This document shows, one piece after another, positions 1 to 64,000 of a stretch of DNA of 64,000 bases. Under the pieces are notes generated by a model. The model did not search any database. It saw nothing but the letters and a program-made list of their open reading frames with translations, and was not told where the DNA came from. This DNA comes from an uncultured Pseudomonadota bacterium (GTDB taxonomy: Bacteria; Babelota; Babeliae; Babelales; RVW-14). Each line of letters opens with the position of its first letter. Position 1 is the first letter of the stretch. The stretch spans positions 83,393 to 147,392 of the forward strand of contig CAZMQG010000001.1 of assembly GCA_964568625.1 (NCBI GenBank), read 5' to 3'. The position numbers and the translations under genes were made by a program.

Positions 1-1074
1 GTTTTAAGCATTTACGATGAATTCCAGGATGCTGCTGCAATGTTTAAAAATCCTTCTGCCAATATAAAAGACGCAGTCACAACTGAATACAATAACATGT
101 ATGCTGCATTTGGCGGACAACTTGTAACTGCACCAATATCGTTTGAAGGTGAATATCGCGAACTTGATTTAACCTTATTTGGTAAATACACAATTAAAAA
201 CTTTATCGATGGCGACTTGGACCTAAGCGTACACTTACCGGTAAGATGGCGTAAAATTGAAAATATTCAATTTAAAGATTTATCCAAAGATTTTCTCCCA
301 ATGGTTCCATATTATTATCAACAAAATTATACAAAAAACTTTGATGTATTCAACGCAAAAATGAAAGAATTGGGAAATATTGATTTTGGAGAATGCGATA
401 AATCTGGAATAGGTGATTTGGTCATAATGCTTGAATGGCTAAGAAGCTTCAAACAAAATAAAGAGGCATTAAAAAATGTCGATATTTTTGTAAGACTAGG
501 TCTAAGTTGCCCAACGGCGGAAAACAGAGATCTCGACAAAGTCTTCAGCCTATCTCTAGGAAATGACGGTGCATGGGGCATGCCTATAGGATTTGGTTTA
601 GGCCTCGATTTTAGTAATAAAATAAGAGCCGGCGGCGACGTCGACTTCTTTATCCTATTCGACGAAACAAAAGAACGCAGATTAAAAACATCTTCTGATC
701 AAACAGAATTTTTGCTTTTAAATAAAGGCAGAGCTACGCTTGATTCAGGATTAACATGGAAATTCAATATATTCTTACAAGCTTATCGTTTTTACAAGGG
801 TCTTTCCCTTAAAATGGATTATGAATACATCAAACATGATGACGACACACTTTATGAAAAAACAGACACATTTGATAGAACAATTATAAATTCTGCAAAT
901 AGCTTAAAAGAATGGAATACCCATAATTTAATTTTCCAGGTTAATTTTGATTTCTTTATGTGGCAAAGTGTTTTAACCAGGCCACAGCTAAGTCTTTTCT
1001 ATAAATATCCAATAGCAGGTAAAAATATTATAAACATGGACACATTTGGAGGCCAACTGGGCTTTAATTTTTAA
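1..1074 (+). CDS. Hypothetical protein, 5'-truncated by the window edge; possible outer-membrane beta-barrel
   Basis: Frame is open from base 1 (VLSIYDEFQDAAAM...). Alternating hydrophobic strands and a C-terminal ...GGQLGFNF ending in Phe resemble a beta-signal. No family recognised. Confidence 0.55.
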   Translation, partial: VLSIYDEFQDAAAMFKNPSANIKDAVTTEYNNMYAAFGGQLVTAPISFEGEYRELDLTLFGKYTIKNFIDGDLDLSVHLPVRWRKIENIQFKDLSKDFLPMVPYYYQQNYTKNFDVFNAKMKELGNIDFGECDKSGIGDLVIMLEWLRSFKQNKEALKNVDIFVRLGLSCPTAENRDLDKVFSLSLGNDGAWGMPIGFGLGLDFSNKIRAGGDVDFFILFDETKERRLKTSSDQTEFLLLNKGRATLDSGLTWKFNIFLQAYRFYKGLSLKMDYEYIKHDDDTLYEKTDTFDRTIINSANSLKEWNTHNLIFQVNFDFFMWQSVLTRPQLSLFYKYPIAGKNIINMDTFGGQLGFNF

Positions 1075-1097
1075 AATAGACATAAACTTACAAATTC

Positions 1098-1124
1098 AAG
1101 GGCTCTTCATAAGCAAGAGCCCTT
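1098..1124 (+). terminator. Intrinsic terminator-like hairpin
   Basis: aagggctctt-cataagc-aagagccctt, a 10-bp perfect stem just after the stop codon; weak U-tract. Confidence 0.6.
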
Positions 1125-1148
1125 ATTAATTTATTATAGTAATTTTTA

Positions 1149-1187
1149 TGACAAAAACTTTGTCACTAACACATTTTGTGATATGAT
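1149..1187 (+). promoter_or_regulatory. Putative sigma70 promoter for the PBP1A gene with an overlapping inverted repeat
   Basis: TTGTCA (1160-65), 16 nt, TATGAT (1182-87) with TGn extension; tgacaaa-aac-tttgtca inverted repeat overlaps the -35. Confidence 0.35.
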
Positions 1188-1236
1188 TATCTCCTGTTGA
1201 ACAAAATTTAGGTATTTGGGGGTCAAAAACCAATTC

Positions 1237-3153
1237 ATGCCAAAACTTTTTACAATAAAACGCCTATTTATAATAGGTTTTGCTTTTTTTACCATACTCA
1301 CTGGAGTCTGTTTTTTTCTTATCGAACGAGAGTGGGTTGACCTTTCTATGCTTGAGCTTTACTCAAGTACGTCGGCATCGGTCATTCTTGATGATGAAGG
1401 GGTAGAATTCGCACGATTTGAATGTGACAGACGCACTCCAATCCCTTTTGAAAAAATACCTACAATCTTAGTTCAAGCATTTCTAGCAGCTGAAGATCAT
1501 GACTTCTTCACCCATCCCGGAATATCTATAAAAAGTATTATTCGTTCATTTTTAGTAAATTTATATCATCACCGAATTGTTCAAGGCGCAAGCACTATAA
1601 CACAACAACTTGCCAGACTTATGTATTTAACATACGAACGAACATTTTATCGCAAGTTCCAAGAATTATTCTTAGCGTTACAACTCGAACAACAACTGAG
1701 TAAGCAACAAATTTTTGAACTTTATATTAATAATATCTACTTTGGACGAGGAATTTACGGAGTTGAAGCCGCATGTAAACGATTTTGGAATAAGCAACTT
1801 AGTGACATAACAGTTGAAGAAGCCGCAACAATTGCAGCCGTTGCAAACTCTGCAAGGATCTACTCCCCTCTTAATTCAACAGAAAACTCACGTCGCCGCA
1901 GAAATATGATTCTTAAAAGCATGCTTAAGCTGGGCTTTATAAATCAAGATCAATTCGATAAAAGCTCAAAAACAAAAGTAAAAATCGTAGATTATATGCC
2001 AGGGAGTCCAATAAAACTTTACATTCAAGAATGGGTTAGAGCGTGGGCAGAAAATAAATTTGGTAAAGAAGCCCTATATAAAACGCACCTAAAAATTAAA
2101 ACTACAATCAATCCTGAAATGCAAAATATTGCAGAACAAGCCTATGCCCCAGTTATTTATGGTTTACAGCAGCAACATGGAAATAAGCTAAATGGTGGAG
2201 TAATATCTATCGAAGCAAGCACCGGAAAAATCAAAGTCCTGATAGGTGGAATGGATTTTAAAAAATCCCAATTTAATAGAGCACTTCAAGCAAAACGACA
2301 AATGGGCTCATGCTTTAAGCCAATTTTATACGCTTTTGCAATATCTCACGGGTATCAACTTGATACTACATTTGTTGACGAACCAATCGAAATGATTATG
2401 CCTAATGGACAAACATGGACCCCTAAAAACTGGGATGGAAAATTTGACGGCCGTATAACATTAGCAAAAGCCCTTACTGATTCAAAAAACATTGTTGCTA
2501 TAAAACTTTATCTCGAAATATACAAACATTTCGATTGGATGCCATGGATCAGAAAATTTGGAATAACAGCAGACATTCCACCATATCCATCATCGGCATT
2601 AGGAACTGCAGAGGTAACGCCTGAAGATAACTGTGCAGCTTTTAACGTTTTTGCAAACAATGGAGTTTACGTAAAACCTTACCTTATCGAATGGGTTAAA
2701 AATGAACGTGGAGAAAAAATTTGGGAAAATGAGCCTGAAAGCCACAAAGTTCTTGATTCCAAAATTAATTCAGTCATGATTTCAGCGCTAAGCCAACGTA
2801 TGATTCTGAACAAAAGCTATTTAGGTAAAAATAACTGGTTTGAAGCAGACTCAATTGGCAAAAGCGGGACTACCAATGGAGCCACTTCTACCTGGTTTGT
2901 TGGCGCAACACCTGAATTAACAACTGCAGTTTATATTGGTAGAGATGATAATAAACCAATGGGAGAAGCAGTTTATGCAAGCAGAACAGCTTTTCCAATA
3001 TGGCTTGAAGTAAATAAAAGAATTAAGTGTGATAAAAAACATTTCCGAATCGATCCAACGCTAGAAGAGATCAATATCAATTGGCGAACAGGTGAATATT
3101 CGGTTGAACGTCCGTATGTTGATCCTGATATTATAAAAATTCTAAAGTATTAG
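1237..3153 (+). CDS. mrcA: Class A penicillin-binding protein (PBP1A; transglycosylase plus transpeptidase)
   Basis: N-terminal TM; GT51 motifs AFLAAEDHDF, QGASTITQQLAR, RKFQE; transpeptidase SxxK (GSCFK), SxN (SKN), KSG. ATG at 1237 preferred over TTG at 1216. Confidence 0.9.
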   Translation: MPKLFTIKRLFIIGFAFFTILTGVCFFLIEREWVDLSMLELYSSTSASVILDDEGVEFARFECDRRTPIPFEKIPTILVQAFLAAEDHDFFTHPGISIKSIIRSFLVNLYHHRIVQGASTITQQLARLMYLTYERTFYRKFQELFLALQLEQQLSKQQIFELYINNIYFGRGIYGVEAACKRFWNKQLSDITVEEAATIAAVANSARIYSPLNSTENSRRRRNMILKSMLKLGFINQDQFDKSSKTKVKIVDYMPGSPIKLYIQEWVRAWAENKFGKEALYKTHLKIKTTINPEMQNIAEQAYAPVIYGLQQQHGNKLNGGVISIEASTGKIKVLIGGMDFKKSQFNRALQAKRQMGSCFKPILYAFAISHGYQLDTTFVDEPIEMIMPNGQTWTPKNWDGKFDGRITLAKALTDSKNIVAIKLYLEIYKHFDWMPWIRKFGITADIPPYPSSALGTAEVTPEDNCAAFNVFANNGVYVKPYLIEWVKNERGEKIWENEPESHKVLDSKINSVMISALSQRMILNKSYLGKNNWFEADSIGKSGTTNGATSTWFVGATPELTTAVYIGRDDNKPMGEAVYASRTAFPIWLEVNKRIKCDKKHFRIDPTLEEININWRTGEYSVERPYVDPDIIKILKY

Positions 3154-3175
3154 AACGATGAAGCAACTAATCCAT

Positions 3176-3275
3176 GGATCCCAGCCTTCGCTTTGAAATA
3201 GCTTCGGCGGGCAGGCCTGAAACAAATTCCCAGCCGTCGCGTTTGAAACGCTATGGCGGACAGGCAGGATGACAG
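3176..3275. repeat. Composite palindromic element: GATCCTGAAACAAATTCAGGATGAC-type hairpin carrying two 35-bp inserts
   Basis: Inserts at 3181-3215 (ccagccttcgc...gcttcggcgggcagg) and 3230-3264 (ccagccgtcgc...gctatggcggacagg). Deleting them restores the motif seen intact at 25019-25040. Confidence 0.7.
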
Positions 3276-4276
3276 ATCTCTAATCGAAAGCTACTCTTAG
3301 CATCCGCATCCCTTTTAGTAACATCAATCTGCGTTTTTATCACGAAATATCCACTGTTTTCAAAAAATGTAGCCACTTTTGATTGCAAGTCAATTTCCGG
3401 AGTAAGAGCAAAAACTAATCCACCTCCACCGGTTCCAGTAAGTTTTGCACCTACTGCACCTAGGGCGAGAGCTTTATCAACAATTTCATCAAGCTCCGGA
3501 CAAGAAACTCCAATCACTCGCAATAGATTGTGATTTTTATGCATGCACATGCCAAGTTTTTCTAAATTATTTTTCTCAAGCGCATCAAGCCCCATATTAA
3601 AAACATCTTTGTATTGCTCAAAAATTTTTTTTATTTGATCCGGATTTTTTTCAATAAAATCACGAACTAATGATACCACCCTCTTTGTATCTGTCTGCTT
3701 TCCACTATCGATAATCACAATTCTAATCGAATTAGAAAGCTGAATTTTTGAATAAGAAAAAGCGGGAGTAAACTCCTGAGTTTTGGAAAATTTTATAACT
3801 CCACCAAAAACTGCCGCTGTATTATCAATTCCACTTGGAGTACCATGAACTGCAGATTCTCCAACGAATGCCGCTTGATTTATATTTTCGTCGCTCAAAT
3901 TAAGTTTAAATTTAGAATTTATCGCGCGAGCAAAAGATGTTGCCGCTGCAGCACTTGAACCAATACCCCCACATGTTACAGGTAATGTACCCGTAAATGT
4001 TACAGTAAATCTTTTTTCTTTGATTTCAAAAAAATTCAGAATATTCTCGCACATGCACGTGTATTCAGATTTTTTACTGGGAATAAAACCAGGGGTTTTA
4101 GGCCTATTGTCAATTAAAACTAAATGGTTATAAGAATTTTCTTGAATCTCTGCGTAAGTTTTTAAATCAAGCGATGCGACAAGTGCAGGCAACCCATGCA
4201 CAACAAAATGCTCACCAAGAAGAATGATTTTCCCATATCCAAAATTATGCACCTTACCAAATTTATCTATCTTCAT
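3251..4276 (-). CDS. mvk: Mevalonate kinase (GHMP family)
   Basis: GKIILLGEHFVVHG, PVTCGGIGSSAA ATP loop, HGTPSGID, GAKLTGTGGGG; last gene of the mevalonate cluster. Confidence 0.88.
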   Translation of the reverse strand: MKIDKFGKVHNFGYGKIILLGEHFVVHGLPALVASLDLKTYAEIQENSYNHLVLIDNRPKTPGFIPSKKSEYTCMCENILNFFEIKEKRFTVTFTGTLPVTCGGIGSSAAAATSFARAINSKFKLNLSDENINQAAFVGESAVHGTPSGIDNTAAVFGGVIKFSKTQEFTPAFSYSKIQLSNSIRIVIIDSGKQTDTKRVVSLVRDFIEKNPDQIKKIFEQYKDVFNMGLDALEKNNLEKLGMCMHKNHNLLRVIGVSCPELDEIVDKALALGAVGAKLTGTGGGGLVFALTPEIDLQSKVATFFENSGYFVIKTQIDVTKRDADAKSSFRLEICHPACPP

Positions 4277-4671
4277 AAAACAGGCATAAACTTTAAGCCA
4301 TATTCAATAATTCCATTACTGCCATGTGAATAAAATTTTCTGAATGTCGACCTCACTCGCATGCCAACCTTTAAGTCACAAAGATTAACATCTGCAAGGG
4401 CAACTGTAATTTGGGGGCCTTCATCAAGCTGCACGATACCAATACAATAAGTGGACATATGCTTAAATTCCACACAAGAACTGGTAATATTGGTAAAAGA
4501 AATCAAATTACCAAATCCACTAAATTTAAAAGTTTTAAAATTTCTTGAACCACACGAACATAAGAAACATGTTAAATAATAATTTTTTTGGCATTTTGTG
4601 CATTGCATACCCTCAAGGGCATACCTCTTAGGATACTGCCTCCATCCGGGAATTGAACTTGAACTAATCAC
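4273..4671 (-). CDS. DUF35-type Zn-ribbon/OB-fold protein (thiolase-HMGS scaffold subunit)
   Basis: WRQYPKRYALEGMQCTKC...CSCG Zn ribbon followed by an OB fold (GIVQLDEGPQITVAL, VGMRVRSTFRK); directly downstream of the thiolase. Confidence 0.85.
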   Translation of the reverse strand: MISSSSIPGWRQYPKRYALEGMQCTKCQKNYYLTCFLCSCGSRNFKTFKFSGFGNLISFTNITSSCVEFKHMSTYCIGIVQLDEGPQITVALADVNLCDLKVGMRVRSTFRKFYSHGSNGIIEYGLKFMPVL

Positions 4672-4680
4672 TGAGTCTCC

Positions 4681-5835
4681 TTATTCTCGTTCAAAAATAT
4701 GAACTACTGCCGTAGTTCCAATTCCGCCAATGTTATGAGTAAGACCGAATTTAACATTTGAAATCTGACGCTGTTCACATCTGCCCAAAAGCTGATTTAC
4801 AATTTCTACAACCTGAGAAATTCCACTTGCCCCAACCGGATGCCCTTTGGCTTTAAGTCCGCCGGAAGTGTTAACAGGAATTTCACCGGAAATCTGAGTT
4901 TTGCCATGAGCTGTTTCAAAGCCTGCAGTACCCGGCTCAAAAAAACCAAGATCTTCAAGCGCTATAATTTCTGCCATACTAAAGGCATCATGTACTTCAG
5001 CAACATCAATATCTCGTTGAGAGATCGCCGAAATTTCAAAAGCTTTTTTCCCTGCTATTTTAGTTGCTTTAAAACTTGTTAAATCTTCCCGACTCGCAAT
5101 ATCAAGAGTGTCCGACGCCTGTGTACTTGCAATTATATTAATACCGGTTTTACCATATTTTTTGGCAAAGTCATAACTCGAAATTATAATCGCAGCCGCT
5201 CCATCGCTAATCGGAGCACAATCAAGTACCCGTAACGGATCTGCAACAATTGGTGAATTAAGATAATCATTAATTGTTATTTTTTTATTAAATTGAGCCA
5301 ATGGATTTAATGCTGCATTATTATGATTTTTGATACTTACGGCAGCAAGCTCTTTACTCGTCATACCGTATTTTTGCATATAAAGACGTGTAACCATAGC
5401 AAAAAGGCCCGGAAACGTTGCCCCTGCAAAATGCTCCTGTTGATAATCCCCGGCTCCCATTAAAGCAGATGTTGCCTGCGAAATTGCAACATCACTCATT
5501 TTCTCAACTCCAATTACCATTACAACATTTGCAACACCTGAAAGTATTGTTTGCACTCCACATACAAGTGCCGAACTTCCTGAGGCACAAGCATTTTCAA
5601 CTCGAACACTGGGAACATTTATTCTAAGTTGCTGTGATGCAATTGCACCCAAATGCGCCTGTCCGTTGAACTGTTGAGCTAGCATATTTCCAACAAAAAT
5701 AGACTCTATTTGAGCAGGAGCAATTCCTGCATCATCAAGAGCCATGAACTGAGCCTGCGCAATTAAATCATGCAAACCTTTATCCCACAATTCTGCAAAT
5801 TTTGTGCATCCAACTCCAAGCACTGAAATTTTCAT
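4681..5835 (-). CDS. Archaeal-type acetoacetyl-CoA thiolase
   Basis: ENACASG catalytic Cys, EVHDAF, GHPVGASG and HNIGG motifs typical of archaeal/SCP2-like thiolases. Confidence 0.88.
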   Translation of the reverse strand: MKISVLGVGCTKFAELWDKGLHDLIAQAQFMALDDAGIAPAQIESIFVGNMLAQQFNGQAHLGAIASQQLRINVPSVRVENACASGSSALVCGVQTILSGVANVVMVIGVEKMSDVAISQATSALMGAGDYQQEHFAGATFPGLFAMVTRLYMQKYGMTSKELAAVSIKNHNNAALNPLAQFNKKITINDYLNSPIVADPLRVLDCAPISDGAAAIIISSYDFAKKYGKTGINIIASTQASDTLDIASREDLTSFKATKIAGKKAFEISAISQRDIDVAEVHDAFSMAEIIALEDLGFFEPGTAGFETAHGKTQISGEIPVNTSGGLKAKGHPVGASGISQVVEIVNQLLGRCEQRQISNVKFGLTHNIGGIGTTAVVHIFERE

Positions 5836-5847
5836 TTTACCAAACTT

Positions 5848-6915
5848 TCACTTCACATCCTGATGCAATAAATCAATATTTCTTCGATATTCAGAGTATG
5901 TTAAATATTTTTTATGATTCAAATGACTTTTCAAATTAAATCCTGAATGCATGCTGCCATTTGTAAGTTTTTTTATATTCTGAGTAGTTTTCAAAATAAA
6001 AGCATCACAGCCACTTCCGCTTCCATAACTAACCATCAGTATTTTTTTATCGGGTTGAGCTTGATCAAGAATAGCACTCAGTCCCAATAAAGAACTTGCA
6101 CTGTAAGAATTACCAATATCCCGCACAATAAGCCCCGGATTTATTTGTTCTGATTTAAACCCAAGATTTTTGGCAACTGTTAATGGCAATTTCCCATTCG
6201 GCTGGTGAAAAACAACATAATCAAATGAATCAGGCCCACAAGAATGTTTTTCGAAAATTTTTTTTACAATTGTACTGATGTGTTTTAAATATGCCGGCTC
6301 TGCTGTAAACCTACCTGAATGTTCCGGATATTTTTGCATACTACGCCGCCAAAAATCAGGTGTATCAGATGCAATTGAAATTGAGTCTTCAATATTTGCA
6401 ATAATTTTAGAATCATCAGAGCCAACGATAAATGCTGCAGCTCCGGCACCGGCACTGTATTCGAGAATATCACCGGGTGAAGCCTGAGCTGTATCTGTAC
6501 CTATTGCCATTCCAAATTTTGCAAAGCCTGATTTTACCAAACCCATGCAAACGCCCAACGAAGCAGTTCCCGCCTTGCATGCAAATTCCATATCAGCAGC
6601 CATACAAAAAACATCTGCTCCAATGGCATCACCAACAATTGTTGCCGTTGGTTTTACTGCATATGGAGCACTTTCGCTTCCAACGTAAATAGCATTAATT
6701 TCTTTAGAATTGAGGCCACACTGCAAAAGAGCATTTTTGGCAGCATTAACCGCAAACGTAGCCGAATCTTCATCAATTCCAGGCACGGATTTTTCTTCAA
6801 TCAAAAGACTTGATTTGATTTGATCAAAATTTTGTTGCCAAGCCTTGGCTATCTCTTCAGCCTTTATTCGATAGACTGGAATATAAAATCCATATCCAAT
6901 AATTCCAACATTCAT
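5848..6915 (-). CDS. Archaeal-type HMG-CoA synthase
   Basis: EEKSVPGIDEDSAT, EFACKAGT (catalytic Cys), DTPDFWRR...GRFTAEPAY, HQPNGK, GNSYSAS. ATG at 6915 (track starts at TTG 6921). Confidence 0.9.
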   Translation of the reverse strand: MNVGIIGYGFYIPVYRIKAEEIAKAWQQNFDQIKSSLLIEEKSVPGIDEDSATFAVNAAKNALLQCGLNSKEINAIYVGSESAPYAVKPTATIVGDAIGADVFCMAADMEFACKAGTASLGVCMGLVKSGFAKFGMAIGTDTAQASPGDILEYSAGAGAAAFIVGSDDSKIIANIEDSISIASDTPDFWRRSMQKYPEHSGRFTAEPAYLKHISTIVKKIFEKHSCGPDSFDYVVFHQPNGKLPLTVAKNLGFKSEQINPGLIVRDIGNSYSASSLLGLSAILDQAQPDKKILMVSYGSGSGCDAFILKTTQNIKKLTNGSMHSGFNLKSHLNHKKYLTYSEYRRNIDLLHQDVK

Positions 6916-7011
6916 TATCAACTCTTCAAATCAGCCAAAGACACTTTTACACGCAAAAAGATCCCCACGTAGGAACATTTGCACTTTCTTGAAAAGTAAG
7001 TCTACCACCTT

Positions 7012-8319
7012 TTATCTTCTATTCAACACATAAATCTCAAGTAATCTTTCCAGTGAAATTTTTTTCCAAATATTTATACACCCATCACTACCAACTAAAA
7101 CAACAATTCGCCCATCTGCAGAAATATCTCCTTTAGATGCACACAATTCAGAACCTAATTCTTGGATTTTAATATATTTATTTTGCTGCTTTATAAATTT
7201 CCATACATCAATTTTAGCATATGGCCTCCCCGACATTATTAAAGATTTATCATAGGAAACTTTAACAAACTGAGCCCTCCCTCCTGTGCTAAGTTGTTGT
7301 AATAGGCTACAACTATAATCAGCTCCGCTGTATTTCAATACATTCAAATCTTCAGATGCAGCAACAATAATATCTCTATCTTCAGATAAATCCGCATCTT
7401 GAAGATGACTACACCAATTTACAACTGTATTAACTAATCGATATTGTGGAACACCAATAGAATCGATTTCGTTCAAATTCCAAATTCGAATATTTGAAAT
7501 TCCATTTAGCATAGAGCAACAAGTAAAGGTTATTTTATCCGCAGAAAATTTTAATTTTTCCGGATATATATTAGGATCCGCCAAACGTTGAACTTCATTA
7601 TATTTATTTCCATCAAAATGCCAAACTCTTACCGAATTATCATCGCATCCAACAATTATAATTTGCTGATCTTGTGAAATAGAGATAGACAATATCAAAG
7701 ACTCACAGGGTAACTGCTGAAAATATTTGTATTCTGATCCATTAAATTTCCAAACGTTTACTGAATTATCATCAATAGATCCCGTAATAATTAAATTATT
7801 ATCTGAAGAAATTGATACAGAATCTACTCGATCCATATTTGACACATTAGGATCATACAAATCCGAATAGACTGATGCGTAATCTCTCTTGGATGTTCCT
7901 ACCTTAACAAAATGGCCATTAAGCATTTGAAAGAATTCATATCCCTTTCCATTGAATTTCCATATTTTCACAGAAGAATCATATCCACCCGTTACAATAA
8001 GCTGGTTGTCCCTTGAAATACAAACGGATGCAACAGAACTGTTAGTTTTAATCGTCTGAAACAAATCATATTGTTGTTTGCAGTCAAACGACAGTATATT
8101 AAACAATTCATCCTCAATTTCTTGAAGTAATTCAACTGGCAATCTTGATTGTGCTGTTCTAAATATATCAACAGGATTATGTGATTTTAATATATCAAAG
8201 ACTATTTCATCGCGTGCTATATTTGCAAGGCAAGGGGTCCACTTTGAACTCATGGCACCAGCATAATAATTTTCTGAGCAGCAAACCAATAATAAAAATA
8301 AATAACTAATTTTTTTCAT
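7012..8319 (-). CDS. Secreted WD40-repeat protein with an F-box-like N-terminal motif
   Basis: Start MKKISYLFLLLVCC signal peptide (RBS not evident; upstream extension unlikely). Repeats SVCISRDNQLIVTGGYDSSVKIW, SVSISSDNNLIITGSIDDNSVNVW etc. LPVELLQEI precedes the repeats. Confidence 0.8.
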   Translation of the reverse strand: MKKISYLFLLLVCCSENYYAGAMSSKWTPCLANIARDEIVFDILKSHNPVDIFRTAQSRLPVELLQEIEDELFNILSFDCKQQYDLFQTIKTNSSVASVCISRDNQLIVTGGYDSSVKIWKFNGKGYEFFQMLNGHFVKVGTSKRDYASVYSDLYDPNVSNMDRVDSVSISSDNNLIITGSIDDNSVNVWKFNGSEYKYFQQLPCESLILSISISQDQQIIIVGCDDNSVRVWHFDGNKYNEVQRLADPNIYPEKLKFSADKITFTCCSMLNGISNIRIWNLNEIDSIGVPQYRLVNTVVNWCSHLQDADLSEDRDIIVAASEDLNVLKYSGADYSCSLLQQLSTGGRAQFVKVSYDKSLIMSGRPYAKIDVWKFIKQQNKYIKIQELGSELCASKGDISADGRIVVLVGSDGCINIWKKISLERLLEIYVLNRR

Positions 8320-8444
8320 AATGCATTGAACCTTAAGATTAAGAACAATTCTAACAATTAAAACTATTTGTTGCCCTGCAGGATAACCTAAATGCAAAAA
8401 AATGTTAATTTAAATTTAGAGTAAATAAAATCAATAGCATAAAC

Positions 8445-9701
8445 TTAAACAATTACTGGAGTCAGAATCCAACCCTCAAATCTCGGAGCCGTTTTTAAAA
8501 TGCCATAAACAGCTCTATCTACTATTCCATACTCCGTTGCTGCAGTAAAAGTAAAAATTGGAATTTTTTGATGAGCCACCACTATACGGGCCTCTGCCCA
8601 CTCCTCCATACTAACAACTCCATCCCACTGAAGCGGCGCACCAAGTTGCGTTTGATCTTTAAATAACGATAAACCGCCAGCATCATGTTGATGACCTCGA
8701 AAAAGTAGCTGAATTCCACTTTCCTTAAACCAATTCACCATATCACATGTAGCTAAATAGTCTATCCAACTAGCTCTTTTTAAATTCATTTCGATAGTAG
8801 ATCCATTTCCATGAAAATCCCCCCATACAAACCCATTAACCGCATCAGTACGACCATAACCAATCTTGTTAAAATCAATAGCTCCAACCATCTCCGAGCA
8901 ACCCAAAAAATATCGCATATCACAACATGGTTCAATTGCTCCATGACAACATTGTATCCATTTATCTGCGGATTTTAAGTATAAAACAAGTACAAGTTGC
9001 TTATATAACTCATCAAATTTTTTCAAATAAATGGGCCCGTTTTCTACCCCATACTTTGCAACTAACTCAGAATAAAAGCCTATAGGAGTATCGCTATTTT
9101 GATTCAAATTTTCATGATTGCCTCTTTGAATAAATATTTTATCCCAATTTGCTAATTTCAACCGCAATAGTGTATACCAAACCTCAACTCCATACGTACC
9201 TCGATCAACGTAATCCCCAGTAAAAACAATATGTAAATTATCGTTTATAATTTTAAAATTATCATCAACATGATTTTTGATTATTTTCAATAACGAATGG
9301 GCACTACCATGAATATCCCCAATAAAAACTATTTCACTTATACTAGGTAGAATTTTTTTCTGGCAGTAGGAAAGACTTATATCGTCGACAACATTAAATT
9401 GTGCCTGAAATCGACTCATATATTCATCTATTAATTTAGTCATACAAGAAAATGGAATAAACATATGTTGCATGCGCTCAAAAACAAGCAACTGATCTTT
9501 TACCGCTGAATCATCCATGCGTTTTTGCTCCGGCAAATTATCCATTTGCTGAATTAACCAACTTAGCGGTTTTTTATCAGCAGAAGAATCCCCTAATAAA
9601 ACAGGATATGTGAAGGCAGCATTTATTTGTGAAAAGCACAAAACAATTAATGGAAAAAACAATACCCTAAATGGGCAAAACCACTTAGCAATCATTGACA
9701 A
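8445..9701 (-). CDS. Secreted calcineurin-like (PPP-type) metallophosphoesterase
   Basis: GDIHG, GDYVDRG, RGNHE, CHG, RGHQH motifs; N-terminal hydrophobic signal segment. Confidence 0.85.
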   Translation of the reverse strand: MSMIAKWFCPFRVLFFPLIVLCFSQINAAFTYPVLLGDSSADKKPLSWLIQQMDNLPEQKRMDDSAVKDQLLVFERMQHMFIPFSCMTKLIDEYMSRFQAQFNVVDDISLSYCQKKILPSISEIVFIGDIHGSAHSLLKIIKNHVDDNFKIINDNLHIVFTGDYVDRGTYGVEVWYTLLRLKLANWDKIFIQRGNHENLNQNSDTPIGFYSELVAKYGVENGPIYLKKFDELYKQLVLVLYLKSADKWIQCCHGAIEPCCDMRYFLGCSEMVGAIDFNKIGYGRTDAVNGFVWGDFHGNGSTIEMNLKRASWIDYLATCDMVNWFKESGIQLLFRGHQHDAGGLSLFKDQTQLGAPLQWDGVVSMEEWAEARIVVAHQKIPIFTFTAATEYGIVDRAVYGILKTAPRFEGWILTPVIV

Positions 9702-9799
9702 TCCCCTTATTCAAGCATCAAAATAATAGATTAATATCCTAGCTAAAGATTGCCAGCACATAATGCAATTTGTCAATAAACCATGCATTGCTATATTAA

Positions 9800-10990
9800 T
9801 TACTCGCTTTTTAAATGCAATCGCATATGCCCTTTTTGAATACCTTCGCTAACAAGAGCTTTAAGCGCTGCAAAATTTTGAGCCAACCCTACACTTGCAA
9901 TAATTTGTGCAAGATCTAAAACAGATTTTATATCAAGAATTTTTAAACAAAGCTTAGCAAAAGGATTATTCTTTGTGGCACCACCAACAACACCAACAGC
10001 CAGTGGAATTTCTATTACTCCAACAAGATTGCCATTACAATCTTTTGAATATTCAGTTAAAGACTTATAAGAATTGTGCATGGCAGCGTATCCATGAATA
10101 CCTGCCTCAACAGCACGAAAATCGTTTCCTGTTGCCAAGCAAACAGCATCTATTCCATTCATTATACCTTTGTTATGGGTGACAGCACGGAATATATCAA
10201 TTTTTGCGATCTCATTTGCTTGAATAATTTTATCTATTAAATCAGAGCCAAGATCTTCTTTTTCCCAGACTGCTTGGGCTTTTACAATTCTATTAACAGC
10301 AAGATTTGATAATATCTTTAACAAAACATTTCCGCCTGTTATTTTTTCAAGAAATGGGGCCACTGCTTCACACATGGTATTAACAGCATTTGCACCCATC
10401 GCATCTTTTACATCAACAAGAAGATGTATCACCAAAACTTTTTCTGATAAATCAAGAGACTTAAACTCACCTAATACTCCTGACGATACAGGCTCAATTT
10501 CGCGAAAATTTAAATCAAATGCTCCTCCACCTAATTTTATAAGCACATTATCTTTAGAATTCGCAATTTCAAGAATTTTAGTTTTATGCTTTTCTATTTT
10601 TATTTTTGCACCAAAAATATCTTTTATCCCTAAAATATGCATTTGCCCAATCATTACAGATCGGCTTGAACTTGCAGTAAACCCCCCAAAGGACCTAGCC
10701 AATTTCGCCGCATTACTTGCAGCCGCAATTACACTGGCCTCTTCTGTAGCCATCGGGATAAGATAATCCTTGCCATTAATTATAAAATTTGTGGCAATCC
10801 CAAGTGGCACAGGAAAAACAGAAACCACGTTTTCGATCATCTGCTCAGCAAAACCAAAATCCATACTATCTTTTAAATTTAATAACAAAATATCCTGAGG
10901 TAAAAGATCTGCAAACTCTTTTAATAAATTAAGCCGCTCATCGCGGCTTAATTTGTAAAACTCTTTTATTCTACTATTCTTTTTATTCAT
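9800..10990 (-). CDS. mvaA: Class II HMG-CoA reductase
   Basis: ENVVS, PMATEEASVIAA, DAMGANAVN, HNKGIMNG, GIQKGHMRLH (catalytic His); the protein ends four residues after this motif. Confidence 0.9.
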   Translation of the reverse strand: MNKKNSRIKEFYKLSRDERLNLLKEFADLLPQDILLLNLKDSMDFGFAEQMIENVVSVFPVPLGIATNFIINGKDYLIPMATEEASVIAAASNAAKLARSFGGFTASSSRSVMIGQMHILGIKDIFGAKIKIEKHKTKILEIANSKDNVLIKLGGGAFDLNFREIEPVSSGVLGEFKSLDLSEKVLVIHLLVDVKDAMGANAVNTMCEAVAPFLEKITGGNVLLKILSNLAVNRIVKAQAVWEKEDLGSDLIDKIIQANEIAKIDIFRAVTHNKGIMNGIDAVCLATGNDFRAVEAGIHGYAAMHNSYKSLTEYSKDCNGNLVGVIEIPLAVGVVGGATKNNPFAKLCLKILDIKSVLDLAQIIASVGLAQNFAALKALVSEGIQKGHMRLHLKSE

Positions 10991-11006
10991 TTGATTAAAA
11001 AGTGAA

Positions 11007-11408
11007 TTATTCAGCTAAAGTAATACAAAAACTTGATAAACTTTTAGCTTCTTGCGGACATTTAAAGCAGAAAGAAACCCCTGGCAGCATCTCCGTATAA
11101 AAACGCCTACTATCAATCTCTACACCAGCTATCTTTAACGCTTCAATGTAAAATCGAAAAATACCTGTTATATCACATTTATTAATATCTTTTTCAGTTA
11201 AAAATTCATGTTCTACCATTTGGGTTACAAGAAACTTTGAAAACTGAATGTAAGCACGGGTTGAATATCTTGATGAAACTGATGATTTTTGGGAATTAAT
11301 TTGCTCTAAATATAAAGAACGTGTATTAATAAAAGCATCAACCATCCCACTTGCAGACAAGCCCAGAGATGCCAATAAAATTCCAAAAAATAAAATTATT
11401 TTTTTCAT
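11007..11408 (-). CDS. Secreted hypothetical protein
   Basis: GGAG RBS, MKK start, signal peptide; no family recognised. Confidence 0.7.
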   Translation of the reverse strand: MKKIILFFGILLASLGLSASGMVDAFINTRSLYLEQINSQKSSVSSRYSTRAYIQFSKFLVTQMVEHEFLTEKDINKCDITGIFRFYIEALKIAGVEIDSRRFYTEMLPGVSFCFKCPQEAKSLSSFCITLAE

Positions 11409-11466
11409 AAAAACTCCGATAAAAATACAACTGCAATAATTATGAAGGTTATGATCTTAAAACCTT

Positions 11467-12036
11467 TTAATTACCAGATTTTTCTGCCTTTTCTCGTAAA
11501 ACTATGCAAAAACCTGGCAACACACTTCTGTATAAATCCTTCACATACAAATCTTCTGCACAATCAGTCATTCCCTTAAAAAAAGCATTTCCATGCACAC
11601 TTAATAAATTCACTTCCAACCAGCAATATAATAATTTTTCGCGATTATCATGAGTCACAATCTGATCAGAGCGATGAATATCTCTAAAGCTGTAACCCAA
11701 TTGCAATAATTGCGAGAGTAATAAAGACACAAATTTTTTATATTCCAGATATGGACATTCCTGCGCAGGCCTCCTGCTTCCATCAGCTTCTGTAACAACG
11801 GCAACTTCCGATGGCATAAATGACGCATTATAATGTTCAAATGCTTCTCTAAATTCTCGTTTCAACTGTTTTGCTAAAACAGGAGCATCTCTCAATTTAT
11901 TTTCTAAAACAATTGTTAAATCCAATCTGAATTTTTCTTGCTCCGGTTCTGGAGAAAAAATACGATCAATTCCCCCTTTACACCCATATAAATTCAACGA
12001 TAAAAAAACAGCACACAATGTTATTAACTTTTTCAT
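11467..12036 (-). CDS. Secreted or lipoprotein hypothetical protein, possible paralogue of 11007-11408
   Basis: GGAG RBS, signal peptide with a lipobox-like LYGC. Confidence 0.7.
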   Translation of the reverse strand: MKKLITLCAVFLSLNLYGCKGGIDRIFSPEPEQEKFRLDLTIVLENKLRDAPVLAKQLKREFREAFEHYNASFMPSEVAVVTEADGSRRPAQECPYLEYKKFVSLLLSQLLQLGYSFRDIHRSDQIVTHDNREKLLYCWLEVNLLSVHGNAFFKGMTDCAEDLYVKDLYRSVLPGFCIVLREKAEKSGN

Positions 12037-12199
12037 AAAAACTCCTACAACCTACGACTATTTTTTCATAGTCAAACTTACATATAAACATTCAAGAGTG
12101 CTTGCAATTAAATACTTTTTTTTAAAAAAAATCAAGCAGTTTTCCCATCCAAAAATATTTTAAATTTGTTATACTCCTAAAAATTACTAAAGGGATTCC

Positions 12200-12574
12200 A
12201 TGGAAAAATCAGATAAAAACATTACCATTCAAGATTTAAAAGATATTGCAAAAAAATTCAGGGATGATCGTGATTGGGCTCAATTTCATAATCCAAAAGA
12301 GCTTTCAATTGATATATCAATTGAAACAGGAGAGCTTCTTGAACTTTTTTTATGGAAAGGCAAAGAAGAAATCGCAGAAAAGTTAGTTCATGATGAAAAA
12401 TTCAGACAAAATGTTTTAGATGAACTTGCTGATATAGTCCATGCATGCCTAGCTTTTGCAAACTCAGCAAATATAGATCTTGCATCTGCCGTAATCGCAA
12501 AAATTGAAAAAACCGCACAAAAATATCCAATTGAAAAGGCTAAAGGTCAAACAAAAAAATACACAGAACTTTAG
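12200..12574 (+). CDS. MazG-like nucleotide pyrophosphohydrolase (dCTPase-like)
   Basis: RDWAQFHNPKELSIDISIETGELLELFLW and DELADIV acidic metal-binding motifs. Confidence 0.85.
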   Translation: MEKSDKNITIQDLKDIAKKFRDDRDWAQFHNPKELSIDISIETGELLELFLWKGKEEIAEKLVHDEKFRQNVLDELADIVHACLAFANSANIDLASAVIAKIEKTAQKYPIEKAKGQTKKYTEL

Positions 12575-12614
12575 AGGCTATATTTAAATCACAAATTTAA
12601 TTGATTGGGTAGTA

Positions 12615-13607
12615 ATGGAAAAAAAAGCAGTCCTGGTCATCGGCGGCGCCGGTTACATAGGATCCCATACATGCTGGCTGTTACATCAACATGGATACGA
12701 AGTTATAATTCTAGATGCACTTTTACATCGACAAAGTTTTACCCATAGTTGGGCAAGACTTATAAAAGGCGATTTTGCAGATCAAAAAATACTCAAAGAC
12801 ATTTTTACTAATTACACAATAGACGCTGTAATGCATTTTGCAGCATTTATTGAAGTTGGTGAATCAGTCAAAAAGCCAAAAGACTTTTATGATAACAATG
12901 TAACCAAAACATTAACGCTGCTAAATACAATGCTCGAGAACAATGTCAAAAATTTTATATTCTCTTCAAGCTGCGCAGTATACGGAATTCCTCAAAAGCT
13001 TCCACTTGATGAAACGCATCCACTAGCACCAATTAATCCTTATGGAAAAAATAAACTTGTCATTGAATTTGCATTGCAAGACTACCACAAGGCGTATAAT
13101 TTGAACTATGTATCATTGCGCTATTTCAACGCAGCTGGATCATTTTTTGAAAAAGGACTAGGAGAACAACACAATCCAGAAACACATATAATTCCATTAT
13201 TAATAAGATCAGCTATGCAGAATAAAGATTTCTTCATATTTGGAAGTGATTATCCAACGCAAGATGGAACATGCGTAAGAGATTATGTACACGTTCTTGA
13301 TATTGCCCAAGCACACATATTGGCTTACAACTACCTAGAAAAGCTCGAAAAATCAAATAGCTTCAATCTCGGCTCACAAAATGGTAATACAGTTAAAGAG
13401 CTGATTAAGAAGACCGAAGAAATTTGTAAAATAAAAATCAAAACAAAAAGTTACCCAAGGCGAGAAGGAGATGTTCCTATTTTGGTTGCAAATTCAACAA
13501 AAGCACAACAGGAACTTGGCTGGGAAGCAAAACACTCCAGCCTGGAAAATATTTTAAAAAGCGCTTATGAATGGGAATTGAAACTTAAAAGAGGACAAAC
13601 AGGATAA
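12615..13607 (+). CDS. galE: UDP-glucose 4-epimerase
   Basis: GGAGYIGSH, HFAAFIEVGES, SSSCAVYG, YGKNK (YxxxK), LRYFNAAG, DGTCVRDYVHV. Confidence 0.93.
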   Translation: MEKKAVLVIGGAGYIGSHTCWLLHQHGYEVIILDALLHRQSFTHSWARLIKGDFADQKILKDIFTNYTIDAVMHFAAFIEVGESVKKPKDFYDNNVTKTLTLLNTMLENNVKNFIFSSSCAVYGIPQKLPLDETHPLAPINPYGKNKLVIEFALQDYHKAYNLNYVSLRYFNAAGSFFEKGLGEQHNPETHIIPLLIRSAMQNKDFFIFGSDYPTQDGTCVRDYVHVLDIAQAHILAYNYLEKLEKSNSFNLGSQNGNTVKELIKKTEEICKIKIKTKSYPRREGDVPILVANSTKAQQELGWEAKHSSLENILKSAYEWELKLKRGQTG

Positions 13608-13624
13608 CAATAGAGGGAGAAGAG

Positions 13625-15193
13625 ATGTTTGAAGTAATAAAAAAGTACAAATGGTTTTTGATTGGCCTTTTTATTTTCGCACTGTTTGTTCGTGCTACAA
13701 TTTTTATTGGGTATCTGAGTAAAAATCAAAATTTTTGGCAAATTGATTCAAATACATATCACTTAATCGCAGAACAAATATCAGAAGGGCATGGGATATG
13801 TACCACTCCAGGAAATCCTGATTTTTATAGGCTTCCAGGCTATCCTTTATTTCTTGCAACATTTTATAAAATATTCGGACCTGATACAAAAAATGTTTTA
13901 TTGCTCCAAATTATTATAGCTGCATTAATTCCGCTTCTGATATTTTTACTTGGATGTGCTCTTTTTCCCCAAAATATTTTAATTGCAAAAACTGCCGGAA
14001 TTTATAGTAGTATTCATATTGGGTATGTTCTATATTCCGGCTTTTTCATGGCTGAAAGTCTATTTATTTTTTTATTTTTAATTTTTGCCATTTTATTTTT
14101 ATCCTCAGTTCACTTATCCTTCTGTTTTCAAAACAAATGTACTTGCCAAGAATCCGATAAAATTTATCGATATTTTAGTCTCCCTGATCCAATTGCAACA
14201 AGTGAACCCTATCTAAGTCTTTTTGAAGATATGTTTGAAAATGAACAGAAAAACGTAGTCCTGTGTAACTGCCAAGAAACAGAGTTAATAAAATCCTCTC
14301 GCAATTTATTGGGAGCAGGATTTGCACTGGGGCTTGCATCACTGGTACGTCCAGTTGGACATTATTTAATCTGTCTTTCAATTCTGTTATTAATCTTCTC
14401 AAACGAAAATTGGAGACAAAAATGCAGTAAAAGTTTTACACTTTTTTGTGGATGGGTTGTTCCGGTTATTTTTTGGCTTGCCCGAAATTTTATACTCACC
14501 GGACACATTTTCTTTCATACACTTCCCGGAGGACATTTTCTTTACTTCTCTGCAAGCCGAGTTGCTATGCATGAATACAATTGTTCTTATGATCAAGCAA
14601 AAGATATATTGAGAAAAAAGGTAGATGAGTTAGTTACAGACGAAGAAAAAACCAAAAACAGAAAGTTATCCGAAATAGAACAGTGCTACATTCGAGAAGA
14701 TCTGGCTAAACAGTATTTTAAAAAAGATCTAGCATTGTCAATCAAACTCTGGCTAACTGATATATTTCGAACTGCAACTTCGCTTTACAGCGCCGAGCTA
14801 CTTTATATTGAATCTGGACGAAAAGAAATTGATTATTTTAATGCAAAACGAACTATCAAATCTATGGTATACAAATATCTGGCCCCTCAAACAGAAAAAT
14901 CCTGGCTTCGATGGCTAATTCGGCTAGAAATCTTGGCATTTTTCTTAATGCTTCTTGGACTTTTTTTAGGCTTTTTAAGAATAGTTTTTAGATGCTTTAA
15001 AGACTGGAATAGCGAGATAAATAGAATCGATCTCTGTTCATGGCTTCGATGTCTTGCTTTTGCATCTTTTTTCATTGTAATAGGACTTGCTGGAGGATAT
15101 GCTCGCATGCGACTTCCTGCAGAAGCATTTTTAATTATTCTATCAATGAGTTTTTGGATACCAAGCATCACAAATTTTAAAAATAAATCATGA
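13625..15193 (+). CDS. Polytopic GT-C (ArnT/PMT-like) glycosyltransferase 1
   Basis: About 10-11 TM segments; IDSNTYHLIA acidic first loop, YRLPGYPLFLA, GLASLVRP, ARMRLP. Confidence 0.7.
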   Translation: MFEVIKKYKWFLIGLFIFALFVRATIFIGYLSKNQNFWQIDSNTYHLIAEQISEGHGICTTPGNPDFYRLPGYPLFLATFYKIFGPDTKNVLLLQIIIAALIPLLIFLLGCALFPQNILIAKTAGIYSSIHIGYVLYSGFFMAESLFIFLFLIFAILFLSSVHLSFCFQNKCTCQESDKIYRYFSLPDPIATSEPYLSLFEDMFENEQKNVVLCNCQETELIKSSRNLLGAGFALGLASLVRPVGHYLICLSILLLIFSNENWRQKCSKSFTLFCGWVVPVIFWLARNFILTGHIFFHTLPGGHFLYFSASRVAMHEYNCSYDQAKDILRKKVDELVTDEEKTKNRKLSEIEQCYIREDLAKQYFKKDLALSIKLWLTDIFRTATSLYSAELLYIESGRKEIDYFNAKRTIKSMVYKYLAPQTEKSWLRWLIRLEILAFFLMLLGLFLGFLRIVFRCFKDWNSEINRIDLCSWLRCLAFASFFIVIGLAGGYARMRLPAEAFLIILSMSFWIPSITNFKNKS

Positions 15194-15220
15194 CTTATAA
15201 AAACTAATTAGGAAGTAGCA

Positions 15221-16615
15221 ATGATCAAATTAATAAAAAAAGAAAAAAGATTTTTGCTACTCACATTTTTTTTATCATTTGTAATCAAAGTAATTTTTTT
15301 TTTAATTTTTCTTAAAAATAATCCCTGCCTACTCTCATTCGATTCAGAACATTATCATAAAATTGCATTGAGTCTTGTTTCCGGAAACGGTTTTTATAAC
15401 CTAGATGGGGTTATGCCACAATTTTATAGAATGCCAGGATACCCGGTATTTTTGGCTGGCTGTTACAAACTTTTTGGAATTCAGCAGATAGCCGTAATTA
15501 TTCTACAAATTATTCTCAGTTCATTTATTCCATTATTAATATTTTTATTAACACTAACTTTACTCCCAAGCCAACTACGAACTGCTAAGCTTGCAAGTTT
15601 GGCTGCATGCCTTGATCTTGGTTATATAATATTTTCAGGACTGATCATGTCTGAAATATTATTTACTGTATTTTTCACAGTATTTCTAATTTTATTTTTA
15701 TATAACTACACGCCATTTTTTTGTAAAAAAGAATCTATAATCTCGGATAAGCACCCAATGTTTAGACTGTTTTTGGCAGGTATAATACTTGGAATAGCTT
15801 GTCTGATCAGGCCAGTAGGATACCCCGTACTTTTAACATCTATTTTTCTGTTATTAATTTCAAAAAATAAGTTCTCAACAAAAATAAAATCTATCACCGT
15901 TATCAGCACGGGATTTATATGCATATTAAGTACATGGATAATTCGCAACTTTCTTATAACAGGCTACATTTTTATGCATACACTCTCAGGCCCACATTTT
16001 TTAAATCATTCAGCAGTAAGACTTTGCATGATGGATGAAAAAATTACATATCAACAGGCACAAGAAAAAGTTTATGCTGAACTTAAAGATATAGAACTGA
16101 CAAAAAAAAATGAGCTGCACAGGCCCCTACGAGAAATCGAACGCTGCATTTTGGCCGAAAAGCTTGCAATCACTTACATGCTTAAAAATCCAGCACTTAC
16201 GATTCAACATTTTATATCAAACATGTTAAAAACAACCTTTGGTCTTTATAGCTCTGAGTTACTTGTAATAGACTCAGGAGGACAACTCCCTGAATACAGT
16301 AATAATCGAAGTATTAAAAGTATTTTAAAACGATTTTTACTTCCTGACGTAAATAATAAATTTATAATTCTAGTAATTTATTTTGAAATAATATTTTTTT
16401 TATTTATATTGCTAGGCTTGGCAATATTTACAATCACATCTCTGATTGATCTTGAGAAATTATGTACACTTGCAAAAGCTTTACCTTTTATCTGCTGCTT
16501 AATATTTTTGACTCTTTCATGCGGTTATGCGAGATTAAGGTTGCCAATCGAATCATTTTTAATTATTTTAGCGATTAAAGAATGGCAACTTTTATTTTCT
16601 AAAAAAGGGGAGTAA
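15221..16615 (+). CDS. Polytopic GT-C glycosyltransferase 2 (paralogue of 13625-15193)
   Basis: FDSEHYHKIA, YRMPGYPVFLA, GIACLIRP, ARLRLP. Confidence 0.7.
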   Translation: MIKLIKKEKRFLLLTFFLSFVIKVIFFLIFLKNNPCLLSFDSEHYHKIALSLVSGNGFYNLDGVMPQFYRMPGYPVFLAGCYKLFGIQQIAVIILQIILSSFIPLLIFLLTLTLLPSQLRTAKLASLAACLDLGYIIFSGLIMSEILFTVFFTVFLILFLYNYTPFFCKKESIISDKHPMFRLFLAGIILGIACLIRPVGYPVLLTSIFLLLISKNKFSTKIKSITVISTGFICILSTWIIRNFLITGYIFMHTLSGPHFLNHSAVRLCMMDEKITYQQAQEKVYAELKDIELTKKNELHRPLREIERCILAEKLAITYMLKNPALTIQHFISNMLKTTFGLYSSELLVIDSGGQLPEYSNNRSIKSILKRFLLPDVNNKFIILVIYFEIIFFLFILLGLAIFTITSLIDLEKLCTLAKALPFICCLIFLTLSCGYARLRLPIESFLIILAIKEWQLLFSKKGE

Positions 16616-18094
16616 ATGGAATCAAGCAAAAAAAGTGCCTTAATCATAGGAGCTGGACCTGCGGGTCTTACTGCAGGGTATGAGCTTTTAAAAACACAAA
16701 ACTTCAGTGTAGAAATAATAGAAAAAGAGAATCAAATTGGAGGTCTTGCCAAAACAGTTGATTACAAAAATTATAAATATGACATTGGCCCTCACCATTA
16801 CATTACAGAATCAAAAAAAATTGAAGACTGGTGGAAAAATATAATAAACGAAGATGAATTTATAAAATTAAACCGCTTTACACGTATTTATTACAATAAA
16901 CATTTTTTTTTGTATCCACTTCAACCAATAAACGCACTAATGGGCTTAAATCCATTTGAATCCATTCATTGCATTTCCAGCTATTTTCGATATAAGTTAT
17001 GGCCTAAAAAAGTTAATTCTTATGAAGACTGGCTTTCAAATAGGTTCGGTAAAAGGCTTTTTGAAATTTTTTTCAAATCGTACACAGAAAAACTTTGGGG
17101 AATAAAATGTAACCAGATATCTGCCGACTGGGCTGCACAAAGAATTAAAAATTTTTCCCTTGGAAAGGCAATATTTTTTGCCTTCTTCGGCAAGCTTTTC
17201 AAAAAATATACCCCTCGAACAATTTTAAGTGAATTTTATTATCCAATTTATGGCGCCGGAACTTTATGGGACAGTGTTGGTAAAAAAATAGTGGATTCTG
17301 GATCTGGCTCAATTTACACCGGCAAAAAAGTTGTTTCTATTGAGCATAATGACAAAGAAATTTTGGCTGTTTTAACAAAAAACATGCATGATGAAAATCA
17401 AAACACAGAGCATCAACACATGACACAAAAACTAAATCATCATGAAGCAGACTACTTTCTATCAACAATGACTTTGCGTGATTTGGTTTTAAATATGGAT
17501 CCAATCGCGCCCAAAGAAGTTATTGCTGCTGCTATGCAACTGCGTTGCAGAGCCCTTATCACCCTCAACTTAATCATAGATAAAAATCACATCACCCCTG
17601 ACCACTGGCTTTATATTCATGAAAAAAGTGTACGCACAATAAGAATTGGAAATATGAACAATTTTTCAGCCAAATTAAGACCTAATCAAAATCACTCTGC
17701 AATAAGCCTTGAATGCTTTACGTTTACTGATGAACCATTCTGGATTAAGTCCGATGAAGAGTTACTTGAGCAGGCTAAACTCGAAATTGATAAGATTGGC
17801 CTTGTAAAAAAAGAGTTAATTATTGATGGTATGGTATTAAGAATTCCCGATGCTTACCCAATTTATGAAGGCAATTACAAAGAACGTTTAAATATGGTTT
17901 ATAACTATTTAGGTCAATTTAAAAATCTCAAATTGATGGGTCGCAACGGCATGCACCAGTATAACAACATGGACACCGCAATGCTTTCGGCCATGAACGC
18001 TATTGATGAAATTATTAGTTATGAAGACAAATATAAAACCCAAATAAATATAAAAACAAAAACACAGAAACATTCTGATGCTCAACTTAATTAA
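16616..18094 (+). CDS. FAD-dependent oxidoreductase (UDP-galactopyranose mutase/protoporphyrinogen oxidase-like)
   Basis: GAGPAGL dinucleotide-binding motif, IGGLAKT, DIGPHHY, AYPIY, GRNGMHQYNNMD. Confidence 0.75.
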   Translation: MESSKKSALIIGAGPAGLTAGYELLKTQNFSVEIIEKENQIGGLAKTVDYKNYKYDIGPHHYITESKKIEDWWKNIINEDEFIKLNRFTRIYYNKHFFLYPLQPINALMGLNPFESIHCISSYFRYKLWPKKVNSYEDWLSNRFGKRLFEIFFKSYTEKLWGIKCNQISADWAAQRIKNFSLGKAIFFAFFGKLFKKYTPRTILSEFYYPIYGAGTLWDSVGKKIVDSGSGSIYTGKKVVSIEHNDKEILAVLTKNMHDENQNTEHQHMTQKLNHHEADYFLSTMTLRDLVLNMDPIAPKEVIAAAMQLRCRALITLNLIIDKNHITPDHWLYIHEKSVRTIRIGNMNNFSAKLRPNQNHSAISLECFTFTDEPFWIKSDEELLEQAKLEIDKIGLVKKELIIDGMVLRIPDAYPIYEGNYKERLNMVYNYLGQFKNLKLMGRNGMHQYNNMDTAMLSAMNAIDEIISYEDKYKTQINIKTKTQKHSDAQLN

Positions 18095-18127
18095 AAATGC
18101 AATCACAAAAGCCATGTAAGAGTTACT

Positions 18128-20092
18128 ATGTGCGGAATTGCCGGATATTTTAACATTAACAAACCACAAATCGACATTAATGAAGAACTTTTAAATAAAA
18201 TGCAACAATCGATTGCACACAGAGGACCTGACGCTCATCAAATTTACAAATCCAATGAACACCAGCTGGGTCTTGCTTATAGGCGTTTATCAATAATTGA
18301 TCTTTCTCCTTTAGGCAATCAGCCAATGTTTGATAAACAAAAAACTGTTGTTGTCTGTTTTAACGGCGAAATTTATAACTATAAAGAGTTACGTCGCGAA
18401 CTTGAAAATTTAAATTACGAATTTTTATCCCAATGTGATACAGAGACAATTATATATGCATACAAAGAGTGGGGAATAAATTTTACACACAAACTCACCG
18501 GCATGTTTGCCATTTCGTTATACGACTTTCAAAAACAGGAACTTTACTTAATACGTGATAGAATTGGAGTAAAACCACTCTATTTTTCACTACAATCAAA
18601 TATTCTAAGCTTTGCATCTGAAATTAAAGCTTTGTGGCAACTTCCATGGATGCAGAAAGAGATTAATCCAATAGCCCAGTACCACTATCTAACATTCATG
18701 GTAACACCTGCACCTTACACGATTTATAAAGACATTTATAAACTTCCAGCAGGATTTTACTTAAAAGTTGATTCAAATAAAAATATCACTTTTAAAGAGT
18801 GGTATAACCCGGTAAAACAGATATCTTCCGCAGAAAAAAAGCAGTTTGAATGCGAAAATTTTTGTATAGAAAATATAACTAAATTACTAATCGAATCAAC
18901 AAAAAAACGTATGATTGCTGATGTTCCGGTTGGTGCGTTTTTATCGGGCGGAATTGATTCGAGTTTAAACGTTGCATTAATGTCACAGTACGCACATTCT
19001 GTAAAAACATTCACCGTCGCGTTTTCAGATGGACCTGAATCTAACGAAATTAAATGGGCACGACTTGTAGCCAAAATATTTGGAACCGATCACAACGAAA
19101 TAATTATATCCGAAAAAGAGGCTTTTGATTTTTTCGAACAGATGGTTTACCACTTAGATGAGCCTCTGGCTGACTGCGTCTGTATTCCATTTTATTACGT
19201 TGCAAAATTAGCTCGCGAAAAGGGAATTGTTGTTGCACAAGTGGGAGAAGGAGCTGATGAACTGTTTTTCGGGTACAGCACATATGCAACATATAAAAAT
19301 TTTTATGATAAAATTTGGCATCCAGCTCAAAAAATTATTCCTACATTTGCACGGCATGCTACACAATCCTTATTAAATCCATTTTTAAAATCAAATCCGG
19401 CAAAATCAGAATTGATACAAAATTGGGCCCATAATCGCGAACTTTTTTGGGGTGGTGCAATTGCATTCAATGAACACCACAAAAATTTGTTATATAATCA
19501 AAAATTATATAACAAAAAAACAGATCTGTTCTTTGACCCAATAGTCGAACAAATTTATCCTGGCATGCAGCAAAATTTTGACAGTTTTTCGATTGTAAAT
19601 TATCACCTGACAAAACTTAAACAGATTGATCCAACTGCAGATTTCTGCAAAAAAATGCTTTATCTTGAACTTAAACAAAGACTTCCGGAACTACTTTTAA
19701 TGAGAGCAGACAAAATGTCAATGGCCCAAGGCCTTGAAGCTCGTGAACCATTTTTAGATCATAATCTTGTTGAATTCATGTTAAATGTCCCAGCTCATAT
19801 AAAATTCAAAAACAATACAACAAAGTATCTTTTAAAAAAAATATGCCACGGTATTTTGCCCGATGAGATAATAGATCGTAAAAAAGTCGGGTTTGCCGCA
19901 CCAACAGTACGATGGTTTGATAACGGAAAATACTTCCCGTCCTACTTTGCAAATCTAAGTCAAAAATCAAAATTTAGCCAAAATAATGAAAAAACAAATC
20001 TAGAAAAATTATACAAAAACAATATACATAATAACGCCGTGCAAAAATGGGTCTTACAAAATTTATGGACAATTAAAAATATGGATCTTTAA
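18128..20092 (+). CDS. asnB: Asparagine synthase (glutamine-hydrolysing)-family amidotransferase
   Basis: MCGIAG N-terminal Cys, HRGPD, RRLSIIDL, FNGEIYNY, LSGGIDSS, GEGADELFFGY, EAREPFLD. Confidence 0.92.
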   Translation: MCGIAGYFNINKPQIDINEELLNKMQQSIAHRGPDAHQIYKSNEHQLGLAYRRLSIIDLSPLGNQPMFDKQKTVVVCFNGEIYNYKELRRELENLNYEFLSQCDTETIIYAYKEWGINFTHKLTGMFAISLYDFQKQELYLIRDRIGVKPLYFSLQSNILSFASEIKALWQLPWMQKEINPIAQYHYLTFMVTPAPYTIYKDIYKLPAGFYLKVDSNKNITFKEWYNPVKQISSAEKKQFECENFCIENITKLLIESTKKRMIADVPVGAFLSGGIDSSLNVALMSQYAHSVKTFTVAFSDGPESNEIKWARLVAKIFGTDHNEIIISEKEAFDFFEQMVYHLDEPLADCVCIPFYYVAKLAREKGIVVAQVGEGADELFFGYSTYATYKNFYDKIWHPAQKIIPTFARHATQSLLNPFLKSNPAKSELIQNWAHNRELFWGGAIAFNEHHKNLLYNQKLYNKKTDLFFDPIVEQIYPGMQQNFDSFSIVNYHLTKLKQIDPTADFCKKMLYLELKQRLPELLLMRADKMSMAQGLEAREPFLDHNLVEFMLNVPAHIKFKNNTTKYLLKKICHGILPDEIIDRKKVGFAAPTVRWFDNGKYFPSYFANLSQKSKFSQNNEKTNLEKLYKNNIHNNAVQKWVLQNLWTIKNMDL

Positions 20093-20108
20093 AAATTATG
20101 GAACTTTT

Positions 20109-21437
20109 ATGATAAATAAAAAAACACTTTTACTTTTAATATTGTTTTCTGCAATTTTTTTAAATCTGTCTCTGATACTTTTTTTACAAATCCCTCCAAC
20201 AAATTTTCATTGTGATATCGACTCAAAAGCTTATATTGAAAAAGCTACATTTTTATACGAAAACAATACTCTTGCCCCAATACCAACTCAAACACAATTC
20301 CCATACTATACATTAGGATACCCAATAATTATGGGCATAATCTTCAAAATATTTTCACCGCAAATTGAATGGGTAATTTTTATTCAAATTTTATTAACTC
20401 TTCTGTCTGCAGCTTTAGTGTTTATTACAGCAAGACGTTTATTTAACGAAACCATCGGATTAATTGCATTTGCCCTTACATGTATCAACATTGGATTTTT
20501 AACTTTTTCTCAATTTATTTTAACAGAATCTTTTTTAGCTTTATTTTTGATAGTTTTTTTTGAACGGTTCACGGCCTATCTTTATGACAAAAACTTTCAA
20601 GGCCTAAGTGGCTCAGCCATTGCTCTTGGCATATCAGTCTTGATAAAACCGGCAGCGCTATATTACCCAATTCTACTATTACCGTTGATTTACTACACAG
20701 CACCTGCTGATAAAAAATTAAACTTATCGTCATCTTTTTTACTGTTATTTGCGGCACCAATATTTATCTACATGCTACATAATAAAATTGTATTCGATCA
20801 ATTTAAAATCGGAAATCTTGATTCGGTTAATATTTATTTCTGGTTTTATCCTAATGTTCTTGCACAAAAATATGGTACTTCGTCAGATACTGAAAGATTA
20901 AAGTTACAGCTTATCGCAGGGCACAATAACTCAAACATAGAGTATATAAAATTAATGTTTAAGAAAGATTTTATCGAAAATCCAACTCTATTCATTTACG
21001 TATGGCTTAAAAACGTAATAAAAACATTTTTTGGGTTATTTACAACAAACCTAAAAGTTTTGGTTGAGCCCAATGTTCACGGAGGAGATATATCATTTTT
21101 TAAAATACATGGAAGCATATTTCAAAAAGCATTATTTTATATCCAATCCGGAGCATCATCCAACTGGTTAAAATCTATTGGTTTTTACGAAGCAATATGG
21201 TCAATAATAAGATATATTCTGTGTATATTCGCACTTATAACAATATTTATAAACAAAAAATACACTCTTCTATATTTTATTGGTTCATATATTTTTTACT
21301 TTTCGATAATAACTGGCCACGACGGATGCGCCAGGTTTAGAATGATGTTTGAATTTGTTTTAATAATTCTTGCAGCTGTAGGACTTTGGCTGTTGTTTAC
21401 CAGCAAAGAAACTTCGAAGCAACAAAATACAATTTGA
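20109..21437 (+). CDS. Polytopic GT-C glycosyltransferase 3
   Basis: DIDSKAY, YTLGYP, LTESFL, GISVLIKP, ARFRM; same architecture as the other two. Confidence 0.65.
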   Translation: MINKKTLLLLILFSAIFLNLSLILFLQIPPTNFHCDIDSKAYIEKATFLYENNTLAPIPTQTQFPYYTLGYPIIMGIIFKIFSPQIEWVIFIQILLTLLSAALVFITARRLFNETIGLIAFALTCINIGFLTFSQFILTESFLALFLIVFFERFTAYLYDKNFQGLSGSAIALGISVLIKPAALYYPILLLPLIYYTAPADKKLNLSSSFLLLFAAPIFIYMLHNKIVFDQFKIGNLDSVNIYFWFYPNVLAQKYGTSSDTERLKLQLIAGHNNSNIEYIKLMFKKDFIENPTLFIYVWLKNVIKTFFGLFTTNLKVLVEPNVHGGDISFFKIHGSIFQKALFYIQSGASSNWLKSIGFYEAIWSIIRYILCIFALITIFINKKYTLLYFIGSYIFYFSIITGHDGCARFRMMFEFVLIILAAVGLWLLFTSKETSKQQNTI

Positions 21438-21441
21438 GGAT

Positions 21442-22521
21442 ATGGCAATGAATCATTTTGTTATTCTTGCAGGGGGGAGCGGGCAAAGATTGTGGCCACT
21501 AAGCACAAAAAAATGCCCTAAGCATCTTGTCACGTTTATCGATAACAAATCGCTTCTTGAACAAACAATTGAAAGAATAAGTGGGAATACAAGTATTTCG
21601 TTAAAAGATACCGTTTCAGAAAATCAAAAAACTTTAGATTATAAAATTTGGATTCTAACAAATCAAGAACAGTTGGCACTTGTAGAAAATCACATCCAAC
21701 ACTTACAACTTAAAAATTCAAATATAACCGTTGTTGCCGAACCAACTGCAAGAAATACGGCTCCGGCAATTCTGTGGATGTGTGAAAAAATAAATAAATT
21801 AGATAATGATGCAACAATAATCATTCTTCCGGCAGATCATTTTATCCCCGAAAAAGAGATTTTTAATAAAACAGTTGCACAAGCCGTAACATTTGCACAA
21901 AATAACGCAAATATTATAACTCTTGGAATTATGCCTACAAATCCTGCTACGGGATATGGGTACATACAAGCGGACACTTCTGTGCCTGAAAACATATTTC
22001 CGGTAATTAAATTCCATGAAAAGCCAGACCTCACAAAAGCTAATCAATACATAAATCAACCAAACATGTTTTGGAATGCGGGAATATTTATAGGAAAAGT
22101 CTCAACGTTTTTAAACGAATTTAAAACACACAGCAAAAAACTTTTTAATGACATGCAAGACTACCTAAACGGTACAATTTCTTATGACTCTTTAGAAAAT
22201 ATCTCAATCGATTATGCCATAATGGAAAGAAGCTCAAAGATATCTCTAATTCCTGCAACATTTGAATGGCACGATGTTGGAAATTTAGCAGTATTCTTAT
22301 CACTAAAAAAACGGTTTACCCCAAATATGGAAGATATTATAAACATCGATGGATACAGCAATTTAAGCAGCACCAGAAAAAAATTAGTTGTATGCATTGG
22401 AGTAAGCGATTTATGCATAGTTGAAACCGATACCATACTTTTGATATCAAAAAAAGATTGTACAGAAAATGTAAAAAATGCTTTGCCAAAAGTCAAACAG
22501 GTCTATGGAATGGAATTATAA
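21442..22521 (+). CDS. manC: Mannose-1-phosphate guanylyltransferase (no PMI cupin domain)
   Basis: ILAGGSGQRLWPLS, EPTARNTAPAI, PADHFI, PATGYGYI, FHEKPD, WNAGIF, SIDYAIME, WHDVG. Confidence 0.9.
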   Translation: MAMNHFVILAGGSGQRLWPLSTKKCPKHLVTFIDNKSLLEQTIERISGNTSISLKDTVSENQKTLDYKIWILTNQEQLALVENHIQHLQLKNSNITVVAEPTARNTAPAILWMCEKINKLDNDATIIILPADHFIPEKEIFNKTVAQAVTFAQNNANIITLGIMPTNPATGYGYIQADTSVPENIFPVIKFHEKPDLTKANQYINQPNMFWNAGIFIGKVSTFLNEFKTHSKKLFNDMQDYLNGTISYDSLENISIDYAIMERSSKISLIPATFEWHDVGNLAVFLSLKKRFTPNMEDIINIDGYSNLSSTRKKLVVCIGVSDLCIVETDTILLISKKDCTENVKNALPKVKQVYGMEL

Positions 22522-22646
22522 AAAAGAAAAGCGGCAGAATAAAATGTATTTTAAAAAATATTGATTTTAATATAACTTTTGTTGTACAACTGTGAATGAT
22601 ATGTAATCGAATCCGAGTTTAAAATTTTAAAAATGGAAGAGTAACA

Positions 22647-23345
22647 ATGAAGAAGCTTGATGAATTGCTTAACTCCATTGATGAAAAAGTAGATAAAAAA
22701 TTTGGACCTATATCAAAAAAACTCAGAAAGTATTTCGTAATTTTTAGTGCAACTCTAATTGCAAGCCTTTTTGTAATTTTCCTAGTAAAAACATCCAAAG
22801 AAGGCCCAGCTCAATTGGCCTCAATAATTCAAAATGATCTTGAACAAATTGAAAAAATTTTAACAAACATAGATACAAATTGTAACATTTTAAGCTTTAA
22901 TTATGATAATCTACGAATCGACTTCTTTACTGTAGAAAAATTTGTTGGGTCAACAATCGGCTGCCTTAATCTTGCATATCCCGGAAAATGGGAAGGCCCT
23001 TACATGCAACGAAATCCAACCCTTCAAGGCAAGTTTTATGAAATTATAAGATCAAAAGATGGTTTTTTTATAGCTCCCGGAGTTGGCGTCAAATTACCAA
23101 ACGGTCAAATTCTTGGAAAAGATTTCATAATTACATCCAACACATCCATGACTGAACTGCTGGCAGATGAAGGACCTCTGAATTATAAAGGACAAAAACT
23201 TGCCAGAAAAATTGAATTCAAAATAGGCGACTGGGATAGTGTATTCACTCAAACTACAACAGTAGACAAAATTAACACAGCATTAAAAGAGTTTAACGAC
23301 GCGATGCCTTTTACAAAATTAGAAACCGGAACCCAACACGCATAA
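22647..23345 (+). CDS. Single-TM hypothetical protein, possibly pseudopilin (GspG)-like
   Basis: N-terminal TM followed by an amphipathic helix and WEGPY..NP motif; no G|FTLIE prepilin site. Confidence 0.45.
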   Translation: MKKLDELLNSIDEKVDKKFGPISKKLRKYFVIFSATLIASLFVIFLVKTSKEGPAQLASIIQNDLEQIEKILTNIDTNCNILSFNYDNLRIDFFTVEKFVGSTIGCLNLAYPGKWEGPYMQRNPTLQGKFYEIIRSKDGFFIAPGVGVKLPNGQILGKDFIITSNTSMTELLADEGPLNYKGQKLARKIEFKIGDWDSVFTQTTTVDKINTALKEFNDAMPFTKLETGTQHA

Positions 23346-23466
23346 ATCACAAATCAGGCATTTTTAAATTAACGTCAATATATTGCTGTTATGTCGAGCA
23401 AAAATAGTTCGATTAAAAAATAATTGGTTTGTTATTTAATGAAGCTACTACTAATATCATTTATAT

Positions 23467-23763
23467 TTACAAACCACGTTTTTTCCACCACTCATCCGTT
23501 TTAAATTCTTCTGGGAGTCCTGGGGTTTCAGTCTCTTTAAGCTCTGGCTCAAGATGAAGTTCATCAAATAAAATTCGAAAATACTCGTCACGTACGCTTG
23601 TCGGCAATTTGGTTCCACACCAAGGACAATAACAAATTCCCTGTAATCCACCTGAGCGTCTTTTTAGAAGAATATTATATTCTCTTAGATGCGGATAATA
23701 AATAATGGGAACTATTGGATCATTTAAAAAATCTACCATCAATTTGCAACAATGAATATCCAT
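23467..23763 (-). CDS. Putative immunity protein (resembles the DUF6980-type family)
   Basis: AAGGA RBS overlaps the toxin stop; HCC..M, YPHLREYNI, YCPWCGTKLPTSVRD, EWWKKRGL. Family name is from memory and needs HMM confirmation. Confidence 0.6.
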   Translation of the reverse strand: MDIHCCKLMVDFLNDPIVPIIYYPHLREYNILLKRRSGGLQGICYCPWCGTKLPTSVRDEYFRILFDELHLEPELKETETPGLPEEFKTDEWWKKRGL

Positions 23764-23773
23764 ATTTAATTCC

Positions 23774-24904
23774 TTACATTCTACGATTATAAACAGCTGC
23801 CTTATAAAGTTGTAATGTTTTGGGATCAATAGATCCAAGATGAGTTTTTCCCTTGTTATAAACTTCTACGTCATTATGAAGATTATCCCATTGAAGATAG
23901 TGCGCCTTTCCATCAAGCAACCCCATAGCTCTATCTTTAAGTCTATATATACCATCTTTCCAATATTCATACTGATCTTTTAATTGTCTAAAAAACTCTA
24001 CCTTTGTAACAGTATTAATAATTCGATCGTTTGGTCCTTTTTTTGGATCTTTTGGCCCACCTCGACCAGAACGGCAATTCGGATCAACTCGTTCAAGATA
24101 AATTCCACCTTTTTTTTTATCGCCAAAAAAATAATTATACCCTACTATTCCCACCCCTGTAAAAACACCAAGCGCAAATCCAACCGGACCAAGTGAAACA
24201 TAACCTCCGCCAACCGATAAAGACGCTTCCGCAAATGATATAGATGCCGAAGTTGATCCAAATATCCAAGATGCGCCAACGGCAAGTGCCGGCAATCCAT
24301 TATGAGTTAATAATAAGCGACGCTCCTGATTTGCATACTCCGATTTTTCTGAAATTAAAAACGTATGTGGTTCTTCTACTTCTACTCCATATGCATAAAT
24401 TTTTACAGTCTGTATCTTTATAGGCCTCTTTTTTTTATCAAACTTTATCGTACAACAATCTGCCCTACGTATTTTTGTAATTGGAATACAAGACATATCA
24501 ACATCAATAAGCATATCTCCTGCATTCAGGTATTGGGCTTGAACAAAATCCGCCATAACTGAAATATTTTTTTCTTTATCTTCCCCAGCCTTAAGTACAA
24601 AAAATAAATGTTGGGGAGATGAATCAATCCAACGATACTTTTCTGTATAAATTGAAAAACCAGCCTCAAGCAAACATTTATCTATTTTCGTAATTTTTAC
24701 TTCAGTCAAGATTGTTTCAGTTTTTGTTGAATTAAAATTATAACTTAATACCTTATCCCCAATTTTTAATTTTTCTACTTTCACTAATCCAGTAGATGTT
24801 GCAACGAGTGTTCCTTCGGGAAGGCTTGATTGTACTAATTTAAACCATGAAAAAATAAACCCAAGAAATAAATATATCACATTAATTAGCTTAATCTTTT
24901 TCAT
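23774..24904 (-). CDS. Polymorphic toxin: signal peptide, Hint domain, hydrophobic linker, colicin E3-like RNase
   Basis: SLPEGTLVATSTGLVKVEKLKIGDKVLSY and VEVEEPHTFLI...LLTHN Hint blocks; C-terminal YLQWDNLHNDVEVY...HLGSIDPKT matches colicin E3 YEWDSQHGELEGY...HLGSFDPKT. Confidence 0.8.
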   Translation of the reverse strand: MKKIKLINVIYLFLGFIFSWFKLVQSSLPEGTLVATSTGLVKVEKLKIGDKVLSYNFNSTKTETILTEVKITKIDKCLLEAGFSIYTEKYRWIDSSPQHLFFVLKAGEDKEKNISVMADFVQAQYLNAGDMLIDVDMSCIPITKIRRADCCTIKFDKKKRPIKIQTVKIYAYGVEVEEPHTFLISEKSEYANQERRLLLTHNGLPALAVGASWIFGSTSASISFAEASLSVGGGYVSLGPVGFALGVFTGVGIVGYNYFFGDKKKGGIYLERVDPNCRSGRGGPKDPKKGPNDRIINTVTKVEFFRQLKDQYEYWKDGIYRLKDRAMGLLDGKAHYLQWDNLHNDVEVYNKGKTHLGSIDPKTLQLYKAAVYNRRM

Positions 24905-25018
24905 TACGTATACTCCTTTTACAAGTATAGATTTATTTAATTAGATGCTTGAGGAAAGGTAACTTAAACTTTCCTAAAAATCAATCGAAAAGAGTACACT
25001 AACTATATAATTCTTAAG

Positions 25019-25040
25019 CTGAAATAAATTCAGGATGACA
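25019..25040. repeat. Short palindromic REP-like element
   Basis: ctgaaataaattcaggatgaca; hairpin ctgaa-ataaa-ttcag; same motif as the backbone of 3176-3275. Confidence 0.55.
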
Positions 25041-25147
25041 AGTCTACAATTGAAAGTCATTTTAGACATGCACAGCTCTTTCACTATTAAGTCTCGTTTG
25101 AAATTATATTTATCTGAAACTTAAAAAATTTTGGTCGTAAGGCAAAA

Positions 25148-26086
25148 TCAGGCACTTTTAATTTGACCAAAACCCTGTAAAAAGTAATTTGCCAAACCAA
25201 TTAAAAGTTTGTCCAATATGTAGCGTTCGTCCTGAGGACTGCTATTGGCTTGTTTAAAAGATAAAGCTATAAATGCAAGCATTTGCAAGTATGGTTCGAT
25301 ATCTGCAATAGATTTTATAATATTTTTTTTAATACCTAGTTCTTGCCAAATTTTGGCTGCATCACCCCCAAATATGTTGGCATTCTGCATTGGAACTAAC
25401 ATATTAAATAACTGATTAAGAACAATCTGATCAAAAGCAACAGCTTGAGATAAAGCATTTCCTAAATTTTGTGAAAATTGGATATTTTCTTGCTCACACA
25501 AATTATAAATAAAAAAAATAAAAGTTCGTAAAAAGTAATAACCCAAAATCCCTGATGCCCCGCCAGCCAAATTTATTAAAATTTTTTGTGAAGATGTGTA
25601 TTTCACATTTTTATTTGACTCTGACGAATTAAAACCGGACATGGGATCAAATCCATCAAGACTAAGATCTTTTGAATCAATTATAGGGAAAGTTCTTCCG
25701 GAAGAATTTTTACCCAAATGTATCTTAAAATCGCACCCCGTTAACATTTTCTTTGCAACTCCATGCCCAAGCTCATGAAAAAACGTAGCTGCAAAATTCA
25801 TGCAGTACGATGATGCAAAGTTAATAGCCAAATTTTTAGGTACAAATTGAGATCTTAAAGATTGAGGCATATGATCAATTTGTGCTTGATAAGACAACAA
25901 AAACATTATACCTAACAAACAAGCCGCTGCTGTAAAGTTATCTTTAACATCTACAGCCTCTCGACAAATTTCTGTTTTAATTTTATGCGACAAAGATGGA
26001 CATTTATTTGAAGCACAATGCACATTCAAGCTTAAGAACTTCAAAACAATTAAACTTAGTAATATTGAAGCAAACCGCTTAACCAT
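25148..26086 (-). CDS. M50-family (site-2 protease-like) membrane metallopeptidase
   Basis: FFHELGHG (HExxH), NLAGGASG, NMLVP...GGDA third-ligand motif, several TMs; start overlaps the pcrA stop. Confidence 0.7.
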   Translation of the reverse strand: MVKRFASILLSLIVLKFLSLNVHCASNKCPSLSHKIKTEICREAVDVKDNFTAAACLLGIMFLLSYQAQIDHMPQSLRSQFVPKNLAINFASSYCMNFAATFFHELGHGVAKKMLTGCDFKIHLGKNSSGRTFPIIDSKDLSLDGFDPMSGFNSSESNKNVKYTSSQKILINLAGGASGILGYYFLRTFIFFIYNLCEQENIQFSQNLGNALSQAVAFDQIVLNQLFNMLVPMQNANIFGGDAAKIWQELGIKKNIIKSIADIEPYLQMLAFIALSFKQANSSPQDERYILDKLLIGLANYFLQGFGQIKSA

Positions 26087-28586
26087 TTACTTTACTTACA
26101 TAGCTGGCCAATAATTTTTTCTGGCCACATTTAAATGCCACCGTTAAATAAAAATCTTCAGAATTTTTTTCAACTTTTACAATAACTCCCTGCCCAAATT
26201 TTTTATGGGAAACCATCAATCCGCTTCTCCATCCCCCCATGTTACTCTCAGAACTCAATATAGATAGTTTATCCAATTCAGGCTTTTTATTTGAGACCGG
26301 TGTTTTTGACGTCGACGCTGAATAACGTGGATTTGAAAAATTTGAACTTTGTTTTATATATGATGATTTTGTATCGGAACGATTGTAACCTGAACGGTTA
26401 ACAACCGAACGGTTAATAACCGAACGATTGTTCACTGAATGCATTGAACCTAAATCGCTAGGATAATCCGGCTTTGAAAATGTCAGAACAGAACTGGTCA
26501 AAGCACGCCCTAAAAACCATGATTCAAGCGTATCTGTAATCTGCATGCCCAACATTTTTTCAAAATCAACCTTGTGAACCAGCTTAGAAGGAATTTCAGA
26601 TAAAAATCTTGATGGCACCTGTTCAACTATTTGTCCATAACTGTTGCGATACGAAGCTGTAAACAGCAATAGATGCTCCTGTGCGCGAGTCATTCCGACA
26701 TAAAACAGACGTCGCTCTTCTTCCAAAGCTTCAGAAGAGCTCAAAGATTTTGATCCGGGAAGAAGACCTTCATCAAGCCCGGAAATAATGACTGCTTCAA
26801 ATTCTAGCCCCTTTGCTGCATGCAAAGTCATCATCTGAACCTTGTCACTATTCTCATTCTGTGCAAGTTTTTCTTGCAATAATGCAATGTCATACAAATA
26901 ATTTTCAAGCGTAGGAGCTGCTGGCTGCCATGAGTTATAAGAATCTCCAAATGGATCATCAGGAGAATCTGAACCAACTTGAGATCGAGGTTCAAAGGAA
27001 GAGCTGGCAACCTTATTTTCAAAAAGTTGCGCCGAACCTAAAAACTCTTTAACGTTTTCAATTTTAGCCTCAGCCTCTTTAGGATCATAATTTTGTCTAA
27101 GATAACCTAAATAATCAGTTGCTTTTAAAATCATCTCAAGTACTTTGCCAGGCAACATTGTGCTATCAAGCCCCTCAAAAACTCTTAAAAAATCCCCAAT
27201 CGAAATTTGCTTTCCCATTGGCTGAGTATCTTTTATAAATTTTAAAATTTGTTTGAAATCAAGCATAGGATTCTGCGCCCATGCATCCTGTACATCTTGT
27301 TCAAACTTTGGCCCCAACCCACGAGTTGGACAATTAATTGCGCGAAACAGACTAATTTTATCAAATGGATTTGAAATTATTCGCATGTATGCAAGCAGAT
27401 CTTTTATCTCTTTGCGTTCATAAAATTGCAATCCCCCAACAATTTTATATGGAATGGAATGATAAATTAAAGCCTCTTCAATCTGTCGGGACTGAAAATG
27501 CGTCCGATACAAAATTGCAATATCACTCAACTTCTTTTTTTTATCTTTCACAAAACTTTGAATAAACCGCGCAATTGCAGAAGATTCTTGCTCCCCAGAA
27601 CGACAATGTCCAATTAAGATTCTATTTTTTGCCTCTTTTTCAGACCAAAGATTCTTAGGATTTCGCAAAAGATTATTATCTATAACACAATTTGCTGCAT
27701 CAAGAATCGGTTGTACCGATCGATAATTCTGCTCAATTTTCACAACACTTACAGGAGAGAAATCACGCTGAAATGAAAGCATGTTTGCAACGGTTGCACC
27801 ACGCCAAGAATAAATCGACTGGTCTTCGTCGCCCACAGCACACAAAGAATCAATCGTAAATTTATTATTCGCATCAAGCGCCATATACTGCAACAACTGG
27901 TGCTGCACAACACTTGTATCTTGATACTCATCAACAAGAAGATGTCTTACTCTTTTCTGAAATGTTTTTCTGAAATCGGCATTTTTACTAAAAAGATTTA
28001 ACCCTTGTATTAATAAATCATCAAAATCAAAACAGTGTGCCGCTGCCTTTTCAGCTTCATATTCACGATGAATTTCACGAATAAACTGTGGAACCAAATC
28101 ATCAGCCTGTTTAGTCAAAAGATTATTTTTATAAGTTGAAATTTGGTAGCAAGCTTGACTGGCAGTCGTATATTTGGTTAAAGCGTTTTTTGTTATAATT
28201 TTTCTTATAAGCTCAACCTGATCATCACTATCAATAATTGAAAATTCAGGAAACGGTAATAATGAGGAATTCCTACGTAAAAGTAACAAGCAGTATGAAT
28301 GAAATGTTCCTACAAATGGAACCCTTTTGGATGTTCCTAAAAACGAAGCTATTCGCTCTTTCATCTCTCCTGCCGCCTTATTTGTAAAAGTAAGAGCAAC
28401 AATCGATGATGGATCCGCCTCTCTATTAAGAATTAGATTTGCAATTCGTGCAGTAATCACACGCGTTTTACCTGAACCCGCACCGGCAATAACCAAAGTA
28501 GCCGGATCTTGACTCTCTACAGCCATCTGTTGAGGCCCGTTTAAACTTTTTTTTAAAAATTCATTAAACGCTTGTTTGTGTTCCAT
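26079..28586 (-). CDS. pcrA: UvrD/PcrA SF1 DNA helicase
   Basis: IAGAGSGKT, TFTNKAA, VDEYQDT, VGDEDQSIYSWRGA, EQNYRS, TLHAAKGLEF, EEERRLFYVGMTRA, C-terminal HKKFGQG Tudor-like domain. Start set at MEHKQ. Confidence 0.93.
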   Translation of the reverse strand: MEHKQAFNEFLKKSLNGPQQMAVESQDPATLVIAGAGSGKTRVITARIANLILNREADPSSIVALTFTNKAAGEMKERIASFLGTSKRVPFVGTFHSYCLLLLRRNSSLLPFPEFSIIDSDDQVELIRKIITKNALTKYTTASQACYQISTYKNNLLTKQADDLVPQFIREIHREYEAEKAAAHCFDFDDLLIQGLNLFSKNADFRKTFQKRVRHLLVDEYQDTSVVQHQLLQYMALDANNKFTIDSLCAVGDEDQSIYSWRGATVANMLSFQRDFSPVSVVKIEQNYRSVQPILDAANCVIDNNLLRNPKNLWSEKEAKNRILIGHCRSGEQESSAIARFIQSFVKDKKKKLSDIAILYRTHFQSRQIEEALIYHSIPYKIVGGLQFYERKEIKDLLAYMRIISNPFDKISLFRAINCPTRGLGPKFEQDVQDAWAQNPMLDFKQILKFIKDTQPMGKQISIGDFLRVFEGLDSTMLPGKVLEMILKATDYLGYLRQNYDPKEAEAKIENVKEFLGSAQLFENKVASSSFEPRSQVGSDSPDDPFGDSYNSWQPAAPTLENYLYDIALLQEKLAQNENSDKVQMMTLHAAKGLEFEAVIISGLDEGLLPGSKSLSSSEALEEERRLFYVGMTRAQEHLLLFTASYRNSYGQIVEQVPSRFLSEIPSKLVHKVDFEKMLGMQITDTLESWFLGRALTSSVLTFSKPDYPSDLGSMHSVNNRSVINRSVVNRSGYNRSDTKSSYIKQSSNFSNPRYSASTSKTPVSNKKPELDKLSILSSESNMGGWRSGLMVSHKKFGQGVIVKVEKNSEDFYLTVAFKCGQKKLLASYVSKVNG
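26377..26436. repeat. 15-bp tandem repeat (4 copies) inside the pcrA linker
   Basis: gaacgattgtaacct / gaacggttaacaacc / gaacggttaataacc / gaacgattgttcact; encodes SVNNR SVINR SVVNR SGYNR. Confidence 0.85.
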
Positions 28587-28764
28587 TGATAATTTCCAAC
28601 TAAAAAAGCGAGGTAAAACACGCAAGATAAAGCACGAATGTGAAGTATACAAAAATTTTCAAAGGCTGGGAAACAAAAAAACAAAACTCTTGATATAGTA
28701 GAAAAATCGATTTTATAATTCTTAAAGTTTATAAAGTTAAAATTTTTAGTAGAGGGAGATTTTT

Positions 28765-29454
28765 ATGAATCGTAACGCTTTCAAATATTTATTGGTTTTA
28801 ATAACAGTTACATCAAGCCTTTTTATCTCATTAAACCCAATAGCCGCTCCAAAATATTTGCGCGATTTGGATATCGAAATTAAAGATATTTCCAAGCAAA
28901 CAACTCTGGATGCTGCAAATCAATTAAAAAACAAAAAAACAATTGCAATAAAATCTCTTAAAAATGGCGGATATGTTTATGCATCATGTGACCTAGAAAA
29001 TCAAATAATAAAAACATTAAAATCTGAAGGAAGTTATACCCGCTTAGCATACGTGTATAATACGCCGCAGGAAACTCATTTTATTATAATTAAGTCTAAA
29101 ACTAATGGGGTTATTTATTTAAAATCAATGGTTATGGAAGGCAAAGTGCTTGCATGCGATACGGCTACAGACAAAATTACATTTAAACCATTTAATGAAA
29201 AAGACGAAACACAGCAATGGGAAATTCAAAGTGGAGATGGGCTTAACCAAGTCTATTTTAAAAATAGAGGATATAAAGGCTCATCATGCTTCTTAAGCAT
29301 AGACGGTGAAAAAACAACAGTTGAAAAAACTTCTGAAAATACACCCGCTACCCCCAAAGTTGGAGGTGCAAAACAGACAGAACCATGTATGAACTGTGTA
29401 TCGGTTGACACGCCAGCCAGATCTGAACTATTTAAAATTATCCTGTTAGACTAA
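28765..29454 (+). CDS. Secreted protein with a probable beta-trefoil (fascin/ricin-B-like) domain
   Basis: GGAG RBS, signal peptide; repeats IAIKSLKNGGYVYA / IYLKSMVMEGKVLAC / VYFKNRGYKGSSCFLS and a QQW motif. Confidence 0.55.
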   Translation: MNRNAFKYLLVLITVTSSLFISLNPIAAPKYLRDLDIEIKDISKQTTLDAANQLKNKKTIAIKSLKNGGYVYASCDLENQIIKTLKSEGSYTRLAYVYNTPQETHFIIIKSKTNGVIYLKSMVMEGKVLACDTATDKITFKPFNEKDETQQWEIQSGDGLNQVYFKNRGYKGSSCFLSIDGEKTTVEKTSENTPATPKVGGAKQTEPCMNCVSVDTPARSELFKIILLD

Positions 29455-30174
29455 TTTACGTAGACACCAATTTTTTAATTTAATTTCTTTTAAAGATCTT
29501 CTTCGATCTCTAAAAGATGTTGTTGCCCCTGAAGATGTTGTTGCTATAGGAGCATGGGACGTCTTTGGTTGATACACTGACATATAATCCAACACTTCTT
29601 CAAATGATCTAACAGCCCCTGCTCTTACTAATGGCAACAAAAAACTAAGTTTTAACGTACCAAAAGTATGTCTTTTTCTGTTTCGAAAAGCTGTTTGATC
29701 CACTTCTGCATCTTTACTTTTACCTATCACTAATGCATAAGATAAGATAAAAACCATGTTTTCAGGAGATAAAATAATTTTAGTTTTATCTCCTTTGTGA
29801 TCTTTGCAATAACTTTTTACAATTTTTTTACATAGCTTAAATGCCAGTTTAACACATGGCAAAATATCATCTCCAATAAGCAAATTTTTTTGTTGAAGAA
29901 TAAGCATCGCAAATGGATCAGGCTTCTGACGTTTTAACACAAAATGCTCAAATATTTGAGTAAACGATTTTATATCGGCAGAGTACACTTCTATCAAAAA
30001 ACTAACAAGCGGCTCTTCTTTATATGAATCATCCCTACTAGTTTTCGTTATGTCAGGATTGTAATATATGTCAGATAATTGCGTTAGATAAGCTTCTCTT
30101 TCTTGCGGAGAAGAAAACAATTCAAATGCATTGAGACAAAGTACAAAAATCACAAATTTACACAAAAATTTCAT
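29446..30174 (-). CDS. Secreted hypothetical protein
   Basis: GGGAGG RBS and signal peptide; 9-bp tail-to-tail overlap with its neighbour. Confidence 0.65.
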   Translation of the reverse strand: MKFLCKFVIFVLCLNAFELFSSPQEREAYLTQLSDIYYNPDITKTSRDDSYKEEPLVSFLIEVYSADIKSFTQIFEHFVLKRQKPDPFAMLILQQKNLLIGDDILPCVKLAFKLCKKIVKSYCKDHKGDKTKIILSPENMVFILSYALVIGKSKDAEVDQTAFRNRKRHTFGTLKLSFLLPLVRAGAVRSFEEVLDYMSVYQPKTSHAPIATTSSGATTSFRDRRRSLKEIKLKNWCLRKLV

Positions 30175-30325
30175 TCAAAAACCCTCCCACTATAATTTTT
30201 CATCCTACTACTAAGTTAGTTTAGACGGCACAGCTTAAAATCAATAGTTTTTTATGGAAAAGACATAAAAAAGGCCTAAATTTAGCCTTCCTGGCAACAA
30301 TCGACAAATTTGCTAACATAAATCT

Positions 30326-32557
30326 ATGAATACAGTAAAATTTAGACGTTTTTCAATATTAATTTTAAGTCTGCTGGCGCTGTTTGCAACAACGTGGGTG
30401 GAACTTTTTTTGCAACGAGAACAAAACACCATTGGGGCAGGAATTAACAGAGCTTTTCTATTTTTGTTAATCAATTTTCACGTCATTATCATAGCATTTC
30501 TGTTATATGTAATAATTAGACAAAGTATAAAACTGTTTCTTGAGTGGCACCGCTCTACTCCCGGATCAGTCTTCAAACGTAATCTACTTTTTGCCTTAAC
30601 ACTCTTTTCCGTTATTCCGTCATTTTTTGTCTTTTTCACGGCAGGCAAGTTTATTTCGACAAGCATCGATGATTGGTTTCATACTCGAATCAACCAAGGG
30701 TTACAAAACGGATTAAAGCTTCACGAAATTCAAACCGAAAATCTGCGATTGCGTATGGGAACCCACGGAGAAGAATTATTAAAAAACATAGCCTCGCAAA
30801 TAAAAGAAGAGAGTCCCGACAATCCAATATTTAGTGAGCCTTTCAAAAGAGAGTTTGAAAACCTAAAATTAAAATATCCCGAAGCAAAAAACTACTCATT
30901 TTATGTTTGGAAAGAAAATAGAAGTGGAATCTTGGGAAAAGTAAAAGATGAAGTTTTGATCTGGCGAGAGTATCGTAAACTCAACGACCGTACAACGCAT
31001 CACCTCAAAAAAGAGTTTTTTCAAGCTATGAAACTCTATGCAGACGAAAAACCTTTCGATTTTTACGGCTCGTTATACTGTGTAAAAAAAATTAACACGG
31101 TATATTTTATTCTGGTTCAAAGATATCCGGAATCAATCAGATACCCTCTTATCGAAATTCAAAATTCTATTTCAGATTATCAGCAGCTAAAATCAATGCG
31201 TAATCCCATATATTTTTCTTACATCTGCACATTCATTTTTATAACACTTTTGATTTTATTTTTATCCATATGGTGCGCTTTTTACTTTGCACGAGGTCTT
31301 GTCCAACCGATTCAAGAACTTTTGGGGGCTATGATACAGATAAGAAATGGAAACTGGGATGTAAAAGTAAATTATCATCCTGACAACGATTTAAAACACT
31401 TGACTCATGGATTTAATGACATGACCAATGCACTAAAAATGGCGCAAATCCAACTCAATGAAAAAAATCGTGAAATGATGCTAATTCTGGAAAATATACG
31501 TGCCAGTGTTTTTTTGGTAAATAAATTTGCTCGAATAGTAACCGCTAACATTCCAGGTCAAAAAATGACCCATGATTTTTTTGGTGCAGCCGAATGCAAA
31601 AACAAAAAAATAAATATATTTGGACCTGAAATTAAAACTAAGATTATTGAGTTAACTCGTGAGTTAGCAAAAACACAAAAGCAAAGCATAATTAAAGAGA
31701 TTTCATTTTCACATCATGGTGAAGATAAAACGTTTATGATCCATCTGGCAAAAATCAACATCGAGCATTCCCTTGAAGCCACTGAAAAAGGGCTACTTAT
31801 TTTCATTGAGGATTTGACGGACATAGTCAAAATTAACACGCTCAAAACATGGCAAGAAGCTGCAAAACAGATGGCTCACGAGGTAAAAAACCCTCTTACT
31901 CCCATTCAAATATCCACACAACGTCTGCAGCGTAAATACAGCGACGCACTAAACAATGACCCAATATTTCTCGATTGCACAAATACCATTTTAGAGCAAG
32001 TCAAAACAATTAAAGATCTTGTTTCCCACTTTTCAAAATTCGCCTCAATGCCACAGCTATTTCTTGAAATGGCAAACATAAATGAGTTAATTACACAAAC
32101 AATTCGGTTATATCAAGTGAGCTACCCTGAAATAAACATCATTCTTAATCTTGATAATGCCATCACAGAAATGAAACTTGATAAGAAAAAAATACGCAGA
32201 GTATTCACAAATTTACTCGACAACAGCATCAGAGCAATTCAACAAACACAATCCCAAACAGATTATAAACCATTTATTAAAATCCAAACACGATTTATAA
32301 AACATCAAAACAAAATCGAAATTTTATTTATCGATAATGGACCGGGAATTCCTAAAATAATTCAAAATAAACTCTTCATGCCTTATGTTTCAACGGACAA
32401 AAAGAATATGGGTCTGGGGCTTGCCATTGTTCGCGATATTATTGAACAAATGGGCGGGAAAATCGAATTGGAAAAATTTGAATTTCAAACGGCTGAGTCA
32501 CAAAACATAGGCGCACGATTTAAAATTGAACTGCCATTTAATATACTTAAGATTTGA
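30326..32557 (+). CDS. ntrY: NtrY-like sensor histidine kinase (TM, HAMP, PAS-like, HisKA, HATPase)
   Basis: AKQMAHEVKNPLTPIQISTQRL H-box, VFTNLLDNS, DNGPGIP, PYVST, GLGLAIV. Confidence 0.8.
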   Translation: MNTVKFRRFSILILSLLALFATTWVELFLQREQNTIGAGINRAFLFLLINFHVIIIAFLLYVIIRQSIKLFLEWHRSTPGSVFKRNLLFALTLFSVIPSFFVFFTAGKFISTSIDDWFHTRINQGLQNGLKLHEIQTENLRLRMGTHGEELLKNIASQIKEESPDNPIFSEPFKREFENLKLKYPEAKNYSFYVWKENRSGILGKVKDEVLIWREYRKLNDRTTHHLKKEFFQAMKLYADEKPFDFYGSLYCVKKINTVYFILVQRYPESIRYPLIEIQNSISDYQQLKSMRNPIYFSYICTFIFITLLILFLSIWCAFYFARGLVQPIQELLGAMIQIRNGNWDVKVNYHPDNDLKHLTHGFNDMTNALKMAQIQLNEKNREMMLILENIRASVFLVNKFARIVTANIPGQKMTHDFFGAAECKNKKINIFGPEIKTKIIELTRELAKTQKQSIIKEISFSHHGEDKTFMIHLAKINIEHSLEATEKGLLIFIEDLTDIVKINTLKTWQEAAKQMAHEVKNPLTPIQISTQRLQRKYSDALNNDPIFLDCTNTILEQVKTIKDLVSHFSKFASMPQLFLEMANINELITQTIRLYQVSYPEINIILNLDNAITEMKLDKKKIRRVFTNLLDNSIRAIQQTQSQTDYKPFIKIQTRFIKHQNKIEILFIDNGPGIPKIIQNKLFMPYVSTDKKNMGLGLAIVRDIIEQMGGKIELEKFEFQTAESQNIGARFKIELPFNILKI

Positions 32558-33763
32558 TTAGCCAATCGAATAAGCCAAGTTAAATATAGGCAAATAGATC
32601 ATCCAGATTAAAATACCGGTTATTAAACCTACTGTAATCAACAAAACAGGTTGGAAGAGAGTAGTCAAAATTAACACAAAACGCTTAAGTTCTTCCTGAA
32701 ATGATTCTGTAGCTCTACTTAAAACATCTGCCAAAGCTCCCGTCTGCTCTCCCACATTTATCAGTGCAACAAGCGTTGCCTGCCTATAAAAACTGGGTAA
32801 TAATGCTATAGAATCAGACAATGTCCTCCCACGTGTTATATTATCAATGGCAGTATTCACATTGCTCCTCAAGTACCCGTTATTCATTGAATCTCGAGCA
32901 CATATAGCCGCATCTTTAAGTGAAATTCCTGATTTTAGAAGAACTGTTAACGCTTGTAGAAACTGCGTAAAATTTGACAGCTCAACCAAGTTTTTAACAT
33001 ATGGAATTGAAATAAAAAGCCAATCTTTAAATCGTTTTACCCTGTTTTTGCCTAACAAAAAGATAAGGCCAAAAAATCCAAAAACTATCGCAATTAATGT
33101 TGCTGCTCCCTGCCAAGAACGCAAAAATTTGCTAACCCATATTATTCGTTTTGTGGCAGTTGGAAGCTGCTTACCAATAGAGCTAAAGAATACCTCAAAC
33201 TGTGGCACTACAACTATTAAAATTACAACAACAATCAACAATGCAAAAAAAATTGTAACAATCGGCATAAGCGCTGCGTTATACAAATCTTTCTTCAACT
33301 GTTGATCTTTTTTGATATGCTGCGAAATTTGAGTAAGAACAAAACTTAATTGTCCACTACGTAGCCCAACTTCAATCATTTGAATTATAAAATCATTAAA
33401 TATTTTTTTATGTTTGGAAAGGGCAACTGCCAAACTATTCCCACTCTGTAAATCCACTCGAATGAGCCCCAGAATATCTCGTAATTTATTATTTGGCTCC
33501 TGCTGTTCAACAGTTTTAATTGCATTCAATAAATCAACACCACCATCAAGCAACATGGCCATCTGATCAAAAAAGCTTATGCAATCATATAAAGATAATC
33601 GCCTACTAATTTGCCATTGTTTTTTATCCACAATACTGCAACTTAATAACGCAATTCCATTATTTAAAAGCTGAGTCTTTAAATTCTCTTGATTATCCGC
33701 AAATACACACCCTTTAACCTGATTTCCGGCAACATCAATCCCTTTCCATAAAAATTTTGGCAT
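32558..33763 (-). CDS. pilC: Type II secretion/type IV pilus platform protein (GspF/PilC)
   Basis: MPKFLWKG start; two T2SSF repeats (FFDQMAMLLDGGVDL...GLRSGQL; LTVLLKSGISL...VGEQTGAL...FQP). Confidence 0.88.
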   Translation of the reverse strand: MPKFLWKGIDVAGNQVKGCVFADNQENLKTQLLNNGIALLSCSIVDKKQWQISRRLSLYDCISFFDQMAMLLDGGVDLLNAIKTVEQQEPNNKLRDILGLIRVDLQSGNSLAVALSKHKKIFNDFIIQMIEVGLRSGQLSFVLTQISQHIKKDQQLKKDLYNAALMPIVTIFFALLIVVVILIVVVPQFEVFFSSIGKQLPTATKRIIWVSKFLRSWQGAATLIAIVFGFFGLIFLLGKNRVKRFKDWLFISIPYVKNLVELSNFTQFLQALTVLLKSGISLKDAAICARDSMNNGYLRSNVNTAIDNITRGRTLSDSIALLPSFYRQATLVALINVGEQTGALADVLSRATESFQEELKRFVLILTTLFQPVLLITVGLITGILIWMIYLPIFNLAYSIG

Positions 33764-33773
33764 AAAAAGCCTC

Positions 33774-34064
33774 TTATTTAGCTCTTGGCTGATCACCTAT
33801 ACCAAGCCGTCCCAATATGCCTGGTAGATCAAAATTTTGTGTATCAATTTTTATCATTTTGTTTCGCGATGTTGCTCCACGTAGGATTTTAAAACAATCA
33901 GTGGCAATCCCAAGTGTTTTACTCAACAATTTTACCAACTCCTCATTTGCCTTCCCACCTTCGGGCTTACTTTTTAACCGGCATTTGATAAGGCCGGATT
34001 TATCCTTCTCAAAGCCCTGTTGCTTGGAATTTGGAACCACTTTTAACTCAATAACAACAGACAT
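33774..34064 (-). CDS. DUF167/YggU family protein
   Basis: LKVVPNSK, KCRLKSKPEGGKANEELVKLLSK, GATSRNK; GGGAG RBS before MSVVIE. Confidence 0.85.
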   Translation of the reverse strand: MSVVIELKVVPNSKQQGFEKDKSGLIKCRLKSKPEGGKANEELVKLLSKTLGIATDCFKILRGATSRNKMIKIDTQNFDLPGILGRLGIGDQPRAK

Positions 34065-34194
34065 CTCCCAGGCCTTTCGGGTTAAATTTATGTTATTTTT
34101 TAAAATTTCAATATAAAAACGAGACATTTTTGATAGTATATCTTATAATATTTTAAAAATGAGCGAAGCAAGAACTTTGAAATTTAGCAAGTTA

Positions 34195-34268
34195 GCGCCC
34201 ATAGCTCAATTGGATAGAGCGTCAGACTACGGATCTGAAGGTTAGAGGTTCGACTCCTCTTGGGCGCA
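34195..34268 (+). tRNA. tRNA-Arg(ACG)
   Basis: GCGCCCA/TGGGCGC acceptor, TCAGA-CTACGGA-TCTGA anticodon arm, GTTCGA; CCA not encoded. Confidence 0.95.
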
Positions 34269-34286
34269 CTTAATTATACATTGCTT

Positions 34287-34378
34287 GGAGAGATGGCTGA
34301 GTGGCTGAAAGCACTTGCCTGCTAAGCAAGTATCTGGAGAAATCCGGGTCGAGGGTTCGAATCCCTCTCTCTCCACCA
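34287..34378 (+). tRNA. tRNA-Ser(GCT)
   Basis: GGAGAGA acceptor, CTTGC-CTGCTAA-GCAAG, long variable arm, GTTCGAATC, encoded CCA. Confidence 0.95.
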
Positions 34379-34409
34379 GCCTACGCCCTACGTGGCTTCG
34401 GCTGTCAGG
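34376..34409 (+). repeat. CCA-initiated short element (same family as the 3181 and 3230 inserts)
   Basis: ccagcctacgccctacgtggcttcggctgtcagg, overlapping the tRNA CCA. Confidence 0.65.
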
Positions 34410-34527
34410 CCATCCTTCATAGTACTTGTTAGGCTTAGCTATAAAAAGCGAATGTAAATGTCAGGCTATATCTCATTTTTTGTTCTTTTAAATAATAAGC
34501 TCTTAAAGTTCTAGAAATCTAAATTCT

Positions 34528-34619
34528 GGAGAGGTGGCAGAGTGGTTGAATGCGACGGTCTTGAAAACCGTTATTCCGGGAGACTGGAATCGTGGGTTCG
34601 AATCCCACCCTCTCCACCA
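34528..34619 (+). tRNA. tRNA-Ser(TGA)
   Basis: GGAGAGG acceptor, ACGGT-CTTGAAA-ACCGT, long variable arm, encoded CCA. Confidence 0.95.
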
Positions 34620-34662
34620 TACTACGCTTTCGCCCGTTGGGCTCCTAGCTACGTATGGCAAG
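34617..34662 (+). repeat. Diverged CCA-initiated element after tRNA-Ser(TGA)
   Basis: ccatactacgc...gctacgtatggcaag(cc). Confidence 0.5.
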
Positions 34663-34747
34663 CCATATTTTTTAATGTTAAAATACATGTTTTACGTTTA
34701 CATACTCAGATCCATTAATTTTCCTGAAAAAATACGCTATATCCTAG

Positions 34748-36802
34748 TCACTGACTCGAGACAATAAAAACACGACTATCAAATTGATCAAAATCAATCT
34801 GACTTAAAAGCTTGTGAATACTAGAAAACGTTTGTGATTTTAGAAATATCTGTCTTATTTCAATATTCTGAACCTTAGAAATCACAGGTTGCGCAGGGCC
34901 AAGTATCTGAATTTTTAAATCTTGTGAATCGTTAATTTTATTCAAAACATCTGCAATAGAATTTGCATCCCTATCAAGTTGCATATCAGAACTATTTTTA
35001 ATCTCCAGCTGAACAAGCCGCCCAAATGGTGGATAACAAATTTCTCTACGTAAATCCGCTTCATCCTCACAAAATTTAAGATAATCAATCTCATTAAGAT
35101 AATTGAAAATCTTATGATCTTTCATCATCTGAATTATTACCGTACTTGGAAGCTGCCCCCGCCCAGCACGGCCTGCCACCTGAATAAGTTGTTGAATTGA
35201 AGTCTCTGCAGCGTTATAAACCGGCATATGCAGATTTAAATCTGCCCATAATACTCCAACAAGTGTAACCCGAGGAAAATGATACCCCTTGGTAATAGTC
35301 TGAGTTCCTATAAGAATATCTATTTTCCCATGTTCAAAATCTTCTACCGTTTTATACCACGACCTTTTTTGGCTTGTTGTATCAAGGTCCGCACGCGCAA
35401 TAATTGCAGACGGAAAAAGTTCTTGGAATATTTTAACCGCTTGCTGAGTCCCCACTCCCTTTCTTAAAAAATTTTTCTGATCAGACTTACAATCAGGACA
35501 TGCTGCCGGCAAAGGCTTTTGAAAATCACAGTAGTGACAACGTAGTGTTTCCTGACCATAATGCGAATGCAATGTTAAACTCACAGAACAGTTGGCACAC
35601 TGAAAAACATGTCCACAATCTTTGCATTGCACAAAAAAACTATACCCTCTTCTGTTCAAATAAATAATTGCCTGTTCTTTGCGATTTAGGCAATCTTTAA
35701 TTGCAGTTTCAAGTTCCCGTGACACCCAAAAGTTACTTCTCCGTTGATCTTTTTGCGATTTTAAAGTTACTTTTTTAATCTCCGGAAAACTACCTGCAAA
35801 TCTTTTTGTAATATTAAAAAGCTTCCACCCTTTTGTTTGTACATTGGACAAAGAACTCAGTGAGGGAGTGGCTGATCCGAGAAGAATTGGAATTTTATAT
35901 ATACTGGCACGCCAAATGGCAATCTCTTTGCTATTCAAACGCGGATGTTTTTTTTCTAAAAAACCATGCTCATGCTCTTCGTCTATAATTATCAACCCCA
36001 AATTATTAATTGGTAACATTATTGGCATATGCACACCAATAATCAATCCAGGTTCATTTTTGAGTAATCCATTCCACAAAATCCGCCGCTCTGCAGGCTT
36101 ACTGGCCGAATGAAAACCAATAACTTTTGTATTTGGAAGTTTTTTTCGAAAAATACGCTCAAATTGCAAACTCAATGAAACTTCGGGAAGAAGCAGTAAA
36201 ACGCTTTTGTTATTATTAATGCACTCTTGAATTAATTTGCTATAAACTTCGGTTTTACCTGAACCGGTCACTCCATGAATTAATGTGGGTTTATAATCAG
36301 GATTTTTTATAAACGGTTTTAGGTAATCCACCACAAGCTGTTGTTCAGAAGTTAAAGTAGCTATTTGATTATATTTAGATATTGGATCAAGTCCAACATG
36401 GCAAAAGTCTACGTCACAAACTTCCGACTTCACGACGGACAAATCGCACAAAATCCGCTCATCCTGAGCTTGTCGAAGGACGGCGGGTGATTTTTTATCC
36501 GCAAAAAAGCCTCTAATTCTTTGGTAAAAATGCAAACTGGGAACAAAATAAAATTTTGAAATTTTCTCGATAAATTCGACGTATCTTACATCATCAGGAA
36601 ACTGCTGCAACCCCAAAATCTCTCTGACATTGAAATCAGAATAAAAATTCGAATCAATCTGAACAACATATGCCAAATGCTGAGATGTCTTGAGAGGCAC
36701 TTTAATAAGCGACCCCACTCCAATTTTACCTTCAAGCTCTTCGGGGATTTTATATGTTAATGGTCGTTTAAATCCATTTAATAGAAGAACAGTTGCAAAC
36801 AT
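34748..36802 (-). CDS. priA: Primosomal protein N' helicase
   Basis: HGVTGSGKTEVY, DEEHE, GSATPS, four CxxC (CKDC, CANC, CHYC, CPDC), QVAGRAGR. Confidence 0.95.
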   Translation of the reverse strand: MFATVLLLNGFKRPLTYKIPEELEGKIGVGSLIKVPLKTSQHLAYVVQIDSNFYSDFNVREILGLQQFPDDVRYVEFIEKISKFYFVPSLHFYQRIRGFFADKKSPAVLRQAQDERILCDLSVVKSEVCDVDFCHVGLDPISKYNQIATLTSEQQLVVDYLKPFIKNPDYKPTLIHGVTGSGKTEVYSKLIQECINNNKSVLLLLPEVSLSLQFERIFRKKLPNTKVIGFHSASKPAERRILWNGLLKNEPGLIIGVHMPIMLPINNLGLIIIDEEHEHGFLEKKHPRLNSKEIAIWRASIYKIPILLGSATPSLSSLSNVQTKGWKLFNITKRFAGSFPEIKKVTLKSQKDQRRSNFWVSRELETAIKDCLNRKEQAIIYLNRRGYSFFVQCKDCGHVFQCANCSVSLTLHSHYGQETLRCHYCDFQKPLPAACPDCKSDQKNFLRKGVGTQQAVKIFQELFPSAIIARADLDTTSQKRSWYKTVEDFEHGKIDILIGTQTITKGYHFPRVTLVGVLWADLNLHMPVYNAAETSIQQLIQVAGRAGRGQLPSTVIIQMMKDHKIFNYLNEIDYLKFCEDEADLRREICYPPFGRLVQLEIKNSSDMQLDRDANSIADVLNKINDSQDLKIQILGPAQPVISKVQNIEIRQIFLKSQTFSSIHKLLSQIDFDQFDSRVFIVSSQ
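36377..36487 (-). repeat. Two palindromic elements in-frame within priA
   Basis: 36455-36487 encodes PAVLRQAQDER (ccttcgacaagctcaggatgagc); 36377-36403 encodes CHVGLDPIS (atgttgga-cttga-tccaatat hairpin). Confidence 0.6.
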
Positions 36803-36804
36803 TG

Positions 36805-37437
36805 TTATAAAATGTCCCCATTTGAATGATTTCTAAGTAAAAAAGGATCACACTCCTTAACATGAATATTAATTTTGCTGAATGGCAATGGAATCTGGAA
36901 CTTGTCCCAACTTTTTTTGAAAGTAAAATGCCAGGAGGATGAACACTGCACAAAAAACAGTGGCTTATTTGCTGAGATAGCCAAAAATGGAACCCCCTGT
37001 TTAAGTTCAAAAGCAGGACCTCGTGACCCATCTCCAACAATGCAAAATGAATTATTAGCTTTTAAAATTTTTAAAGCCTGTCTGGTTACTTGGATTGGAT
37101 TTTTAAAAGCAGACCCATAAATTGCATTATAACCAAACAACTCAACAATACTTCCCGCTAATTTTCCATCGTCACTACTGCTAACAATGCAATGTTTTGC
37201 AGCCTTTGCTTTCATAAGAAAATACGCTGCCGCAAATGTCTGTTGATGCCAAAAATAAAACACACCAACATTTTCACTCAAATTTTTATTTAAACCCAAA
37301 TCAGATGTAACTCTCAAACGATATGTCATAAAAAGCGTACGCATTAAACCATATAGCAAATACTTTGTTATGAAAAAAACAACAGAACTTCGTTTTATAC
37401 TTACAAACAACGGTTTAAAAAAATTACGTAGGGCCAT
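36805..37437 (-). CDS. DUF374 / lysophospholipid acyltransferase-like protein
   Basis: FYFWHQQ, VSSSDDGKL, GYNAIYGS, VGDGSRGP, KKSWDKFQIPLPFS; GAGGA RBS. Confidence 0.8.
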   Translation of the reverse strand: MALRNFFKPLFVSIKRSSVVFFITKYLLYGLMRTLFMTYRLRVTSDLGLNKNLSENVGVFYFWHQQTFAAAYFLMKAKAAKHCIVSSSDDGKLAGSIVELFGYNAIYGSAFKNPIQVTRQALKILKANNSFCIVGDGSRGPAFELKQGVPFLAISANKPLFFVQCSSSWHFTFKKSWDKFQIPLPFSKINIHVKECDPFLLRNHSNGDIL

Positions 37438-37524
37438 AACAAATCCTCGTGTAAACTGTAAAAATGTGCAGAAGTAGTATGATATTAAACTTTTAACCAA
37501 AAATTAAGCTGAATAGGTTTTTTC

Positions 37525-40173
37525 ATGGCAAAACTTAACAATTTTAAAGTATTTAAACACATATTACCCAACGGCCTTACAATTTTAGTCAAACCACAGT
37601 ATACCATACCTAGAGTAGAATCACACCTCTGGTACAATGTCGGCTCAAAAGATGAAGGGCAGGGAGAACAGGGCATCACCCATCTGATCGAACATATGCT
37701 ATTTAAGGGCACTAAAAACCTTTCTGAGTCAGATATAAATTTGATCACACATAAGCTGTCAGGCAACTCAAACGCCTTCACTTCACACGATGCTACCTGC
37801 TATACATTCCGATTTCCCAGCAACGTGTGGCAAGAGTCATTAGCCCTTTTTGCAGAATGCATGCAAAATGCCAGATTCGACCCAGAAACTCTTGCATCGG
37901 AGCTCAAGGCTGTCATTGAAGAATTCAGGCTATACCAAGACGATTATCAGGGATTGGTTGTTGAAAAAATTATTGAATCACTTTGGCCACAGCACCCATA
38001 TAGAACACCGGTTCTTGGCTTAAAACAAGACATATGCAATATCGGTCAAAAAAAGCTTCTTGAGTATTACAAAAAACACTATCATCCTGCCAATGCAACA
38101 TTAGTCGTAGTTGGAGATGTTCAACCTAACGAAGTCTTCAAATTAGCAGAAACATATTTTGGTAAAATACCTGGAAATCCTAATTACAAAAAACATGATT
38201 TTTTATTTGAGCCAGATATTCAACGTAAAACCGTTCAACTATTCAGGGATATTCAGGTTCCTTGGTGTTGTTACTTTTTTGAAATTCCGGGACTACGTGA
38301 TGGCCAAAACTATATTTTTGACGCCGCATCACTTCTACTTGGAGGAGGGAAAAGCTCCAGATTACACAAAAAACTGGTTGAACAAACAGAAATAGCAGTA
38401 GAAGTTGCCTGCTCAATTTATGAATTCTTTGATCGTGGACTTTTTGCAATAACGGTATATCCAAAAAGCATGGATAATATCGCTGAAATAGAACAAATCA
38501 TAAATCTTGAAATTCTAGAATTACAAAAAAAATCAATTGCAGATTGGGAAATGGAATCAGTCAAGAAACGCGCCCAAGTTGATTTTACCACCTTACTTGA
38601 AGACACTGAGAAACAGGCCGCCATGATCGGCAACCTTTATCTTGCAACAAAAGATGAATCCGCTTTTGAAAAATATATGGGAAATATTGAAAAGCTAGAC
38701 AAAAAACAAATTCAAAACTTTTTCATAGAATATTTCAGTCCTGCAACACTACATGCAGGATATTTATATCCAATACTTGAATTAGACAAACCAAAGTTCC
38801 ATAAAATACAAACAGAAGCAGATAATCAAGAGGCAAAACTTCTACAAAAGCTCACTCGCTCGACACCACTTGAAAATGGAAAATGGATCAACAAAATAGG
38901 TGATGCTAAACTACAAAAATTTAGTTATCCAAAACTAAAAAGCTTTACCATGGACAATGGCCTGGTTATAACTTTTTATAACAATCCAACAATTCCAAGC
39001 ATTAGCGCAATTTTAAATTTTAAAGCAAGCAGTTTATACGATGAAAACGATGTTGAAGGCTGTTTTATTTTTTTAATAAGACTCATGCTGGAAAGAACAA
39101 AAAAATATGATGCAAAAAAATTGGCCCAGTTACTCGAAACAAATGGAATCTACATTGGAAATCTTAACGATGTAATCACATTCAAATGTTTGAACCAAAA
39201 TTTTGAACAGGCGCTTGATATTTTATATCAAATTCTAACGCAGCCATCATTTGATACTCAAACAATTTCAAAAATAAAACATCAAGTGATTAGCGAACTA
39301 AAAGAATTTTGGGATACTCCTATTGAATTTATTGAACAGATAACTCGTGAGCATATTTATCAAAAACATCCATACAGTAAAAATCCTGTAGGAACCCTGA
39401 AAAGCGTTTCTAATTTAACAGCATCCGACTTAAAAAAATGCTTTAAGAAGTATATCTCTCCCGTAAACACAAATTTAATAATAGTGGGCGATTTAAACAA
39501 TATTGATCTGGAAAAAACCGTAAAAAAATATCTTGGATCATGGCATGGACCGGAAATACCAGAGTTAGAATTTCCAGCAATTATCTTACCAAAGGATAAT
39601 GAAAAGCACATAAATTCAAACCGAGACCAAACCGTAATTACAATTGCAGCTCCATCCGTATCCAGAAAATCACCTGAATATAATCATCTTGCAATTTTGG
39701 ATGTAATATTAACCGGCGGGCCTGGATTCTCTTCCAACTCAAGACTGTTTGATTTACGCGAAAAATACGGGCTATTTTACGCTATAGGCGGTTCATTAGT
39801 GTATGGCGCAAAAGAAGAACCAGGATTAATGCTCATAAAAACATTGGTAAGTCATGACAAGGTAGAAAAAGCAAAAAAATTAATACTTGCATCAATTAAT
39901 GATTTAGGGCAGAATGGAATTATTCAGGATGAATTTGAAATGGCCAAAAACATGATTCTATCGAGCTTAGTTGAAAATTTTGAGAGTAATATGCAAACGG
40001 CCAGCGCCTTTCTTTTTTTGAAAAAATTTAAATTAGATATAAATTTATTTGACAAAATGGGGGATACTTTCTCTATAATAAAGATAGATGAAGTAAATAA
40101 AGTTGCTAAAAAGTTTTGTCGAAGTAGTTGTTTTTCTTTTATTACGGTTGGTAGGGCTAGACCGAATCGATAG
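37525..40173 (+). CDS. M16 (pitrilysin) zinc peptidase with fused halves
   Basis: WYNVGSKDE, HLIEHMLFKGT (HxxEH), NAFTS, YHPANATLVVVGD; second half carries SRLFDLREKYGLFY. Confidence 0.9.
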   Translation: MAKLNNFKVFKHILPNGLTILVKPQYTIPRVESHLWYNVGSKDEGQGEQGITHLIEHMLFKGTKNLSESDINLITHKLSGNSNAFTSHDATCYTFRFPSNVWQESLALFAECMQNARFDPETLASELKAVIEEFRLYQDDYQGLVVEKIIESLWPQHPYRTPVLGLKQDICNIGQKKLLEYYKKHYHPANATLVVVGDVQPNEVFKLAETYFGKIPGNPNYKKHDFLFEPDIQRKTVQLFRDIQVPWCCYFFEIPGLRDGQNYIFDAASLLLGGGKSSRLHKKLVEQTEIAVEVACSIYEFFDRGLFAITVYPKSMDNIAEIEQIINLEILELQKKSIADWEMESVKKRAQVDFTTLLEDTEKQAAMIGNLYLATKDESAFEKYMGNIEKLDKKQIQNFFIEYFSPATLHAGYLYPILELDKPKFHKIQTEADNQEAKLLQKLTRSTPLENGKWINKIGDAKLQKFSYPKLKSFTMDNGLVITFYNNPTIPSISAILNFKASSLYDENDVEGCFIFLIRLMLERTKKYDAKKLAQLLETNGIYIGNLNDVITFKCLNQNFEQALDILYQILTQPSFDTQTISKIKHQVISELKEFWDTPIEFIEQITREHIYQKHPYSKNPVGTLKSVSNLTASDLKKCFKKYISPVNTNLIIVGDLNNIDLEKTVKKYLGSWHGPEIPELEFPAIILPKDNEKHINSNRDQTVITIAAPSVSRKSPEYNHLAILDVILTGGPGFSSNSRLFDLREKYGLFYAIGGSLVYGAKEEPGLMLIKTLVSHDKVEKAKKLILASINDLGQNGIIQDEFEMAKNMILSSLVENFESNMQTASAFLFLKKFKLDINLFDKMGDTFSIIKIDEVNKVAKKFCRSSCFSFITVGRARPNR

Positions 40174-40198
40174 CCCCAAAGGAAGTAAGGAGAATAGC

Positions 40199-40360
40199 AT
40201 GGCAGTCAAGAAAAAAGCAAAAAAGGCAGCTAAAAAAGTTGCTAAGAAGGCAACCAAAAAAGTTGCTAAGAAAAAGGTAGCTAAGAAGGCAGCTAAGAAA
40301 GTTGTCAAAAAAGTTGCTAAAAAGGCAGCTAAAAAAGTCAGCATGAAACTTGTCAAGTAA
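40199..40360 (+). CDS. Histone H1-like Lys/Ala-rich small protein (53 aa)
   Basis: AAGGAG RBS at 40187-92; 26 of 53 residues are Lys, none acidic; KK(A/V)(A/T/V) repeats; followed by a terminator. Confidence 0.8.
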   Translation: MAVKKKAKKAAKKVAKKATKKVAKKKVAKKAAKKVVKKVAKKAAKKVSMKLVK

Positions 40361-40384
40361 TATACTCTGACAGTTGCAGATTTT

Positions 40385-40416
40385 AAAGCGATCCATAACA
40401 GGGTCGCTTTTTTTTT
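40385..40416 (+). terminator. Rho-independent terminator
   Basis: aaagcgatcc-ataaca-gggtcgcttt followed by a T-run. Confidence 0.85.
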
Positions 40417-40443
40417 GACAAAACGCTCACATATATTTATTAT
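40415..40443 (+). promoter_or_regulatory. Putative sigma70 promoter for ndk
   Basis: TTGACA-17 nt-TATTAT. Confidence 0.5.
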
Positions 40444-40500
40444 AATTGCTCTTAGCGTAAGAACATTTGTATTGCATATAAACTAGAAGGATTTTAAGAA

Positions 40501-41004
40501 ATGACTTGTGCAAATAGTTTTTCTAAGACATTGATGATGGGTGCGGTATTTACGGTTATTGCATTACTTGGACTTGGAATTTGGTACGTCAAATTTGCAA
40601 GCAAAAATGAAATTCAACATACACTGGCAATCATTAAGCCTGATGCCGTAGCAGCCGGAAACAGTGGTAAAATCATTGATAAAATTGAACAAAGCGGATT
40701 CAAAATTATTGCAATGAAAAAAACTGAATTAACAAAAGAAAAAGCAGAAGAGTTCTATGCCGTTCACAAGGATAAACCATTCTTCGGCGAACTTGTAAGC
40801 TTTATGACTAGCGGCCCAATTGTTGTTCTTGTTCTTGAAAAAGAAAATGCAATTCAAGAATGGCGCAAGCTTATGGGTAAGGCAGAGATCGAAGGAACAT
40901 TACGCAACTTGTTCGGCACAAGTGTTACCAAGAATGCAGTTCACGGTTCTGACGCTCCTGAAACAGCAAAAGTCGAAATTAAACAGTTCTTTCCAGAACT
41001 TTAA
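40501..41004 (+). CDS. ndk: Nucleoside diphosphate kinase with an N-terminal hydrophobic anchor or signal
   Basis: TLAIIKPDAV, FYAVHKDKPFF, FMTSGP, GTLR, NAVHGSD (phospho-His). Confidence 0.92.
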   Translation: MTCANSFSKTLMMGAVFTVIALLGLGIWYVKFASKNEIQHTLAIIKPDAVAAGNSGKIIDKIEQSGFKIIAMKKTELTKEKAEEFYAVHKDKPFFGELVSFMTSGPIVVLVLEKENAIQEWRKLMGKAEIEGTLRNLFGTSVTKNAVHGSDAPETAKVEIKQFFPEL

Positions 41005-41024
41005 AATTTAGATTTTATAAATTC

Positions 41025-41070
41025 AAAAAGTAGAGGCGCAGGTTTTTCAACGTGCGCCTCTACTTTTTTT
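41025..41070 (+). terminator. Rho-independent terminator
   Basis: aaaaagtagaggcgca ... tgcgcctctacttttt, 16-bp stem ending in a T-run. Confidence 0.88.
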
Positions 41071-41172
41071 GGCCCATACACATAAATATATTGATTTTCT
41101 ATCCCTAATTTTTCTACGTTCTTATAAGTAATTTTTGATAATAAAAAAATTTATCTTTTAAGGGAGTAGATT

Positions 41173-44100
41173 ATGAATAAATTTCTGAGAATAATACTGT
41201 TATTTTGCATTGCATTCACGTTGGAATCAAATGCAATGCAGCCAAAATTAATCACACTCAAAACTAATCTCGGCACCTTAACAACAAAGCTGCAAATACT
41301 AGGACAAAAACTCGAAGCACTAAAAAACAAGCTCTCAGATAAAATTCAACCTGAATATCAAAAAAACCTAGATATTTACGCCCTGTACGGAGATAATCCA
41401 GGTATAATTAATGATTCTACAACAGGGCAACCAAGAGAATTAAAACTAGATAAGGACAAAAATTTAAGGCTTGTCGGGCTAGAAAATACTTCTTACACGG
41501 GCTATGGCTATAAAACAGCAAACCTCAGAGAACTGCAAAATATTATAAAAGAGATGAAAATCGCAAAGCCAACAACCTCAGAAGAACAACAATATATAAC
41601 TCAAACTAAAAAACTTAATTTCTTGAAATTACTTAAAAAACAAACTCTAAACATAGGTTATGCCGTTCCAGATTTTATAGGAATAAGCTCTGAAAACATA
41701 AAAAAATATCTCTTAAGTAAAAGCCTCAATATATCAAAACAGTGGAAGGATCTAACATCAACAATCCCTGCATCTGACCAAAAGGCATCTTTACAATCCA
41801 AAAATTTGCCTACCGCTTTTGTGACTGGAATTAATGGAATAGAAAAAGCAGTTAAGAATAAATTTCTTGGTGCAGCAGCTATTTCAATCGTAGATTTAGA
41901 TAAAGAGTTTAATACATCAGGCATAAAAACATTTTTAAGCACAGCGAAAGCTAAAAACCTCAAATTAATGGTTAGAAGTACAGGAAAAGAAGACACTGAC
42001 CAGTTGGCAAATGCAGGAGGTAATGAAACTATCGGCAATGTAGATCCAATCGACAAAAATATTTTAATGGCAATGGGACAAGGCCCAGAGGATCCCATTA
42101 ATAAAGGGGAGTTTAAACTAGGGGTCGTCTCATCATACTTTGGACTAAAATCATTTACACAAAGAATAAAAGCCGGCGATCTATCACTTTATGAAGAACC
42201 TCCAACCCCTGCTCTTATTCAAGTTATGATTGGTGAAACTCCTGATGAAATTACATCATGCGGCGTCATGTTTACTGAAGAGCCAGAAGGCGGAATTTCA
42301 CAAAAAAAAGAGATAAATTCCGACACCGGTCAGATTAAAACTACAGGCATTACACGTATTGAATGTTCTTATGGACATAACGAGGGTGTGGTTAACAGCA
42401 TGGTCCCAGTTGATGTTTACTACATCGATAATAAAAAGGAAATAAACTCCATAATTAGAATAAAAGATAAAAGAATAATTCCTACCCCAAAAGGATTTCA
42501 AATAACTACAAATGATAAACGCTTAGATGGAAGTTTAGCGGCAGATAAAGACTTACCTAATCAACCCGCGCTATCTAAAGAAGAAGTTAAGGCCCTCAAA
42601 ACTTTATCAAATTATCTTGAATTTCATTATAAAAAACCGATGGATGTTGAATTTGTTTTGAAAAAGGCTAATCCAACAGATAAAAAGCGCACCATTTATC
42701 TTGTTCAAGCTCGTCCAATTGTCCACAATGATAAAAAAATTACACCCAGCTATATTTTAAAACCGGAGGATTTTACTGAAAAAGTTACAGGAGAAGTTAT
42801 TGGCATCGCCGGAGGAGCGCTTAGACTCGTAAAAAGTAGAAACGAATGTGTTATCGCAGAAACACTTAAAGAAGCTCTTGAAATTTATCAAAAACTCGAC
42901 TCTTCAGATAATATTAATTGTATATTCGTGAAAAACATGGCTCCGGCAACTTCACATGAAGCAACGCAATTCAGAACGGAACAAAAAGCTGTAATGTGCG
43001 TACCTGAAGTTCAAATAATTGAAAAGTGGCTTCAAGAAAATAAATTTATTCTCATAGATATACAACAGGAACTTGTCACTGCTTGGGATGGAGATCCTAA
43101 TCTTGAAGAAGCACTAAAAAATGATACCCGACTGCACGATGGTTGGATTAACTACCCAATTCCAATGAAATTAACACTCGATGATCTTAAAGACAAAAAA
43201 TATAATAAAAAATTTTCTGCACTCAGCATAAGTGAAATAAACGCAAACTTTAAAGAATTCTTAAACTCTGATTATTTTAAAAATGTTGCAACCATGGCAC
43301 AAGATCAGGCAAAAAAAGATTTCATTAAGAAAAAAGGAGCTAAGCGAACAGTAAATTTAGCAATGTTTCGAATATGCTTCAATTCAATAAAAAAAGATGT
43401 TGAAGAATCAGCAAAATTAAATCTATGTAAGCTTTGCCTAGGCCTAAGTTCCCTTATAAATCAAATGCTAAAACAACTGAAGGATGATGATTTTACTTAT
43501 CAATCCAAACTTATATTGAATCATCTTTTAATACATGCTAAACAAGTAAGTTCTGTTTTGAAAATTCAACCATCTGACGCTAACTATTTCCAACGCTTAT
43601 ATGAAGTAAGATTTTTAGAATCCATTCTATTTCAAACTTCATCCAATGATATTTTTAATAATTATTCATTAGAAAATTTAACAACAAATATTTATGCAAA
43701 AGAGAAATCGATCGAAAAAGAGTTAAGAAAAACCGTACCAATGACGGTTGTAGGTGAAAAATTCAACCAACTAGTTCAATATGGAAAAGCTGCAGAATTT
43801 ATCCTAACCGATGATTTAAAGGCAAAATGGAATAAACTTCTAACTCAACTTCCCAATACTGATCTTAAAACTGATCAGAAAAAATTTAATGTAATGTTTG
43901 ATAATTTAGCAAAAAACAATCTTTTAACCGTTTGGTTTTTATTAAGCGTTGAACCGGTAATAAAAAATAAAAATATTACTTCAAAATTTGAAGCCCATAA
44001 TATAATTGATCAATTATATTCGGATTACAATACAAATAAGCCATTTATCGACGAATTAAAAAAACAAAGAGATAAATTTAATGAGTTAGAAATATCACTG

Positions 44101-47100
44101 TGGAGTAGCGCACATAAATTTGGCAAACAAAAAGAAAATTTAGAAAAAATTGGGGCATACTTTAAAAACCAAGCATTTTTCGACTCATACAACGCCTCAG
44201 GCAATCTGGGCAAAGTATTTGCAACTCAGGTAATGGAAGAATTTATTACTCTTTTTGACACATCAATAAAACAACTTGAAAGCAGCCTAAAAGAATATCC
44301 TGATGAACAAACTCTTATTACTAATATCAAAACTTTAATTACACTGTTTTTAAGTTTTTTATCTGAGTGGATTAATAAGTTTCCGGGAGCAATAAATATC
44401 GATGGGGCTAATGCTTGGGGAGGCCAAACATATACTCAACAAAAATACGACACCGCACAAGCAACTTTGTCCGGTATTTCACCAAATTCCACTAACTATA
44501 ATGACCAAATCAAAATATCTCCAACATTTGATGTAGGAGCATCTGCAATCGGAGGATCTAAAGAGACGGTTGCCAATCTTACAACATTAGAGGATATATT
44601 TACATTTACCCATCAAAGTTTATTGAACATATTAGGTTTTTTAAATAAAAGCATAGATATATTTGGAGCTTGCCCCCAAATAATTTCAAGACTAAATACA
44701 GAACTAACATCTGAAATAAAAACATTAACATCAACTGCTTATGTTGCGCCAAAAGACATAACATTAGCAGGATTATCGATTGAGGGTAAAAATTTAAAAC
44801 TAAAATATAACTATCCTCTCCGTGGACACAGTATGACTATCAATATTAACTTTGAAATAAAAACGAAAATAACAACTATTGCCTGCGAAATTGCCGGTAC
44901 TGGAGGTGGCGCAGGCGGAAATGAATTTGCAAGATTTTATAAAATAGGGGATTACATTGATGTTACAAGCAAAGCGTTAAATTTAAAATCAAATTATAGA
45001 TTCGAAATTCAGGATAAAAAAATAATATGGGAGTGGAAAATTGATTCTAAAACACCTGATATAAATATTTCAAAAATCAAAAATTTAATATTTGAAGCAG
45101 TTTGCATTTCATATGCCGTAAATAACTATCATAATGCAATGGCCTATGAAGCCAAGATATATCAAGAAACCTTTAATTTTATAGATAAAAACGCACTGAC
45201 AACACAGATCATAATTTTTTCAGAACAAAAGGAAAGATTGCACAGTGTTTTCGTAACAGCGCTTGAAAATCTTCCCCAAAATGCAACGTCCTGTAATAAC
45301 TGGGCAAAGACAATTGAAATTTTAGGAAAACTTATTAATGAAAATAATCCATATAGAATAAACACCGAATGTTTCTTTTTTAAAAAATACCACGATCCTT
45401 ACATGGGAGGGTTCCATCATCAATTAAATTATTTGAATATAGAAAATACATTATATCATGAATTAACCTCAAAAAATTATTTATCCATATCCAACACAGA
45501 GATTCAAAACATTGATTTAAAGAGAAATTACTTCAAATTCCGCGAGGCTAAAAAGATATTTAACTATCTGTGCCAAGTTTCACAATATTTTGACGAAAAT
45601 TGTTGGAATAAATTTTTAGATTTAATTAAATCTAACACTGAGCTAGTACTTGGCTTAGAAGACTTAACCCTTGATGATATGGAGGGAGATGGCCCCGCAG
45701 CGGCTAATTTAGAAAATACGGGCACTCAAGGCAGAACTCTAAAACTGCACAATTCCATATCAAAATTATTTAATAACGGATTTACAAGCAAGGTTGCAGG
45801 AGTTAAAGATAAGGCAAAAGCAACAGCAGAAACTTTAATATCAATGGGAATAACTGGTGGGCATCCAGAATGGACAACCGTAAAAGATCTAATTTTAAAT
45901 CAATATACACCCAAATTTGGAATATTTTCTTCTGCAGCGGTTCAGGCCACAATAATACAGTCAATTACAAAGACCCCAGAAGTATTTATTGCCCAAGCTA
46001 ATGCAGAAGATTCATTTAAATTAGTATATCCATCTAAAAAAGCTACATTAAAACCTTTTATAAGCTCATTAGGCGATTTTGCAATGAACCCGAATGATCA
46101 AATCTCCCAGGTAGCCTTCAAAATACTTACTTATTTAAAAGCCCAAGGAGAAGATATTTCAGCCTCATTTGCAAATATTTCGCAAAAAATAAAAACTGAC
46201 CAGGTCACGCTTTTACAACAACAAAAAATTACAAATTTAATAACTCTATTATATGATTTAGTTCCCAACCAAATGCAATTTTTGACAGAAGCAGAGGTAA
46301 TCGCAAAAAAGGCACTGAAATCATCAACTTTTACTACAAAAAATGAAGGAGTAAAATTAGCAAAATTCGTTTTATCCAAAAATCCAGCCGCCGCCTTTAA
46401 TCCTGCAGATTTAATCGATTTACAAGAAATAAAAAATTATATTGATCAATATACCTTCAATGATACGCCTGATAAAAAAGGGGAAAATGCTATCCAAAGC
46501 CTTAAATCAACCGGAACAGCAAATAAGGCAACTGTCCAAGATCCAATGCTTATAGATACAATAAAAAATCAAATCCAAAAGGGCTACTATTTCGGGAATA
46601 CCCAAAATCCAAATGTTTTAGATCTGTATGAATTGATTTCACAAAAAATCTATACTGACCATGAGTTAATCGAAACAGCAAAAACTGACTTAATGGGAAT
46701 ATTGAATAATACAAGCGTAGCCGATGGCGTTGTGCCAACTTATCCTGACCAACGTAATAAAATTGTAAATTTTGCAGAATATTTAATAAGAAATAACAAT
46801 GTAGATAAAAGTGACGTATGGGCCATTTTACAAGCTAGCGGAACAGACACAAAACGAAAATCATTAATTTGCATCCAGATTTTATTTAAAACTCATTACG
46901 ACACAAAAGAATTTTTCGATTTAAGCATTCCTTTAATATTTACCCAAATTAATGCCAATGACGGTGCAAGCAATTACAGTAAAATTGCAAATGATTGTTA
47001 TACGACACTTTACCAATCTATTATTCAAAATAAATATTCACACCAGGATAAGGCTCTATTAAAAACAACTCTTCAATCTTTGGCATTAACACCCGGATCA

Positions 47101-47142
47101 TACCCACAATCACAAAAAGAAGAGATTATTGGCTTATTATAA
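41173..47142 (+). CDS. Secreted 1989-aa PEP-synthase/PPDK-like dikinase (ATP-grasp plus phospho-His swivel) with a large unknown C-terminal region
   Basis: Signal peptide; LMVRSTGKED...AGGNET..NV, IQVMIG, GVMFT, SYGHNEGVVN, PMDVEF, IYLVQARP; swivel motif APATSHEATQFR (His595). No PEP-binding TIM-barrel signature. Confidence 0.8.
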   Translation: MNKFLRIILLFCIAFTLESNAMQPKLITLKTNLGTLTTKLQILGQKLEALKNKLSDKIQPEYQKNLDIYALYGDNPGIINDSTTGQPRELKLDKDKNLRLVGLENTSYTGYGYKTANLRELQNIIKEMKIAKPTTSEEQQYITQTKKLNFLKLLKKQTLNIGYAVPDFIGISSENIKKYLLSKSLNISKQWKDLTSTIPASDQKASLQSKNLPTAFVTGINGIEKAVKNKFLGAAAISIVDLDKEFNTSGIKTFLSTAKAKNLKLMVRSTGKEDTDQLANAGGNETIGNVDPIDKNILMAMGQGPEDPINKGEFKLGVVSSYFGLKSFTQRIKAGDLSLYEEPPTPALIQVMIGETPDEITSCGVMFTEEPEGGISQKKEINSDTGQIKTTGITRIECSYGHNEGVVNSMVPVDVYYIDNKKEINSIIRIKDKRIIPTPKGFQITTNDKRLDGSLAADKDLPNQPALSKEEVKALKTLSNYLEFHYKKPMDVEFVLKKANPTDKKRTIYLVQARPIVHNDKKITPSYILKPEDFTEKVTGEVIGIAGGALRLVKSRNECVIAETLKEALEIYQKLDSSDNINCIFVKNMAPATSHEATQFRTEQKAVMCVPEVQIIEKWLQENKFILIDIQQELVTAWDGDPNLEEALKNDTRLHDGWINYPIPMKLTLDDLKDKKYNKKFSALSISEINANFKEFLNSDYFKNVATMAQDQAKKDFIKKKGAKRTVNLAMFRICFNSIKKDVEESAKLNLCKLCLGLSSLINQMLKQLKDDDFTYQSKLILNHLLIHAKQVSSVLKIQPSDANYFQRLYEVRFLESILFQTSSNDIFNNYSLENLTTNIYAKEKSIEKELRKTVPMTVVGEKFNQLVQYGKAAEFILTDDLKAKWNKLLTQLPNTDLKTDQKKFNVMFDNLAKNNLLTVWFLLSVEPVIKNKNITSKFEAHNIIDQLYSDYNTNKPFIDELKKQRDKFNELEISLWSSAHKFGKQKENLEKIGAYFKNQAFFDSYNASGNLGKVFATQVMEEFITLFDTSIKQLESSLKEYPDEQTLITNIKTLITLFLSFLSEWINKFPGAINIDGANAWGGQTYTQQKYDTAQATLSGISPNSTNYNDQIKISPTFDVGASAIGGSKETVANLTTLEDIFTFTHQSLLNILGFLNKSIDIFGACPQIISRLNTELTSEIKTLTSTAYVAPKDITLAGLSIEGKNLKLKYNYPLRGHSMTININFEIKTKITTIACEIAGTGGGAGGNEFARFYKIGDYIDVTSKALNLKSNYRFEIQDKKIIWEWKIDSKTPDINISKIKNLIFEAVCISYAVNNYHNAMAYEAKIYQETFNFIDKNALTTQIIIFSEQKERLHSVFVTALENLPQNATSCNNWAKTIEILGKLINENNPYRINTECFFFKKYHDPYMGGFHHQLNYLNIENTLYHELTSKNYLSISNTEIQNIDLKRNYFKFREAKKIFNYLCQVSQYFDENCWNKFLDLIKSNTELVLGLEDLTLDDMEGDGPAAANLENTGTQGRTLKLHNSISKLFNNGFTSKVAGVKDKAKATAETLISMGITGGHPEWTTVKDLILNQYTPKFGIFSSAAVQATIIQSITKTPEVFIAQANAEDSFKLVYPSKKATLKPFISSLGDFAMNPNDQISQVAFKILTYLKAQGEDISASFANISQKIKTDQVTLLQQQKITNLITLLYDLVPNQMQFLTEAEVIAKKALKSSTFTTKNEGVKLAKFVLSKNPAAAFNPADLIDLQEIKNYIDQYTFNDTPDKKGENAIQSLKSTGTANKATVQDPMLIDTIKNQIQKGYYFGNTQNPNVLDLYELISQKIYTDHELIETAKTDLMGILNNTSVADGVVPTYPDQRNKIVNFAEYLIRNNNVDKSDVWAILQASGTDTKRKSLICIQILFKTHYDTKEFFDLSIPLIFTQINANDGASNYSKIANDCYTTLYQSIIQNKYSHQDKALLKTTLQSLALTPGSYPQSQKEEIIGLL

Positions 47143-47206
47143 AAGCCATTATTATTGTGTAGAATATGTCGATAAAATAGTATTTTTACCGTATTTTGAG
47201 TATTTT

Positions 47207-47235
47207 TTGCCAATATAAATTTCATTTCGTATAAT
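47207..47235 (+). promoter_or_regulatory. Sigma70 promoter for the single-domain phosphatase
   Basis: TTGCCA-17 nt-TATAAT. Confidence 0.6.
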
Positions 47236-47292
47236 TATATTGTCAAATAGTAGTATTTTTATACTTTTTTATCTAACTTGTTTGGAGGTTTT

Positions 47293-47847
47293 ATGAATAT
47301 TTTTAAAAACAGATCTTTTTTTTCTAAGTCATTTTTATTTTTTCCAGCAATTTTAATTACAGCAATCAGTTGTCACGCAATGCCTGAACAACCATTAAAT
47401 TTTGGCTGGCTTCTAGAAAACAAAATTTGCGGCATGGCAAGACCTAAAAAAACGGAACATTTAAGGTGGTTAGAAGAAAAGAACGTTGGACTTGTTGTTA
47501 CATTGACCGGCGAAGGCAATTTGCCTAATGCCATTTTTGATGGTACAAAACTAGAAAGACTTTATATTCCGGTCGAAGACTTTCACATTCCAACATTTGA
47601 GCAAGCGGATTTATTTATCAACAAAGTCACAGAATTTCTTAAAACAGGTAAATCAATCGTTGTCCATTGTGCCGGCGGCAAGGGAAGAACTGGAACAATG
47701 CTGGCGTGCTGGTTAGCTATAAAAGAAAATATGAATCCGGACGAAGCTATCAAATTTGTTCGTATAAAAAGACCTGGCTCAGTAGAAACCAAAGAGCAAG
47801 AACAATTTGTAAGAGATTATTTTGAATACTCAAAAAAGTCTAAGTAA
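47293..47847 (+). CDS. Secreted dual-specificity phosphatase (DUSP23-like)
   Basis: GGAGG RBS, signal peptide, NFGWL...GMARP, VEDFHIP general acid, HCAGGKGRTGTMLAC (Cx5R), RPGSVETKEQ. Confidence 0.88.
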   Translation: MNIFKNRSFFSKSFLFFPAILITAISCHAMPEQPLNFGWLLENKICGMARPKKTEHLRWLEEKNVGLVVTLTGEGNLPNAIFDGTKLERLYIPVEDFHIPTFEQADLFINKVTEFLKTGKSIVVHCAGGKGRTGTMLACWLAIKENMNPDEAIKFVRIKRPGSVETKEQEQFVRDYFEYSKKSK

Positions 47848-47885
47848 AAAATTTGTATGCTAAATAACCAGCAGACAAAATAAAT

Positions 47886-47923
47886 TCAAGCCACGAGTGT
47901 TAGATCTAACACTCGTGGCTTGA
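47886..47923. terminator. Perfect 38-bp palindrome between convergent genes
   Basis: tcaagccacgagtgttagatctaacactcgtggcttga equals its own reverse complement. Confidence 0.7.
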
Positions 47924-47932
47924 CCGTTTTAA

Positions 47933-50209
47933 CTATTTTGAATCATCTTTAAATTTCTTGATAGCGATTGCATCATAATTTTGACCAGATAAGCTATCAA
48001 TTTTTTGTAAAATATCTTGCGATATTTTATCACTGAATGACTTATTTTTAACAGCCATGGCAAGATGTCCTCTCAAATAAGCACTAAGCGTAGACTTTAG
48101 GCCCATACTAGAATTTATAAATATTTTTTCTACAGATTCAAGTACTAAATCTGTATCTTCTATTGGACCTAAGATTACACATACACCTTTAAATAAGTTA
48201 AACCCATCTATTATGCAAGATTTAACTGAAGCAGTCTTATTTTTTATAAAATCAACATCAATCCATTCAGGAAGATCACTACCACTAGTAAGACGCATAA
48301 CCATTCCAACCATTTTTCCTAAACACCCAACATGATCTAAATTAAATTGAACCATTGTCTCAAGCGTTGCCTTACTTGATAAAATGAATTTCAATATACC
48401 GTTAAAATGTTTTAAATTGTCTGAATCCTTTAATAAGAGATCTTTTGGGAACTTATATAAAAATGGTATCAGATTCAAATTCTTACGCTGAATACTATCA
48501 GCTACAAATCCATCAAAAATTAATTTTACAAAATCACAGTCCTTCTTATTTCCAGCGATTTTGTTATAAATTTCTCGCAAGATAGAAACTGATGTTTTTT
48601 CATCAAATTTAATTTCTTTTTCTACAAGTACAATTGGAACTTTCGATGCAATTTCAGCCTCCTTACTCAATTTTTCTTGAAGCTCTTTCTTCGCATCCGC
48701 CTCTTTTTTTAGTCTTTCAGCTTCTTCATGTACCTTCTTTAGAACTTCTGCTGCAGCTTCCTGGGCTTTTTGATCTTTATCTTTTTGCGCTTTTTCTGCA
48801 GCTTCTTGGGCCTCTCTTATCGTTCTAGCCTGTTCTTCTGCAATTCTTTTTTCTTCCTCTTCCTTAGCCTTTTTAGCTGCCTCAGCCACCTCTTCTTCTT
48901 TTGCTTTCGCATCAGCCATTCTCTTTGCCAACTCCTTGTCTATTGCTTTTATACAACGTAATGCATGAATTAAAGTCAAAAGCTGACGTTTGACAGTTCG
49001 CCCTTCAAAAGTAAAGCCTTTGACAGCATCTGTGTATCCAGGCGTTTGGGCCCCTACAACTTCAACTTTTGGACTTTTACCCGCATTTTCGAGCATGTAC
49101 AAATCGCAAGCTTCTGTAACCGCTTCAGTTTTTTCATCAAATCCATCCGCTATACTTGTTATTACTTTAATCAAATGGCTCAAACAAATAACCGCCAAAT
49201 TTTTGTATTTTCTTGCACCTGAATAATGCTGTCCTGAATACCAAAGAATTGCACCCGTAGCCCACTTCAAAAAAGATGGTTCACTGTACTTATTTGACAA
49301 AAGCGCATATGCCACAATCAAGCTTTGTGTACGCATAGTCAATAATGGCAACAAGCTTTTTAAAACTTCTGAATCTGTAACTTTGCCTTCAAGTATGGCC
49401 TCTGTTATATAATCGGCAGATGATTGTAAAAATTTTTTATTTTGCTCAACACCAACACCACTTACAATATTCCCGGCTTTAGCATTTACATACCCATCGT
49501 CAACCAAAGCCTTCATACTTGCAATAATTGCACCAGCGTTTGACGAATCAATTGCATTAACTTTCATACCCATTGCATACTGTTCAGCAACAGCAATTTC
49601 CCCTCCCCAAATTTTTTCATAAGGGCTATAAATATTTATAAGCGTTTGTTCATAATCTTTACAAATATATTTAATCTGAAATAGTTGCTCATCAGAAAAA
49701 CTACTTAATGATCCAAACAATTCCGCAAAATATTCTTTCTGTTTGGTAATAAGTTGTGCGTCTTTAGAAAATTCAGATAAATTACCCTTTAAATCCTGTT
49801 TTAGAAATTCAGTTTCTAAATTAATCAAATCATCTACTGGACCATCTTCCTTTTGAGTCTCATTCAACAAATAAAGATTATCATAAAATGCGTTTACAGC
49901 TCCTTGAAGCGTTGCTCGATCAATTACCCCTTGAACTAATCCATCTGGATTAATCCCACCACCAAGCTTACCTTCGCCCAATTGGAATTCTGCGCCTAAA
50001 GTTGGAGCACCGGTAATATCTTTATCTTCAAGTCTATCCTTAAGTAACCCAAGCTTTGTAACCAAAAGTTCATTTTTGTTTTTTAATTCTTTTAATTTAA
50101 CTGACAATTCGGTAAGAGAACTTTTCAAATCACCAGCCATACCCCATAAGTTTGAGGAAAAAACAAAAAATATAATAAATAATATTCGACGAACAATACG
50201 CCTTTTCAT
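47933..50209 (-). CDS. Secreted hypothetical protein with N-terminal heptad tag and central Glu/Lys/Ala coiled coil
   Basis: GGAG RBS, signal peptide, SLTELSVKLKELKNKNELLVTKLGLLKDRL, KAKEEE...KEAE stretch; no catalytic motif recognised. Confidence 0.7.
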   Translation of the reverse strand: MKRRIVRRILFIIFFVFSSNLWGMAGDLKSSLTELSVKLKELKNKNELLVTKLGLLKDRLEDKDITGAPTLGAEFQLGEGKLGGGINPDGLVQGVIDRATLQGAVNAFYDNLYLLNETQKEDGPVDDLINLETEFLKQDLKGNLSEFSKDAQLITKQKEYFAELFGSLSSFSDEQLFQIKYICKDYEQTLINIYSPYEKIWGGEIAVAEQYAMGMKVNAIDSSNAGAIIASMKALVDDGYVNAKAGNIVSGVGVEQNKKFLQSSADYITEAILEGKVTDSEVLKSLLPLLTMRTQSLIVAYALLSNKYSEPSFLKWATGAILWYSGQHYSGARKYKNLAVICLSHLIKVITSIADGFDEKTEAVTEACDLYMLENAGKSPKVEVVGAQTPGYTDAVKGFTFEGRTVKRQLLTLIHALRCIKAIDKELAKRMADAKAKEEEVAEAAKKAKEEEEKRIAEEQARTIREAQEAAEKAQKDKDQKAQEAAAEVLKKVHEEAERLKKEADAKKELQEKLSKEAEIASKVPIVLVEKEIKFDEKTSVSILREIYNKIAGNKKDCDFVKLIFDGFVADSIQRKNLNLIPFLYKFPKDLLLKDSDNLKHFNGILKFILSSKATLETMVQFNLDHVGCLGKMVGMVMRLTSGSDLPEWIDVDFIKNKTASVKSCIIDGFNLFKGVCVILGPIEDTDLVLESVEKIFINSSMGLKSTLSAYLRGHLAMAVKNKSFSDKISQDILQKIDSLSGQNYDAIAIKKFKDDSK

Positions 50210-50270
50210 ACTAGTCTCCTAAAAATATTTATATCAACCCATCAATTAAATTTCTTTTTTGTTTTTAAAT

Positions 50271-51590
50271 TTATTTAATCAAGAGCTTAGTTTTGAGAAT
50301 TAACAACTTTTCCTGCAATATACTAAGCTTCCCTTGAAAAGAAACAAGCGATCCCTTTAAACTACTCAATTTCTCGCGCAGTCTATTTAGCTGTTGTTCC
50401 CGCTCAATCCCTTCATAAAATTCTCCAATTTCTTCAGCTTCTTCAATTTGTTTTTTTGATTTTCTCCCCTTTGATAACTGTTTTGCCTCTTTTAATTTTT
50501 TGGCCAGAATATCACCACTTGGAGCTTCGGCTAAATTCCCAGTTAGCTGCCTTATTTTTTTATCTACCTTTTTCAATTTTTTTAATTTTCTGTTAAGTAA
50601 AATATTATAATATCTCAAAACAAACTTTATTTGCTCATCTGTTTCTATCGACCCAGGCCTCTTTGCTCTAACAAGATTAATAGCATCGACAGCCTTCATA
50701 TTTTTATTTGCTAGCAACCAACATGCAAGAATTGTCCCCGTTCTCCCCTTCCCTCCCCAGCAATGCACAACCGTTGCTTTACCGTTGGATTTCAAAATTT
50801 TTTTAGATTTTTCTATAAATTTATCAACCTGATCTATTGTAGGCACACCAAAATCATGAATTGGAAGGAATAGCCGTTCGATATCAACACTTTTAAATAT
50901 TTCAGGATCAGGGCCTTCTCCTGGCTCAGTAAGCGTCACAACCAGTCCCACATTAAGATCATGTAACGCCTTGATTTGTTCATTAGTTTTTGGCATAGCC
51001 ATACCGGCAATTACCCCATCTACAACCCAAGAAAAATTATTTCTCTTTAAAATTAAATATCTATAATATTCTTTAACAAAAATTTCCTGATCAATAGACG
51101 CTATTGATCCCAGACTTTTATTACGTACCAATTTTATAGCTATATCTGGGCTCATATCTGTATTTGCCAACAACCAACATGCAAGCATTGTTCCCGTTCG
51201 CCCCTTGCCTAACCGACAATGAACAACTGTTGCTTTCCCAGTCTTATCCCAAACTTCTTTAGATTTTTCTATAAATTTATTAACCTGATCCACAGTCGGA
51301 ATTCTCCCATCAGGTATAGGGAAAATGAAACGTTCAATATCAACGTTCTTGAAGATTTCAGGAACAGGGCCTTCTTTTGGCTCAGTAAGGGTCACAACAA
51401 GACCAACATTAAGATCATGTAACGCCTTGATTTGTTCATTAGTTTTTGGCATAGCCATACCGGCAATTCCCCCATCTACAATCCAAAAAAATTTATTTTT
51501 CTTTAACGTATTCGGAATCGTTTTCGCACAATGCAAAGCTTGAAAAAATAAGACACTTGCAATAATTATTCTTTTAAATAAAATACGCAT
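50271..51590 (-). CDS. Secreted tandem dual-specificity phosphatase with C-terminal heptad tag
   Basis: GGAG RBS, signal peptide; two DSP domains (HCRLGKGRT, HCWGGKGRT) offset by 152 aa. Confidence 0.88.
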   Translation of the reverse strand: MRILFKRIIIASVLFFQALHCAKTIPNTLKKNKFFWIVDGGIAGMAMPKTNEQIKALHDLNVGLVVTLTEPKEGPVPEIFKNVDIERFIFPIPDGRIPTVDQVNKFIEKSKEVWDKTGKATVVHCRLGKGRTGTMLACWLLANTDMSPDIAIKLVRNKSLGSIASIDQEIFVKEYYRYLILKRNNFSWVVDGVIAGMAMPKTNEQIKALHDLNVGLVVTLTEPGEGPDPEIFKSVDIERLFLPIHDFGVPTIDQVDKFIEKSKKILKSNGKATVVHCWGGKGRTGTILACWLLANKNMKAVDAINLVRAKRPGSIETDEQIKFVLRYYNILLNRKLKKLKKVDKKIRQLTGNLAEAPSGDILAKKLKEAKQLSKGRKSKKQIEEAEEIGEFYEGIEREQQLNRLREKLSSLKGSLVSFQGKLSILQEKLLILKTKLLIK

Positions 51591-51668
51591 GGAAAAACAC
51601 TCCTACAATAACCATTTAATAACTTTTTAAGTTTTACACAAAATCTAATTAACTTTGCAATTAAATTG

Positions 51669-51695
51669 AAAAGGCGTAGGAAAAAATCCTACGCC
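51669..51695 (-). terminator. Terminator downstream of clpB
   Basis: Minus strand ggcgtagga-ttttt-tcctacgcc-tttt. Confidence 0.75.
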
Positions 51696-51731
51696 CAAAC
51701 CATTATTAAGTTATTTTTATATAAATAAATC

Positions 51732-54290
51732 TTAACTGATCACAATCTGATCTTTTTTTGCATCAATTGTAAAAAGCTTTTTGTCAGGGTTTTTAAGAAT
51801 TTGTATGGAAAGCGGACTCACAACATAATGTTGCACAGCTCGTTTGAGTGGTCGAGCTCCAAACTCCTTCTGATATCCAAGCTCACCCAAAAGCTTAATT
51901 GCATTGCTGGTAACATCAAGCTCTATGTTTTTCTCCTTCAACCGATCGTTTAGATGATCAAGCTGAATGCGTACAATCTGTTCGATATCTTTTTGATTCA
52001 AAGATTTAAAGAACACGACTTCGTCAATTCTATTAAGAATCTCCGGACGGAAATATTTAAGAAGTAAGCCATCAATCTCTTTACGAACTTTTTCTGTAAT
52101 ATCACCTGCAGCTAAAATCAAATCTGAACCGATATTTGAAGTCATAATAATTATGCAATTTTTAAATGATACAGTGCGACCTTGCGAATCGGTCAGATGC
52201 CCCTCATCAAGAATCTGTAAAAAAATATTAAACACATCAGGATGGGCTTTTTCAATCTCATCAAAAAGCACCACGCTGTAAGGATTTTTGCGCACTGCTT
52301 CCGTTAATTGGCCACCCTCTTCGTAACCAACATAACCCGGAGGAGCTCCAATCAGACGAGCAACTGCATGCTTTTCCATATACTCGGACATATCAATGCG
52401 AATCATCTTACGTTCGTCATTAAAAAGATAATCTGCCAAAGTTTTGGCAACTTCTGTTTTGCCAACACCGGTTGGCCCAAGAAACAGAAATGAGCCGATT
52501 GGTTTGTTTGGATCAGCAATTCCCGACCTGTGAATTCGAATGGTATCAGAAATTTTAGTAATCGCCTCATCCTGGCCTATAACTCGTTTGTGTAACTCAC
52601 TTTCCATCTCGATGAGCTTTTGGCTTTCATCGGATTTGAGTTTTTCAACAGGAACATGCAACCAGCGAGATAACACAAGAGCAATGTCATCCTCATCAAC
52701 TTCTTCTTTGATCAGATGAGTTTTGAGTTTTTTAAGTTTATCCTGTTCCTGTGCTAATTTTTTCTCAAGTTCGACAATTTTACCGTATTTAATCTTTGAG
52801 GCTTTTGCAAAATCACCCTCACGTTCAGCCTGTGAAAATTCAACTTTTGCAGCGTCAATCTGCTCTTTTATTTTTTGCATAACCTCAAGAGGCTTACGTT
52901 CGGACTGCCACTGTTCTGTTTTTATTTTATATGACTCTTTAAGGTCTGAAAGCTCTTTTTCTAACTCATTCAGTCGAGTTTTTGAATTTTCATCTTTCTC
53001 TTTGCTAAGTGCAACTTTTTCAATCTCAAGCTGCGTTATACGACGAGAGAGCTGATCAATATCCTCAGGTTTTGAATCTATTGCCATTTTCACCATTGAG
53101 GCGGCTTCGTCAATTAAATCAATTGCTTTATCAGGTAAAAAACGATCTGGAATCATACGTGATGAAAGTTGTACAGCTTTAACAAGCGCTGAGTCTTTGA
53201 TTCTAATTCCGTGATGCAGTTCATAACGCTCTTTCAGTCCACGTAAAATTGAAATCGCATCTTGCTCTGTTGGCTCTTCAATTAAAACTTTTTGGAATCT
53301 ACGCTCAAGCGCTGCATCTTTTTCAATATATTTTTTGTACTCAGCAATTGTTGTTGCGCCAACACAATGCAACATACCGCGCGCAAGTGCAGGTTTTAAT
53401 AAATTTGAGGCATCCATTCCACCATTGGTTGCACCAGCACCAACAAGCATGTGTAATTCATCAATAAAAAGAATAATTCCCTCCGGCTCTTTTTCAATCG
53501 CCTGCAAAATGGCTTTCAAGCGTTCCTCAAATTCACCCCGATACTTTGTTCCTGCTATCAGGGATCCAAGATCAAGTGCCAAAATTTTGCGATTTTTAAG
53601 ACTCTCCGGAACGTCATTATCAATAATACGTTGCGCTATACCTTCAACAATGGCAGTTTTCCCAACACCGGGATCCCCGACAAGTACAGGATTATTTTTT
53701 GTACGTCGTGATAAAATTTGAACAACTCGCCTGATTTCATCATTTCTGCCAATAACAGGATCAAGCTTCCCATCACGAGCAAGCTTAGTAAGATCTTTGC
53801 AGTATTTTTCAAGAACCTGATAACCACTCTCCGCATTTTGATTTTTCACCGTATCCCCTCCCCGCATATTTTTAATCCATTCTAAAACCTTCTGTCCCGT
53901 AAAACCATTCTGTTTAAAATACTGTTGGATTTGACTAGGTAAAGTTGATGTTTTTGCAAATGCCAACATGCAAACATCAAGACTGATAAATTCATCCCCA
54001 AATGTTTTTGCCTCTTTTTCGCATTCACTTAAAAATTTCTGAAAAGAACTATCAACAGATATCTGACCGCCGGAAACTTTTGGCAAGCGAGACGATTCCT
54101 GCTCTACAATATTCTTTAAATTATCTATATCAAGCCCGCAGGCACGAAATCCCGATGCACAAAAATCGTTGTTTAAAGAAGAATACAAAAGATGAATTGG
54201 AGAAAATGTTGAATACTGTTCCTGAGTTGCTAACGTATAAGCTTCTTGTAATAGCTCTGTAAATGCGTTTGTAAATTTTTCTGAATTCAT
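51732..54290 (-). CDS. clpB: Chaperone ClpB
   Basis: Two AAA+ modules ([14 protein letters not shown]; [14 protein letters not shown]), coiled-coil M domain, FGARPLKR; AGGAG RBS before MNSEKF. Confidence 0.95.
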
Positions 54291-54327
54291 GCAAAAACTC
54301 CTAAAATTTATCTTAAATAGAAATGAA

Positions 54328-55467
54328 TTAAGCCAGTTCTGAGAATTGCTCACGTGGTATTGGAACGTAACTTAAATGCAAAGATCTTCCCCATGCCATT
54401 AAGAAACTGCGCAATCTGTACGCCTTTGGAGTCGTAGAATTTCTAGGAAATGCCGGATCTATACATAAAACACACTGCTTCTCTTTATTCCATCCTACAA
54501 CCACCATCAGGTGCCCATTAGTGTATGATGTAGCGCCTCCACGTAATTTGCGAACACTAACGGCTACAGGAATTTTTTTAGAAAGATATTTGTAGAGATC
54601 ATCAAAAAAGTTCAGCCTCTCAACTCGAAAGAAAACATTTCCATAAGTTGCATCATGAGCAGCTGCAACATTAAGCGGCCAGTTTCCATAAATATTTAAG
54701 TACCCGTTGTCATAAACTTTATCTGCAAAATCAACCATATAACTATTCAAATCATGCGAACAGTCACCATAAAGTTTTTTATTAAAATAATTTACAATAA
54801 TTCCGGTAGAGGTTGGTGAACACAAGTCACGATAACGTGGATGATTCAGTACCATTTGAGACTGTCTTGGTACACCGCTCACAATAACAGAAGGAAGGTT
54901 CGAAACGTAGGAATCACCCTTAAATTTTTTAACATTCGATAAACATGCAAACAAGGCTTTTAGATTTTTGGGATTTGCACCCTTTTGAAACACAACCTTA
55001 ACCTTAAATGCCGTACCCAGCTGCCCCTTTTTCAACTCCACTTTAGAGTGTGTTGTATGCACATAACGATTAAGCTTATTAACAAAAGTTCGCTGAGATG
55101 TAGCTCCCCACTCAGCAAGACGTTGCCATCCTGCCCAAGATGAGTGCTTTACATTAACCCAAAAAGTCATTTTCCCTTTTTCAGGACGCATCGCATTCCA
55201 CGACAAAATGAGCTCGGTAAATGGAAAGTTTGGCTCACATTCCCAAATAAAAAACTCTTGATCTGATTCAATCTCACCTTCAAAAATATACCTTGATACT
55301 GTTTTTGAAAATTTTTCGCTACTAAAAGATTGAGTCGAATCTAAATCCCTGTGTCGTTTTCTTCTTCCTGAACTTACTGCATTTACATTCAGAAAATTAA
55401 ACGTAACACACGCTATTAAAAATAAAAAAAAACGCTTTTTAAATCCAATAAAAACCTTCATTAACAT
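54328..55467 (-). CDS. Secreted peptidase C39-like family protein
   Basis: Signal peptide; RSQMV...LCSPTST (Cys), GHLMVVVG (His), IDPA (Asp). Confidence 0.75.
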
Positions 55468-55518
55468 TCCCCCCTAATATGAATTACCCTAAACCTTTAA
55501 CAATTTTGAAGCTCAACA

Positions 55519-56985
55519 TCACTTTCCTACGCAAAATTCATTAAAAACTGAATCTAAAACGTGCTCATTTATATTTCGGCCCGTTAGTTCAAACATAAGC
55601 TCCAAAATTTCTTTAAGCTTGTAAGCTATTAATTCATATTCTAGGGAATTAAGCTGATCTTTTACAACAGAATCAAATTTTAACTCAATTTCTGTAATTA
55701 ATCTGGCCTGCCTTTGATTTAATAAAAATGAAGACTGTTGCATTAAAAAAATTTCTTTTATCTTGGATTTTACAGCCTGCAACAACGCGGACATTCCGCT
55801 CCTTTCCTTAGCTGAAACTGCAACAATATTATTATAACCTTTTAAAAATGTACGTAATTCACTTGCAGATGCATCTGCTTTTTCAAAATCTGACTGATCA
55901 ATTTTATTTACGACAAAGATAACTTTTTCTATATATAAATCAATAATTTCTTTATATCTATTTTTTTGTTCCAAATTCAATTTTTGAGAGGCATCAAACA
56001 CAAGTAATATCAAATCAGCCCGTTGAGCTTCAGACAAGGATCTTTCTATCCCCTGCTTCTCAATAACATCACCTGTCTGACGTAAACCCGCGGTATCAAT
56101 AAAAGTTAAAAAAATACCGTTGTCGTAAACGCTTGATTCAATTGTATCTCTTGTTGTGCCCTCGATCTGAGAAACTATAGCTCTTTCCTGATTTATAAGA
56201 GCATTAAATAATGTAGATTTTCCGGTATTGACTAATCCAAGTAGGGAAATTTTAACACCCTCACGAATTTGCTTTTGTTGACTGAAATTAACTTTGATTT
56301 CATTTAATTTATTCAAAATTTGCAAACTATAAGACTTTATTGTTTCATTTAAATCAATATCACGCTGCTCTTCTTCAATAAATTCAAAAGACGCCTCAAC
56401 AACTCCTAGTAATTTGACAAAATCTGCCTGTAAGCCCAAAAGGAAATTTGATAAAGTTCCATGCAATTGCTCCATCGATTTTTTAAGAGCAAGCTCATTC
56501 TGCGCATTGATTAAATCATTAATTGCTTCGGCCTGAACCAGATTTAGCTTTTCATTTAAAACCGCACGCCTTGAAAACTCACCGGGCCGAGCCATTCTGG
56601 CCCCATATCTACATGAAAGTTGTATGATTTTTTCTATAATAAATGGATTATTGTGACAACTAATTTCAATTGTATCCTGTCCGGTAAATGTTTTTGGCGC
56701 TCGCATCAGAAAAAATAAAACATCATCAATTTTATTATAACCGATAGAATTAGTATCTTTTGACAAGCTAATTTCCGGATCAATTATAAAACCAAACTGA
56801 ATTGTATGCGACTCAACCTGAGATACTTTTTTCCCACAAGCAAGCTTTGATATGGACTCAATTATACTAAAAACATTTTGTCCACAAAGACGTATTAATG
56901 CTAATGCACCACTCCCTTGAGGAGTGCATAACGCTACAATTGTCTGCTGTTCATCAGCAATATTTACTTCATTTAGACGCTTCAT
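55519..56985 (-). CDS. mnmE: tRNA modification GTPase MnmE
   Basis: TIVALCTP, FTGQDTIEISCH, GLVNTGKST, GTTRD, DTAG, NKID, C-terminal FCVGK. Confidence 0.95.
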   Translation of the reverse strand: MKRLNEVNIADEQQTIVALCTPQGSGALALIRLCGQNVFSIIESISKLACGKKVSQVESHTIQFGFIIDPEISLSKDTNSIGYNKIDDVLFFLMRAPKTFTGQDTIEISCHNNPFIIEKIIQLSCRYGARMARPGEFSRRAVLNEKLNLVQAEAINDLINAQNELALKKSMEQLHGTLSNFLLGLQADFVKLLGVVEASFEFIEEEQRDIDLNETIKSYSLQILNKLNEIKVNFSQQKQIREGVKISLLGLVNTGKSTLFNALINQERAIVSQIEGTTRDTIESSVYDNGIFLTFIDTAGLRQTGDVIEKQGIERSLSEAQRADLILLVFDASQKLNLEQKNRYKEIIDLYIEKVIFVVNKIDQSDFEKADASASELRTFLKGYNNIVAVSAKERSGMSALLQAVKSKIKEIFLMQQSSFLLNQRQARLITEIELKFDSVVKDQLNSLEYELIAYKLKEILELMFELTGRNINEHVLDSVFNEFCVGK

Positions 56986-57670
56986 GGGATGATGAAGAGA
57001 TAGTTACAAGAATCTGATATCCACGAAATTTCTTTTTATATTTTCGCTTCAAAAACTGCATTAATACGTATGAAATGCTAGCAGAAACAGCCCTATTCTC
57101 ATCTTCATTTTCCATTAAAGGCTTATCAAACATTACTGCAAGAACTTTTTTATCGATTTTTGTTGTAAAATTGGCTTGAAATGGCAAAAACTTCAACAAA
57201 TCACGTAGCGATTCTCCAACAAAATTTATCCATTCAGGAATCCAAATTTGTGCTTCTTCAGGTGATAAAGAGGCCTGACTTTGCATAGCTTTTTTTTCAA
57301 TTTTTAACTGTTCAACTTTTGAATTTGCAGCCTGTTGCTGACGTCTTGCAAATTCTTGTGAATCGGCGCTTTGCACCCTGCCACGGTCTTGCTGCTGATA
57401 TCTTTCAATTTTCTCGGGTTGACGAGGAGCATAACCAGATTTTGCCTTTTTTTGTTGAATTTCTCGGTCTTTAAAAAATGTCTTTTTTTCAGGAGCCTTC
57501 ACTGAATTAAAAGTAATTGAAACTATTGCAGGCAACTTAGAAAAACCAAGAAAACCCTTCTTACCCTCTTCAAGAATTTTAATCGTAAACTCAGATGGTT
57601 TTCCAGACTCAATCCAGGCTTTTTCAATTGCATTTATAATAGAAGAAGCCTCATGAAGCATTGATTTCAT
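56969..57670 (-). CDS. Jag (KhpB/EloR) N-terminal domain protein lacking a recognisable R3H domain
   Basis: ASSIINAIEKA...IKILEEGKKGFLGF Jag_N signature; canonical position upstream of mnmE. Confidence 0.7.
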   Translation of the reverse strand: MKSMLHEASSIINAIEKAWIESGKPSEFTIKILEEGKKGFLGFSKLPAIVSITFNSVKAPEKKTFFKDREIQQKKAKSGYAPRQPEKIERYQQQDRGRVQSADSQEFARRQQQAANSKVEQLKIEKKAMQSQASLSPEEAQIWIPEWINFVGESLRDLLKFLPFQANFTTKIDKKVLAVMFDKPLMENEDENRAVSASISYVLMQFLKRKYKKKFRGYQILVTISSSSHEASK

Positions 57671-57846
57671 TGTTACAAAATCCTTTTTAGTAAGAACCTT
57701 TGATTTGCCTTCAAATTTTTTCGGTATCTAGCAACTAACAATTTTACAGTACAAAATCCTAAAAAATCCTTTTTCAAAACATTTTATACACCAAAAATCT
57801 ATCAGAATTTTATATCTAGTGCAAACAGAACATTTTTTTGAGGTTT

Positions 57847-57921
57847 TGGAGCGGGAAACGGGATTCGAACCCGCGACCCTTGCCTTGGCAAGGCAATGCT
57901 CTACCACTGAGCTATTCCCGC
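57847..57921 (-). tRNA. tRNA-Gly(GCC)
   Basis: Reverse complement GCGGGAATAGCTCAGTGGTAGAGCATTGCCTTGCCAAGGCAAGGGTCGCGGGTTCGAATCCCGTTTCCCGCTCCA. Confidence 0.95.
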
Positions 57922-58032
57922 AAGAAGTCAAACTTTAAAAAAGATTCAAATTATCTGCTTAAACTTTATATACAAAAAGCATGCTTGTCAAATAATTTTT
58001 TCAAAGAAATTTACCACATATTTACATGCAAA

Positions 58033-59877
58033 TTATACGTGAACAACAGTCACAACTCCATGCAGCTTATTCCGTGGCAATTCATGGAATTGCACAAATG
58101 ATGGAGATAAGCGCTTGATAATTGAAAATATGCGTAAAAAAATATTTTTTGTAACAATCTCATCAAGCCCGTAAAATATTACTTTCGCATTAATGCCTGC
58201 ATTTTTTAGCACATTTTCAACGTTAAGTACTTCCATGTAACCGCAATGAATCTCAAATATACGCAACCCTGGAGCTATTTCACCTTTAAAAAATCCAATA
58301 ATTCCATATGGATCTTCTCTCTGAATTACTGAAACAAGAATATTATCTTCGTAAATTATACCATTTTCAAACATCGCCTGATGTACATATGGTGAAATTG
58401 CCTGCGTATCCCTAACAAAAAACAAAGCTGTTCCGCTAAGCCTTCCCGCAGATGAATAGGCCTGAGAAAATGTATTGATAAAATCTTCTAACGATACGGG
58501 CTGCAATGCATTGCGCACCTTTGCCTGCCCCAAAACATAAATCAATATCATTGAAAATGGAAACATTCCTATTATAACCGACCAGTAAGCACCCTGTGGA
58601 ATCTTGAACAGCGTTGATGCAAAAAAAGTAACATTAATTCCAACAAGAAATCCTGCTAAAATTTGTTTGAATTTATTTTTACGTAACAAAAAAATACTTG
58701 TCATCATAATTCCGGTTATCACCATCGTTCCGCTTGCCGCAAAACCATATGCCGCCGCTAAATTCAAAGATTCTTTAAAGTTAATAATCATAAACAGCAC
58801 AGCACAAAGCAACGTCCAATTTATAAAACCAATATAAACCTGTGAATGCATTCTGCTTGATGTATACCCTATCTTAAACATCGGCATAATTTGAGTTGTA
58901 ATACCCTGATATACAACCGAAAAAACTCCACTAATCATAGCCTGTGAGGCAATAACGGTAGCCATCAAACTTAAAATTAAAAACGGCACATATAACCAAT
59001 TCACCTGCCCAAGGAACATTTCATATATAATGATTTTTGAATTTGGATTTTGAATTAAATAAGCCCCCTGCCCCAAGTAAGTAAAAATTAGCGAAATAAA
59101 AACAAAACCCCAAGCCTGCTGTATAGGCTTACGACCCAAATGTCCCATATCCGCATACAATGCCTCAACACCGGTAGCACAAAGTATAACGCCAGATAAG
59201 ATAAAAAATCCCCACCATCCTGAATTAACAACAAACTTGATTCCATAATATGGATTCAGTGCATTCAAAATAAATGGATACTGAATAATCGAAAAAAAAC
59301 CTGACGCTGCCATAGCCAAAAACCAAAGAACCATAACAGGCCCAAATGCTTTGGAAACCGCTTCTACTCCTTTGCGCTGAAACAAAAACAGCCCAAAAGT
59401 TATTAAACATGCAGTCAGTACAAGCGTTGCTGATCCTAAATACTCAAGCCCTGGAATATAACGAAGCCCCTCAACTGCACTCAAGATGCTTATTGCAGGG
59501 GTTATTACACCGTCTCCAATAAACAGCGATATTCCTATGAATGAAAGAAATGTGATGTAAGTAATTTTAGATTTCGATTTTAATAGCGACTTTAATATCT
59601 CACGCAAAACAATCGTTCCCCCCTCGCCTTTTTTACTCAAACTCATTGCAAGCCATGAATACTCAACACAAACAAGCAGCCCCAATGTCCAAATTATCAG
59701 CGAAACAACACCAATTACATTTTCTACAGACGGTTTAATTAAATAAAAAATTGCAGGAAGAGTGTAAATTGGGCTTGTTCCAATATCTCCAAAAACAATG
59801 CCCAGCGCCTTTATTATATCCTTTACCTGTTTTGGAGCAGAACTTGGCCTAGTAATTGGCAAGTGAGAATCCGTCAT
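58033..59877 (-). CDS. kup: KUP/HAK/KT potassium transporter
   Basis: ALGIVFGDIGTSPIY, GEGGT, GDGVITPAISILSAVEG, GVEALYADMGHLG, AAAYG. Confidence 0.95.
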   Translation of the reverse strand: MTDSHLPITRPSSAPKQVKDIIKALGIVFGDIGTSPIYTLPAIFYLIKPSVENVIGVVSLIIWTLGLLVCVEYSWLAMSLSKKGEGGTIVLREILKSLLKSKSKITYITFLSFIGISLFIGDGVITPAISILSAVEGLRYIPGLEYLGSATLVLTACLITFGLFLFQRKGVEAVSKAFGPVMVLWFLAMAASGFFSIIQYPFILNALNPYYGIKFVVNSGWWGFFILSGVILCATGVEALYADMGHLGRKPIQQAWGFVFISLIFTYLGQGAYLIQNPNSKIIIYEMFLGQVNWLYVPFLILSLMATVIASQAMISGVFSVVYQGITTQIMPMFKIGYTSSRMHSQVYIGFINWTLLCAVLFMIINFKESLNLAAAYGFAASGTMVITGIMMTSIFLLRKNKFKQILAGFLVGINVTFFASTLFKIPQGAYWSVIIGMFPFSMILIYVLGQAKVRNALQPVSLEDFINTFSQAYSSAGRLSGTALFFVRDTQAISPYVHQAMFENGIIYEDNILVSVIQREDPYGIIGFFKGEIAPGLRIFEIHCGYMEVLNVENVLKNAGINAKVIFYGLDEIVTKNIFLRIFSIIKRLSPSFVQFHELPRNKLHGVVTVVHV

Positions 59878-60134
59878 AAAAGCCTCTCTATTTTTTATTT
59901 TTATTCCATCTTTTTAGAACTTTTTATTATTTTAAATTTTTTGCTATCTATGAGTTTTACTAAAATGTAACCAAAAAAACAAGTTAACATTGATTTCATG
60001 ACATTCAAGCATTTTTAATCAATCCAAAACCAAAATAATTTGGTTATTAACTTTTCAAATTTAGTAATTATACTAAGCCTCACAAATTAATAGAATTTCC
60101 CAAAAACAGTACTTTAAAAACATGAAGGATCACT

Positions 60135-60698
60135 ATGAAAAATACGTTAAAAATAGCATTTTTTGCAGCAGCAATATCCACAATGCCACATATTTCCCGA
60201 GGCTCAACAGTTACCATCAATAATACAGCGCCTCTTAAAATTGAGGCAAGCCTAGATTTAATGGCATATCCTGACACAAAAAAAACGATTAGTGAAAATT
60301 CAAACCTAAAAGAAGATATCGGAAAAGTATTCTTACGGGGCATATCAATTGGAGTTCATATTGGAAACAATTTCTTAGAAAATGCTTTAAGTGAAAACCT
60401 CTCTCAATCTCTTGGATTAGGTGATATAGAGTATTATGTATTCAGTGAATTAAAAAATGACGGCAGAAAAAACAGCACCGGAGAGTTTATTGTTGAAATC
60501 AAGCTTTATTTACTAAGACTTCCAAGATTCATATATTCAGGTGGCTGTGTGGCAAAAAGTGAAACTTTAAAAGTCGCAACAAAAGACTTTGAAACATTTA
60601 GACTAATTAAAGAAGAAAAAGAGCAATATGACAATACGCAGGCAAATAGCATGATTGTACACAGCTCACTTGGTTATTCATCAACTAATAATAGATAA
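60135..60698 (+). CDS. Secreted hypothetical protein
   Basis: AAGGA RBS, signal-like N-terminus; no family recognised. Confidence 0.6.
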   Translation: MKNTLKIAFFAAAISTMPHISRGSTVTINNTAPLKIEASLDLMAYPDTKKTISENSNLKEDIGKVFLRGISIGVHIGNNFLENALSENLSQSLGLGDIEYYVFSELKNDGRKNSTGEFIVEIKLYLLRLPRFIYSGGCVAKSETLKVATKDFETFRLIKEEKEQYDNTQANSMIVHSSLGYSSTNNR

Positions 60699-60725
60699 AA
60701 AATTTCACAAAATGCCTACTTCCTG

Positions 60726-60754
60726 TTGACAACAAGCAACTTCACAGGTAGGCT
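60726..60754 (+). promoter_or_regulatory. Putative sigma70 promoter for tRNA-Phe
   Basis: TTGACA-17 nt-TAGGCT. Confidence 0.55.
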
Positions 60755-60786
60755 ACTGCTTGTAATATTTATGAAAATTATGAAGT

Positions 60787-60862
60787 GCCAGGGTAGCTCA
60801 GGTGGTAGAGCAGAAGACTGAAAATCTTTGTGTCAGCGGTTCAACTCCGCTCCTTGGCACCA
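60787..60862 (+). tRNA. tRNA-Phe(GAA)
   Basis: GCCAGGG/CCTTGGC acceptor, GAAGA-CTGAAAA-TCTTT, encoded CCA; 76 nt. Confidence 0.95.
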
Positions 60863-60900
60863 TCCTGCGCCCTAGTTACGCTCGTGGCTTCGGACGGCAG
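60860..60900 (+). repeat. CCA-initiated element after tRNA-Phe
   Basis: ccatcctgcgc...gtggcttcggacggcagg(cc). Confidence 0.6.
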
Positions 60901-61045
60901 GCCATTTTTTTGTCTAATATTTAAAAATATGCAAAATCCCATACTTCCAAATCAAATCTTGTACAAAAAATGTGATCGTTTAAAATACTGAATAATCCTC
61001 TAATAAGTTTGTTTATGGTTAACGGTTTTTAATTGTGGAAATAAA

Positions 61046-62377
61046 ATGTTTAACTTTCTTTCAGAAAAATTTGCAGGCGTCTTAGGGTGGCTAAAAAACA
61101 AGGGGCGGCTAACCGAAGAAAACATTCAAGAGGCCCTTGACCAAGTTCGCAATGCATTGCTTGATGCAGACGTCCCGCACGATATTATAGATGCATTTTT
61201 AAATCAGATAAAAGATGGCATTGTTGGTCAAAAACTTCAAGCAAGCTTAAATCCGGGACAAATGCTTATAAAAATTGTTCATGAAAAGCTTCTCAGCTTT
61301 TTGGGCGGAACAGGATCAACAAGCCAGGTTAACTTCCAAATCCCATCAATCATTCTGGTCATGGGATTGCAAGGCTCCGGAAAAACAACAACCATTGCAA
61401 AAGTTGCCAACTGGGTAAACAAAGAAGCAGCCAAACGTGGGAAAAAGCGCAGAATCCTGTTGGCATCAGTCGATTTTTATCGTCCGGCAGCCGTTGAACA
61501 GCTAAAAATACTTGCCTCTCAAGTTGGAGTAGATTTTTACGCTGCCACAAACCCTAACCCAGTCAATGCAGCCAAGGAAATTCAAGAATATTTTAAAAAA
61601 CATCAATATGAATTGCTTTTTTTAGATACGGCAGGACGCTTTCATGTTGACGACGAAATGATGCACGAACTAGTTGAAATAAACAAGGCTATATCTCCAA
61701 AGTATAAATTTTTAGTTTTGGATGCAATGACAGGGCAGGAGTCCTTAAAAGTAGCCAAATCATTTAACGATTCCGTCAATTTTGATTTTTCCGTTTTAAG
61801 TAAAATGGACAGCGATGCCCGCGGTGGTGCAGCATTTGCCTTTCGATATGCTCTCAAAAAACCCATTGCCTTTGTTGGTTCAGGCGAAAAAATAGACGAC
61901 CTGGAACCATTTATCCCTGAACGTATGGCGACAAGAATCCTTGGGATGGGCGATATTTTGACATTAATTGAAAAAGCCAGTGAAAATATCGAAATAGACA
62001 GCCAAGAAACTATGGTCAAACGTTTTTCAGAGGGCACATTTTCGTTAAAAGATTTCGCTGAACAGCTGGATATGATTGACAAAATGGGGTCTTTGAATAA
62101 AATTACAAGATACCTTCCTGGAATGAACAGTATTTCCCCGGAGGATATGGAACGTGGACAGTCGGAAATGAAGCGTTTCAAGGCAATTATATCTTCCATG
62201 ACGGAAAAGGAACGCATAATGCCAACCCTACTCGATGGATCCAGAAAGCAGAGAATCGCAAAGGGTTCAGGCGTAAATGTGCAAGATATTAATCAATTGC
62301 TACAAAGATTTGAACAAAGTAAGCAATTTGTTAAAATGTTTAAAAAGATGGGTAAGTTCAGAAAGTTTTTTAATTAA
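61046..62377 (+). CDS. ffh: Signal recognition particle protein
   Basis: GLQGSGKTTT, DFYRPAA, DTAGR, KMDSDARGG, M domain with GSRKQRIAKGSG. Confidence 0.96.
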   Translation: MFNFLSEKFAGVLGWLKNKGRLTEENIQEALDQVRNALLDADVPHDIIDAFLNQIKDGIVGQKLQASLNPGQMLIKIVHEKLLSFLGGTGSTSQVNFQIPSIILVMGLQGSGKTTTIAKVANWVNKEAAKRGKKRRILLASVDFYRPAAVEQLKILASQVGVDFYAATNPNPVNAAKEIQEYFKKHQYELLFLDTAGRFHVDDEMMHELVEINKAISPKYKFLVLDAMTGQESLKVAKSFNDSVNFDFSVLSKMDSDARGGAAFAFRYALKKPIAFVGSGEKIDDLEPFIPERMATRILGMGDILTLIEKASENIEIDSQETMVKRFSEGTFSLKDFAEQLDMIDKMGSLNKITRYLPGMNSISPEDMERGQSEMKRFKAIISSMTEKERIMPTLLDGSRKQRIAKGSGVNVQDINQLLQRFEQSKQFVKMFKKMGKFRKFFN

Positions 62378-62434
62378 AATATCTTACTCTTAATGTTGAT
62401 AGTTGTTAGTTGTTGTTAGAAAGGACATTGATAA

Positions 62435-62695
62435 ATGGCAGTTAAAATTCGTCTAAGCAGAATAGGCAAAACAAACAGACCTTACTGTCGCATTGTTGCT
62501 ATAGACTCACAGAAAAAAAGAGATGGCGCTTCCCTTGAAACTCTAGGTTCTTACGATCCAGTTACACATGAGGTTATACAACTTCACATGGATAAAATAG
62601 AACAATGGATATCAAAGGGTGCTAAATGTAGCGCTGCAGTTGAAAAACTTATTAAAAACAAGAAAACCAGCTCAAGCAAAGCTAAATCCGCTTAA
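62435..62695 (+). CDS. rpsP: 30S ribosomal protein S16
   Basis: MAVKIRLSRIGK...RDG...LGSYDP...WISKGA. Confidence 0.96.
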   Translation: MAVKIRLSRIGKTNRPYCRIVAIDSQKKRDGASLETLGSYDPVTHEVIQLHMDKIEQWISKGAKCSAAVEKLIKNKKTSSSKAKSA

Positions 62696-62772
62696 CACTG
62701 GCAAAACTTTCAGATTTGTTAATTGAGATAGTTCTTACAAACTGTATAGCTTAATATTTGGAGCAGTAAAAC

Positions 62773-63012
62773 ATGAGTATCCTTAAAGAATTAGTTGAAC
62801 AAATCGTAAAAAAATTAGTTGATAAACCAGAGAGTGTCAGCGTAACAGAAGTCAATGGCGAACAATCAACTATTATTGAACTTCGTGTTGCCCCTGAAGA
62901 TTTGGGTAAAGTTATCGGCAAAGAAGGCAGAACAGCAAGATCAATAAGAACACTTGTTCAGGCTACTGCATCAAAAGAACACAAACGTGCAGTTCTTGAG
63001 ATTTTAGAATAA
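62773..63012 (+). CDS. khpA: KH-domain RNA-binding protein KhpA
   Basis: [30 protein letters not shown]; follows rpsP. Confidence 0.92.
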
Positions 63013-63041
63013 GAAGCCATAATAACTTATAATAAAATTCA

Positions 63042-63077
63042 GTGGCTGGTGAATTTAAACGCCAGCCATTTTTTTTT
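63042..63077 (+). terminator. Terminator-like hairpin between khpA and trmD
   Basis: gtggctggtg-aatttaaa-cgccagccat followed by a T-run. Confidence 0.65.
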
Positions 63078-63095
63078 GGAAGCCATGATTAAATC

Positions 63096-64000
63096 ATGAT
63101 TAAGATATCAATTATTACAGTTTTCCCTGAATTACATGAAAATTTCATTAACACAAGCTTAATTCAACGAGCCATTGAACAAGAAATTATTCAATTCAAT
63201 ATCGTACGTTTTTCAGACATGTGTCAACCTAAAGAACGAATTGACGAACCAACTGTTGGCCATGGCGCCGGAATGATAATTAAGCCTGAAGTTATTCAAA
63301 AGGCAATTGATCAATGCCAAGAAAAATGGGGCCACGGATTTAAAATCTTTTTTTCCCCACAAGGCGAAAGGCTTGATCAACGCAAGCTAAGTAATATTTA
63401 TAAAAAATTAATCTCCCAAAGCATACGTCAACAAACTGATATTTTTCAACAAGACCCCACTGTTGCACCCATTGCTACAACTGCCACCATTACCGCTGAG
63501 CCTGAAGCAACCAAATCAAATCTTCATTTAATACTTATATGTTCTCGCTACGAAGGCATAGATGAACGTGTTGAAAGCTTTTATGCAGACATGACAATAT
63601 CAATCGGCGACTATGTATTAATGGGCGGCGATCTTCCGGCTCAGGTTTTCTTGGAAGGGCTCTTACGCCTTATTCCAAATGTCGTTGGGAAAACAGCTTC
63701 AGTAGAAAATGAATCATTCCAAGGGGCTTTTTTTGATCACCCTGAATATGGACTTCCCGTTGAATGGAATCAAATGAAAATTCCTGATGTCCTACGCTCG
63801 GGTAACCACAAACAAATTGAAACATGGCGTAAAGAACAGGCTGTTAAAAAAACAATTTTAAATAGATTTGATTGGATGCGAGAAAGTCATCCGGACGAAC
63901 AAGATCTTGATCTTTGTAGAAAATTTATTCCAAACCATTACGTCGTAATAATGCACTCACAAGTTATTGTTGGGGATGGACACAAAATTGGCCACACATC
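63096..64000 (+). CDS. trmD: tRNA (guanine37-N1)-methyltransferase, 3'-truncated by the window edge, with a C-terminal extension (absent from the ORF track)
   Basis: Manual translation: MIKISIITVFPE...DEPTVGHGAGMIIKPE...SPQG...LICSRYEGIDER...SIGDYVLMGGDLPA...PDVLRSGNHKQIETWR; frame open to the window end. Confidence 0.93.
   Translation, partial: MIKISIITVFPELHENFINTSLIQRAIEQEIIQFNIVRFSDMCQPKERIDEPTVGHGAGMIIKPEVIQKAIDQCQEKWGHGFKIFFSPQGERLDQRKLSNIYKKLISQSIRQQTDIFQQDPTVAPIATTATITAEPEATKSNLHLILICSRYEGIDERVESFYADMTISIGDYVLMGGDLPAQVFLEGLLRLIPNVVGKTASVENESFQGAFFDHPEYGLPVEWNQMKIPDVLRSGNHKQIETWRKEQAVKKTILNRFDWMRESHPDEQDLDLCRKFIPNHYVVIMHSQVIVGDGHKIGHT

Follow-up and report, generated by a model that had tools for sequence, protein, structure and literature searches.

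We describe two neighbouring chromosomal genes of an uncultured Dependentiae (Babeliales) bacterium that probably make up a polymorphic toxin-immunity cassette, comprising export of a toxin, a single cut by its own Hint domain, a 16S rRNase tip directed at bacteria and protection by a DUF6980 protein. According to this model, the toxin precursor would leave the cell via Sec through its N-terminal signal peptide; the Hint domain, as the mature N-terminus, appears to have lost the conserved nucleophile but still has the His of block F and the His-Asn of block G. A single cut by cyclisation of Asn202, suggested by the invariance of the residues concerned, would produce a 174-aa fragment beginning at Gly203 and composed of a glycine-rich hydrophobic module, a basic linker and an E3-type ribonuclease tip. 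More speculatively, the hydrophobic module most likely enters the membrane and aids crossing of the tip, which from its homology and its conserved D340, H343, E347, H355 and R374 is expected to cut 16S rRNA at the decoding centre of the target cell. The translationally coupled, cytoplasmic DUF6980 protein would neutralise the tip within the producing cell and in kin cells, as gene linkage suggests, and the likeliest targets would be competing bacteria within the same protist host cell.

Dependentiae are uncultured, obligate intracellular parasites of protists, and to our knowledge next to no information exists on their means of competition; the cassette and its relatives indicate that these bacteria keep a diversifying toxin-immunity arsenal.

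Layout of the gene pair

Both genes lie on the minus strand of the window, by which we mean the whole 64-kb stretch of DNA that was analysed (Table 1). An AAGGAG sits 9 nt upstream of the toxin ATG, and at the junction of the two genes the minus strand reads ...AGA ATG TAA GGAATTAAAT ATG, with a gap of 10 nt and an AAGGA lying over the stop codon. The two open reading frames, the 10-bp gap and the ribosome-binding site (RBS) over the stop had already been placed by a first-pass annotation of the DNA, and all are present at those positions. The identical toxin gene, in the same gene pair, was also called in two other sequencing runs. Elsewhere in the window we found no paralogue of either gene; a consensus scan returned two promoter-like sites, against 8.3 expected, and no terminator, and NCBIfam searches with the toxin and the DUF6980 protein gave no useful match.

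Table 1. Features of the toxin and DUF6980 genes, as positions in the window
Feature	Position	Strand	Basis
Toxin gene, 376 aa plus stop	23774..24904	-	Full-length homologues at 85, 75, 52 and 41% identity
Signal-peptide-like N-terminus, aa 1-26 (MKKIK, hydrophobic core, VQS)	24827..24904	-	Hydropathy
Hint domain, aa 27-202	24299..24826	-	Pfam near-matches, family profile match to 2lwy, conserved residues
Predicted autocleavage junction, Asn202 / Gly203	24296..24301	-	H201, N202 and G203 invariant in 17 relatives
Post-Hint Gly/Ala/Ser-rich hydrophobic module, aa 203-262	24119..24298	-	Composition, family alignment
Basic Gly/Pro/Lys linker, aa 263-295 (YLER...PKDPKKGPND)	24020..24118	-	Family alignment; tip-switch boundary in relatives
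Colicin E3-type cytotoxic (predicted 16S rRNase) tip, aa 296-376	23777..24019	-	PF09000 match, 1e44_B alignment
Catalytic motif, W339-D340-N-L-H343-N-D-V-E347	23864..23890	-	Alignment and conservation
Stop TAA, overlapping AAGGA RBS and 10-nt spacer	23764..23776	-	Read from DNA
DUF6980 gene (ATG at 23763), candidate immunity protein, 98 aa	23467..23763	-	Pfam profile match

The ribonuclease tip, its DUF6980 partner and the exchange of tips

The C-terminal tip matches PF09000 (Cytotoxic) over aa 332-375 (profile positions 35-78 of 80) with 28.3 bits (gathering score 22; E 2.2e-6), and precomputed PF09000 matches are also present in relatives P0002-P0007, P0022 and P0025. There is little identity to colicin E3 (phmmer E 0.11); in an alignment to colicin E3 chain 1e44_B, D340, H343 and E347 fall on D510, H513 and E517. 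Tox-ColE3 enzymes cut 16S rRNA between A1493 and G1494. Among 43 related tips, D340 and H343 are each kept in 37 (with K in place of H343 in four), E347 in 42 and H355 in 39, and R374 is kept in 24 of the 26 related tips ungapped at this position; together, these five residues make up the signature 'R, Dxx[HK], E, H' that has been published for Tox-ColE3 (PMC3482391). An AF2 model of the full toxin, built on a 17-sequence alignment, had a mean pLDDT of 44.6, too low for a fold search, and places low-confidence strands at 334-340, 343-349 and 355-359, in the stretch where the all-beta ColE3 ribonuclease fold would be expected. The colicin E3-type tip with WDNLHNDVE that the first-pass annotation had recognised is thus borne out by a score above the Pfam gathering threshold, the full catalytic signature and the matched triad, and we infer from homology and conserved residues that rRNA cleavage is its activity.

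The downstream protein matches DUF6980 (PF22400) with 53.3 bits (gathering score 27; E 3.5e-14), its sole Pfam match. It has no signal peptide, carries a CC...CPWCG zinc-knuckle pattern and ends in the EFKTDEWWKKRGL tail that is invariant across the DUF6980 family. None of 120 family members matched Cloacin_immun or Imm45, even at E<=10; Foldseek searches of PDB and BFVD with its confident structure model (pLDDT 91) returned nothing significant (best PDB E 2.4), and a literature search on DUF6980 returned nothing relevant and no paper tying the domain to immunity. It is gene linkage that marks the DUF6980 protein as a candidate immunity protein: among 79 DUF6980 loci from named genomes, an E3-type tip ends 6-269 bp upstream on the same strand in 26, the tip-bearing frames ranging from 58 to 1993 aa, some of them cut by contig ends. 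These results agree with the earlier suggestion that the partner, unlike Im3, may belong to another immunity family. DUF6980 also lies downstream of tip families that Pfam does not call E3 (G1-G4), and 17 of the 79 copies have no toxin-like gene upstream, so the tie of the domain to E3 is not a strict one and orphan copies are numerous. The DUF6980-like gene of a Candidatus Megaera plasmid, which is preceded by a TPR protein that has no toxin tip, was set aside as an uninformative orphan.

Seventeen relatives have aa 1 to ~290 in common, beyond which their tips differ, being ColE3, Ntox37, Ntox17 or unnamed; the wider carrier family comprises 142 representatives at E<=1e-10. As had been anticipated, one and the same signal-Hint start thus carries exchanged tips, for example in P0176 and P0185, where different tips follow near-identical N-modules (identical from the Hint start, slightly different in the signal region). 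Behind E3 tips (window locus, L081 and L084; proteins P0006 and P0007) lies DUF6980; family members with tips of another type have small, unrelated genes in its place, in many cases duplicated, such as a 117-aa gene behind the Ntox17 tip and pairs of 181 and 169 aa or 79 and 79 aa behind unnamed tips. The exception is the E3-tipped Babeliales protein P0025, which is followed by an ankyrin-repeat gene, with no DUF6980 there. Judged by these sequences, with a conserved N-terminal region, variable tips and a downstream gene that co-varies with the tip, the family is a polymorphic toxin family. As first proposed, it has no RHS, CDI or T6SS carrier, in that no such genes occur at the loci examined, and no accessory or secretion gene is conserved among the relatives' loci. 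A literature search for Dependentiae with polymorphic toxins or colicins returned nothing relevant.

We consider it quite unlikely that the toxin is instead a host-directed effector, its rRNase tip acting on cytosolic or mitochondrial ribosomes of the protist and DUF6980 guarding only against toxin that folds before export. Such a role would suit a lineage of obligate intracellular protist parasites and the concentration of DUF6980 plus E3 loci in intracellular lineages (Babeliales, Rickettsiales, Holosporales, Chlamydiales and Coxiellaceae), as well as the universal conservation of the decoding-centre site that E3-type rRNases attack. However, the swapping of tips with matched, duplicated and orphan immunity genes is a hallmark of inter-bacterial polymorphic toxins, and we found neither a eukaryote-targeting signal nor a type III/IV secretion gene beside the cassette. 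Furthermore, Zhang et al. (PMC3482391) note that immunity genes are usually missing for toxins that intracellular bacteria direct at their hosts.

Export, Hint processing and the hydrophobic module

The toxin begins with K2, K3 and K5, followed by a hydrophobic core (Kyte-Doolittle (KD) 19-residue window above 1.0 at centres 10-20) and V-Q-S26 before S27, a layout common to all full-length relatives; the signal-peptide-like stretch of the first-pass annotation is thus present, and aa 1-26 form a putative signal peptide that signal peptidase would remove.

Behind it, the Hint domain carries SLPEGTLVATSTGLVKVEKLKIGDKV as block A, YAYGVEVEEPHTFLIS with H180 as block F and LLLTH201-N202 as block G. 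Four Hint-clan Pfam families match aa 30-135, every one under its curated cut-off (single-sequence scores against cut-offs, in bits: Hint_2 28.1/28.4, PT-HINT 21.6/27.7, Hint 17.2/29.7), and a profile built from 17 family members matches the bacterial intein-like domain 2lwy with E 9.5e-7, blocks A and F being covered. H201, N202 and G203 are encoded by CAT AAT GGA at 24304-24296, and E175, E177, H180, H201, N202 and G203 are invariant in 17 relatives. An HN-plus-hydrophobic junction recurs in ~50 distant family representatives, picked by motif, in which the flanking residues drift; the +1 residue, invariably G203 in close relatives, is G, F, I, M, A or L in distant ones and rarely C. The residues His F:13, His G:6 and Asn G:7 drive Asn cyclisation, and type A BILs that have His-Asn and lack a +1 nucleophile undergo mainly cleavage and less splicing (PMC4031507). 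Taken with the invariant residues, this type A BIL and intein chemistry points to cleavage at Asn202. Position 1 of the domain (aa 27) is S, G or A across the family, and block B, S96-P-Q-H99 in this toxin, mostly has Q in place of H99; neither an N-terminal Cys/Ser/Thr nucleophile nor a block B Thr-x-x-His is conserved across the family, and on this comparison the N-terminal nucleophile and block B His are not under selection in the family. With no conserved nucleophile at position 27, only C-terminal cleavage is plausible. The first reading of a Hint domain that ends in His201-Asn202 with Gly at +1 and is fitted for cleavage by its non-nucleophilic +1 residue agrees with the DNA and with the invariant block F His and block G His-Asn; its Hint span from Ser27 also stands, but Ser27 is not a conserved nucleophile.

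The Gly/Ala-rich hydrophobic segment reported earlier is found immediately after the junction (13 G, 8 S, 7 A and 7 V in aa 203-262), and many of its Gly and Pro positions are invariant among relatives. Pfam searches with the isolated module from five family members gave noise only (C19orf12, Gly-zipper_Omp at E 0.44, TraT). A second hydrophobic stretch (KD up to 1.86), followed by KKK, could be a stop-transfer anchor that leaves the tip cytoplasmic, an arrangement at odds with a simple release model.

With room for one or two membrane spans and with KKK behind it, the module would also fit a membrane-anchored, contact-dependent toxin that is never released, in which it would be a permanent anchor in the envelope of the producer and Hint a degenerate, non-cleaving structural or adhesive head; the unconserved N-terminal nucleophile and block B His, and Pfam Hint scores under threshold, lean the same way. 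We nevertheless think this very unlikely, as the invariance of H180, H201 and N202 in the 17 close relatives and the recurrence of the HN junction in distant ones are hard to explain without selection for Asn cyclisation, and at +1, just as in BIL domains that cleave, nearly every member has a residue that is no nucleophile (G, F, I, M or A). An ordinary intracellular toxin-antitoxin (TA) addiction module, in which the N-terminal hydrophobic stretch would be no working export signal, is scarcely credible: it would account for the tight two-gene coupling with overlapping RBS, and a HepT/MNT toxin-antitoxin pair does lie near one relative's locus, but classical TA toxins have no signal peptide, Hint domain, hydrophobic module or tip replacement, and the toxin-then-immunity order and C-terminal toxin domain fit polymorphic toxins (PMC3482391).

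Relation to known toxin systems

Like colicin E3, cloacin DF13 and pyocin S6 (PF09000), the probable polymorphic toxin-immunity cassette has a C-terminal domain of ~80 aa with W-D-x-x-H-x-x-x-E, a conserved His-Leu-Gly-Ser downstream of it and a C-terminal Arg, and a toxin gene followed by an immunity gene. Unlike them, it has no receptor-binding or translocation domains, plasmid or lysis gene; its carrier consists of signal peptide, Hint and hydrophobic module, and its immunity candidate is DUF6980 rather than Im3/Cloacin_immun. The immunities listed for E3 in 2012 were Imm-Cloacin and Imm45 only (PMC3482391); if its immunity role is true, DUF6980 would add to the families that protect against colicin-E3-type ribonucleases, and a Pfam domain of unknown function would gain a testable one.

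The Sec/T2SS polymorphic toxins with HINT (Zhang, de Souza, Anantharaman, Iyer and Aravind, 2012; PMC3482391) share with the window toxin the signal peptide, the Hint autopeptidase, swapped C-terminal tips and matched downstream immunity genes. That work catalogued the Sec + HINT + Tox-ColE3 architecture class and explicitly listed HINT as a processing protease for Tox-ColE3. In the catalogued toxins, however, Hint immediately precedes the toxin domain and is itself mostly preceded by long RHS or filamentous repeats, whereas in the window toxin it directly follows the signal peptide, and ~95 aa of hydrophobic module and linker separate the predicted cut site from the tip; Dependentiae, moreover, are absent from the phyla in the 2012 Tox-ColE3 table. 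Given that Sec, HINT, ColE3 tip and immunity have been known together since 2012, the advance is incremental rather than conceptual; what look new are DUF6980 as an E3 immunity partner, a Hint domain that directly follows a signal peptide and has no conserved nucleophile at its N-terminus, and the hydrophobic module behind that domain.

With type A BIL domains (Amitai et al., 2003; Dassa et al., 2004; 2lwy), the family shares the block A and F motifs, the C-terminal His-Asn and a non-nucleophilic +1 residue, for which cleavage is expected over splicing. Type A BILs begin with Cys and form an N-terminal thioester (PMC4031507), whereas in the window family position 1 is S, G or A and the block B His is mostly replaced by Gln. 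Compared at the sequence level, only the C-terminal Asn-cyclisation half-reaction appears plausible for this family.

Ahead of the nuclease tip, T6SS effectors of the prePAAR/Tse6 class, with their N-terminal transmembrane helices, and CDI toxins with cytoplasm-entry domains have a hydrophobic or entry module that probably takes the tip through the inner membrane of the target. The hydrophobic module upstream of the tip resembles these by analogy, with no sequence similarity; unlike them, the cassette has no PAAR, VgrG, chaperone or CdiB gene nearby, and its module would be exposed by Hint cleavage. This compact carrier of ~290 aa may be of use in work on the membrane passage of nuclease toxins that have no receptor and translocation domains of the colicin kind.

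A broader reading, which we regard as rather unlikely, would make the signal-Hint-hydrophobic module a stand-alone delivery device, independent of any secretion system, and DUF6980 a broad-spectrum immunity protein. Specifically, the Hint cut could unmask a glycine-zipper insertion segment with a free Gly N-terminus, and this segment could take interchangeable tips into neighbouring bacteria in the same host cell. The EFKTDEWWKKRGL tail of DUF6980, for its part, might plug the conserved active site of the E3 superfamily or shield the ribosomal target, whereas Im3 binds a variable exosite.

Domain architecture and predicted processing of the toxin

The C-terminal tip of the toxin (aa 296-376) matches the Pfam family PF09000 'Cytotoxic' (colicin E3 ribonuclease) at 28.3 bits against a gathering score of 22, and its alignment to the colicin E3 chain 1e44_B places D340, H343 and E347 on D510, H513 and E517. 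These residues are widely conserved among 43 related tips (D340 in 37, H343 in 37 with Lys in 4, E347 in 42), as are H355 (39/43), G357 (41/43) and R374, the last in 24 of 26 ungapped sequences. The conserved residues are those of the published Tox-ColE3 signature, 'R, Dxx[HK], E, H' plus an additional conserved His (Zhang et al., PMC3482391), the additional His included, and by homology the tip would cleave rRNA. An AF2 model of the whole toxin was poor (pLDDT 44.6).

At the other end of the protein, aa 1-26 combine a Lys-rich start, a hydrophobic core and V-Q-S preceding Ser27, which looks like a Sec signal peptide and would direct export by Sec. The adjoining Hint domain (aa 27-202) is matched at aa 30-135 by four Hint-clan Pfam families, all slightly under their cut-offs (Hint_2 at 28.1 against 28.4). 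With phmmer, the toxin itself matches 2lwy, a bacterial intein-like domain of solved structure; a profile of 17 family members matches 2lwy at E 9.5e-7 with both block A and block F aligned (VYNFKVDDFHTYHV against VYAIEVEEPHVFLI). Invariant in the family alignment are E175 and E177, H180 of block F, H201 and N202 of block G, and G203 at +1. Asn cyclisation is driven by His F:13, His G:6 and Asn G:7, and cleavage products predominate in type A BIL domains that have His-Asn and lack a nucleophile at +1 (PMC4031507). What is conserved in this Hint domain is thus precisely the half that one cut after Asn202 would require. With these residues invariant and this precedent, we propose one autocleavage after Asn202, which would release Gly203-Met376. 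The half-reaction at the N-terminus, by contrast, has apparently been lost: position 1 of the Hint domain is Ser in most close relatives, Gly in three, and Ala, Ser or Gly in distant ones, and most relatives have Gln in place of the block B His (H99 in this toxin). Its loss would be understandable if the Hint N-terminus is already generated by signal peptidase.

Beyond the predicted cut site lies a hydrophobic module rich in Gly, Ser, Ala and Val (aa 203-262; 13 Gly in 60 residues), with KD peaks at 206-216 and 236-252 (maximum 1.86) and KKK after the segment. It matched no Pfam family, and it holds more invariant positions than the Hint domain in the family alignment (G203, L207, G210, S212, G232, G239, P240, G242, G246, Y256). 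By analogy with T6SS effectors that bear transmembrane helices, one might speculate that the module aids membrane insertion or translocation; it could equally be a stop-transfer anchor. A basic Gly/Pro/Lys linker (aa 263-295; YLER...PKDPK) follows, and its end is the point at which relatives diverge.

Tip exchange within a polymorphic toxin family

The toxin belongs to a polymorphic toxin family. A word-indexed search with the toxin returned 25 relatives. Five of them, full or nearly full-length, resemble the toxin in the N-terminal 290 aa as well as in the E3 tip (85-41% identity). In eleven the similarity is confined to the N-terminal part (35-48% identity, with about 75% of the query covered); these carry Ntox37 (P0009, P0014, P0017, P0019), Ntox17 (P0011) or unnamed tips; relatives with the same signal-Hint N-terminus and swapped tips, which the first-pass annotation had proposed seeking, therefore exist with E3, Ntox37, Ntox17 and unnamed tips. 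The E3 tip also occurs on other carriers: in relative P0022 it follows a different Hint above the PT-HINT threshold and a Gly-rich hydrophobic stretch, and in P0025 it is joined to an unrelated 470-aa N-terminus. P0025 is a Ser/Pro-rich protein at its N-terminus, with one hydrophobic stretch and without a Hint domain.

Searched against 1.84 billion representatives, a family profile matched 1338 at E<=1e-3, of which 142 reach E<=1e-10 and 30 reach E<=1e-30. Many are 290-460 aa long and comprise a signal peptide, an adjoining Hint domain ending in HN, a Gly-rich hydrophobic stretch, a charged linker and a tip; at +1, this wider family has G, F, I, M, A or L, with C in rare cases. Two metagenome proteins, P0176 and P0185, have near-identical N-modules through the linker (...SNSPEDPEDK), with slightly different signal regions, yet their tips are unrelated, being E3 and G2-type (an unnamed tip family), respectively. 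As judged from these sequences, the pair is a direct trace of cassette exchange and of recent tip replacement.

The downstream gene co-varies with the tip. Two DUF6980 genes follow the E3 tip of P0007 and one follows that of P0006, whereas the Ntox17 tip of P0011 precedes a 117-aa gene of no family, and the unnamed tips of P0013 and P0016 precede two paralogous genes each (181 and 169 aa, and twice 79 aa). The E3 tip of P0025 is followed by an ankyrin-repeat gene (176 aa) and no DUF6980 gene; the ankyrin-repeat protein may serve as another immunity partner of this tip. As no further gene is common to these loci, the toxin cassette appears autonomous. P0016 and its two 79-aa genes have a large serine recombinase on one side and a VapE/DUF5906 primase-like gene on the other, and thus at least some cassettes ride on mobile elements.

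Coordinates of the features discussed (window positions, or locus number and position within the locus)
Feature	Position	Strand	Description
Toxin ORF	23774..24904	-	376 aa
DUF6980 ORF	ATG at 23763, end at 23467	-	98 aa
DUF6980 last 15 residues	23467-23511	-	PEEFKTDEWWKKRGL
HExxH protein	25148-26086	-	312 aa; 243 bp upstream of toxin; signal-peptide-like start
UvrD/PcrA helicase		same as toxin	upstream of toxin
PPDK_N-matching ORF	41173-47142	+	1989 aa
Unnamed tips upstream of DUF6980 (examples)	L033:5234-5983, L036:5243-5992, L038:3112-3861, L048:319-1068
E3-like tip fragments 3' of DUF6980 gene	L029:748-1122, L048:1656-1970
P0025 and ankyrin-repeat gene (Babeliales)	L086:5001-7214, L087		557-aa P0025, followed by 176-aa ankyrin-repeat protein
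Recombinase and primase-like genes around P0016	L082:1471-3015, 9652-11235

DUF6980 as a candidate immunity family

The toxin and DUF6980 genes are separated by 10 nt (minus strand, AGA ATG TAA GGAATTAAAT ATG), and an AAGGA ribosome-binding site for the DUF6980 gene overlaps the toxin stop codon. The encoded protein matches PF22400 (DUF6980; E 3.5e-14) and is without a signal peptide. The family search recovered 255 members, which keep the zinc-knuckle pattern C5/C6 ... C46-P-W-C49-G. The last 15 residues (consensus P-E-E-F-K-T-D-E-W-W-K-K-R-G-L) vary little or not at all among 120 members from several phyla, although average column identity apart from this tail is only 32% in the two family alignments (A2, A3). 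A tail of this kind is uncommon among immunity proteins; it hints that the binding partner, too, is conserved. DUF6980-like ORFs with 29-32% identity on large Streptomyces linear plasmids (H2-H4), in which the match stops before the invariant tail, extend the family in divergent form to free-living actinobacteria.

We collected 79 DUF6980 loci from one-genome-per-species GTDB contigs, mostly of Dependentiae/Babeliales/TM6, Rickettsiales, Holosporales, Chlamydiales, Coxiellaceae and protist-associated Verrucomicrobia. An E3-type tip ends 6-269 bp upstream on the same strand in 26 of them, in reading frames whose lengths run from 58 to 1993 aa, some of them truncated at a contig end. Unnamed tip families take this place at further loci (G1 at 13, G2 at 8, G3 at 4, G4 at 2); the remainder have another DUF6980 gene (7), a contig edge (2) or no toxin-like neighbour (17). 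Pfam recognises none of these four families. With hhalign, G1 and G4 each matched the E3 profile in the region of the D..H...E motif (probability about 85%), and G2 did not. Characteristic motifs are LDxxHxDHxEVF...NxDG[TS] in G1, WWSKDxAGHGGSxWKVF...KHKGxxG in G2 and RTDGxYxYRFDxAHKTxKxHLExY...EIDPxTG in G3. At two loci (L029, L048), E3-like tip fragments 3' of the DUF6980 gene resemble the orphan toxin cassettes from which tips are replaced.

The suggestion of the first-pass annotation that the partner represents a different immunity family gains support from this linkage of DUF6980 genes with E3 tips. Published Tox-ColE3 immunity families are Imm-Cloacin and Imm45 (PMC3482391), and 120 DUF6980 members yielded 0 matches to either, even at E<=10. 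A confident AF2 model of the DUF6980 protein (pLDDT 91) has no structural analogue in PDB or BFVD, and our literature search returned no mention of DUF6980. Gene linkage and co-variation with the tip suggest that DUF6980 would neutralise the tip.

Probable target and genomic setting

This kind of system is already known: polymorphic toxins that are exported by Sec, carry a ColE3 tip and are released by a HINT peptidase were catalogued by Zhang et al. (2012; PMC3482391). In contrast to those forms, the Hint domain here lies directly behind the signal peptide rather than just before the tip and has lost its N-terminal nucleophile; a highly conserved hydrophobic module separates the predicted cut site from the tip; the candidate immunity partner is DUF6980, with its near-invariant C-terminal tail; and the family is expanded in Dependentiae, a phylum outside the 2012 coverage. 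Other bacteria in the same host cell are the favoured target. Exchanged tips accompanied by matching, duplicated and orphan immunity genes are the signature of conflict between bacteria, and toxins that intracellular bacteria direct at their host mostly come without immunity genes (PMC3482391); a host or mitochondrial target is less likely.

The gene pair has the GC content of its surroundings (34.4% against 34.5% for the window), has no second copy of either gene within the 64-kb window, and was called independently on contigs of two other sequencing runs. Housekeeping genes flank the cassette, with no T5SS, T6SS, T7SS or RHS genes nearby; the flank opposite the helicase holds a 232-aa protein of no known function, a mannose-1-phosphate guanylyltransferase, a PMT-type glycosyltransferase and an asparagine synthase. 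Where homologues of the helicase (48-54% identity) or of the toxin family carry a name, it is 'Candidatus Dependentiae/Babeliales', which places the window in an uncultured member of Dependentiae, a phylum of intracellular parasites of protists. The HExxH protein (FHELGHGV), whose ORF shares an 8-bp overlap with the UvrD stop, has weak, sub-threshold similarity to M50/M50B peptidases, and its gene is not conserved beside toxin relatives. Elsewhere in the window, the 1989-aa ORF has PPDK_N (pyruvate phosphate dikinase ATP-binding; aa 161-522) as its sole Pfam match, the remaining ~1450 aa being unannotated.

Follow-up and report, generated by a model that had tools for sequence, protein, structure and literature searches.

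The four-gene cluster A-B-C-D located between ndk and clpB probably represents a conserved, vertically inherited module of three protein families of Babeliales, encoding exported and probably host-directed enzymes that act together; we give this reading a probability of about 0.58. The cluster was analysed within a window of 64,000 nt (the whole stretch of DNA under study). As initially annotated, it comprises four adjacent genes bounded by the ndk and clpB terminators, and this layout is borne out by the open reading frames and by hairpins at both ends:

40501–41004, ndk, left neighbour of gene A
41025–41068, + strand, intrinsic terminator of ndk, arms of 20 nt (95% complementary) with a T-run behind them; marks the left end of the module
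41173–47142, + strand, gene A (1989 aa), with the Shine-Dalgarno sequence AAGGGAG upstream
47293–47847 (open reading frame alternatively from 47278), + strand, gene B (184 aa)
47886–47923, no strand assigned, 17-bp hairpin between the convergent genes B and C, resembling a bidirectional terminator
47933–50209, − strand, gene C (758 aa)
50271–51590, − strand, gene D (439 aa)
51672–51696, − strand, terminator-like hairpin of clpB; right boundary of the module
51732–54353, − strand, clpB, right neighbour of gene D

The most likely start of gene B is the ATG at 47293, which is preceded by GGAGG. The GC content of the locus (0.32–0.35) is like that of its flanks, and neither an integrase nor flanking repeats were found at the locus. 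The slot between ndk and clpB also holds the same three families in distant relatives, where A is only about 30–56% identical: one locus (L080) shows the same four-gene arrangement, with A 56% identical, and another (L084) contains a fused version, with about 31% identity. The term "island" of the initial annotation, taken in the sense of acquired DNA, had to be abandoned given the ordinary GC content and the conservation of this slot; the module occupies a conserved site of the chromosome, not a mobile island.

Protein A appears, from its ATP-grasp and phospho-His motifs, to belong to the superfamily of His-swivel (PEP-utilising) dikinases. The following regions were recognized downstream of its N-terminal segments:

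41500–42732, + strand, ATP-grasp nucleotide-binding domain, motifs GYGYKTANL, MVRSTGKED and VQARP
42748–43140, + strand, phospho-His (swivel-like) domain, with TSHEATQFR at 42949–42975 and the codon of His595 at 42955–42957
43228–44715, + strand, conserved all-helical third domain, candidate acceptor site, AF2 pLDDT 86–89
44761–45411, + strand, beta/alpha module X2, residues 1197–1413, with invariant R1254
45412–47139, + strand, variable helical C-terminal region

Pfam detects PPDK_N at residues 161–522 of A (E 7e-23), and the RPH and PEP synthase (PEPS) structures of the PDB match the A-family profile at about E 1e-20, with the motifs VRS..ED, GV.FT, G..E..V, D.E and VQ.RP aligned. Full-length rifampin phosphotransferase (RPH-Lm) is the best Foldseek match of the high-confidence AF2 model of A (E 1e-9), followed by HpeI. 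The phospho-His motif of A is APATSHEATQFR, with His as residue 595; the TSHEATxFR form of this motif is present in 107 of 120 homologues, and TSH in 146 of 169 in a second count. The alignment with PEPS 8a8e spans the His domain and places the TSH of A on the catalytic GGRTSH (PEPS GGRTSHAAIVSR), while Pfam PF00391 (PEP-utilizers) remained below threshold on isolated His regions (E 0.17–0.23). These matches, together with the conserved TSH motif, uphold the original designation of A as a phospho-His dikinase-like protein. The domain order, with the His domain directly after the ATP-grasp domain and then a C-terminal acceptor-type domain, is that of PEPS and PPDK.

Protein A shares with RPH-Lm (PDB 5HV1/5FBS) and PEP synthase/PPDK the catalytic motifs of the ATP-grasp domain and the mobile His domain, its TSH aligning to their catalytic His. 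Unlike these enzymes, A contains neither a PEP/pyruvate TIM barrel nor a rifampin-binding domain: neither Pfam nor NCBIfam shows a TIM barrel (PF02896) or anything else beyond the N-terminal region, and the NCBIfam scores for A all fall far short of cut-off. The place of these domains is taken by a helical domain of about 600 aa and a beta/alpha module for which no related structure has been solved. The A family also differs from RPH, PEPS and PPDK in its length (1200–2200 aa), its predicted signal peptide and its occurrence in intracellular symbionts. Assignment of A as a rifampin phosphotransferase was rejected (A reaches 27 bits with RIF_Ptrans_rph, whose cut-off is 999, and its His domain comes straight after the ATP-grasp domain, whereas in RPH the rifampin-binding domain lies between the ATP-grasp domain and a C-terminal His domain), as was its assignment as PEP synthase or PPDK proper, with PF02896 not detected and an all-helical third domain.

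In an alignment of 52 homologues, which yielded a profile of 1406 positions, the third domain is conserved over about 600 aa and carries invariant D, K, E, H, Q and R residues, including D1029 and K1033 (FDTSIK) and E1140, H1147 and Q1148 (THQSLL). Foldseek searches with this domain alone gave no significant match in the PDB (best E 0.33) and, in BFVD, a best E of 7e-3 at a TM of 0.1; Bet v1/PR-10-like and ARPC2-like matches were weak and were judged noise. The search of the representative library used the single sequence of A from the window, and canonical family members filled the matches listed, so that rare alternative contexts of the third domain would not have surfaced. Module X2 occurs in relatives as a stand-alone copy joined to a DSP, a stand-alone paralogue of the half made up of X2 and DSP matching at E 3e-36. 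A tail at about residues 1789–1963 of A is common to the fused relatives, and in a near-identical strain the C-terminal region bears an internal deletion. Sequence comparison of the C-terminal 700 aa of A and of protein C with the PDB returned coiled-coil noise or nothing.

Genes B and D encode the phosphatases of the module. Pfam assigns one DSP domain to B and two to D (PTP-SAK, 1e-30 and 2e-58), and HCx5R and the upstream Asp are intact in all three:

47665–47688, + strand, P-loop HCAGGKGR of B
51057–51506, − strand, DSP1 of D, with HCRLGKGR at 51198–51221
50604–51050, − strand, DSP2 of D, with HCWGGKGR at 50742–50765

The two domains of D are a tandem duplication with 80% nucleotide identity. 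Human DUSP23 matches B over the whole domain (E 1.4e-26); among solved structures it is much nearer to the DSPs than any other, lipid phosphatases reaching 1e-6 where DUSP23 reaches 1e-26. Judging by their P-loop, general-acid Asp and full-domain homology, the domains of B and D are DUSP23-like atypical DSPs; Pfam, the motifs and the DUSP23 match all support the earlier count of two such genes with three intact Cx5R sites. They share full-domain homology, HCx5R, the general-acid Asp and minimal size with human DUSP23 (VHZ) and the archaeal SsoPTP and Tk-PTP. Unlike these proteins, the DSPs of the module are predicted to be exported, are arranged in tandem in D and are tagged, and in relatives the DSP is embedded in a dikinase of 2000 aa. 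Variation of the P-loop lysine among linked DSPs led us to discard a PTEN-like interpretation of GKGR. Weaker DSP matches include PTP-like phytase and XopH.

Three of the four proteins carry a leucine-heptad tag:

41236–41343, + strand, tag of A, residues 22–57
50021–50140, − strand, tag of C
50274–50393, − strand, C-terminal tag of D

The tags of A, C and D are mutual best or near-best local matches (score 42–51), while unrelated reading frames among the 202 of the window score at most 38, with the exception of the clpB coiled coil, which reaches 46 against the tag of D. An HMM of the tag from which C and D were left out matches only A, C and D within the window; the similarity is of low complexity, and over whole sequences C reaches an E-value of 0.19 and D one of 8.2 (0.09 for the best domain of D). 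The local scores and the HMM agree with the initial annotation on the three tagged proteins, and the tags are confined to module proteins both in the window and in relatives. A kinship of the A and D tags at the DNA level (35 nt, 74%) was dismissed, being no better than chance pairs in this AT-rich region. Protein C, with a predicted signal peptide (50141–50209) and a central charged helix at about 48635–48952, contains no known Pfam domain, and a homology search with it returned only 3 close relatives. C-like genes are nevertheless found at four loci (L080, L004, L084 and L007), the distant ones via synteny and pairwise BLAST, and C is a conserved member of the module.

Export of the four proteins is suggested by putative n-h-c type N-termini behind Shine-Dalgarno-like motifs. 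Their hydrophobic 10-mers (KD 2.45–3.19) lie within the first 25 residues and are followed by motifs such as SNA/M and CHA/M; in A the segment, read from the sequence, is:

41173–41235, + strand, signal-peptide-like segment of A, residues 1–21, ...ESNA/MQPK

A hydrophobic N-terminal segment is present in 96 of 116 A-family members. A signal peptide alone is weak evidence, since such peptides are common in Dependentiae, where 44% of the CDS of C. destructans carry one (PMC6561590). The A-family homologues of Legionella, Coxiellaceae, Rickettsiaceae and Chlamydiales have no signal peptide, and UCH or ankyrin domains are fused to A-family paralogues. Export and host targeting of the module are plausible because of the signal peptides, the UCH and ankyrin paralogues and the almost wholly intracellular-bacterial range of the family; the window shows no secretion system dedicated to effectors.

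The A family is large and uncharacterised, with 389 clusters at 50% identity (E<=1e-30). Its members come from MAGs and genomes of Dependentiae, Chlamydiales, Legionella, Coxiellaceae and Rickettsiaceae, and the taxa are almost all intracellular symbionts. DSP and PPDK_N are joined in one polypeptide in at least eight relatives and in two architectures, with the DSP near the C-terminus (P0007–P0012 and P0014) or at the N-terminus (P0038); since the fusions are seen in at least eight independent assemblies, they are unlikely to be assembly artefacts. In every examined locus of the A clade whose contig continues past the dikinase gene, a DSP adjoins the dikinase. Nine DSP genes are found in 72 kb of 4 loci, while the other 1.08 Mb around 73 family members contains no strong DSP and one weak match (L072). 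The neighbourhood conservation looked for on the basis of the initial annotation thus exists in the clade of A, as fusion or adjacency, and fails across the family, where DSP linkage is seen at 4 of 77 species-representative loci in one subclade; the dikinase family as a whole therefore needs no DSP. In a rough NJ tree, the DSP-linked members form one tagged clade, with at least two cases outside it. The proposed functional link between dikinase and DSPs is strengthened by these data: recurrent fusion and adjacency, and the retention of the three families in the ndk–clpB slot, make the coupling well supported.

According to the preferred reading, A would be a dikinase of the PEPS/PPDK/rifampin-phosphotransferase type, in which ATP is bound by the ATP-grasp domain and its beta-phosphate is transferred to His595 of the swivel-like domain. 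This domain would then hand the phosphate to an acceptor held by the family-specific helical third domain, with conversion of ATP to AMP and Pi. B and D would act on the same target or pathway, either removing the mark as erasers or performing a coupled step; A and the DSPs may form a writer/eraser pair on one substrate. A kinase and a phosphatase acting on one substrate in one complex would constitute a futile cycle unless regulated or spatially ordered. The heptad tags would most likely zip the separately encoded A, C and D into one complex, which would substitute for the covalent fusion of relatives, C serving as scaffold or adaptor.

Instead of antagonism, the dikinase and the DSPs may act on one class of substrate one after the other or in a cycle, an alternative that we regard as unlikely but that has several points in its favour. 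Its variants are a GWD/SEX4-like opening of a host polymer, phosphate moves on a polyphosphorylated lipid or inositol, and the healing or modifying of nucleic-acid ends in the manner of polynucleotide kinase-phosphatase. A kinase joined to a phosphatase in a single polypeptide is typical of sequential or regulatory logic, the nearest DSP relatives outside Babeliales are often fused to P-loop kinases (AAA_33) or RNA ligase domains (P0142, P0149, P0172), and in Pfam the DSPs fit the 'Swiss Army Knife' DSP model best, with PTP-like phytase and XopH weaker. However, domain searches of A–D revealed nothing that binds carbohydrates, lipids or nucleic acids, the protein phosphatase DUSP23 is far closer to the DSPs than lipid phosphatases, and the P-loop lysine varies among linked DSPs. 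GWD with SEX4/LSF2 or laforin does offer the same pairing of a His-swivel dikinase with a Cx5R DSP. In GWD the His domain precedes the ATP-grasp domain, an order reversed relative to A. No CBM45, CBM48, CBM20 or other CBM was found in A, B, C or D (Pfam, E<=0.01), and the DSPs of the module are of DUSP23 type, in contrast to glucan phosphatases. The starch analogy drawn in the initial annotation was consequently given up, on account of the missing carbohydrate-binding module, the DUSP23-type DSPs and the PEPS-like domain order.

It is improbable that the module works for the bacterium itself, in its envelope or periplasm, for instance by altering a component of the envelope or a metabolite taken up from the host, with the signal peptides denoting Sec export to the periplasm only. 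Such a role would agree with the Sec-type signals, the absence of an effector-type secretion apparatus nearby, the high share of signal peptides in the cultured relative, and the stable housekeeping neighbourhood with ordinary GC content; it is conceivable because ATP could reach the periplasm of bacteria living inside the host cytoplasm. The requirement for ATP speaks against the classical periplasm as the site of A. The periplasm cannot be the common workplace of the A family, given the homologues without signal peptides, and the UCH deubiquitinase and ankyrin domains of paralogues have eukaryotic targets only.

It is very improbable that the DSPs regulate the machine itself by dephosphorylating A, or C as an HPr-like phospho-acceptor, and not a host product. 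Phosphate transfer from a His-swivel enzyme to a partner protein has a precedent in the PTS (Enzyme I to HPr); C is a conserved, tagged, domain-less partner, and in relatives the phosphatase is part of the same polypeptide. Against this, we know of no Cys-based DSP that acts on phospho-His, and up to four DSP copies per locus seem excessive for such a task. Least credible, and disfavoured, is the assumption of independent effectors sharing one variable locus without functional coupling: effector genes frequently cluster and most family members have no DSP nearby, but the fusions arose in two independent architectures, the trio is kept across about 30–56% identity, and the tag and X2 module are common to three families.

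Opposing enzymes encoded by adjacent genes and delivered to the host are known in Legionella as the writer/eraser pairs SidM/SidD, AnkX/Lem3 and SidE/DupA. These use AMPylation, phosphocholination and phosphoribosyl-ubiquitination, in contrast to the dikinase phosphorylation predicted here, and, unlike them, the writer and presumed eraser of the module are often one polypeptide in relatives. The effector-domain atlas of L. pneumophila contains only two ATP-grasp effectors, Lpg1684 and Lpg1925; both were considered as A-family members and rejected as different proteins with no resemblance to the family.

No description of a dikinase-phosphatase module or of the A family was found in the searchable literature. 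The A family represents a large uncharacterised branch with a new, highly conserved candidate acceptor domain; it is almost confined to bacteria inside eukaryotic cells, and one of its clades is physically coupled to eukaryote-type phosphatases. To our knowledge, His-swivel dikinases act only on small molecules, an antibiotic and glucans. If the A family acts on a host molecule, this would be a new effector chemistry, and the module, if read correctly, would be a new design with a built-in writer/eraser or kinase-phosphatase cycle. Aryl-hydroxyl dikinases phosphorylate phenolic OH, which is the chemistry of the tyrosine side chain. Members of this group (phenylphosphate synthase, HpeHI; PDB 9goj) include HpeI, the second-best structural match to the ATP-grasp domain of A; they differ in being multi-subunit, catabolic enzymes of small molecules, with no comparable third domain or phosphatase partner. 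It is a doubtful, though far-reaching, proposal that the A family constitutes a new class of protein-modifying enzymes, reaching a side-chain hydroxyl of host proteins by a phospho-His route without the protein-kinase fold, with the third domain binding the protein substrate and the phosphatases fused or zipped on by tags. Within this proposal, an aryl hydroxyl like that of tyrosine would be a plausible target, since the partner phosphatases are of the DUSP23 (pTyr) type and A is structurally akin to aryl-hydroxyl dikinases. Separately exported subunits may be reassembled by a simple rule, the leucine-heptad tag. Hardly any effectors have been characterised in the phylum Dependentiae, for which this module would be a concrete, testable system of host manipulation. 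The lineage carrying it is a protist-infecting bacterium of the Dependentiae/Babeliales.

Four genes lie between ndk and clpB in the window, encoding a dikinase-like protein (A), two DSP phosphatases (B and D) and a protein without any Pfam domain (C). ORF calling returned all four open reading frames where the initial annotation had placed them, and the terminators with which it framed the unit on the ndk and clpB sides are present as hairpins, together with a third between B and C.

Features of the ndk–clpB interval (window coordinates)
41025-41068, hairpin 3' of ndk, with 20-nt arms that are 95% complementary, then a T-run
41173-47142, + strand, gene A, ORF of 1989 aa
47293, + strand, most likely ATG start of gene B, preceded by GGAGG; alternative start TTG 47278
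47886-47923, 17-bp hairpin between the convergent genes B and C
47933-50209, - strand, gene C, ORF of 758 aa
50271-51590, - strand, gene D, ORF of 439 aa
50696-50995 and 51152-51451, duplicate pair in D, 456-nt spacing, recent tandem duplication
51672-51696, terminator-like hairpin 3' of clpB

Shine-Dalgarno-like motifs precede the signal-peptide-including starts of A, C and D, and the Met codons just 3' of these signal peptides are without such motifs. D and C, on the same strand and separated by a 61-bp gap, probably form one transcript. The composition of the region is ordinary, so the label "island" given to it earlier is dropped; the locus is a conserved yet fast-evolving chromosomal site.

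Protein A contains a Pfam PPDK_N domain (E 7e-23), and the family alignment places its conserved core at residues about 100-1250. Residues about 110-520 form an ATP-grasp domain, with catalytic motifs aligning with those of the Listeria rifampin phosphotransferase (RPH-Lm) and of PEP synthases (PEPS). The alignment of the family with the PEPS structure 8a8e runs on through the domain after the ATP-grasp, where the family motif ApaTSHEATtFR coincides with the catalytic GGRTSHAAIVSR of PEPS. Of 120 homologues, 107 have the TSH motif; the Pfam PEP-utilizers model alone gives no significant score on A. The AlphaFold2 models are confident (pLDDT 86.6 and 89.3), and Foldseek matches the N-terminal half of A to full-length RPH-Lm (1e-9) and to HpeI, a dikinase subunit. 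An all-helical third domain of about 500 aa, with invariant D1029, K1033, E1140, H1147 and Q1148, is followed by X2, a beta/alpha module (residues 1197-1413) with invariant R1254; searches of PDB and BFVD gave no significant match for either. The motifs FDxSIK and HQxL occur in about 80-85% of the 169 near-full-length members. The architecture thus follows the PEPS/PPDK order of ATP-grasp, His and acceptor, with a new domain on the acceptor side. From dikinase chemistry, A would be expected to catalyze the reaction ATP + acceptor-OH + H2O -> AMP + Pi + acceptor-phosphate via His595~P. In a strain 98% identical (L081 10001-15340), A is shorter (1779 aa) and has lost about 240 aa from within the variable C-terminal region (approx. 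window 45940-46670), which therefore tolerates large indels.

Pfam identifies one DSP domain in B and two in D, and the presence of HCx5R and the general-acid Asp in all three bears out the three intact Cx5R sites noted originally. B matches human DUSP23 across the whole domain (E 1.4e-26), followed by archaeal small PTPs, with lipid phosphatases reaching only about 1e-6; B and D are bona fide members of the DUSP23-like DSPs, as had been proposed. D arose by tandem duplication of its DSP, the copies being 80% identical in nucleotides, and its orthologue at the related locus L080 has a single DSP domain. The conserved RPGSIET is degenerated to SLGSIAS in the first DSP domain of D. Beyond Babeliales, D is closest to eukaryotic DUSP23/PTPDC1-like proteins and to DSPs found in fusion with P-loop kinases and RNA ligases.

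A heptad segment (the tag) had been reported on three of the four proteins, and a leucine-heptad tag was recovered here on A (residues 22-57), C (24-63) and D (400-439): among the 202 window ORFs, the three tags are mutual best or near-best matches, with statistics that are modest because the motif is of low complexity. An HMM built from the tags of relatives, with C and D left out, has no matches in the window other than A, C and D. In relatives the tag is found on dikinases, 700-aa DSP proteins, C-like proteins and the C-terminus of the orthologue of D. The C-like gene of L080 is 40% identical over its full length, and C-like genes also accompany the module in L004, L084 and L007. At another related locus (L078 179-1990), a 603-aa protein without a Pfam domain, whose gene lies some 6 kb upstream of that of the A orthologue, bears the same tag at its C-terminus (HMM E 1e-6); on this example, additional members of the complex may be recognizable by the tag.

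The comparative evidence for dikinase-DSP coupling is the main new result. At least eight homologues of A, of 1880-2155 aa, carry a DSP domain inside the same chain, near the C-terminus (P0007-P0012, P0014) or at the N-terminus (P0038), and these fusions retain the signal peptide, the tag, the TSH motif and the C-terminal tail of A. In L080, with an A orthologue of 56% identity, the gene order is that of the window: M16 peptidase, ndk, A, DSP, C-like (-), DSP (-) and clpB. In L084, where identity falls to about 31%, the same ndk-clpB slot runs from clpB through a 338-aa gene, a tagged 701-aa protein with a DSP, a C-like gene and a dikinase-DSP fusion to a further DSP and ndk, and L007 shows the same arrangement adjoining clpB. 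Elsewhere three tandem dikinase paralogues are followed by a DSP (L079), and three DSP genes flank a dikinase (L082). The surroundings of 77 family members from species-representative genomes, 1.15 Mb in all, contained nine DSP genes in four loci (72 kb); the remaining 1.08 Mb contained no strong-score DSP and one weak match. A rough NJ tree groups A of the window with its orthologues and the C-terminally fused proteins in a single clade that bears the tag; P0038 and P0027 are DSP-linked members from outside this clade. In L007, the tagged 697-aa DSP protein is paralogous to the C-terminal half of the adjacent fusion (X2, linker and DSP; E 3e-36) and matches A residues 1247-1413 (E 1e-10); kinase and phosphatase proteins therefore have a non-catalytic module in common.

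These genomic contexts come mostly from MAGs, some obviously mislabelled. L007, L002, L012, L031 and L017 are labelled "Pseudomonadota", "Methanobacteriota archaeon" or "Planctomycetes"; their gene content and synteny are of Babeliales type (in L007, for example, clpB adjoins the module), which makes mis-binning or mislabelling probable. The dikinase gene of L007 is split by runs of N. A 706-aa DSP protein of the same subfamily occurs at another locus (L083 4951-6090 and 10001-12121), where no dikinase is encoded within 10 kb and where a Fic-domain protein and a series of paralogues of about 330 aa lie a few genes away.

A has both sequence features that define the His-swivel dikinase superfamily. 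It lacks the TIM barrel that defines PEPS/PPDK, and neither the rifampin domain nor the domain order that define RPH is found in it. Its pairing with DSPs is like the writer/eraser effector pairs of Legionella in logic only; the L. pneumophila effector-domain atlas lists just two ATP-grasp effectors, both unrelated to the A family. Neither the family nor its DSP pairing was found described in the literature searched. The family is judged to form a new branch within the dikinase superfamily, marked by a new acceptor domain and by repeated partnership with a phosphatase.

A single-sequence search yielded 905, 750 and 389 clusters (50% identity) at E<=1e-3, 1e-10 and 1e-30, respectively. The family is almost confined to lineages with an obligate or facultative intracellular life: Dependentiae/Babeliales, Chlamydiales/Parachlamydiaceae, Legionella, Coxiellaceae, Rickettsiaceae, Oligoflexia and some Myxococcota MAGs. 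All four window proteins have an N-terminal n-h-c segment, as read from sequence, and an N-terminal hydrophobic segment is present in 96 of 116 Met-starting family members. Homologues from Legionella, Coxiellaceae, Rickettsiaceae and Chlamydiales begin directly at the GxKxANL motif without this segment, a lineage-wise pattern that would be expected if each lineage used its own export route. Signal peptides are found on 44% of CDS in a cultured relative (PMC6561590), so on their own they are a weak indicator of secretion. Met lies exactly at the predicted mature N-terminus in SNA/MQPK, CHA/MPEQ and WG/MAGD (window 41236, 47380 and 50141). The same is seen in 48 of 143 signal-peptide-bearing relatives (about 20% expected), which suggests either that signal peptides came to be placed in front of an ancestral start or that initiation within the ORF gives a non-exported isoform. 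In the window, these internal Mets are not preceded by Shine-Dalgarno motifs. The paralogues P0042, P0045, P0072 and P0043/P0073 are fused to an N-terminal UCH deubiquitinase of eukaryote type, to ankyrin repeats or to HEAT repeats (C-terminal); DSPs are thus one of several host-interaction or eraser modules with which the dikinase core occurs.

The favoured reading, with a probability of roughly 0.58, is that A-D constitute an exported, host-directed dikinase-phosphatase machine. A would phosphorylate a putative acceptor via His595 and its third domain, B and D would hydrolyse the same phosphoester or a coupled one, and the tags would join A, C and D into a complex mimicking the covalent fusions of relatives. 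From the DUSP23 kinship and the UCH fusions, we lean toward a protein as the target. The two activities may be antagonistic (writer and eraser, as first suggested) or, less probably, successive steps of a glucan-type cycle, of phosphoinositide or inositol phosphate remodelling, or of nucleic-acid end processing. The last is kept alive by the kinase- and ligase-fused relatives of the DSP. On the glucan side, the initial annotation had drawn an analogy with starch phosphorylation by GWD and its reversal by SEX4; this is not supported, A having neither the GWD-defining CBM45 nor the GWD domain order, and B and D being DUSP23-like instead of glucan phosphatases. A periplasmic or envelope role is unlikely; the signal peptide on an ATP-consuming enzyme points to an ATP-containing destination. 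Self-regulation of the module through C or A is rather more doubtful still. Mere co-location is the least likely, given the recurrence of dikinase and DSPs together in fusions, in synteny and in the ndk-clpB slot.

The ndk gene (window 40501-41004) encodes an N-terminal extension of about 35 aa with a strongly hydrophobic segment MMGAVFTVIALLGLGIWYV, and its product looks membrane-anchored or exported; ndk orthologues beside the module are likewise long (171-212 aa in L078, L080 and L084). An 85-aa ORF (window 40103-40360, + strand), without a Pfam match, has in its C-terminal part a repeat extremely rich in Lys and Ala, AKKAAKKVAKKATKKV..., recalling histone H1 or chlamydial Hc1, and is followed by a terminator-like hairpin (40385-40410); short genes of 46-53 aa are called at its position in L080 and L081. 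A signal-peptide-bearing protein (window 23774-24904, - strand) resembles a polymorphic toxin, having an N-terminal Hint-domain match and, at its C-terminus, a "Cytotoxic" domain (colicin E3-type rRNase). Mevalonate-pathway genes (window 3251-10990, - strand) for a GHMP kinase, a thiolase, an HMG-CoA synthase-like protein and HMG-CoA reductase are interrupted by two signal-peptide-bearing genes, encoding a WD40 beta-propeller (7012-8397) and a calcineurin-like phosphoesterase (8445-9701).

Follow-up and report, generated by a model that had tools for sequence, protein, structure and literature searches.

Within the dikinase superfamily, substrate choice is determined by the acceptor domain; the known acceptor domains are for pyruvate, rifampicin, phenols, flavonoids or glucans. 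Rifampin phosphotransferase (RPH) and related small-molecule dikinases provide the precedent within the superfamily for a swapped acceptor domain and for the phosphorylation of non-pyruvate hydroxyl groups. In plant starch metabolism, the dikinases GWD and PWD are functionally paired with the DSP glucan phosphatases SEX4, LSF2 and laforin, and in Enzyme I of the PTS a phospho-histidine swivel passes its phosphate to HPr, a protein that docks onto a helical subdomain. Here, we describe a dikinase-like gene from a Dependentiae (Babeliales) bacterium, a parasite of protists, located within a 64,000-nucleotide stretch of DNA that was analyzed as a whole (the window). In this predicted exported protein of an obligate parasite, the acceptor position is held by a conserved domain of ~600 amino acids without known fold.

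The open reading frame, read from the window, spans positions 41173..47142 of the forward strand, starts with ATG and encodes 1989 aa. Direct reading of the sequence located a Shine-Dalgarno element, AGGGAG (41161..41166, + strand), 6 nt 5′ of the ATG, and a terminator hairpin (41030-41070) that lies 3′ of the upstream NDK gene and ahead of the dikinase-like gene. As this hairpin closes the NDK gene, the dikinase-like gene seems to be transcribed on its own. A preliminary description of the locus had proposed a PEP-synthase-like dikinase with PpsA-like ATP-grasp motifs; this proposal was borne out, with all of the motifs that it quoted found in place, and Pfam, profile and fold evidence put the match to PpsA-type motifs above chance.

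The ATP-grasp nucleotide-binding domain (PPDK_N) covers aa ~100-525 (41470..42747, + strand) as delimited by Pfam, PDB profile comparison and an AF2 model analyzed with Foldseek. A Pfam search matched PF01326 (PPDK_N) to aa 161-522 (E = 7.4e-23). The ATP-grasp fold was recovered in the AF2 model (pLDDT 83.5, pTM 0.78), with Foldseek matches to RPH (1.5e-9), HpeI (7e-9) and PPDK (3.7e-5). The family profile matched PEP synthase 2ols (1.5e-23) and rifampin phosphotransferase (~1e-21) in the PDB, and the ATP-grasp motifs align to those of PpsA 2ols. The motifs comprise MVRSTGKEDTDQLANAGGNETIGNV (aa 266-290), GVMFT (aa 364-368), SYGHNEGVVN (aa 399-408), DVEF (aa 491-494) and VQARP (aa 511-515), and the ATP-grasp elements read GYGYK114TANL, VR268S269..E273D274..AGGN284, D491-x-E493 and Q512-A-R514-P. 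Residues K114, R268, S269, E273, D274, N284, D491, E493, Q512 and R514 are kept in 175-182 of the 183 family sequences, at an overall identity of 24-60%.

Next in the chain is a predicted swivel (phospho-histidine carrier) domain, placed by profile and AF2 at aa ~526-660 (42748..43152, + strand), with ATS594-H595-EA597 at its core. The motif TSHEATQFR occupies aa 593-601, and the CAT codon of His595 lies at 42955-42957. Both S594 and H595 are conserved in 182/183 family sequences, and H595 aligns on the catalytic TSH of PEP synthases and of the pyruvate kinase PEPut domain (GGxTSHAA in 8a8e, 9dae and 2e28), in agreement with the swivel role already suggested for this histidine. When the profile of the segment was compared with the PDB, the only matches were PEP-utilizer mobile domains, at E-values (0.06-0.55) that are individually non-significant, and AF2 modeled the region (aa 526-656) as an alpha/beta domain with His595 at a helix N-terminus. 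However, PF00391 gave no match in the query, whole or in pieces, at E ≤ 10, and none in 31 family members at E ≤ 0.1, while a Chlamydiia homologue (L076) reached 21.5 bits (E = 1.8e-4) against a cut-off of 23.1. The query stays below the PF00391 thresholds, and its swivel homology is based on profile and fold.

Downstream of the swivel, the PF02896 TIM barrel was not detected in the query, whole or in pieces (E ≤ 10), nor in 31 family members, which rules out an ordinary PEP synthase or PPDK; the SIGTNDL signature is likewise absent from the query. The preliminary description had anticipated both this absence and a mostly helical remainder, the latter confirmed by AF2, but its single acceptor region of ~1350 aa was narrowed to a candidate at aa ~661-1270, with aa ~1271-1989 forming a separate variable solenoid. 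The first part consists of a family-specific all-helical domain (aa ~661-1195; 43153..44757, + strand), defined by AF2 and conservation, in which more than 20 helices were modeled with pLDDT mostly at 80-95 and for which Foldseek searches of the PDB and BFVD gave no match with E < 1. Its motifs are RFLESILFQ821, FD1029-TSI-K1033 and LE1140-DIF-TFT-H1147-Q1148-SLL, and among 183 homologues D1029 and H1147 are each conserved in 183, K1033 in 182, Q1148 in 181 and E1140 in 179. The conserved module ends with a four-stranded antiparallel sheet and helix (aa ~1196-1270; 44758..44982, + strand), recognized on the same evidence, which carries YN1213-YPLRG-H1219-S (H1219 in 181/183, N1213 in 160/183). 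Six polar residues, the five of the helical domain and H1219, are thus ~98% or more conserved in a domain otherwise ~25% identical. This domain had 355 representative matches among 1.84 billion proteins and was found only behind ATP-grasp and swivel. Since aa ~661-1270 are the only part conserved with the module and bear the invariant polar residues, we regard them as the candidate acceptor or second site.

The C-terminal portion, aa ~1271-1989 with the stop codon (44983..47142, + strand), was identified by AF2 and Foldseek as a variable HEAT/ARM-like alpha-solenoid with sub-parts C1 (aa 1271-1545), C2 (aa 1546-1770) and C3 (aa 1771-1989). Its AF2 model is all alpha (pLDDT 86.4), and Foldseek matched it to 78 PDB structures with E ≤ 1e-3, the top ones being CAND1, SF3B1, PP2A-A and karyopherins (E ~1e-4). 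Pfam HEAT had no match in the query and was matched in the paralogues P0043, P0073 and P0099. The solenoid region is fast-evolving and common only to the closest relatives; other paralogues carry Pfam HEAT, ANK or DSP-PTPase in its place. Comparison of the window with the L080 strain, otherwise 99.98% identical, revealed a strain-variable patch at aa 1557-1844 (45841..46704, + strand) within which L080 has an unrelated 234-bp segment, and no internal or tandem repeats were found at this patch. Rather than an acceptor domain, the solenoid is more likely to be a scaffold for targeting or protein binding.

An export signal had also been proposed, and the N-terminus, MNKFLRIILLFCIAFTLESNA (aa 1-21; 41173..41235, + strand), does look like a Sec-type signal peptide by a hydropathy heuristic and inspection by eye. 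It has an n-region with K/R, a 13-residue hydrophobic core (aa 7-19), SNA at −3/−1 with putative cleavage between SNA and MQ, and no lipobox. A Leu/Lys-rich heptad-like stretch, LITLKTNLGTLTTKLQILGQKLEALKNKL (aa ~25-56; 41245..41340, + strand), a possible coiled coil, lies beyond it and is also found in close paralogues, in P0042 behind the USP domain, and N-terminally in a neighboring 758-aa ORF (47933..50209, − strand). The Dependentiae-type family members examined have a similar signal-peptide design and the Oligoflexia member has a hydrophobic N-terminus, whereas signal peptides are absent from the Legionella, Coxiellaceae, Rickettsiaceae and Chlamydiae members. Dependentiae reportedly export many candidate effectors via Sec signal peptides and have kept a T2SS (PMC6561590, PMC4776705). 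Export to a place with host ATP is indirectly supported by this split in signal peptides between Dependentiae and the other lineages, and by the fusion of some members to eukaryote-directed domains.

The family is expanded in Dependentiae, with paralogues and tandem arrays, and members also occur in Chlamydiae, Legionella, Coxiellaceae, Rickettsiaceae (one genome) and Oligoflexia MAGs. This patchy distribution is limited to protist-associated intracellular lineages, at least five of them unrelated, and the fusions seen in some members involve a DUSP23-like DSP-PTPase (in two architectures), USP, ANK and HEAT. The literature searched contained no description of this family, nor of any effector family with a PPDK_N/swivel module. 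Because the module is common to Dependentiae, Chlamydiae, relatives of Legionella and Coxiella, and Rickettsiaceae, its bearers probably make up a family of phosphotransfer effectors, so far undescribed, that are directed at the host.

Immediately downstream, an exported DUSP23-like dual-specificity phosphatase with the motif HCAGGKGRTG is encoded at 47278..47847 (+ strand), as identified by Pfam (PTP-SAK, 1.3e-30) and PDB searches (DUSP23, 1.4e-26). A separate promoter-like site precedes the gene at 47207-47235, and the true start is likely the ATG at 47293. DUSP23, Cdc14 and archaeal PTPs are the nearest relatives of the phosphatase, with no glucan phosphatase among the 60 PDB matches listed, and it shares 40-47% identity with the fused PTPase domains of family members P0007-P0014 and P0038. 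A phosphatase also adjoins the dikinase-like gene in L001, L004, L006, L010, L019 and L080; the PTPase association belongs to one sub-clade, being found in 5 of 79 comparison loci plus the window and L080. The adjacent phosphatase is a probable functional partner. Kinase and phosphatase activities joined in a single polypeptide would be futile if directed at the same site.

Taken together, we find it somewhat probable that the protein is an exported, host-directed effector that transfers phosphate from ATP via His595 to an acceptor. The architecture, the conservation of catalytic residues, the absence of the barrel, the pattern of export signals, the distribution and the fusions are observed; phosphate transfer, the function of the helical domain and the place where the protein acts we infer. 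Against this reading, the signal-peptide-free members in Proteobacteria and Chlamydiae could be plain cytoplasmic enzymes. The protein would leave the bacterial cytoplasm by Sec, then probably by T2SS or vesicles, and would use host ATP. The ATP-grasp domain (aa ~100-525) would bind Mg-ATP and transfer the beta-phosphate to His595 of the swivel, with release of AMP and Pi. The swivel would then carry the phosphate to a second site in the helical domain (aa ~661-1270; D1029, K1033, E1140, H1147, Q1148 and H1219), where it would be passed to the acceptor, while the HEAT-like solenoid would dock the enzyme to a partner or compartment of the host. As acceptor, a hydroxyl group of a conserved host protein is tentatively favored by a narrow margin over a lipid, inositol, glycan or small molecule, because a protein phosphatase of DUSP23 type recurs as fused or neighboring partner and the accessory domains bind proteins. 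More speculatively, and with rather low confidence, these proteins may represent a new kind of protein kinase, or phosphoinositide kinase, aimed at the host, in which a PpsA-type relay takes the place of a protein-kinase fold and would deliver the beta-phosphate of ATP to a conserved eukaryotic target bound by a novel-fold domain, spread by HGT among Dependentiae, Chlamydiae, Legionellales and Rickettsiales, with a kinase/DUSP23-like pair in one clade.

That the enzyme works in the envelope or periplasm for the bacterium's own needs, for example by phosphorylating an envelope component or by handling nucleotides or phosphate with NDK and exported phosphatases, appears unlikely to us. Such a role would fit the signal peptide, which is proof of Sec export across the inner membrane only and not of host delivery, as well as the N-terminal membrane anchor of the upstream NDK and the exported phospho-enzymes (PTPases, Metallophos) encoded by several neighboring genes. 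However, just 3 of the 79 loci (L002, L010 and L045) have NDK within 8 kb, one of them by plain synteny, and a terminator separates the two genes in the window. The lack of signal peptides in the Legionella, Coxiellaceae, Rickettsiaceae and Chlamydiae homologues does not agree with a conserved periplasmic role, and the eukaryote-directed fusions, strain-hypervariable solenoid and doubtful ATP supply of the periplasm also argue against it. Chemistry other than simple phosphorylation of a host target is improbable too, whether a phospho- or pyrophospho-histidine that activates a substrate for ligation or condensation as in RedH/PigC-type enzymes, or hydrolysis of ATP to AMP and 2 Pi that depletes host ATP. 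The helical domain has no recognizable fold, a ligase-type or metal site could equally well be built from its invariant D, K, E, H, Q and H, and RedH (undecylprodigiosin ligase) is among the dikinase-like families weakly matched in NCBIfam, but this match scores 19 bits where the cut-off is 1350 and is confined to the ATP-grasp. Moreover, a conserved 600-aa domain with invariant polar residues exceeds the need of an ATPase, and partner enzymes that are phosphatases imply phospho-ester products.

Many bacterial effectors are pseudoenzymes, and a protein of this size, largely helical and ending in a HEAT-like tail, could be a catalytically dead scaffold that binds host factors via its helical and HEAT-like regions. 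We consider this very unlikely, since the retention of every ATP-grasp catalytic residue and of the swivel histidine in ~99% of the 183 diverged homologues points to selection on catalysis. The best named matches being PpsA and RPH, a poorly annotated enzyme, be it an ordinary PEP synthase/PPDK of metabolism or an antibiotic phosphotransferase of the rifampin type, might also be considered, but this is hardly credible given NCBIfam scores of 56 against a cut-off of 598 (PpsA) and 27 against 999 (NF041857, RPH), a signal peptide on a protein of 1989 aa, the missing barrel, a domain order that is not that of RPH, and an encoding genome that belongs to a parasite with almost no metabolism (PMC6561590).

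If the preferred reading of a host-directed phosphotransferase is correct and the enzyme is active on a host molecule, it would represent a new effector mechanism, in which phosphate passes from ATP to histidine to target with AMP and Pi released, and aa ~661-1270 would define a new Pfam-type domain. It would also offer a first biochemical handle on host manipulation by Dependentiae, a group with only a handful of isolates and for which no characterized effector was found in the literature searched. The interest would be narrower if the acceptor were a bacterial envelope component.

Compared with described systems, the protein resembles PpsA and PPDK in having a PF01326 ATP-grasp with matching catalytic motifs followed by a T-S-H swivel in the same order, but where those enzymes have a PF02896 barrel it has the ~600-aa helical domain and a ~720-aa solenoid, and unlike PpsA it bears a signal peptide. 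RPH (PDB 5hv1/5fbs) and HpeI (9goj) match the ATP-grasp best in structure, and the likeness to RPH is confined to this domain (TM 0.70 for the isolated ATP-binding domain, 0.2-0.28 for full chains); in RPH the ATP-grasp is followed first by the substrate domain and then by a C-terminal His domain, whereas the His domain of the query is second and no similarity to the RIF-binding domain was detectable. As in the GWD/PWD systems, a dikinase would be paired with an enzyme of dual-specificity-phosphatase fold, and one family member has a weak match to PF22973 GWD1_pHisD (E = 0.009). In GWD, however, the His domain precedes a C-terminal ATP-grasp, an order reversed in the query, in which Pfam scans found no carbohydrate-binding module (CBM45/CBM20). 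Enzyme I, for which no sequence or fold match to the query was found, offers a precedent for a protein acceptor on an alpha-helical domain beside the swivel histidine, but it is charged by PEP via a TIM barrel, whereas the query is predicted to be charged by ATP via the ATP-grasp. Lastly, the family resembles the modular effectors that amoeba-associated bacteria secrete (those of Legionella Dot/Icm and of the chlamydial T3SS, and the Sec-dependent candidates of Dependentiae) in its patchy spread, paralogue expansion, eukaryote-like fusions and variable C-terminus, and in a Sec signal that is present or absent as fits the lineage.

The target gene begins at an ATG and runs from 41173 to 47142 on the forward strand, encoding the 1989 amino acids given in the preliminary description, with a ribosome-binding site (AGGGAG) 6 nt 5' of the start codon. 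The nucleoside-diphosphate kinase (NDK) gene upstream is terminated by a hairpin at 41030-41070 (10 bp, GC-rich, with a T-run), so the target ORF is probably its own transcription unit. The G+C content of the window is about 34%, and the ClpB encoded in it shares 70-95% identity with proteins assigned by name to Candidatus Babeliales or Dependentiae. This places the source in the Dependentiae (TM6), whose members live as obligate intracellular parasites of protists.

All dikinase motifs reported for the target lie where the preliminary description had placed them, namely VRST..ED..AGGNET..NV (aa 266-290), GVMFT (364), SYGHNEGVVN (399), DVEF (491) and VQARP (511), as does the swivel motif TSHEATQFR (aa 593-601) with His595; the PEP/pyruvate barrel signature (SIGTNDL type) is indeed not present. 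PF01326 (PPDK_N) was the sole Pfam match (aa 161-522, E = 7.4e-23). Neither PF02896, the domain of an ordinary PpsA, nor PF00391 was found at E ≤ 10 in the whole protein or in five overlapping pieces, and a copy of either concealed in the tail was rejected on this basis. PF02896 is also absent from 31 relatives. The NCBIfam models for PpsA, rifampin phosphotransferase (RPH) and RedH matched the target at scores 10-50 times below their cut-offs. A profile built from a 31-member family alignment matched the PEP synthase of Neisseria (2ols) at 1.5e-23 and the RPH of Listeria at about 1e-21, in both cases with the canonical motifs in register. In an AlphaFold2 model of aa 90-1270 (pLDDT 83.5, pTM 0.78), the expected ATP-grasp fold was recovered by Foldseek (RPH, 1.5e-9; HpeI, 7e-9; PPDK, 3.7e-5).

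After the ATP-grasp, the model places a small alpha/beta domain (aa 526-656) with His595 at the N-terminus of a helix. The profile of this swivel segment alone matched three PDB sequences, each weakly (E 0.06-0.55); all three are PEP-utilizer mobile domains, and in all three the family's 'atSHeA' aligned on the catalytic 'GGxTSHAA'. One homologue from Chlamydiia came close to the PF00391 cut-off of 23.1 bits, with a score of 21.5. Conservation was counted in an HMM alignment of 183 family sequences that are 24-60% identical overall, in which the ATP-grasp catalytic residues and S594-H595 are kept in 175-182. The target family therefore has the dikinase half that passes phosphate from ATP to His and maintains it by purifying selection, and the reading of the target as a pseudoenzyme is effectively excluded.

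The tail of about 1350 aa had been proposed as one acceptor region. It consists instead of two different parts, of which the first (aa ~661-1270), in the acceptor position, is the candidate acceptor domain. By BLAST coverage, aa ~100-1250 are common to all 120 homologues, and aa ~1250-1989 are confined to the closest few. The first part is modelled as more than 20 helices (aa ~661-1195), after which aa 1196-1270 form a four-stranded sheet with one further helix. No Pfam domain matched this helical domain, and Foldseek gave no match at E < 1 in the PDB or BFVD; a known fold was rejected, as Foldseek found nothing below that value outside the ATP-grasp and a profile search of PDB sequences gave chance matches only. 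Six of its polar residues are nonetheless near-invariant, with D1029 and H1147 found in 183/183 sequences, K1033 in 182, Q1148 and H1219 in 181 and E1140 in 179. These residues sit on single faces of two helices (spacing i/i+4 and i/i+3/i+7/i+8) and on a beta-hairpin. An exhaustive HMMER search with the region recovered 355 proteins among 1.84 billion representatives, and in practically all long proteins of this set the match fell C-terminal to the ATP-grasp and swivel, at residues ~600-1100. Matches starting at the N-terminus came mostly from short proteins (288-927 aa, compared with 1100-2100 aa in typical members) that look like gene fragments. An independent module was thus rejected; the helical domain is therefore an obligate third domain, and it occupies the position that the acceptor site has in this superfamily.

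The second part of the tail (aa ~1271-1989) is modelled as an alpha-solenoid (pLDDT 86) resembling CAND1, SF3B1, the PP2A A-subunit and karyopherins at E ~1e-4 in Foldseek. Paralogues bear Pfam HEAT, ANK or other domains at this position, and the C-terminal 730 aa of the target match the homologues P0001 and P0002 at 59-92% identity. The solenoid also varies between strains. Over the 14.7 kb that end at position 45840, the window and the metagenomic contig L080 share 99.98% identity, after which 864 bp of the window (45841-46704, aa 1557-1844) are swapped in frame for an unrelated 234 bp. Beyond this, at 46705-47915 (1.2 kb, covering the 3' end of the gene and the adjacent phosphatase), identity is only 96%, a divergence of about 4%. 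Internal repeats were rejected as the source of this indel, since no repeats that would explain it were found. Judged from this comparison, the solenoid is a recombination or diversification hot spot, as expected of a host-contact surface.

We found 158 homologues at E ≤ 0.001 in the protein collection and 111 family loci in species-representative genomes. Most belong to Dependentiae/Babeliales/TM6, often in multiple copies per genome and in tandem arrays; others occur in one Rickettsiaceae genome and in MAGs of Chlamydiales/Parachlamydiaceae, Legionella, Coxiellaceae, other Gammaproteobacteria and an Oligoflexia, although several MAG taxon labels are doubtful. At L021, L034, L035, L064 and other loci, the contig with the family member bears the label Planctomycetes, Methanobacteriota archaeon or Myxococc*; members at the first three carry predicted signal peptides of Dependentiae style, the one at L064 has none, and these MAG labels may reflect mis-binning or mislabelling. 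In a neighbour-joining tree, diversity was greatest in Dependentiae, the gammaproteobacterial and Rickettsiaceae members formed one clade and the Chlamydiae mostly another, which suggests old inter-phylum transfers followed by vertical descent.

Judged heuristically, the Dependentiae-type members examined have an N-terminal hydrophobic signal sequence, and those from Legionella, Coxiellaceae, Rickettsiaceae, Chlamydiae and other Gammaproteobacteria do not. This pattern would be expected of an effector that uses Sec/T2SS in Dependentiae and a T4SS or T3SS elsewhere. Dependentiae genomes are reported to encode signal peptides on 44% of CDS, with enrichment among candidate effectors, and to conserve the T2SS (PMC6561590, PMC4776705). 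Family members go under the database names 'PEP/pyruvate-binding domain-containing protein' or 'hypothetical protein'. The literature on dikinase or PPDK_N proteins in connection with Dependentiae, Legionella, Chlamydiales or effectors yielded no account of this family, and that on Dependentiae effectors, signal peptides and phosphatases yielded nothing relevant to it.

Directly 3' of the target lies a single-domain dual-specificity phosphatase (DSP-PTPase) of PTP-SAK type (47278-47847, forward strand; HCAGGKGRTG) with a predicted signal peptide, whose closest solved relative is human DUSP23 (1.4e-26). A second of this type, a tandem two-domain protein with two CX5R motifs and a predicted signal peptide, is encoded at 50271-51590 on the reverse strand. 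Some family members contain this type of phosphatase as a fused domain, in one of two arrangements: either between the C1 (aa 1271-1545 in the target) and C3 (aa 1771-1989) parts of the solenoid (P0007-P0014) or at the N-terminus (P0038), and the fused domains are 40-47% identical to the local gene. Such a phosphatase adjoins the family gene at L001, L004, L006, L010, L019 and L080, a link limited to the sub-clade of the query. Other members have ANK or HEAT repeats, and P0042 bears an N-terminal USP deubiquitinase. The C2 part of the target (aa 1546-1770), where fused relatives have the PTPase, was rejected as a degenerate PTPase because it has no CX5R motif and phmmer matched it neither to the two local PTPases nor to any of eight proteins with a fused PTPase.

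Besides the phosphatase, no neighbour was informative across the 79 loci compared. A generic ABC ATPase, at varying distances, forms the sole neighbour cluster that spans several lineages. RuvA and OmpA recur through synteny within Babeliales, and NDK is near a family gene in just 3/79 loci; none was retained as a pathway clue. The NDK itself (40501-41004, forward strand) is extended at the N-terminus by ~38 aa; the hydrophobic segment in this extension, a signal anchor or signal peptide, points to an exported or membrane-tethered enzyme. Its synteny with the target is kept in L002 and L080, and the terminator hairpin stands between the two genes. A 758-aa ORF without a Pfam domain (47933-50209, reverse strand) begins in the same way as the target, with a signal peptide and then an L/K heptad-like stretch. 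In the Babeliales locus L006, its 830-aa homologue is flanked by a dikinase-like gene and PTPase genes, so the ORF may be part of one functional set with the target.

Exported candidate effectors are numerous in the window. Signal-peptide-bearing proteins on the reverse strand include a eukaryote-like WD40 beta-propeller (7012-8397), a calcineurin-like metallophosphoesterase (8445-9701) and a C39-like peptidase (54328-55467). An exported 376-aa protein (23774-24904, reverse strand) combines a Hint/pretoxin-HINT region at its N-terminus with a PF09000 'Cytotoxic' domain (colicin-E3 type) at its C-terminus, which suggests that this obligate intracellular parasite encodes a polymorphic-toxin-like protein. 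Read by eye, four ORF N-termini at 3251-10990 (reverse strand) resemble mevalonate kinase, thiolase, HMG-CoA synthase and HMG-CoA reductase, presumably a mevalonate-pathway cluster.

We propose that the ATP-grasp of the target, once exported, would charge His595 with the beta-phosphate of host ATP and release AMP and Pi, following the reaction of PpsA, RPH and alpha-glucan, water dikinase (GWD). The swivel would then deliver the phosphate to a putative pocket in the helical domain. There, the invariant Asp/Lys/Glu/His/Gln/His residues may bind metal and/or activate an acceptor hydroxyl; the HEAT-like tail would choose the partner or location. A conserved host protein is slightly favoured as the putative acceptor, because the partner is of protein-phosphatase type, the accessory domains are protein-binding and the superfamily has a precedent for a protein as acceptor in the transfer from Enzyme I to HPr. 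Less favoured candidates are a lipid, inositol, a glycan or a metabolite. Rival explanations to phosphotransfer onto a host acceptor are a role in the envelope or periplasm, and use of the chemistry in activation for ligation or in ATP depletion.

The chemistry of the target would resemble that of dikinases in the PpsA/PPDK/RPH superfamily. An ordinary PpsA or RPH is effectively excluded: the target has no barrel and hence is not a member of PpsA/PPDK, and it differs from RPH in domain order and in having no RIF-binding domain. Nor does it belong with GWD, since it has no CBM and its domain order is reversed. The front-end chemistry is already known from these systems, and what is new in the target family is the candidate acceptor domain and the biological context.

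Follow-up and report, generated by a model that had tools for sequence, protein, structure and literature searches.

A lysine-flanked leucine-heptad module at the termini of unrelated, effector-like secreted proteins of Dependentiae

The 64,000-nucleotide stretch of DNA analysed here (the window) comes from a bacterium of the amoeba-parasite type, of the phylum Dependentiae (TM6/Babeliales). Three Leu/Lys-rich segments that it encodes are, as judged from sequence profiles, copies of one bounded module, which has not been described before, measures about 38 residues (about 36-40), comprises five heptads and is found here in Dependentiae. Its carriers are unrelated, mostly eukaryote-like and effector-like proteins, and the module may well be a coiled-coil tag that docks such effectors onto a partner after their export through the Sec pathway.

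The preliminary description of this DNA had reported three related 30-residue peptides at 41245-41334, 50283-50372 and 50030-50119, all of which are reproduced exactly by our translations; the strands, which it did not state, are + for the first copy and - for the other two, where the + strand is full of stops. Copy 1 (MQPKLITLKTNLGTLTTKLQILGQKLEALKNKLSDK; 41236..41346, + strand; subtype A, N-type) belongs to a 1989-aa predicted secreted giant protein (41173..47142, +; ORF and Pfam), in which the 30-residue segment starts 4 residues past a predicted Sec signal peptide (MNKFLRIILLFCIAFTLESNA; 41173..41235, +) recognized by its basic n-region, hydrophobic core and the SNA that precedes Met22. 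The name "dikinase" earlier given to this protein is overstated, as a PPDK_N ATP-grasp domain alone was detected, its Pfam match covering residues 161-522 only, and no PEP-utilizer domains were seen. Copy 2 (LNRLREKLSSLKGSLVSFQGKLSILQEKLLILKTKLLIK, followed by the stop; 50274..50390, -; subtype A, C-type) concludes a 439-aa predicted secreted tandem dual-specificity phosphatase (DSP) with two intact HCxxGxxR sites (50271..51590, -; ORF and Pfam) and a predicted signal peptide read from the sequence (MRILFKRIIIASVLFFQALHCA; 51525..51590, -), its 30-residue segment ending 3 residues before the stop. Copy 3 (DLKSSLTELSVKLKELKNKNELLVTKLGLLKDRLEDK; 50021..50131, -; subtype B, N-type) has Asn at one core "a" position, and its segment begins 8 residues past the signal-peptide-like N-terminus (MKRRIVRRILFIIFFVFSSNLWG; 50141..50209, -, likewise a prediction read from the sequence) of a 758-aa predicted secreted protein (ORF 47933..50209, -), which has a central E/K/A-rich helical stretch and matched no family on comparison with Pfam and NCBIfam. 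The termini to which the segments had been assigned are thus all borne out, as is the lack of the tag in the neighboring single-domain DSP (47278..47847, +; Pfam PTP-SAK/DSPc), a 189-aa ORF with a signal peptide that gave no module HMM match and serves as an internal negative control.

The relationship among the copies is best seen with profiles. Copies 1 and 2 are identical at 15 of 30 positions, as had been noted, with every identity being an L, K or I at a heptad position; the DNA identity between the window copies is only 34-49% and their codons differ, which argues against a recent duplication. An independent HMM, for which 44 instances from other genomes were used and the window copies and their close orthologues left out, recovers copy 1 with 34.7 bits and copy 2 with 28.1 bits, while the next ORF of the window reaches 5.2 bits and 20 residue shuffles of its six-frame set peak at 3-10.6 bits. 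Copy 3 scores 9.1 bits with this subtype-A HMM, barely above the shuffle level, and 62.4 bits with a subtype-B HMM whose seeds include copy 3 itself. The third copy represents a divergent subtype rather than a close copy. Seven members of this subtype B were aligned and have the signature KNK[NT]ELL..KL.LLKD[RK]L, and relatives of this type are found at N- or C-termini in L002, L004, L116, L126, L128 and P0140. The other coiled coils of the window, namely the ClpB M-domain and the E/K-rich center of the 758-aa protein, have no score with the module HMM.

The column profile of 56 instances suggests that the module is a discrete domain and not a repeat. Each of its ten a/d Leu columns contains Leu in 46-56 of the 56 instances; across the five heptads of 17 curated instances, Leu occupies 80% of the a and 80% of the d positions, and Lys 61% of the e and 55% of the g positions. 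The outer face is composed of Gly, Ser, Thr, Asn, Asp and Glu, Ile, Val and Ala are nearly absent, and the mean net charge is +4. Several features are position-specific: Ser or Asn replaces Lys at g of heptad 2, e of heptad 4 is variable, a Pro/Gly stop follows the last Leu, and a polar core residue (Asn/Thr) is seen only in subtype B. Compositionally, Arg makes up 1.3% of the module as against 18.7% for Lys, and Ile 1.9% as against 9.1% in the proteins of the window. The a/d spacing is exactly 3.5 residues over the five heptads, the hydrophobic moment is 0.389 at 3.5 residues per turn versus 0.346 at 100 degrees, and a single-sequence AF2 model of the tandem DSP, of low overall confidence (mean pLDDT 53), renders residues 386-438 as one continuous helix with a block pLDDT of 64-75. 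Taken together, these features argue for a coiled coil rather than a flat membrane helix. We propose the name Dependentiae terminal K-zipper module for the family, typified by the pattern L-K-x-[SN]-L-x-x-L-K-x-K-L-x-x-L-x-x-K-L-x-x-L-K-x-[KR]-L at one end of a protein with a signal peptide; copies 1 and 2 belong to it by their scores with the independent HMM, and copy 3, in position and heptads, only as subtype B. N-type modules lie 2-8 residues after the signal peptide, and C-type modules within about 5 residues of the C-terminus of proteins that also have an N-terminal signal peptide. Where a long flexible linker between module and cargo might be expected, a short connector of about 5-20 residues joins the two.

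An exhaustive profile search of 1.84 billion representative proteins (E<=1e-3) yielded 88 matches, of which 49 were clean, new and single-copy; taxonomy was verified for part of the matches. The module is terminal in 45 of these 49, compared with a null mean of 15.3 (maximum 26 in 10,000 trials), and 32 of 37 N-type matches have a hydrophobic signal-peptide-like start, with the qualification that the query profile had three flanking columns from signal-peptide ends and may slightly favor post-signal-peptide matches. This retained hydrophobic N-terminus led us to reject the conserved Met after the signal peptide as the true start, as did the Shine-Dalgarno sites, which precede the signal-peptide-containing ATGs (AAGGGAG for the 1989-aa protein and TAGGAGA for the 758-aa protein), with none that is good at that Met. 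In 15 Dependentiae loci with 30 instances, 16 are N-terminal, 14 C-terminal and none internal. In 63 kb of Dependentiae DNA selected without regard to the module the HMM had no match, and in three control loci the module is absent from three ankyrin proteins and one LRR protein, with or without a signal peptide. The window copies lack a lipobox, and only in a subfamily elsewhere (P0126, P0135, P0146 and others) is the module preceded, at a distance of three to six residues, by a lipobox-like LF[GAS]C. The domains found in the carriers include PPDK_N, DSP, UCH (three times; USP deubiquitinases), RING/U-box, IBR, ADP_ribosyl_GH, PLA2_B (a cPLA2-like lipase), LRR, WH2 and IQ. Thus, the earlier suggestion of a portable module common to unrelated secreted proteins is strongly supported, with at least 10 unrelated domain families involved and the module present or absent among homologues of a single family; rather than falling equally on generic cytoplasmic coiled coils, the profile matches are terminal and linked to signal peptides.

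Comparisons of the module with Pfam-A and NCBIfam gave at best 12-18 bits against cut-offs of 24-200, the families concerned being generic coiled coils and the IcmG/DotF coil, and no description of the module was found in the literature. The loose DNA pattern L..LK..L..L..KL..L..KL..L, useful only as a negative control, hit at least 118 loci in many phyla, almost all of them tandem-repeat pseudo-ORFs, together with a few extra Dependentiae loci (L033, L073, L085 and L116), and a word-seeded search with the motif profile, a method unsuited to a 45-column low-complexity profile, returned one irrelevant 24-bit match. A wider taxonomic range was considered on account of the NCBI label "uncultured Pseudomonadota" of one module-bearing MAG, and was rejected given that its TGT is 70-74% identical to Babeliales/TM6-named proteins.

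The module is also retained in orthologues, a check on which the preliminary description had made its proposal depend. All three orthologues of the window proteins in the syntenic L002 keep it, as does L001, at overall identities of 53-60%, and copy 1 is conserved in L001, L002 and P0001. The orthologues of the 1989-aa protein include P0001 (98% identity), P0002 (58%) and P0003 (56%); that of the 758-aa protein in L002 is 705 aa long and 53% identical, with P0140 being a further relative, and that of the tandem DSP in L002 has a single DSP domain and 287 aa, and retains the C-terminal module. Among the 120 homologues of the 1989-aa protein listed, about two dozen have the module between the signal peptide and the catalytic domain, and in many of the rest the signal peptide leads directly into the catalytic domain without it. 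Two independent architectures fuse DSP and PPDK_N in one gene, one of them being P0038, with the order signal peptide-DSP-module-PPDK_N.

All three module genes of the window lie in a variable effector island (41005..51731, no strand assigned) between the conserved genes for NDK (40501-41004) and ClpB (51732-54353). The backbone PriA-DUF374-M16-NDK...ClpB is 88-94% identical in L004, L126 and L127 (in L128, M16 and NDK), and in those relatives whose DNA covers the NDK-ClpB interval (L004, L126 and L128) the interval is filled by different module-bearing genes; the content of the window's island is retained in the more distant relatives L001 and L002. The island is hypervariable, with module genes side by side. 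Two to three module genes that are adjacent or a few genes apart are likewise seen in the window, L001, L002, L004, L005, L006, L007 and L126. A metagenome scan anchored on the M16 peptidase recovered three loci informative about the island. The upstream M16 peptidase itself was considered as a processor of the basic helix, and was rejected given that it lacks a signal peptide and is itself a component of the conserved backbone in the relatives examined.

In a profile search of the PDB the only significant matches were designed coils: sc-apCC3 (LAALKEK), the GCN4 acid-base "BASE", IAAL-K3, CC-TypeN-LaLd and Coil-Ser. The module shares a Leu a/d core, Lys at e and g and a length of 4-5 heptads with BASE-p1/"Peptide Velcro" BASE (1kd8_B), IAAL-K3 (1u0i_B) and sc-apCC3 (9rgy), and subtype B shares with BASE-p1 the one Asn among its core "a" positions. 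The designed K-coils are, however, artificial and need a matching acidic coil in order to work, and the outer face of the module is rich in Gly, Ser and Thr in contrast to their Ala-rich face, with Ser or Asn at one g position. Among natural proteins, Braun's lipoprotein Lpp likewise has a short coiled coil a few residues past the signal peptide/lipobox cleavage site, which recalls the LF[GAS]C subfamily; Lpp is, however, an alanine-zipper trimer that stands by itself and ties the outer membrane to the peptidoglycan, whereas the module carries enzymatic cargo and may be C-terminal, and no sequence similarity was found, the Lpp family being absent from the Pfam/NCBIfam matches of the module even at E<=10. 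Portability, a post-signal-peptide or C-terminal location on unrelated secreted enzymes and optional presence within families are shared with SLH domains, dockerins, choline-binding and LysM repeats, from which the module differs as a single helix of other length and fold in diderm intracellular parasites. As a short element common to unrelated effectors just after a Sec signal peptide, and as a tag for finding effectors, it resembles RxLR-dEER and PEXEL, but these are short linear or protease-processed and N-terminal only, unlike a five-heptad helix that is as often C-terminal. The phytoplasma effectors SAP54/Phyl1 (PMC12633904) leave a host-dependent bacterium of reduced genome by the Sec pathway and bind proteins through a coiled coil, as is proposed for the module; their coiled coil is an antiparallel hairpin that constitutes the whole effector, in contrast to a single-helix appendage on enzymes. 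The SNARE-like motif of IncA/LegC has about 60 residues, 8 heptads and 16 layers with a central polar zero layer, which sets it apart from a module of about 5 heptads.

As a basic leucine zipper, the module would be a natural "K-coil". Alone, it is expected neither to fold well as a helix nor to homo-oligomerize well, since the lysines at e/g repel one another and the outer face is rich in Gly. As every copy has Lys at e as well as at g, module-module pairing should be electrostatically unfavorable. After Sec export it would fold by zipping onto a partner, and the attached enzyme would thereby be docked, either on a shared acidic coiled-coil receptor or in bundles with co-encoded module proteins. 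In 267 kb of Dependentiae DNA, a small and biased sample, neither a heptad scan nor an HMM with mirrored charges revealed an acidic partner coil with Glu at e/g. Its optional presence, the single DSP and most of the listed PPDK_N homologues lacking it, suggests a docking role rather than an export signal, such that the module would set the place and company of an effector and not its export. That module genes lie next to each other, and that DSP and PPDK_N are fused in two independent ways, lends indirect support to functional coupling of the carriers and, likewise indirectly, favors the hetero-zipper, which the preliminary description had suggested alongside a secretion or chaperone signal and a membrane helix.

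Lys-flanked Leu stripes can also bind anionic membranes, and the module could instead be a membrane- or LPS-binding amphipathic helix, with the Leu stripe inserted and the Lys snorkeling to anionic head groups, that tethers effectors to the bacterial outer membrane, outer-membrane vesicles or a host membrane. Its net charge, the Lys flanking the hydrophobic stripe and the small or acidic opposite face amount to a class-A-like layout, a surface-lying helix would take cargo at either end, the LF[GAS]C of one subfamily would put the helix at the membrane surface, and outer-membrane vesicles have been reported from the early phase of Chromulinavorax infection (PMC6561590). We nevertheless regard this as unlikely, given that the hydrophobic face is narrow (2/7 positions only), that the stripe, with its strict 3.5-residue period, would turn by about 100 degrees along 35 residues of a straight helix, and that the position-specific polar residues and near-exclusive use of Leu over Ile, Val and Phe point to specific packing and not bulk hydrophobicity. 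Long lipid-binding helices normally have an 11-residue periodicity. A second-step sorting signal, read after Sec by the type II secretion system (T2SS), a periplasmic chaperone or another translocator and marking proteins that leave the periplasm or cross the host membrane, would fit a terminal, bounded tag on enzymes with eukaryotic substrates. In Babela and other TM6 genomes no dedicated secretion system besides the T2SS has been reported (PMC4378268, PMC4776705), and signal peptides on 44% of the CDS of Chromulinavorax (PMC6561590) imply that some sorting is needed. Yet this explanation is rather improbable for a tag that is dispensed with in the single DSP, most listed PPDK_N homologues and the ankyrin and LRR proteins of the control loci, and the fact that one N-to-C profile serves with cargo before or after it speaks against threading from a free end. 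Known T2SS substrates, moreover, are recognized as folded proteins and not via linear tags.

We give little credence to a host-directed element, be it a basic helix that resembles a mitochondrial presequence and is exposed once the signal peptide has been cleaved off, or a mimic with a conserved coiled-coil protein of the host as its binding target. Mitochondrial presequences are Arg-rich, devoid of sequence conservation and strictly N-terminal; the module is conserved in columns and Lys-rich, and the 14 of 30 C-terminal instances in the sampled loci are incompatible with a presequence, even if N-type modules would form a basic mature N-terminus rich in L/K/S/T/G. Chromulinavorax does remodel the host mitochondrion (PMC6561590), and Sec-secreted phytoplasma effectors bind host coiled-coil domains via coiled coils (PMC12633904). 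The absence of any common function, with independently evolved coiled coils or low-complexity stretches of an AT-rich genome mistaken for a family, might be suspected from the restriction of the identities between window copies to L, K or I, their low DNA identity, the many phyla hit by the loose pattern and the near-shuffle score of copy 3 with the subtype-A HMM. This notion is largely refuted and its residual probability is very small: the matches to the loose pattern elsewhere are almost all pseudo-ORFs, those to the profile are bounded, position-specific, terminal and linked to signal peptides, the module persists in orthologues at 53-60% overall identity, and the other coiled coils of the window do not score.

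The Dependentiae, parasites of protists, form a widespread phylum with hardly any cultured members. Their reported export routes are the Sec pathway and a type II system only, and signal-peptide proteins whose fate is unknown account for much of their gene content (PMC4378268, PMC6561590). Spanning phosphatases, deubiquitinases, E3-ligase-like proteins, lipases and giant ATP-grasp proteins, dozens of putative host-manipulating enzymes in related genomes, the tag allows one class of candidate effectors to be listed directly from metagenomes, and as a synthesizable peptide of 38 residues it offers a concrete handle for finding a receptor. A natural basic half of an acid-base zipper would exemplify a device so far known mainly from protein design. 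Extending the docking proposal, we tentatively suggest that the module might serve as an address tag in a system, so far undescribed, for the sorting or assembly of effectors in these T2SS-only intracellular bacteria, in which either a dedicated acidic receptor (on the bacterial surface, the secretion machinery or the host) captures K-zipper-tagged enzymes, or the subtype A and B helices of co-encoded islands form defined hetero-bundles, yielding in both cases multi-enzyme effector complexes, e.g. of an ATP-grasp kinase, a phosphatase and a scaffold. If so, the effector repertoires of a whole uncultured phylum could be read from sequence, and if the carriers assemble via the tag, the island of the window would encode a complex of a kinase-like protein, a phosphatase and a scaffold. 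Two A modules and one B module are found in each of the window, L002 and L004, which provides an example stoichiometry for the proposed hetero-bundle.

The three copies of the module, a predicted Lys-rich leucine-zipper helix of about 36-40 residues, are found in a group of four co-located genes of the window, all of which code for exported proteins. Copy 1 (41245-41334, plus strand) is part of a 1989-aa protein (41173-47142, plus strand), whose only domain recognizable with Pfam and NCBIfam is PPDK_N (residues 161-522), the ATP-grasp nucleotide-binding domain of PEP-utilizing enzymes. Copy 2 (50283-50372, minus strand) is part of a 439-aa tandem DSP phosphatase (50271-51590, minus strand), and copy 3 (50030-50119, minus strand) of a 758-aa protein (47933-50209, minus strand) for which Pfam and NCBIfam returned no family match. 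The fourth gene encodes a single DSP phosphatase of 189 aa (47278-47847, plus strand) which, as noted in the preliminary description, lacks the module. All three carriers begin with a predicted, typical Sec signal peptide, and the Shine-Dalgarno sites at the start codons that include it are good. Translation of the window DNA exactly reproduces the three peptides originally quoted, and copies 1 and 2 are indeed identical at 15/30 positions, each identical residue being L, K or I and in a heptad position. The DNA identity among the copies is 34-49% and their codons differ; their similarity has therefore been kept at the protein level and does not stem from a recent duplication.

The module profile, initially built from 17 curated instances and later from 56-60 non-redundant ones, comprises five heptads with Leu in 80% of both the a and the d positions, and with Lys at e and g in 61% and 55% of heptads, respectively. 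The outer positions are occupied by Gly/Ser/Thr (b) and Thr/Asp/Glu/Asn/Gly (f), and a Pro/Gly-containing break follows the last Leu. The heptads differ from one another: heptad 2 has Ser/Asn at g in 43/56 instances, heptads 3 and 4 have Lys there in 49/56 and 42/56, respectively, and residue e of heptad 4 varies. The composition is extreme (26.5% L, 18.7% K and 8.1% G), with a mean net charge of +4 and with Ile at 1.9% as against 9.1% in the proteins of the window. An independent HMM, built from 44 external instances only, gave scores of 34.7 bits for copy 1, 28.1 bits for copy 2 and 5.2 bits for the next ORF of the window, with maxima of 3-10.6 bits in 20 control shuffles of the six-frame set. 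Other coiled coils of the window, namely the M-domain of ClpB and the E/K-rich central stretch of the 758-aa protein, gave no score with the module profile. Copy 3, which reached only 9.1 bits with the independent HMM, belongs to a subtype B, distinct from the subtype A of copies 1 and 2, with the signature [AD]LK.SL..L..SL.ELK.K[NT]ELL..KL.LLKD[RK]L. The alignment of this subtype has seven members (one each from the window, protein P0140 and the related loci L002, L004 and L128, and two from L126); a further B-like copy is present in L116, and its copies are found at either the N- or the C-terminus. Judged by these profiles, the module is a real and bounded unit, distinct from a generic coiled coil.

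In line with the check suggested in the preliminary description, a HMMER search of all 1.84 billion representative proteins with a 45-column profile of 14 sequences, three flanking columns of which came from signal-peptide ends, recovered 88 matches at E<=1e-3, including ten from the query family, about 20 perfect tandem low-complexity repeats and 49 clean single-copy matches. The module lies at about residues 20-65 in 37 of these 49, with a hydrophobic, signal peptide-like start in 32 of the 37; it is at most 12 residues from the C-terminus in eight, and internal in four, one of which has a mis-called start. Random placement of 49 modules yielded 15.3 terminal positions on average and at most 26 in 10,000 trials. 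The signal-peptide columns of the profile may slightly favour matches just after a signal peptide. Long cytoplasmic coiled-coil proteins are nearly missing among the matches. The Pfam domains represented include the UCH/USP deubiquitinase (3 members), ADP-ribosylglycohydrolase, cPLA2-type lipase, RING/U-box, LRR, WH2 and IQ, and most of the 49 proteins were assigned no Pfam family. In P0126, P0135, P0144, P0146, P0150 and P0163 a lipobox-like LF[GASTD]C motif occurs 3-6 residues before the module, and this subfamily probably consists of lipoproteins, several of which have in common a conserved IDGKEYCTCE[FY]W domain.

Conservation of the module in orthologues is borne out by L002, a locus fully syntenic with the window (M16-NDK-PPDK_N-DSP-705 aa-DSP-ClpB), in which 3/3 orthologues with 53-60% overall identity to the window proteins retain it. 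Module genes are clustered likewise in loci reached through other matches: the module occurs on a RING/U-box protein and an IBR protein (both N-type, that is, just after the signal peptide) alongside a 492-aa protein with a subtype B copy at its extreme C-terminus (C-type) in L004; on two C-type USP paralogues and an N-type 517-aa protein in L005; on two adjoining N-type genes with one C-type gene a few genes off in L006; on two N-type genes in L007; and on two C-type genes in L126. Altogether, 15 loci contain 30 instances (16 N-type, 14 C-type and none internal), and C-type carriers with complete N-termini also possess signal peptides. The module was not found in three independently chosen Dependentiae loci (TGT neighbourhoods, 63 kb), which include three ankyrin proteins and one LRR protein; it is thus not ubiquitous, and is concentrated in islands or lineages.

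The region between NDK and ClpB (41005-51731) is a hypervariable island. The backbone proteins PriA, DUF374, M16, NDK and ClpB are 88-94% identical to those of the window in L004, L126 and L127, as are M16 and NDK in L128. The fetched DNA of these four loci contains no homologues of the PPDK_N, DSP or 758-aa proteins, and module-bearing genes of other kinds adjoin NDK in L004, L126 and L128. The island content of the window is kept in the more distant L001 and L002 (M16 71-74%). These differences among Babeliales suggest cassette exchange. A strong intrinsic-terminator-like hairpin (gtagaggcgcag...gtgcgcctctac, then a T run) at 41028-41072, immediately 3' of NDK, suggests that the 1989-aa gene begins its own transcription unit. 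Adjoining ClpB in the conserved backbone is a Peptidase_C39_2-like protein (54328-55467), annotated by synteny with L002.

The PPDK_N family (158 matches) consists of secreted proteins of 1,100-2,250 aa with PPDK_N as the only known domain, some of them with a fused DSP, USP, ankyrin or HEAT domain. Tandem paralogues are present in L003 (three) and L001 (two), both of the latter bearing the module, which also occurs at the C-terminus of an additional 603-aa protein of L001. As the phosphohistidine and PEP/pyruvate domains are absent, these large proteins are not true dikinases, and the original designation of the 1989-aa protein as a dikinase overstates it. The module lies between signal peptide and catalytic domain in about two dozen of the 120 homologues listed for this protein; in many of the others listed, the signal peptide leads directly into a conserved GYGYKTANL motif. 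DSP and PPDK_N have been fused twice independently, as signal peptide-DSP-module-PPDK_N in P0038 and as signal peptide-module-PPDK_N...DSP in P0007, P0009 and P0012; from these fusions, the two would be expected to form a kinase-phosphatase pair.

The initial observation of a shared heptad tag on three secreted proteins is confirmed. The heptad period of the module is exact; the module is basic, occurs terminally and only on exported proteins, is optional within enzyme families, and is clustered in the genome. Its conservation, terminal position and presence on unrelated domain families strongly support the proposed portability. In the AF2 model of the tandem DSP, which is of low confidence (mean pLDDT 53), residues 386-438 form one helix, and the module is helix-compatible in this prediction. 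No Pfam or NCBIfam model matched it at its cut-off (best 12-18 bits against cut-offs of 24-200), the best sub-threshold models all being generic coiled-coil families, and neither a curated family nor a publication that describes it was found. A profile search of the PDB recovered designed coils only: sc-apCC3, with helices of LAALKEK heptads, the BASE peptide of the GCN4 acid-base heterodimer, the K-coil IAAL-K3, CC-TypeN-LaLd, Coil-Ser, and basic zippers fused to receptor ectodomains. By these matches, the module is the natural equivalent of the basic member of an acid-base zipper, and subtype B has a single core Asn, as does the "Peptide Velcro" BASE-p1. The module is of the leucine-zipper type, a familiar structural class, in a form not described before at the level of this phylum, and is put to unusual use as a terminal tag, of putative function, on Sec-exported, eukaryote-like enzymes.

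We propose that, once Sec export is over, the module would serve as a coiled-coil docking element. With Lys at e and g and an outer face of Gly/Ser/Thr, it would be unstable alone and a poor homo-oligomer, as the rules worked out for E/K coils by design would lead one to expect, and would fold upon a partner. The partner may be acidic, either a coil or a surface, or may consist of further module helices; no acidic coil was found as a partner in the 267 kb searched. Assembly of co-encoded carriers through module-module contacts is indirectly supported by the adjacency of module genes and by the two DSP and PPDK_N fusions, though the uniform Lys at e/g speaks against it. Several features speak for coiled-coil packing rather than flat binding to a membrane: the 3.5-residue period, kept strictly through 35 residues, the narrow stripe made up of Leu only, and the polar residues at specific positions. 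Binding to membranes or LPS is a less likely alternative; in one subfamily a lipobox-like Cys directly precedes the module. The same N-to-C profile takes cargo on either side, which speaks against a presequence, threading or any other mechanism that depends on a free end, and the lack of the module in the neighbouring single DSP and in most PPDK_N homologues speaks against an obligatory secretion signal. An acidic stretch (50391-50450, residues ~381-400 of the tandem DSP), immediately N-terminal of the basic module, could fold back onto it as an intramolecular acid-base pair; its GEFY.GIE.EQ motif is conserved in the tandem DSP and its L002 orthologue (17402-18316 of L002).

The M16 peptidase and NDK of the window fall into >=90%-identity clusters with proteins of "candidate division TM6 bacterium GW2011_GWF2_36_6" and "Candidatus Babeliales bacterium". 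In another module-bearing MAG, GCA_964607885.1 (loci L007 and L085), the TGT shares 70-74% identity with proteins labelled Babeliales or TM6, and together with the presence of the module this makes its public label, "uncultured Pseudomonadota bacterium", look wrong. The export machinery reported for TM6/Dependentiae comprises only Sec and a type II system (PMC4378268, PMC4776705), and signal peptides are present on 44% of Chromulinavorax CDS (PMC6561590); none of these three papers mentions the module. The NDK (40501-41004) has an N-terminal extension of ~38 residues with a hydrophobic segment (MMGAVFTVIALLGLGIWYV) ahead of its domain, also seen in L001 (171 aa) and L002 (212 aa), and may therefore be membrane-anchored or exported. 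Between M16 and NDK, a small Lys/Ala-rich ORF (MAVKKKAKKAAKKVAKKATKKVAKKKVAKK..., 40199-40360), without a Pfam match, resembles histone H1/Hc1-like nucleoid proteins; the antisense ORF at 40045-40356 is its mirror artefact. Signal peptides of this lineage, with or without a module, often end in a small residue followed by Met (NAM, HAM, WGM, SGM, NCM), as in the window at 41233-41238 (A-M of ESNAMQP), 50138-50143 (G-M of LWGMAG) and 47368-47373 (A-M of CHAMPE). This pair occurs at residues 15-42 in 32/92 signal peptide-like PPDK_N homologues versus 14.5% of background windows, and gene callers sometimes place the start at the Met after the signal peptide (P0003, P0140, P0183, P0187).
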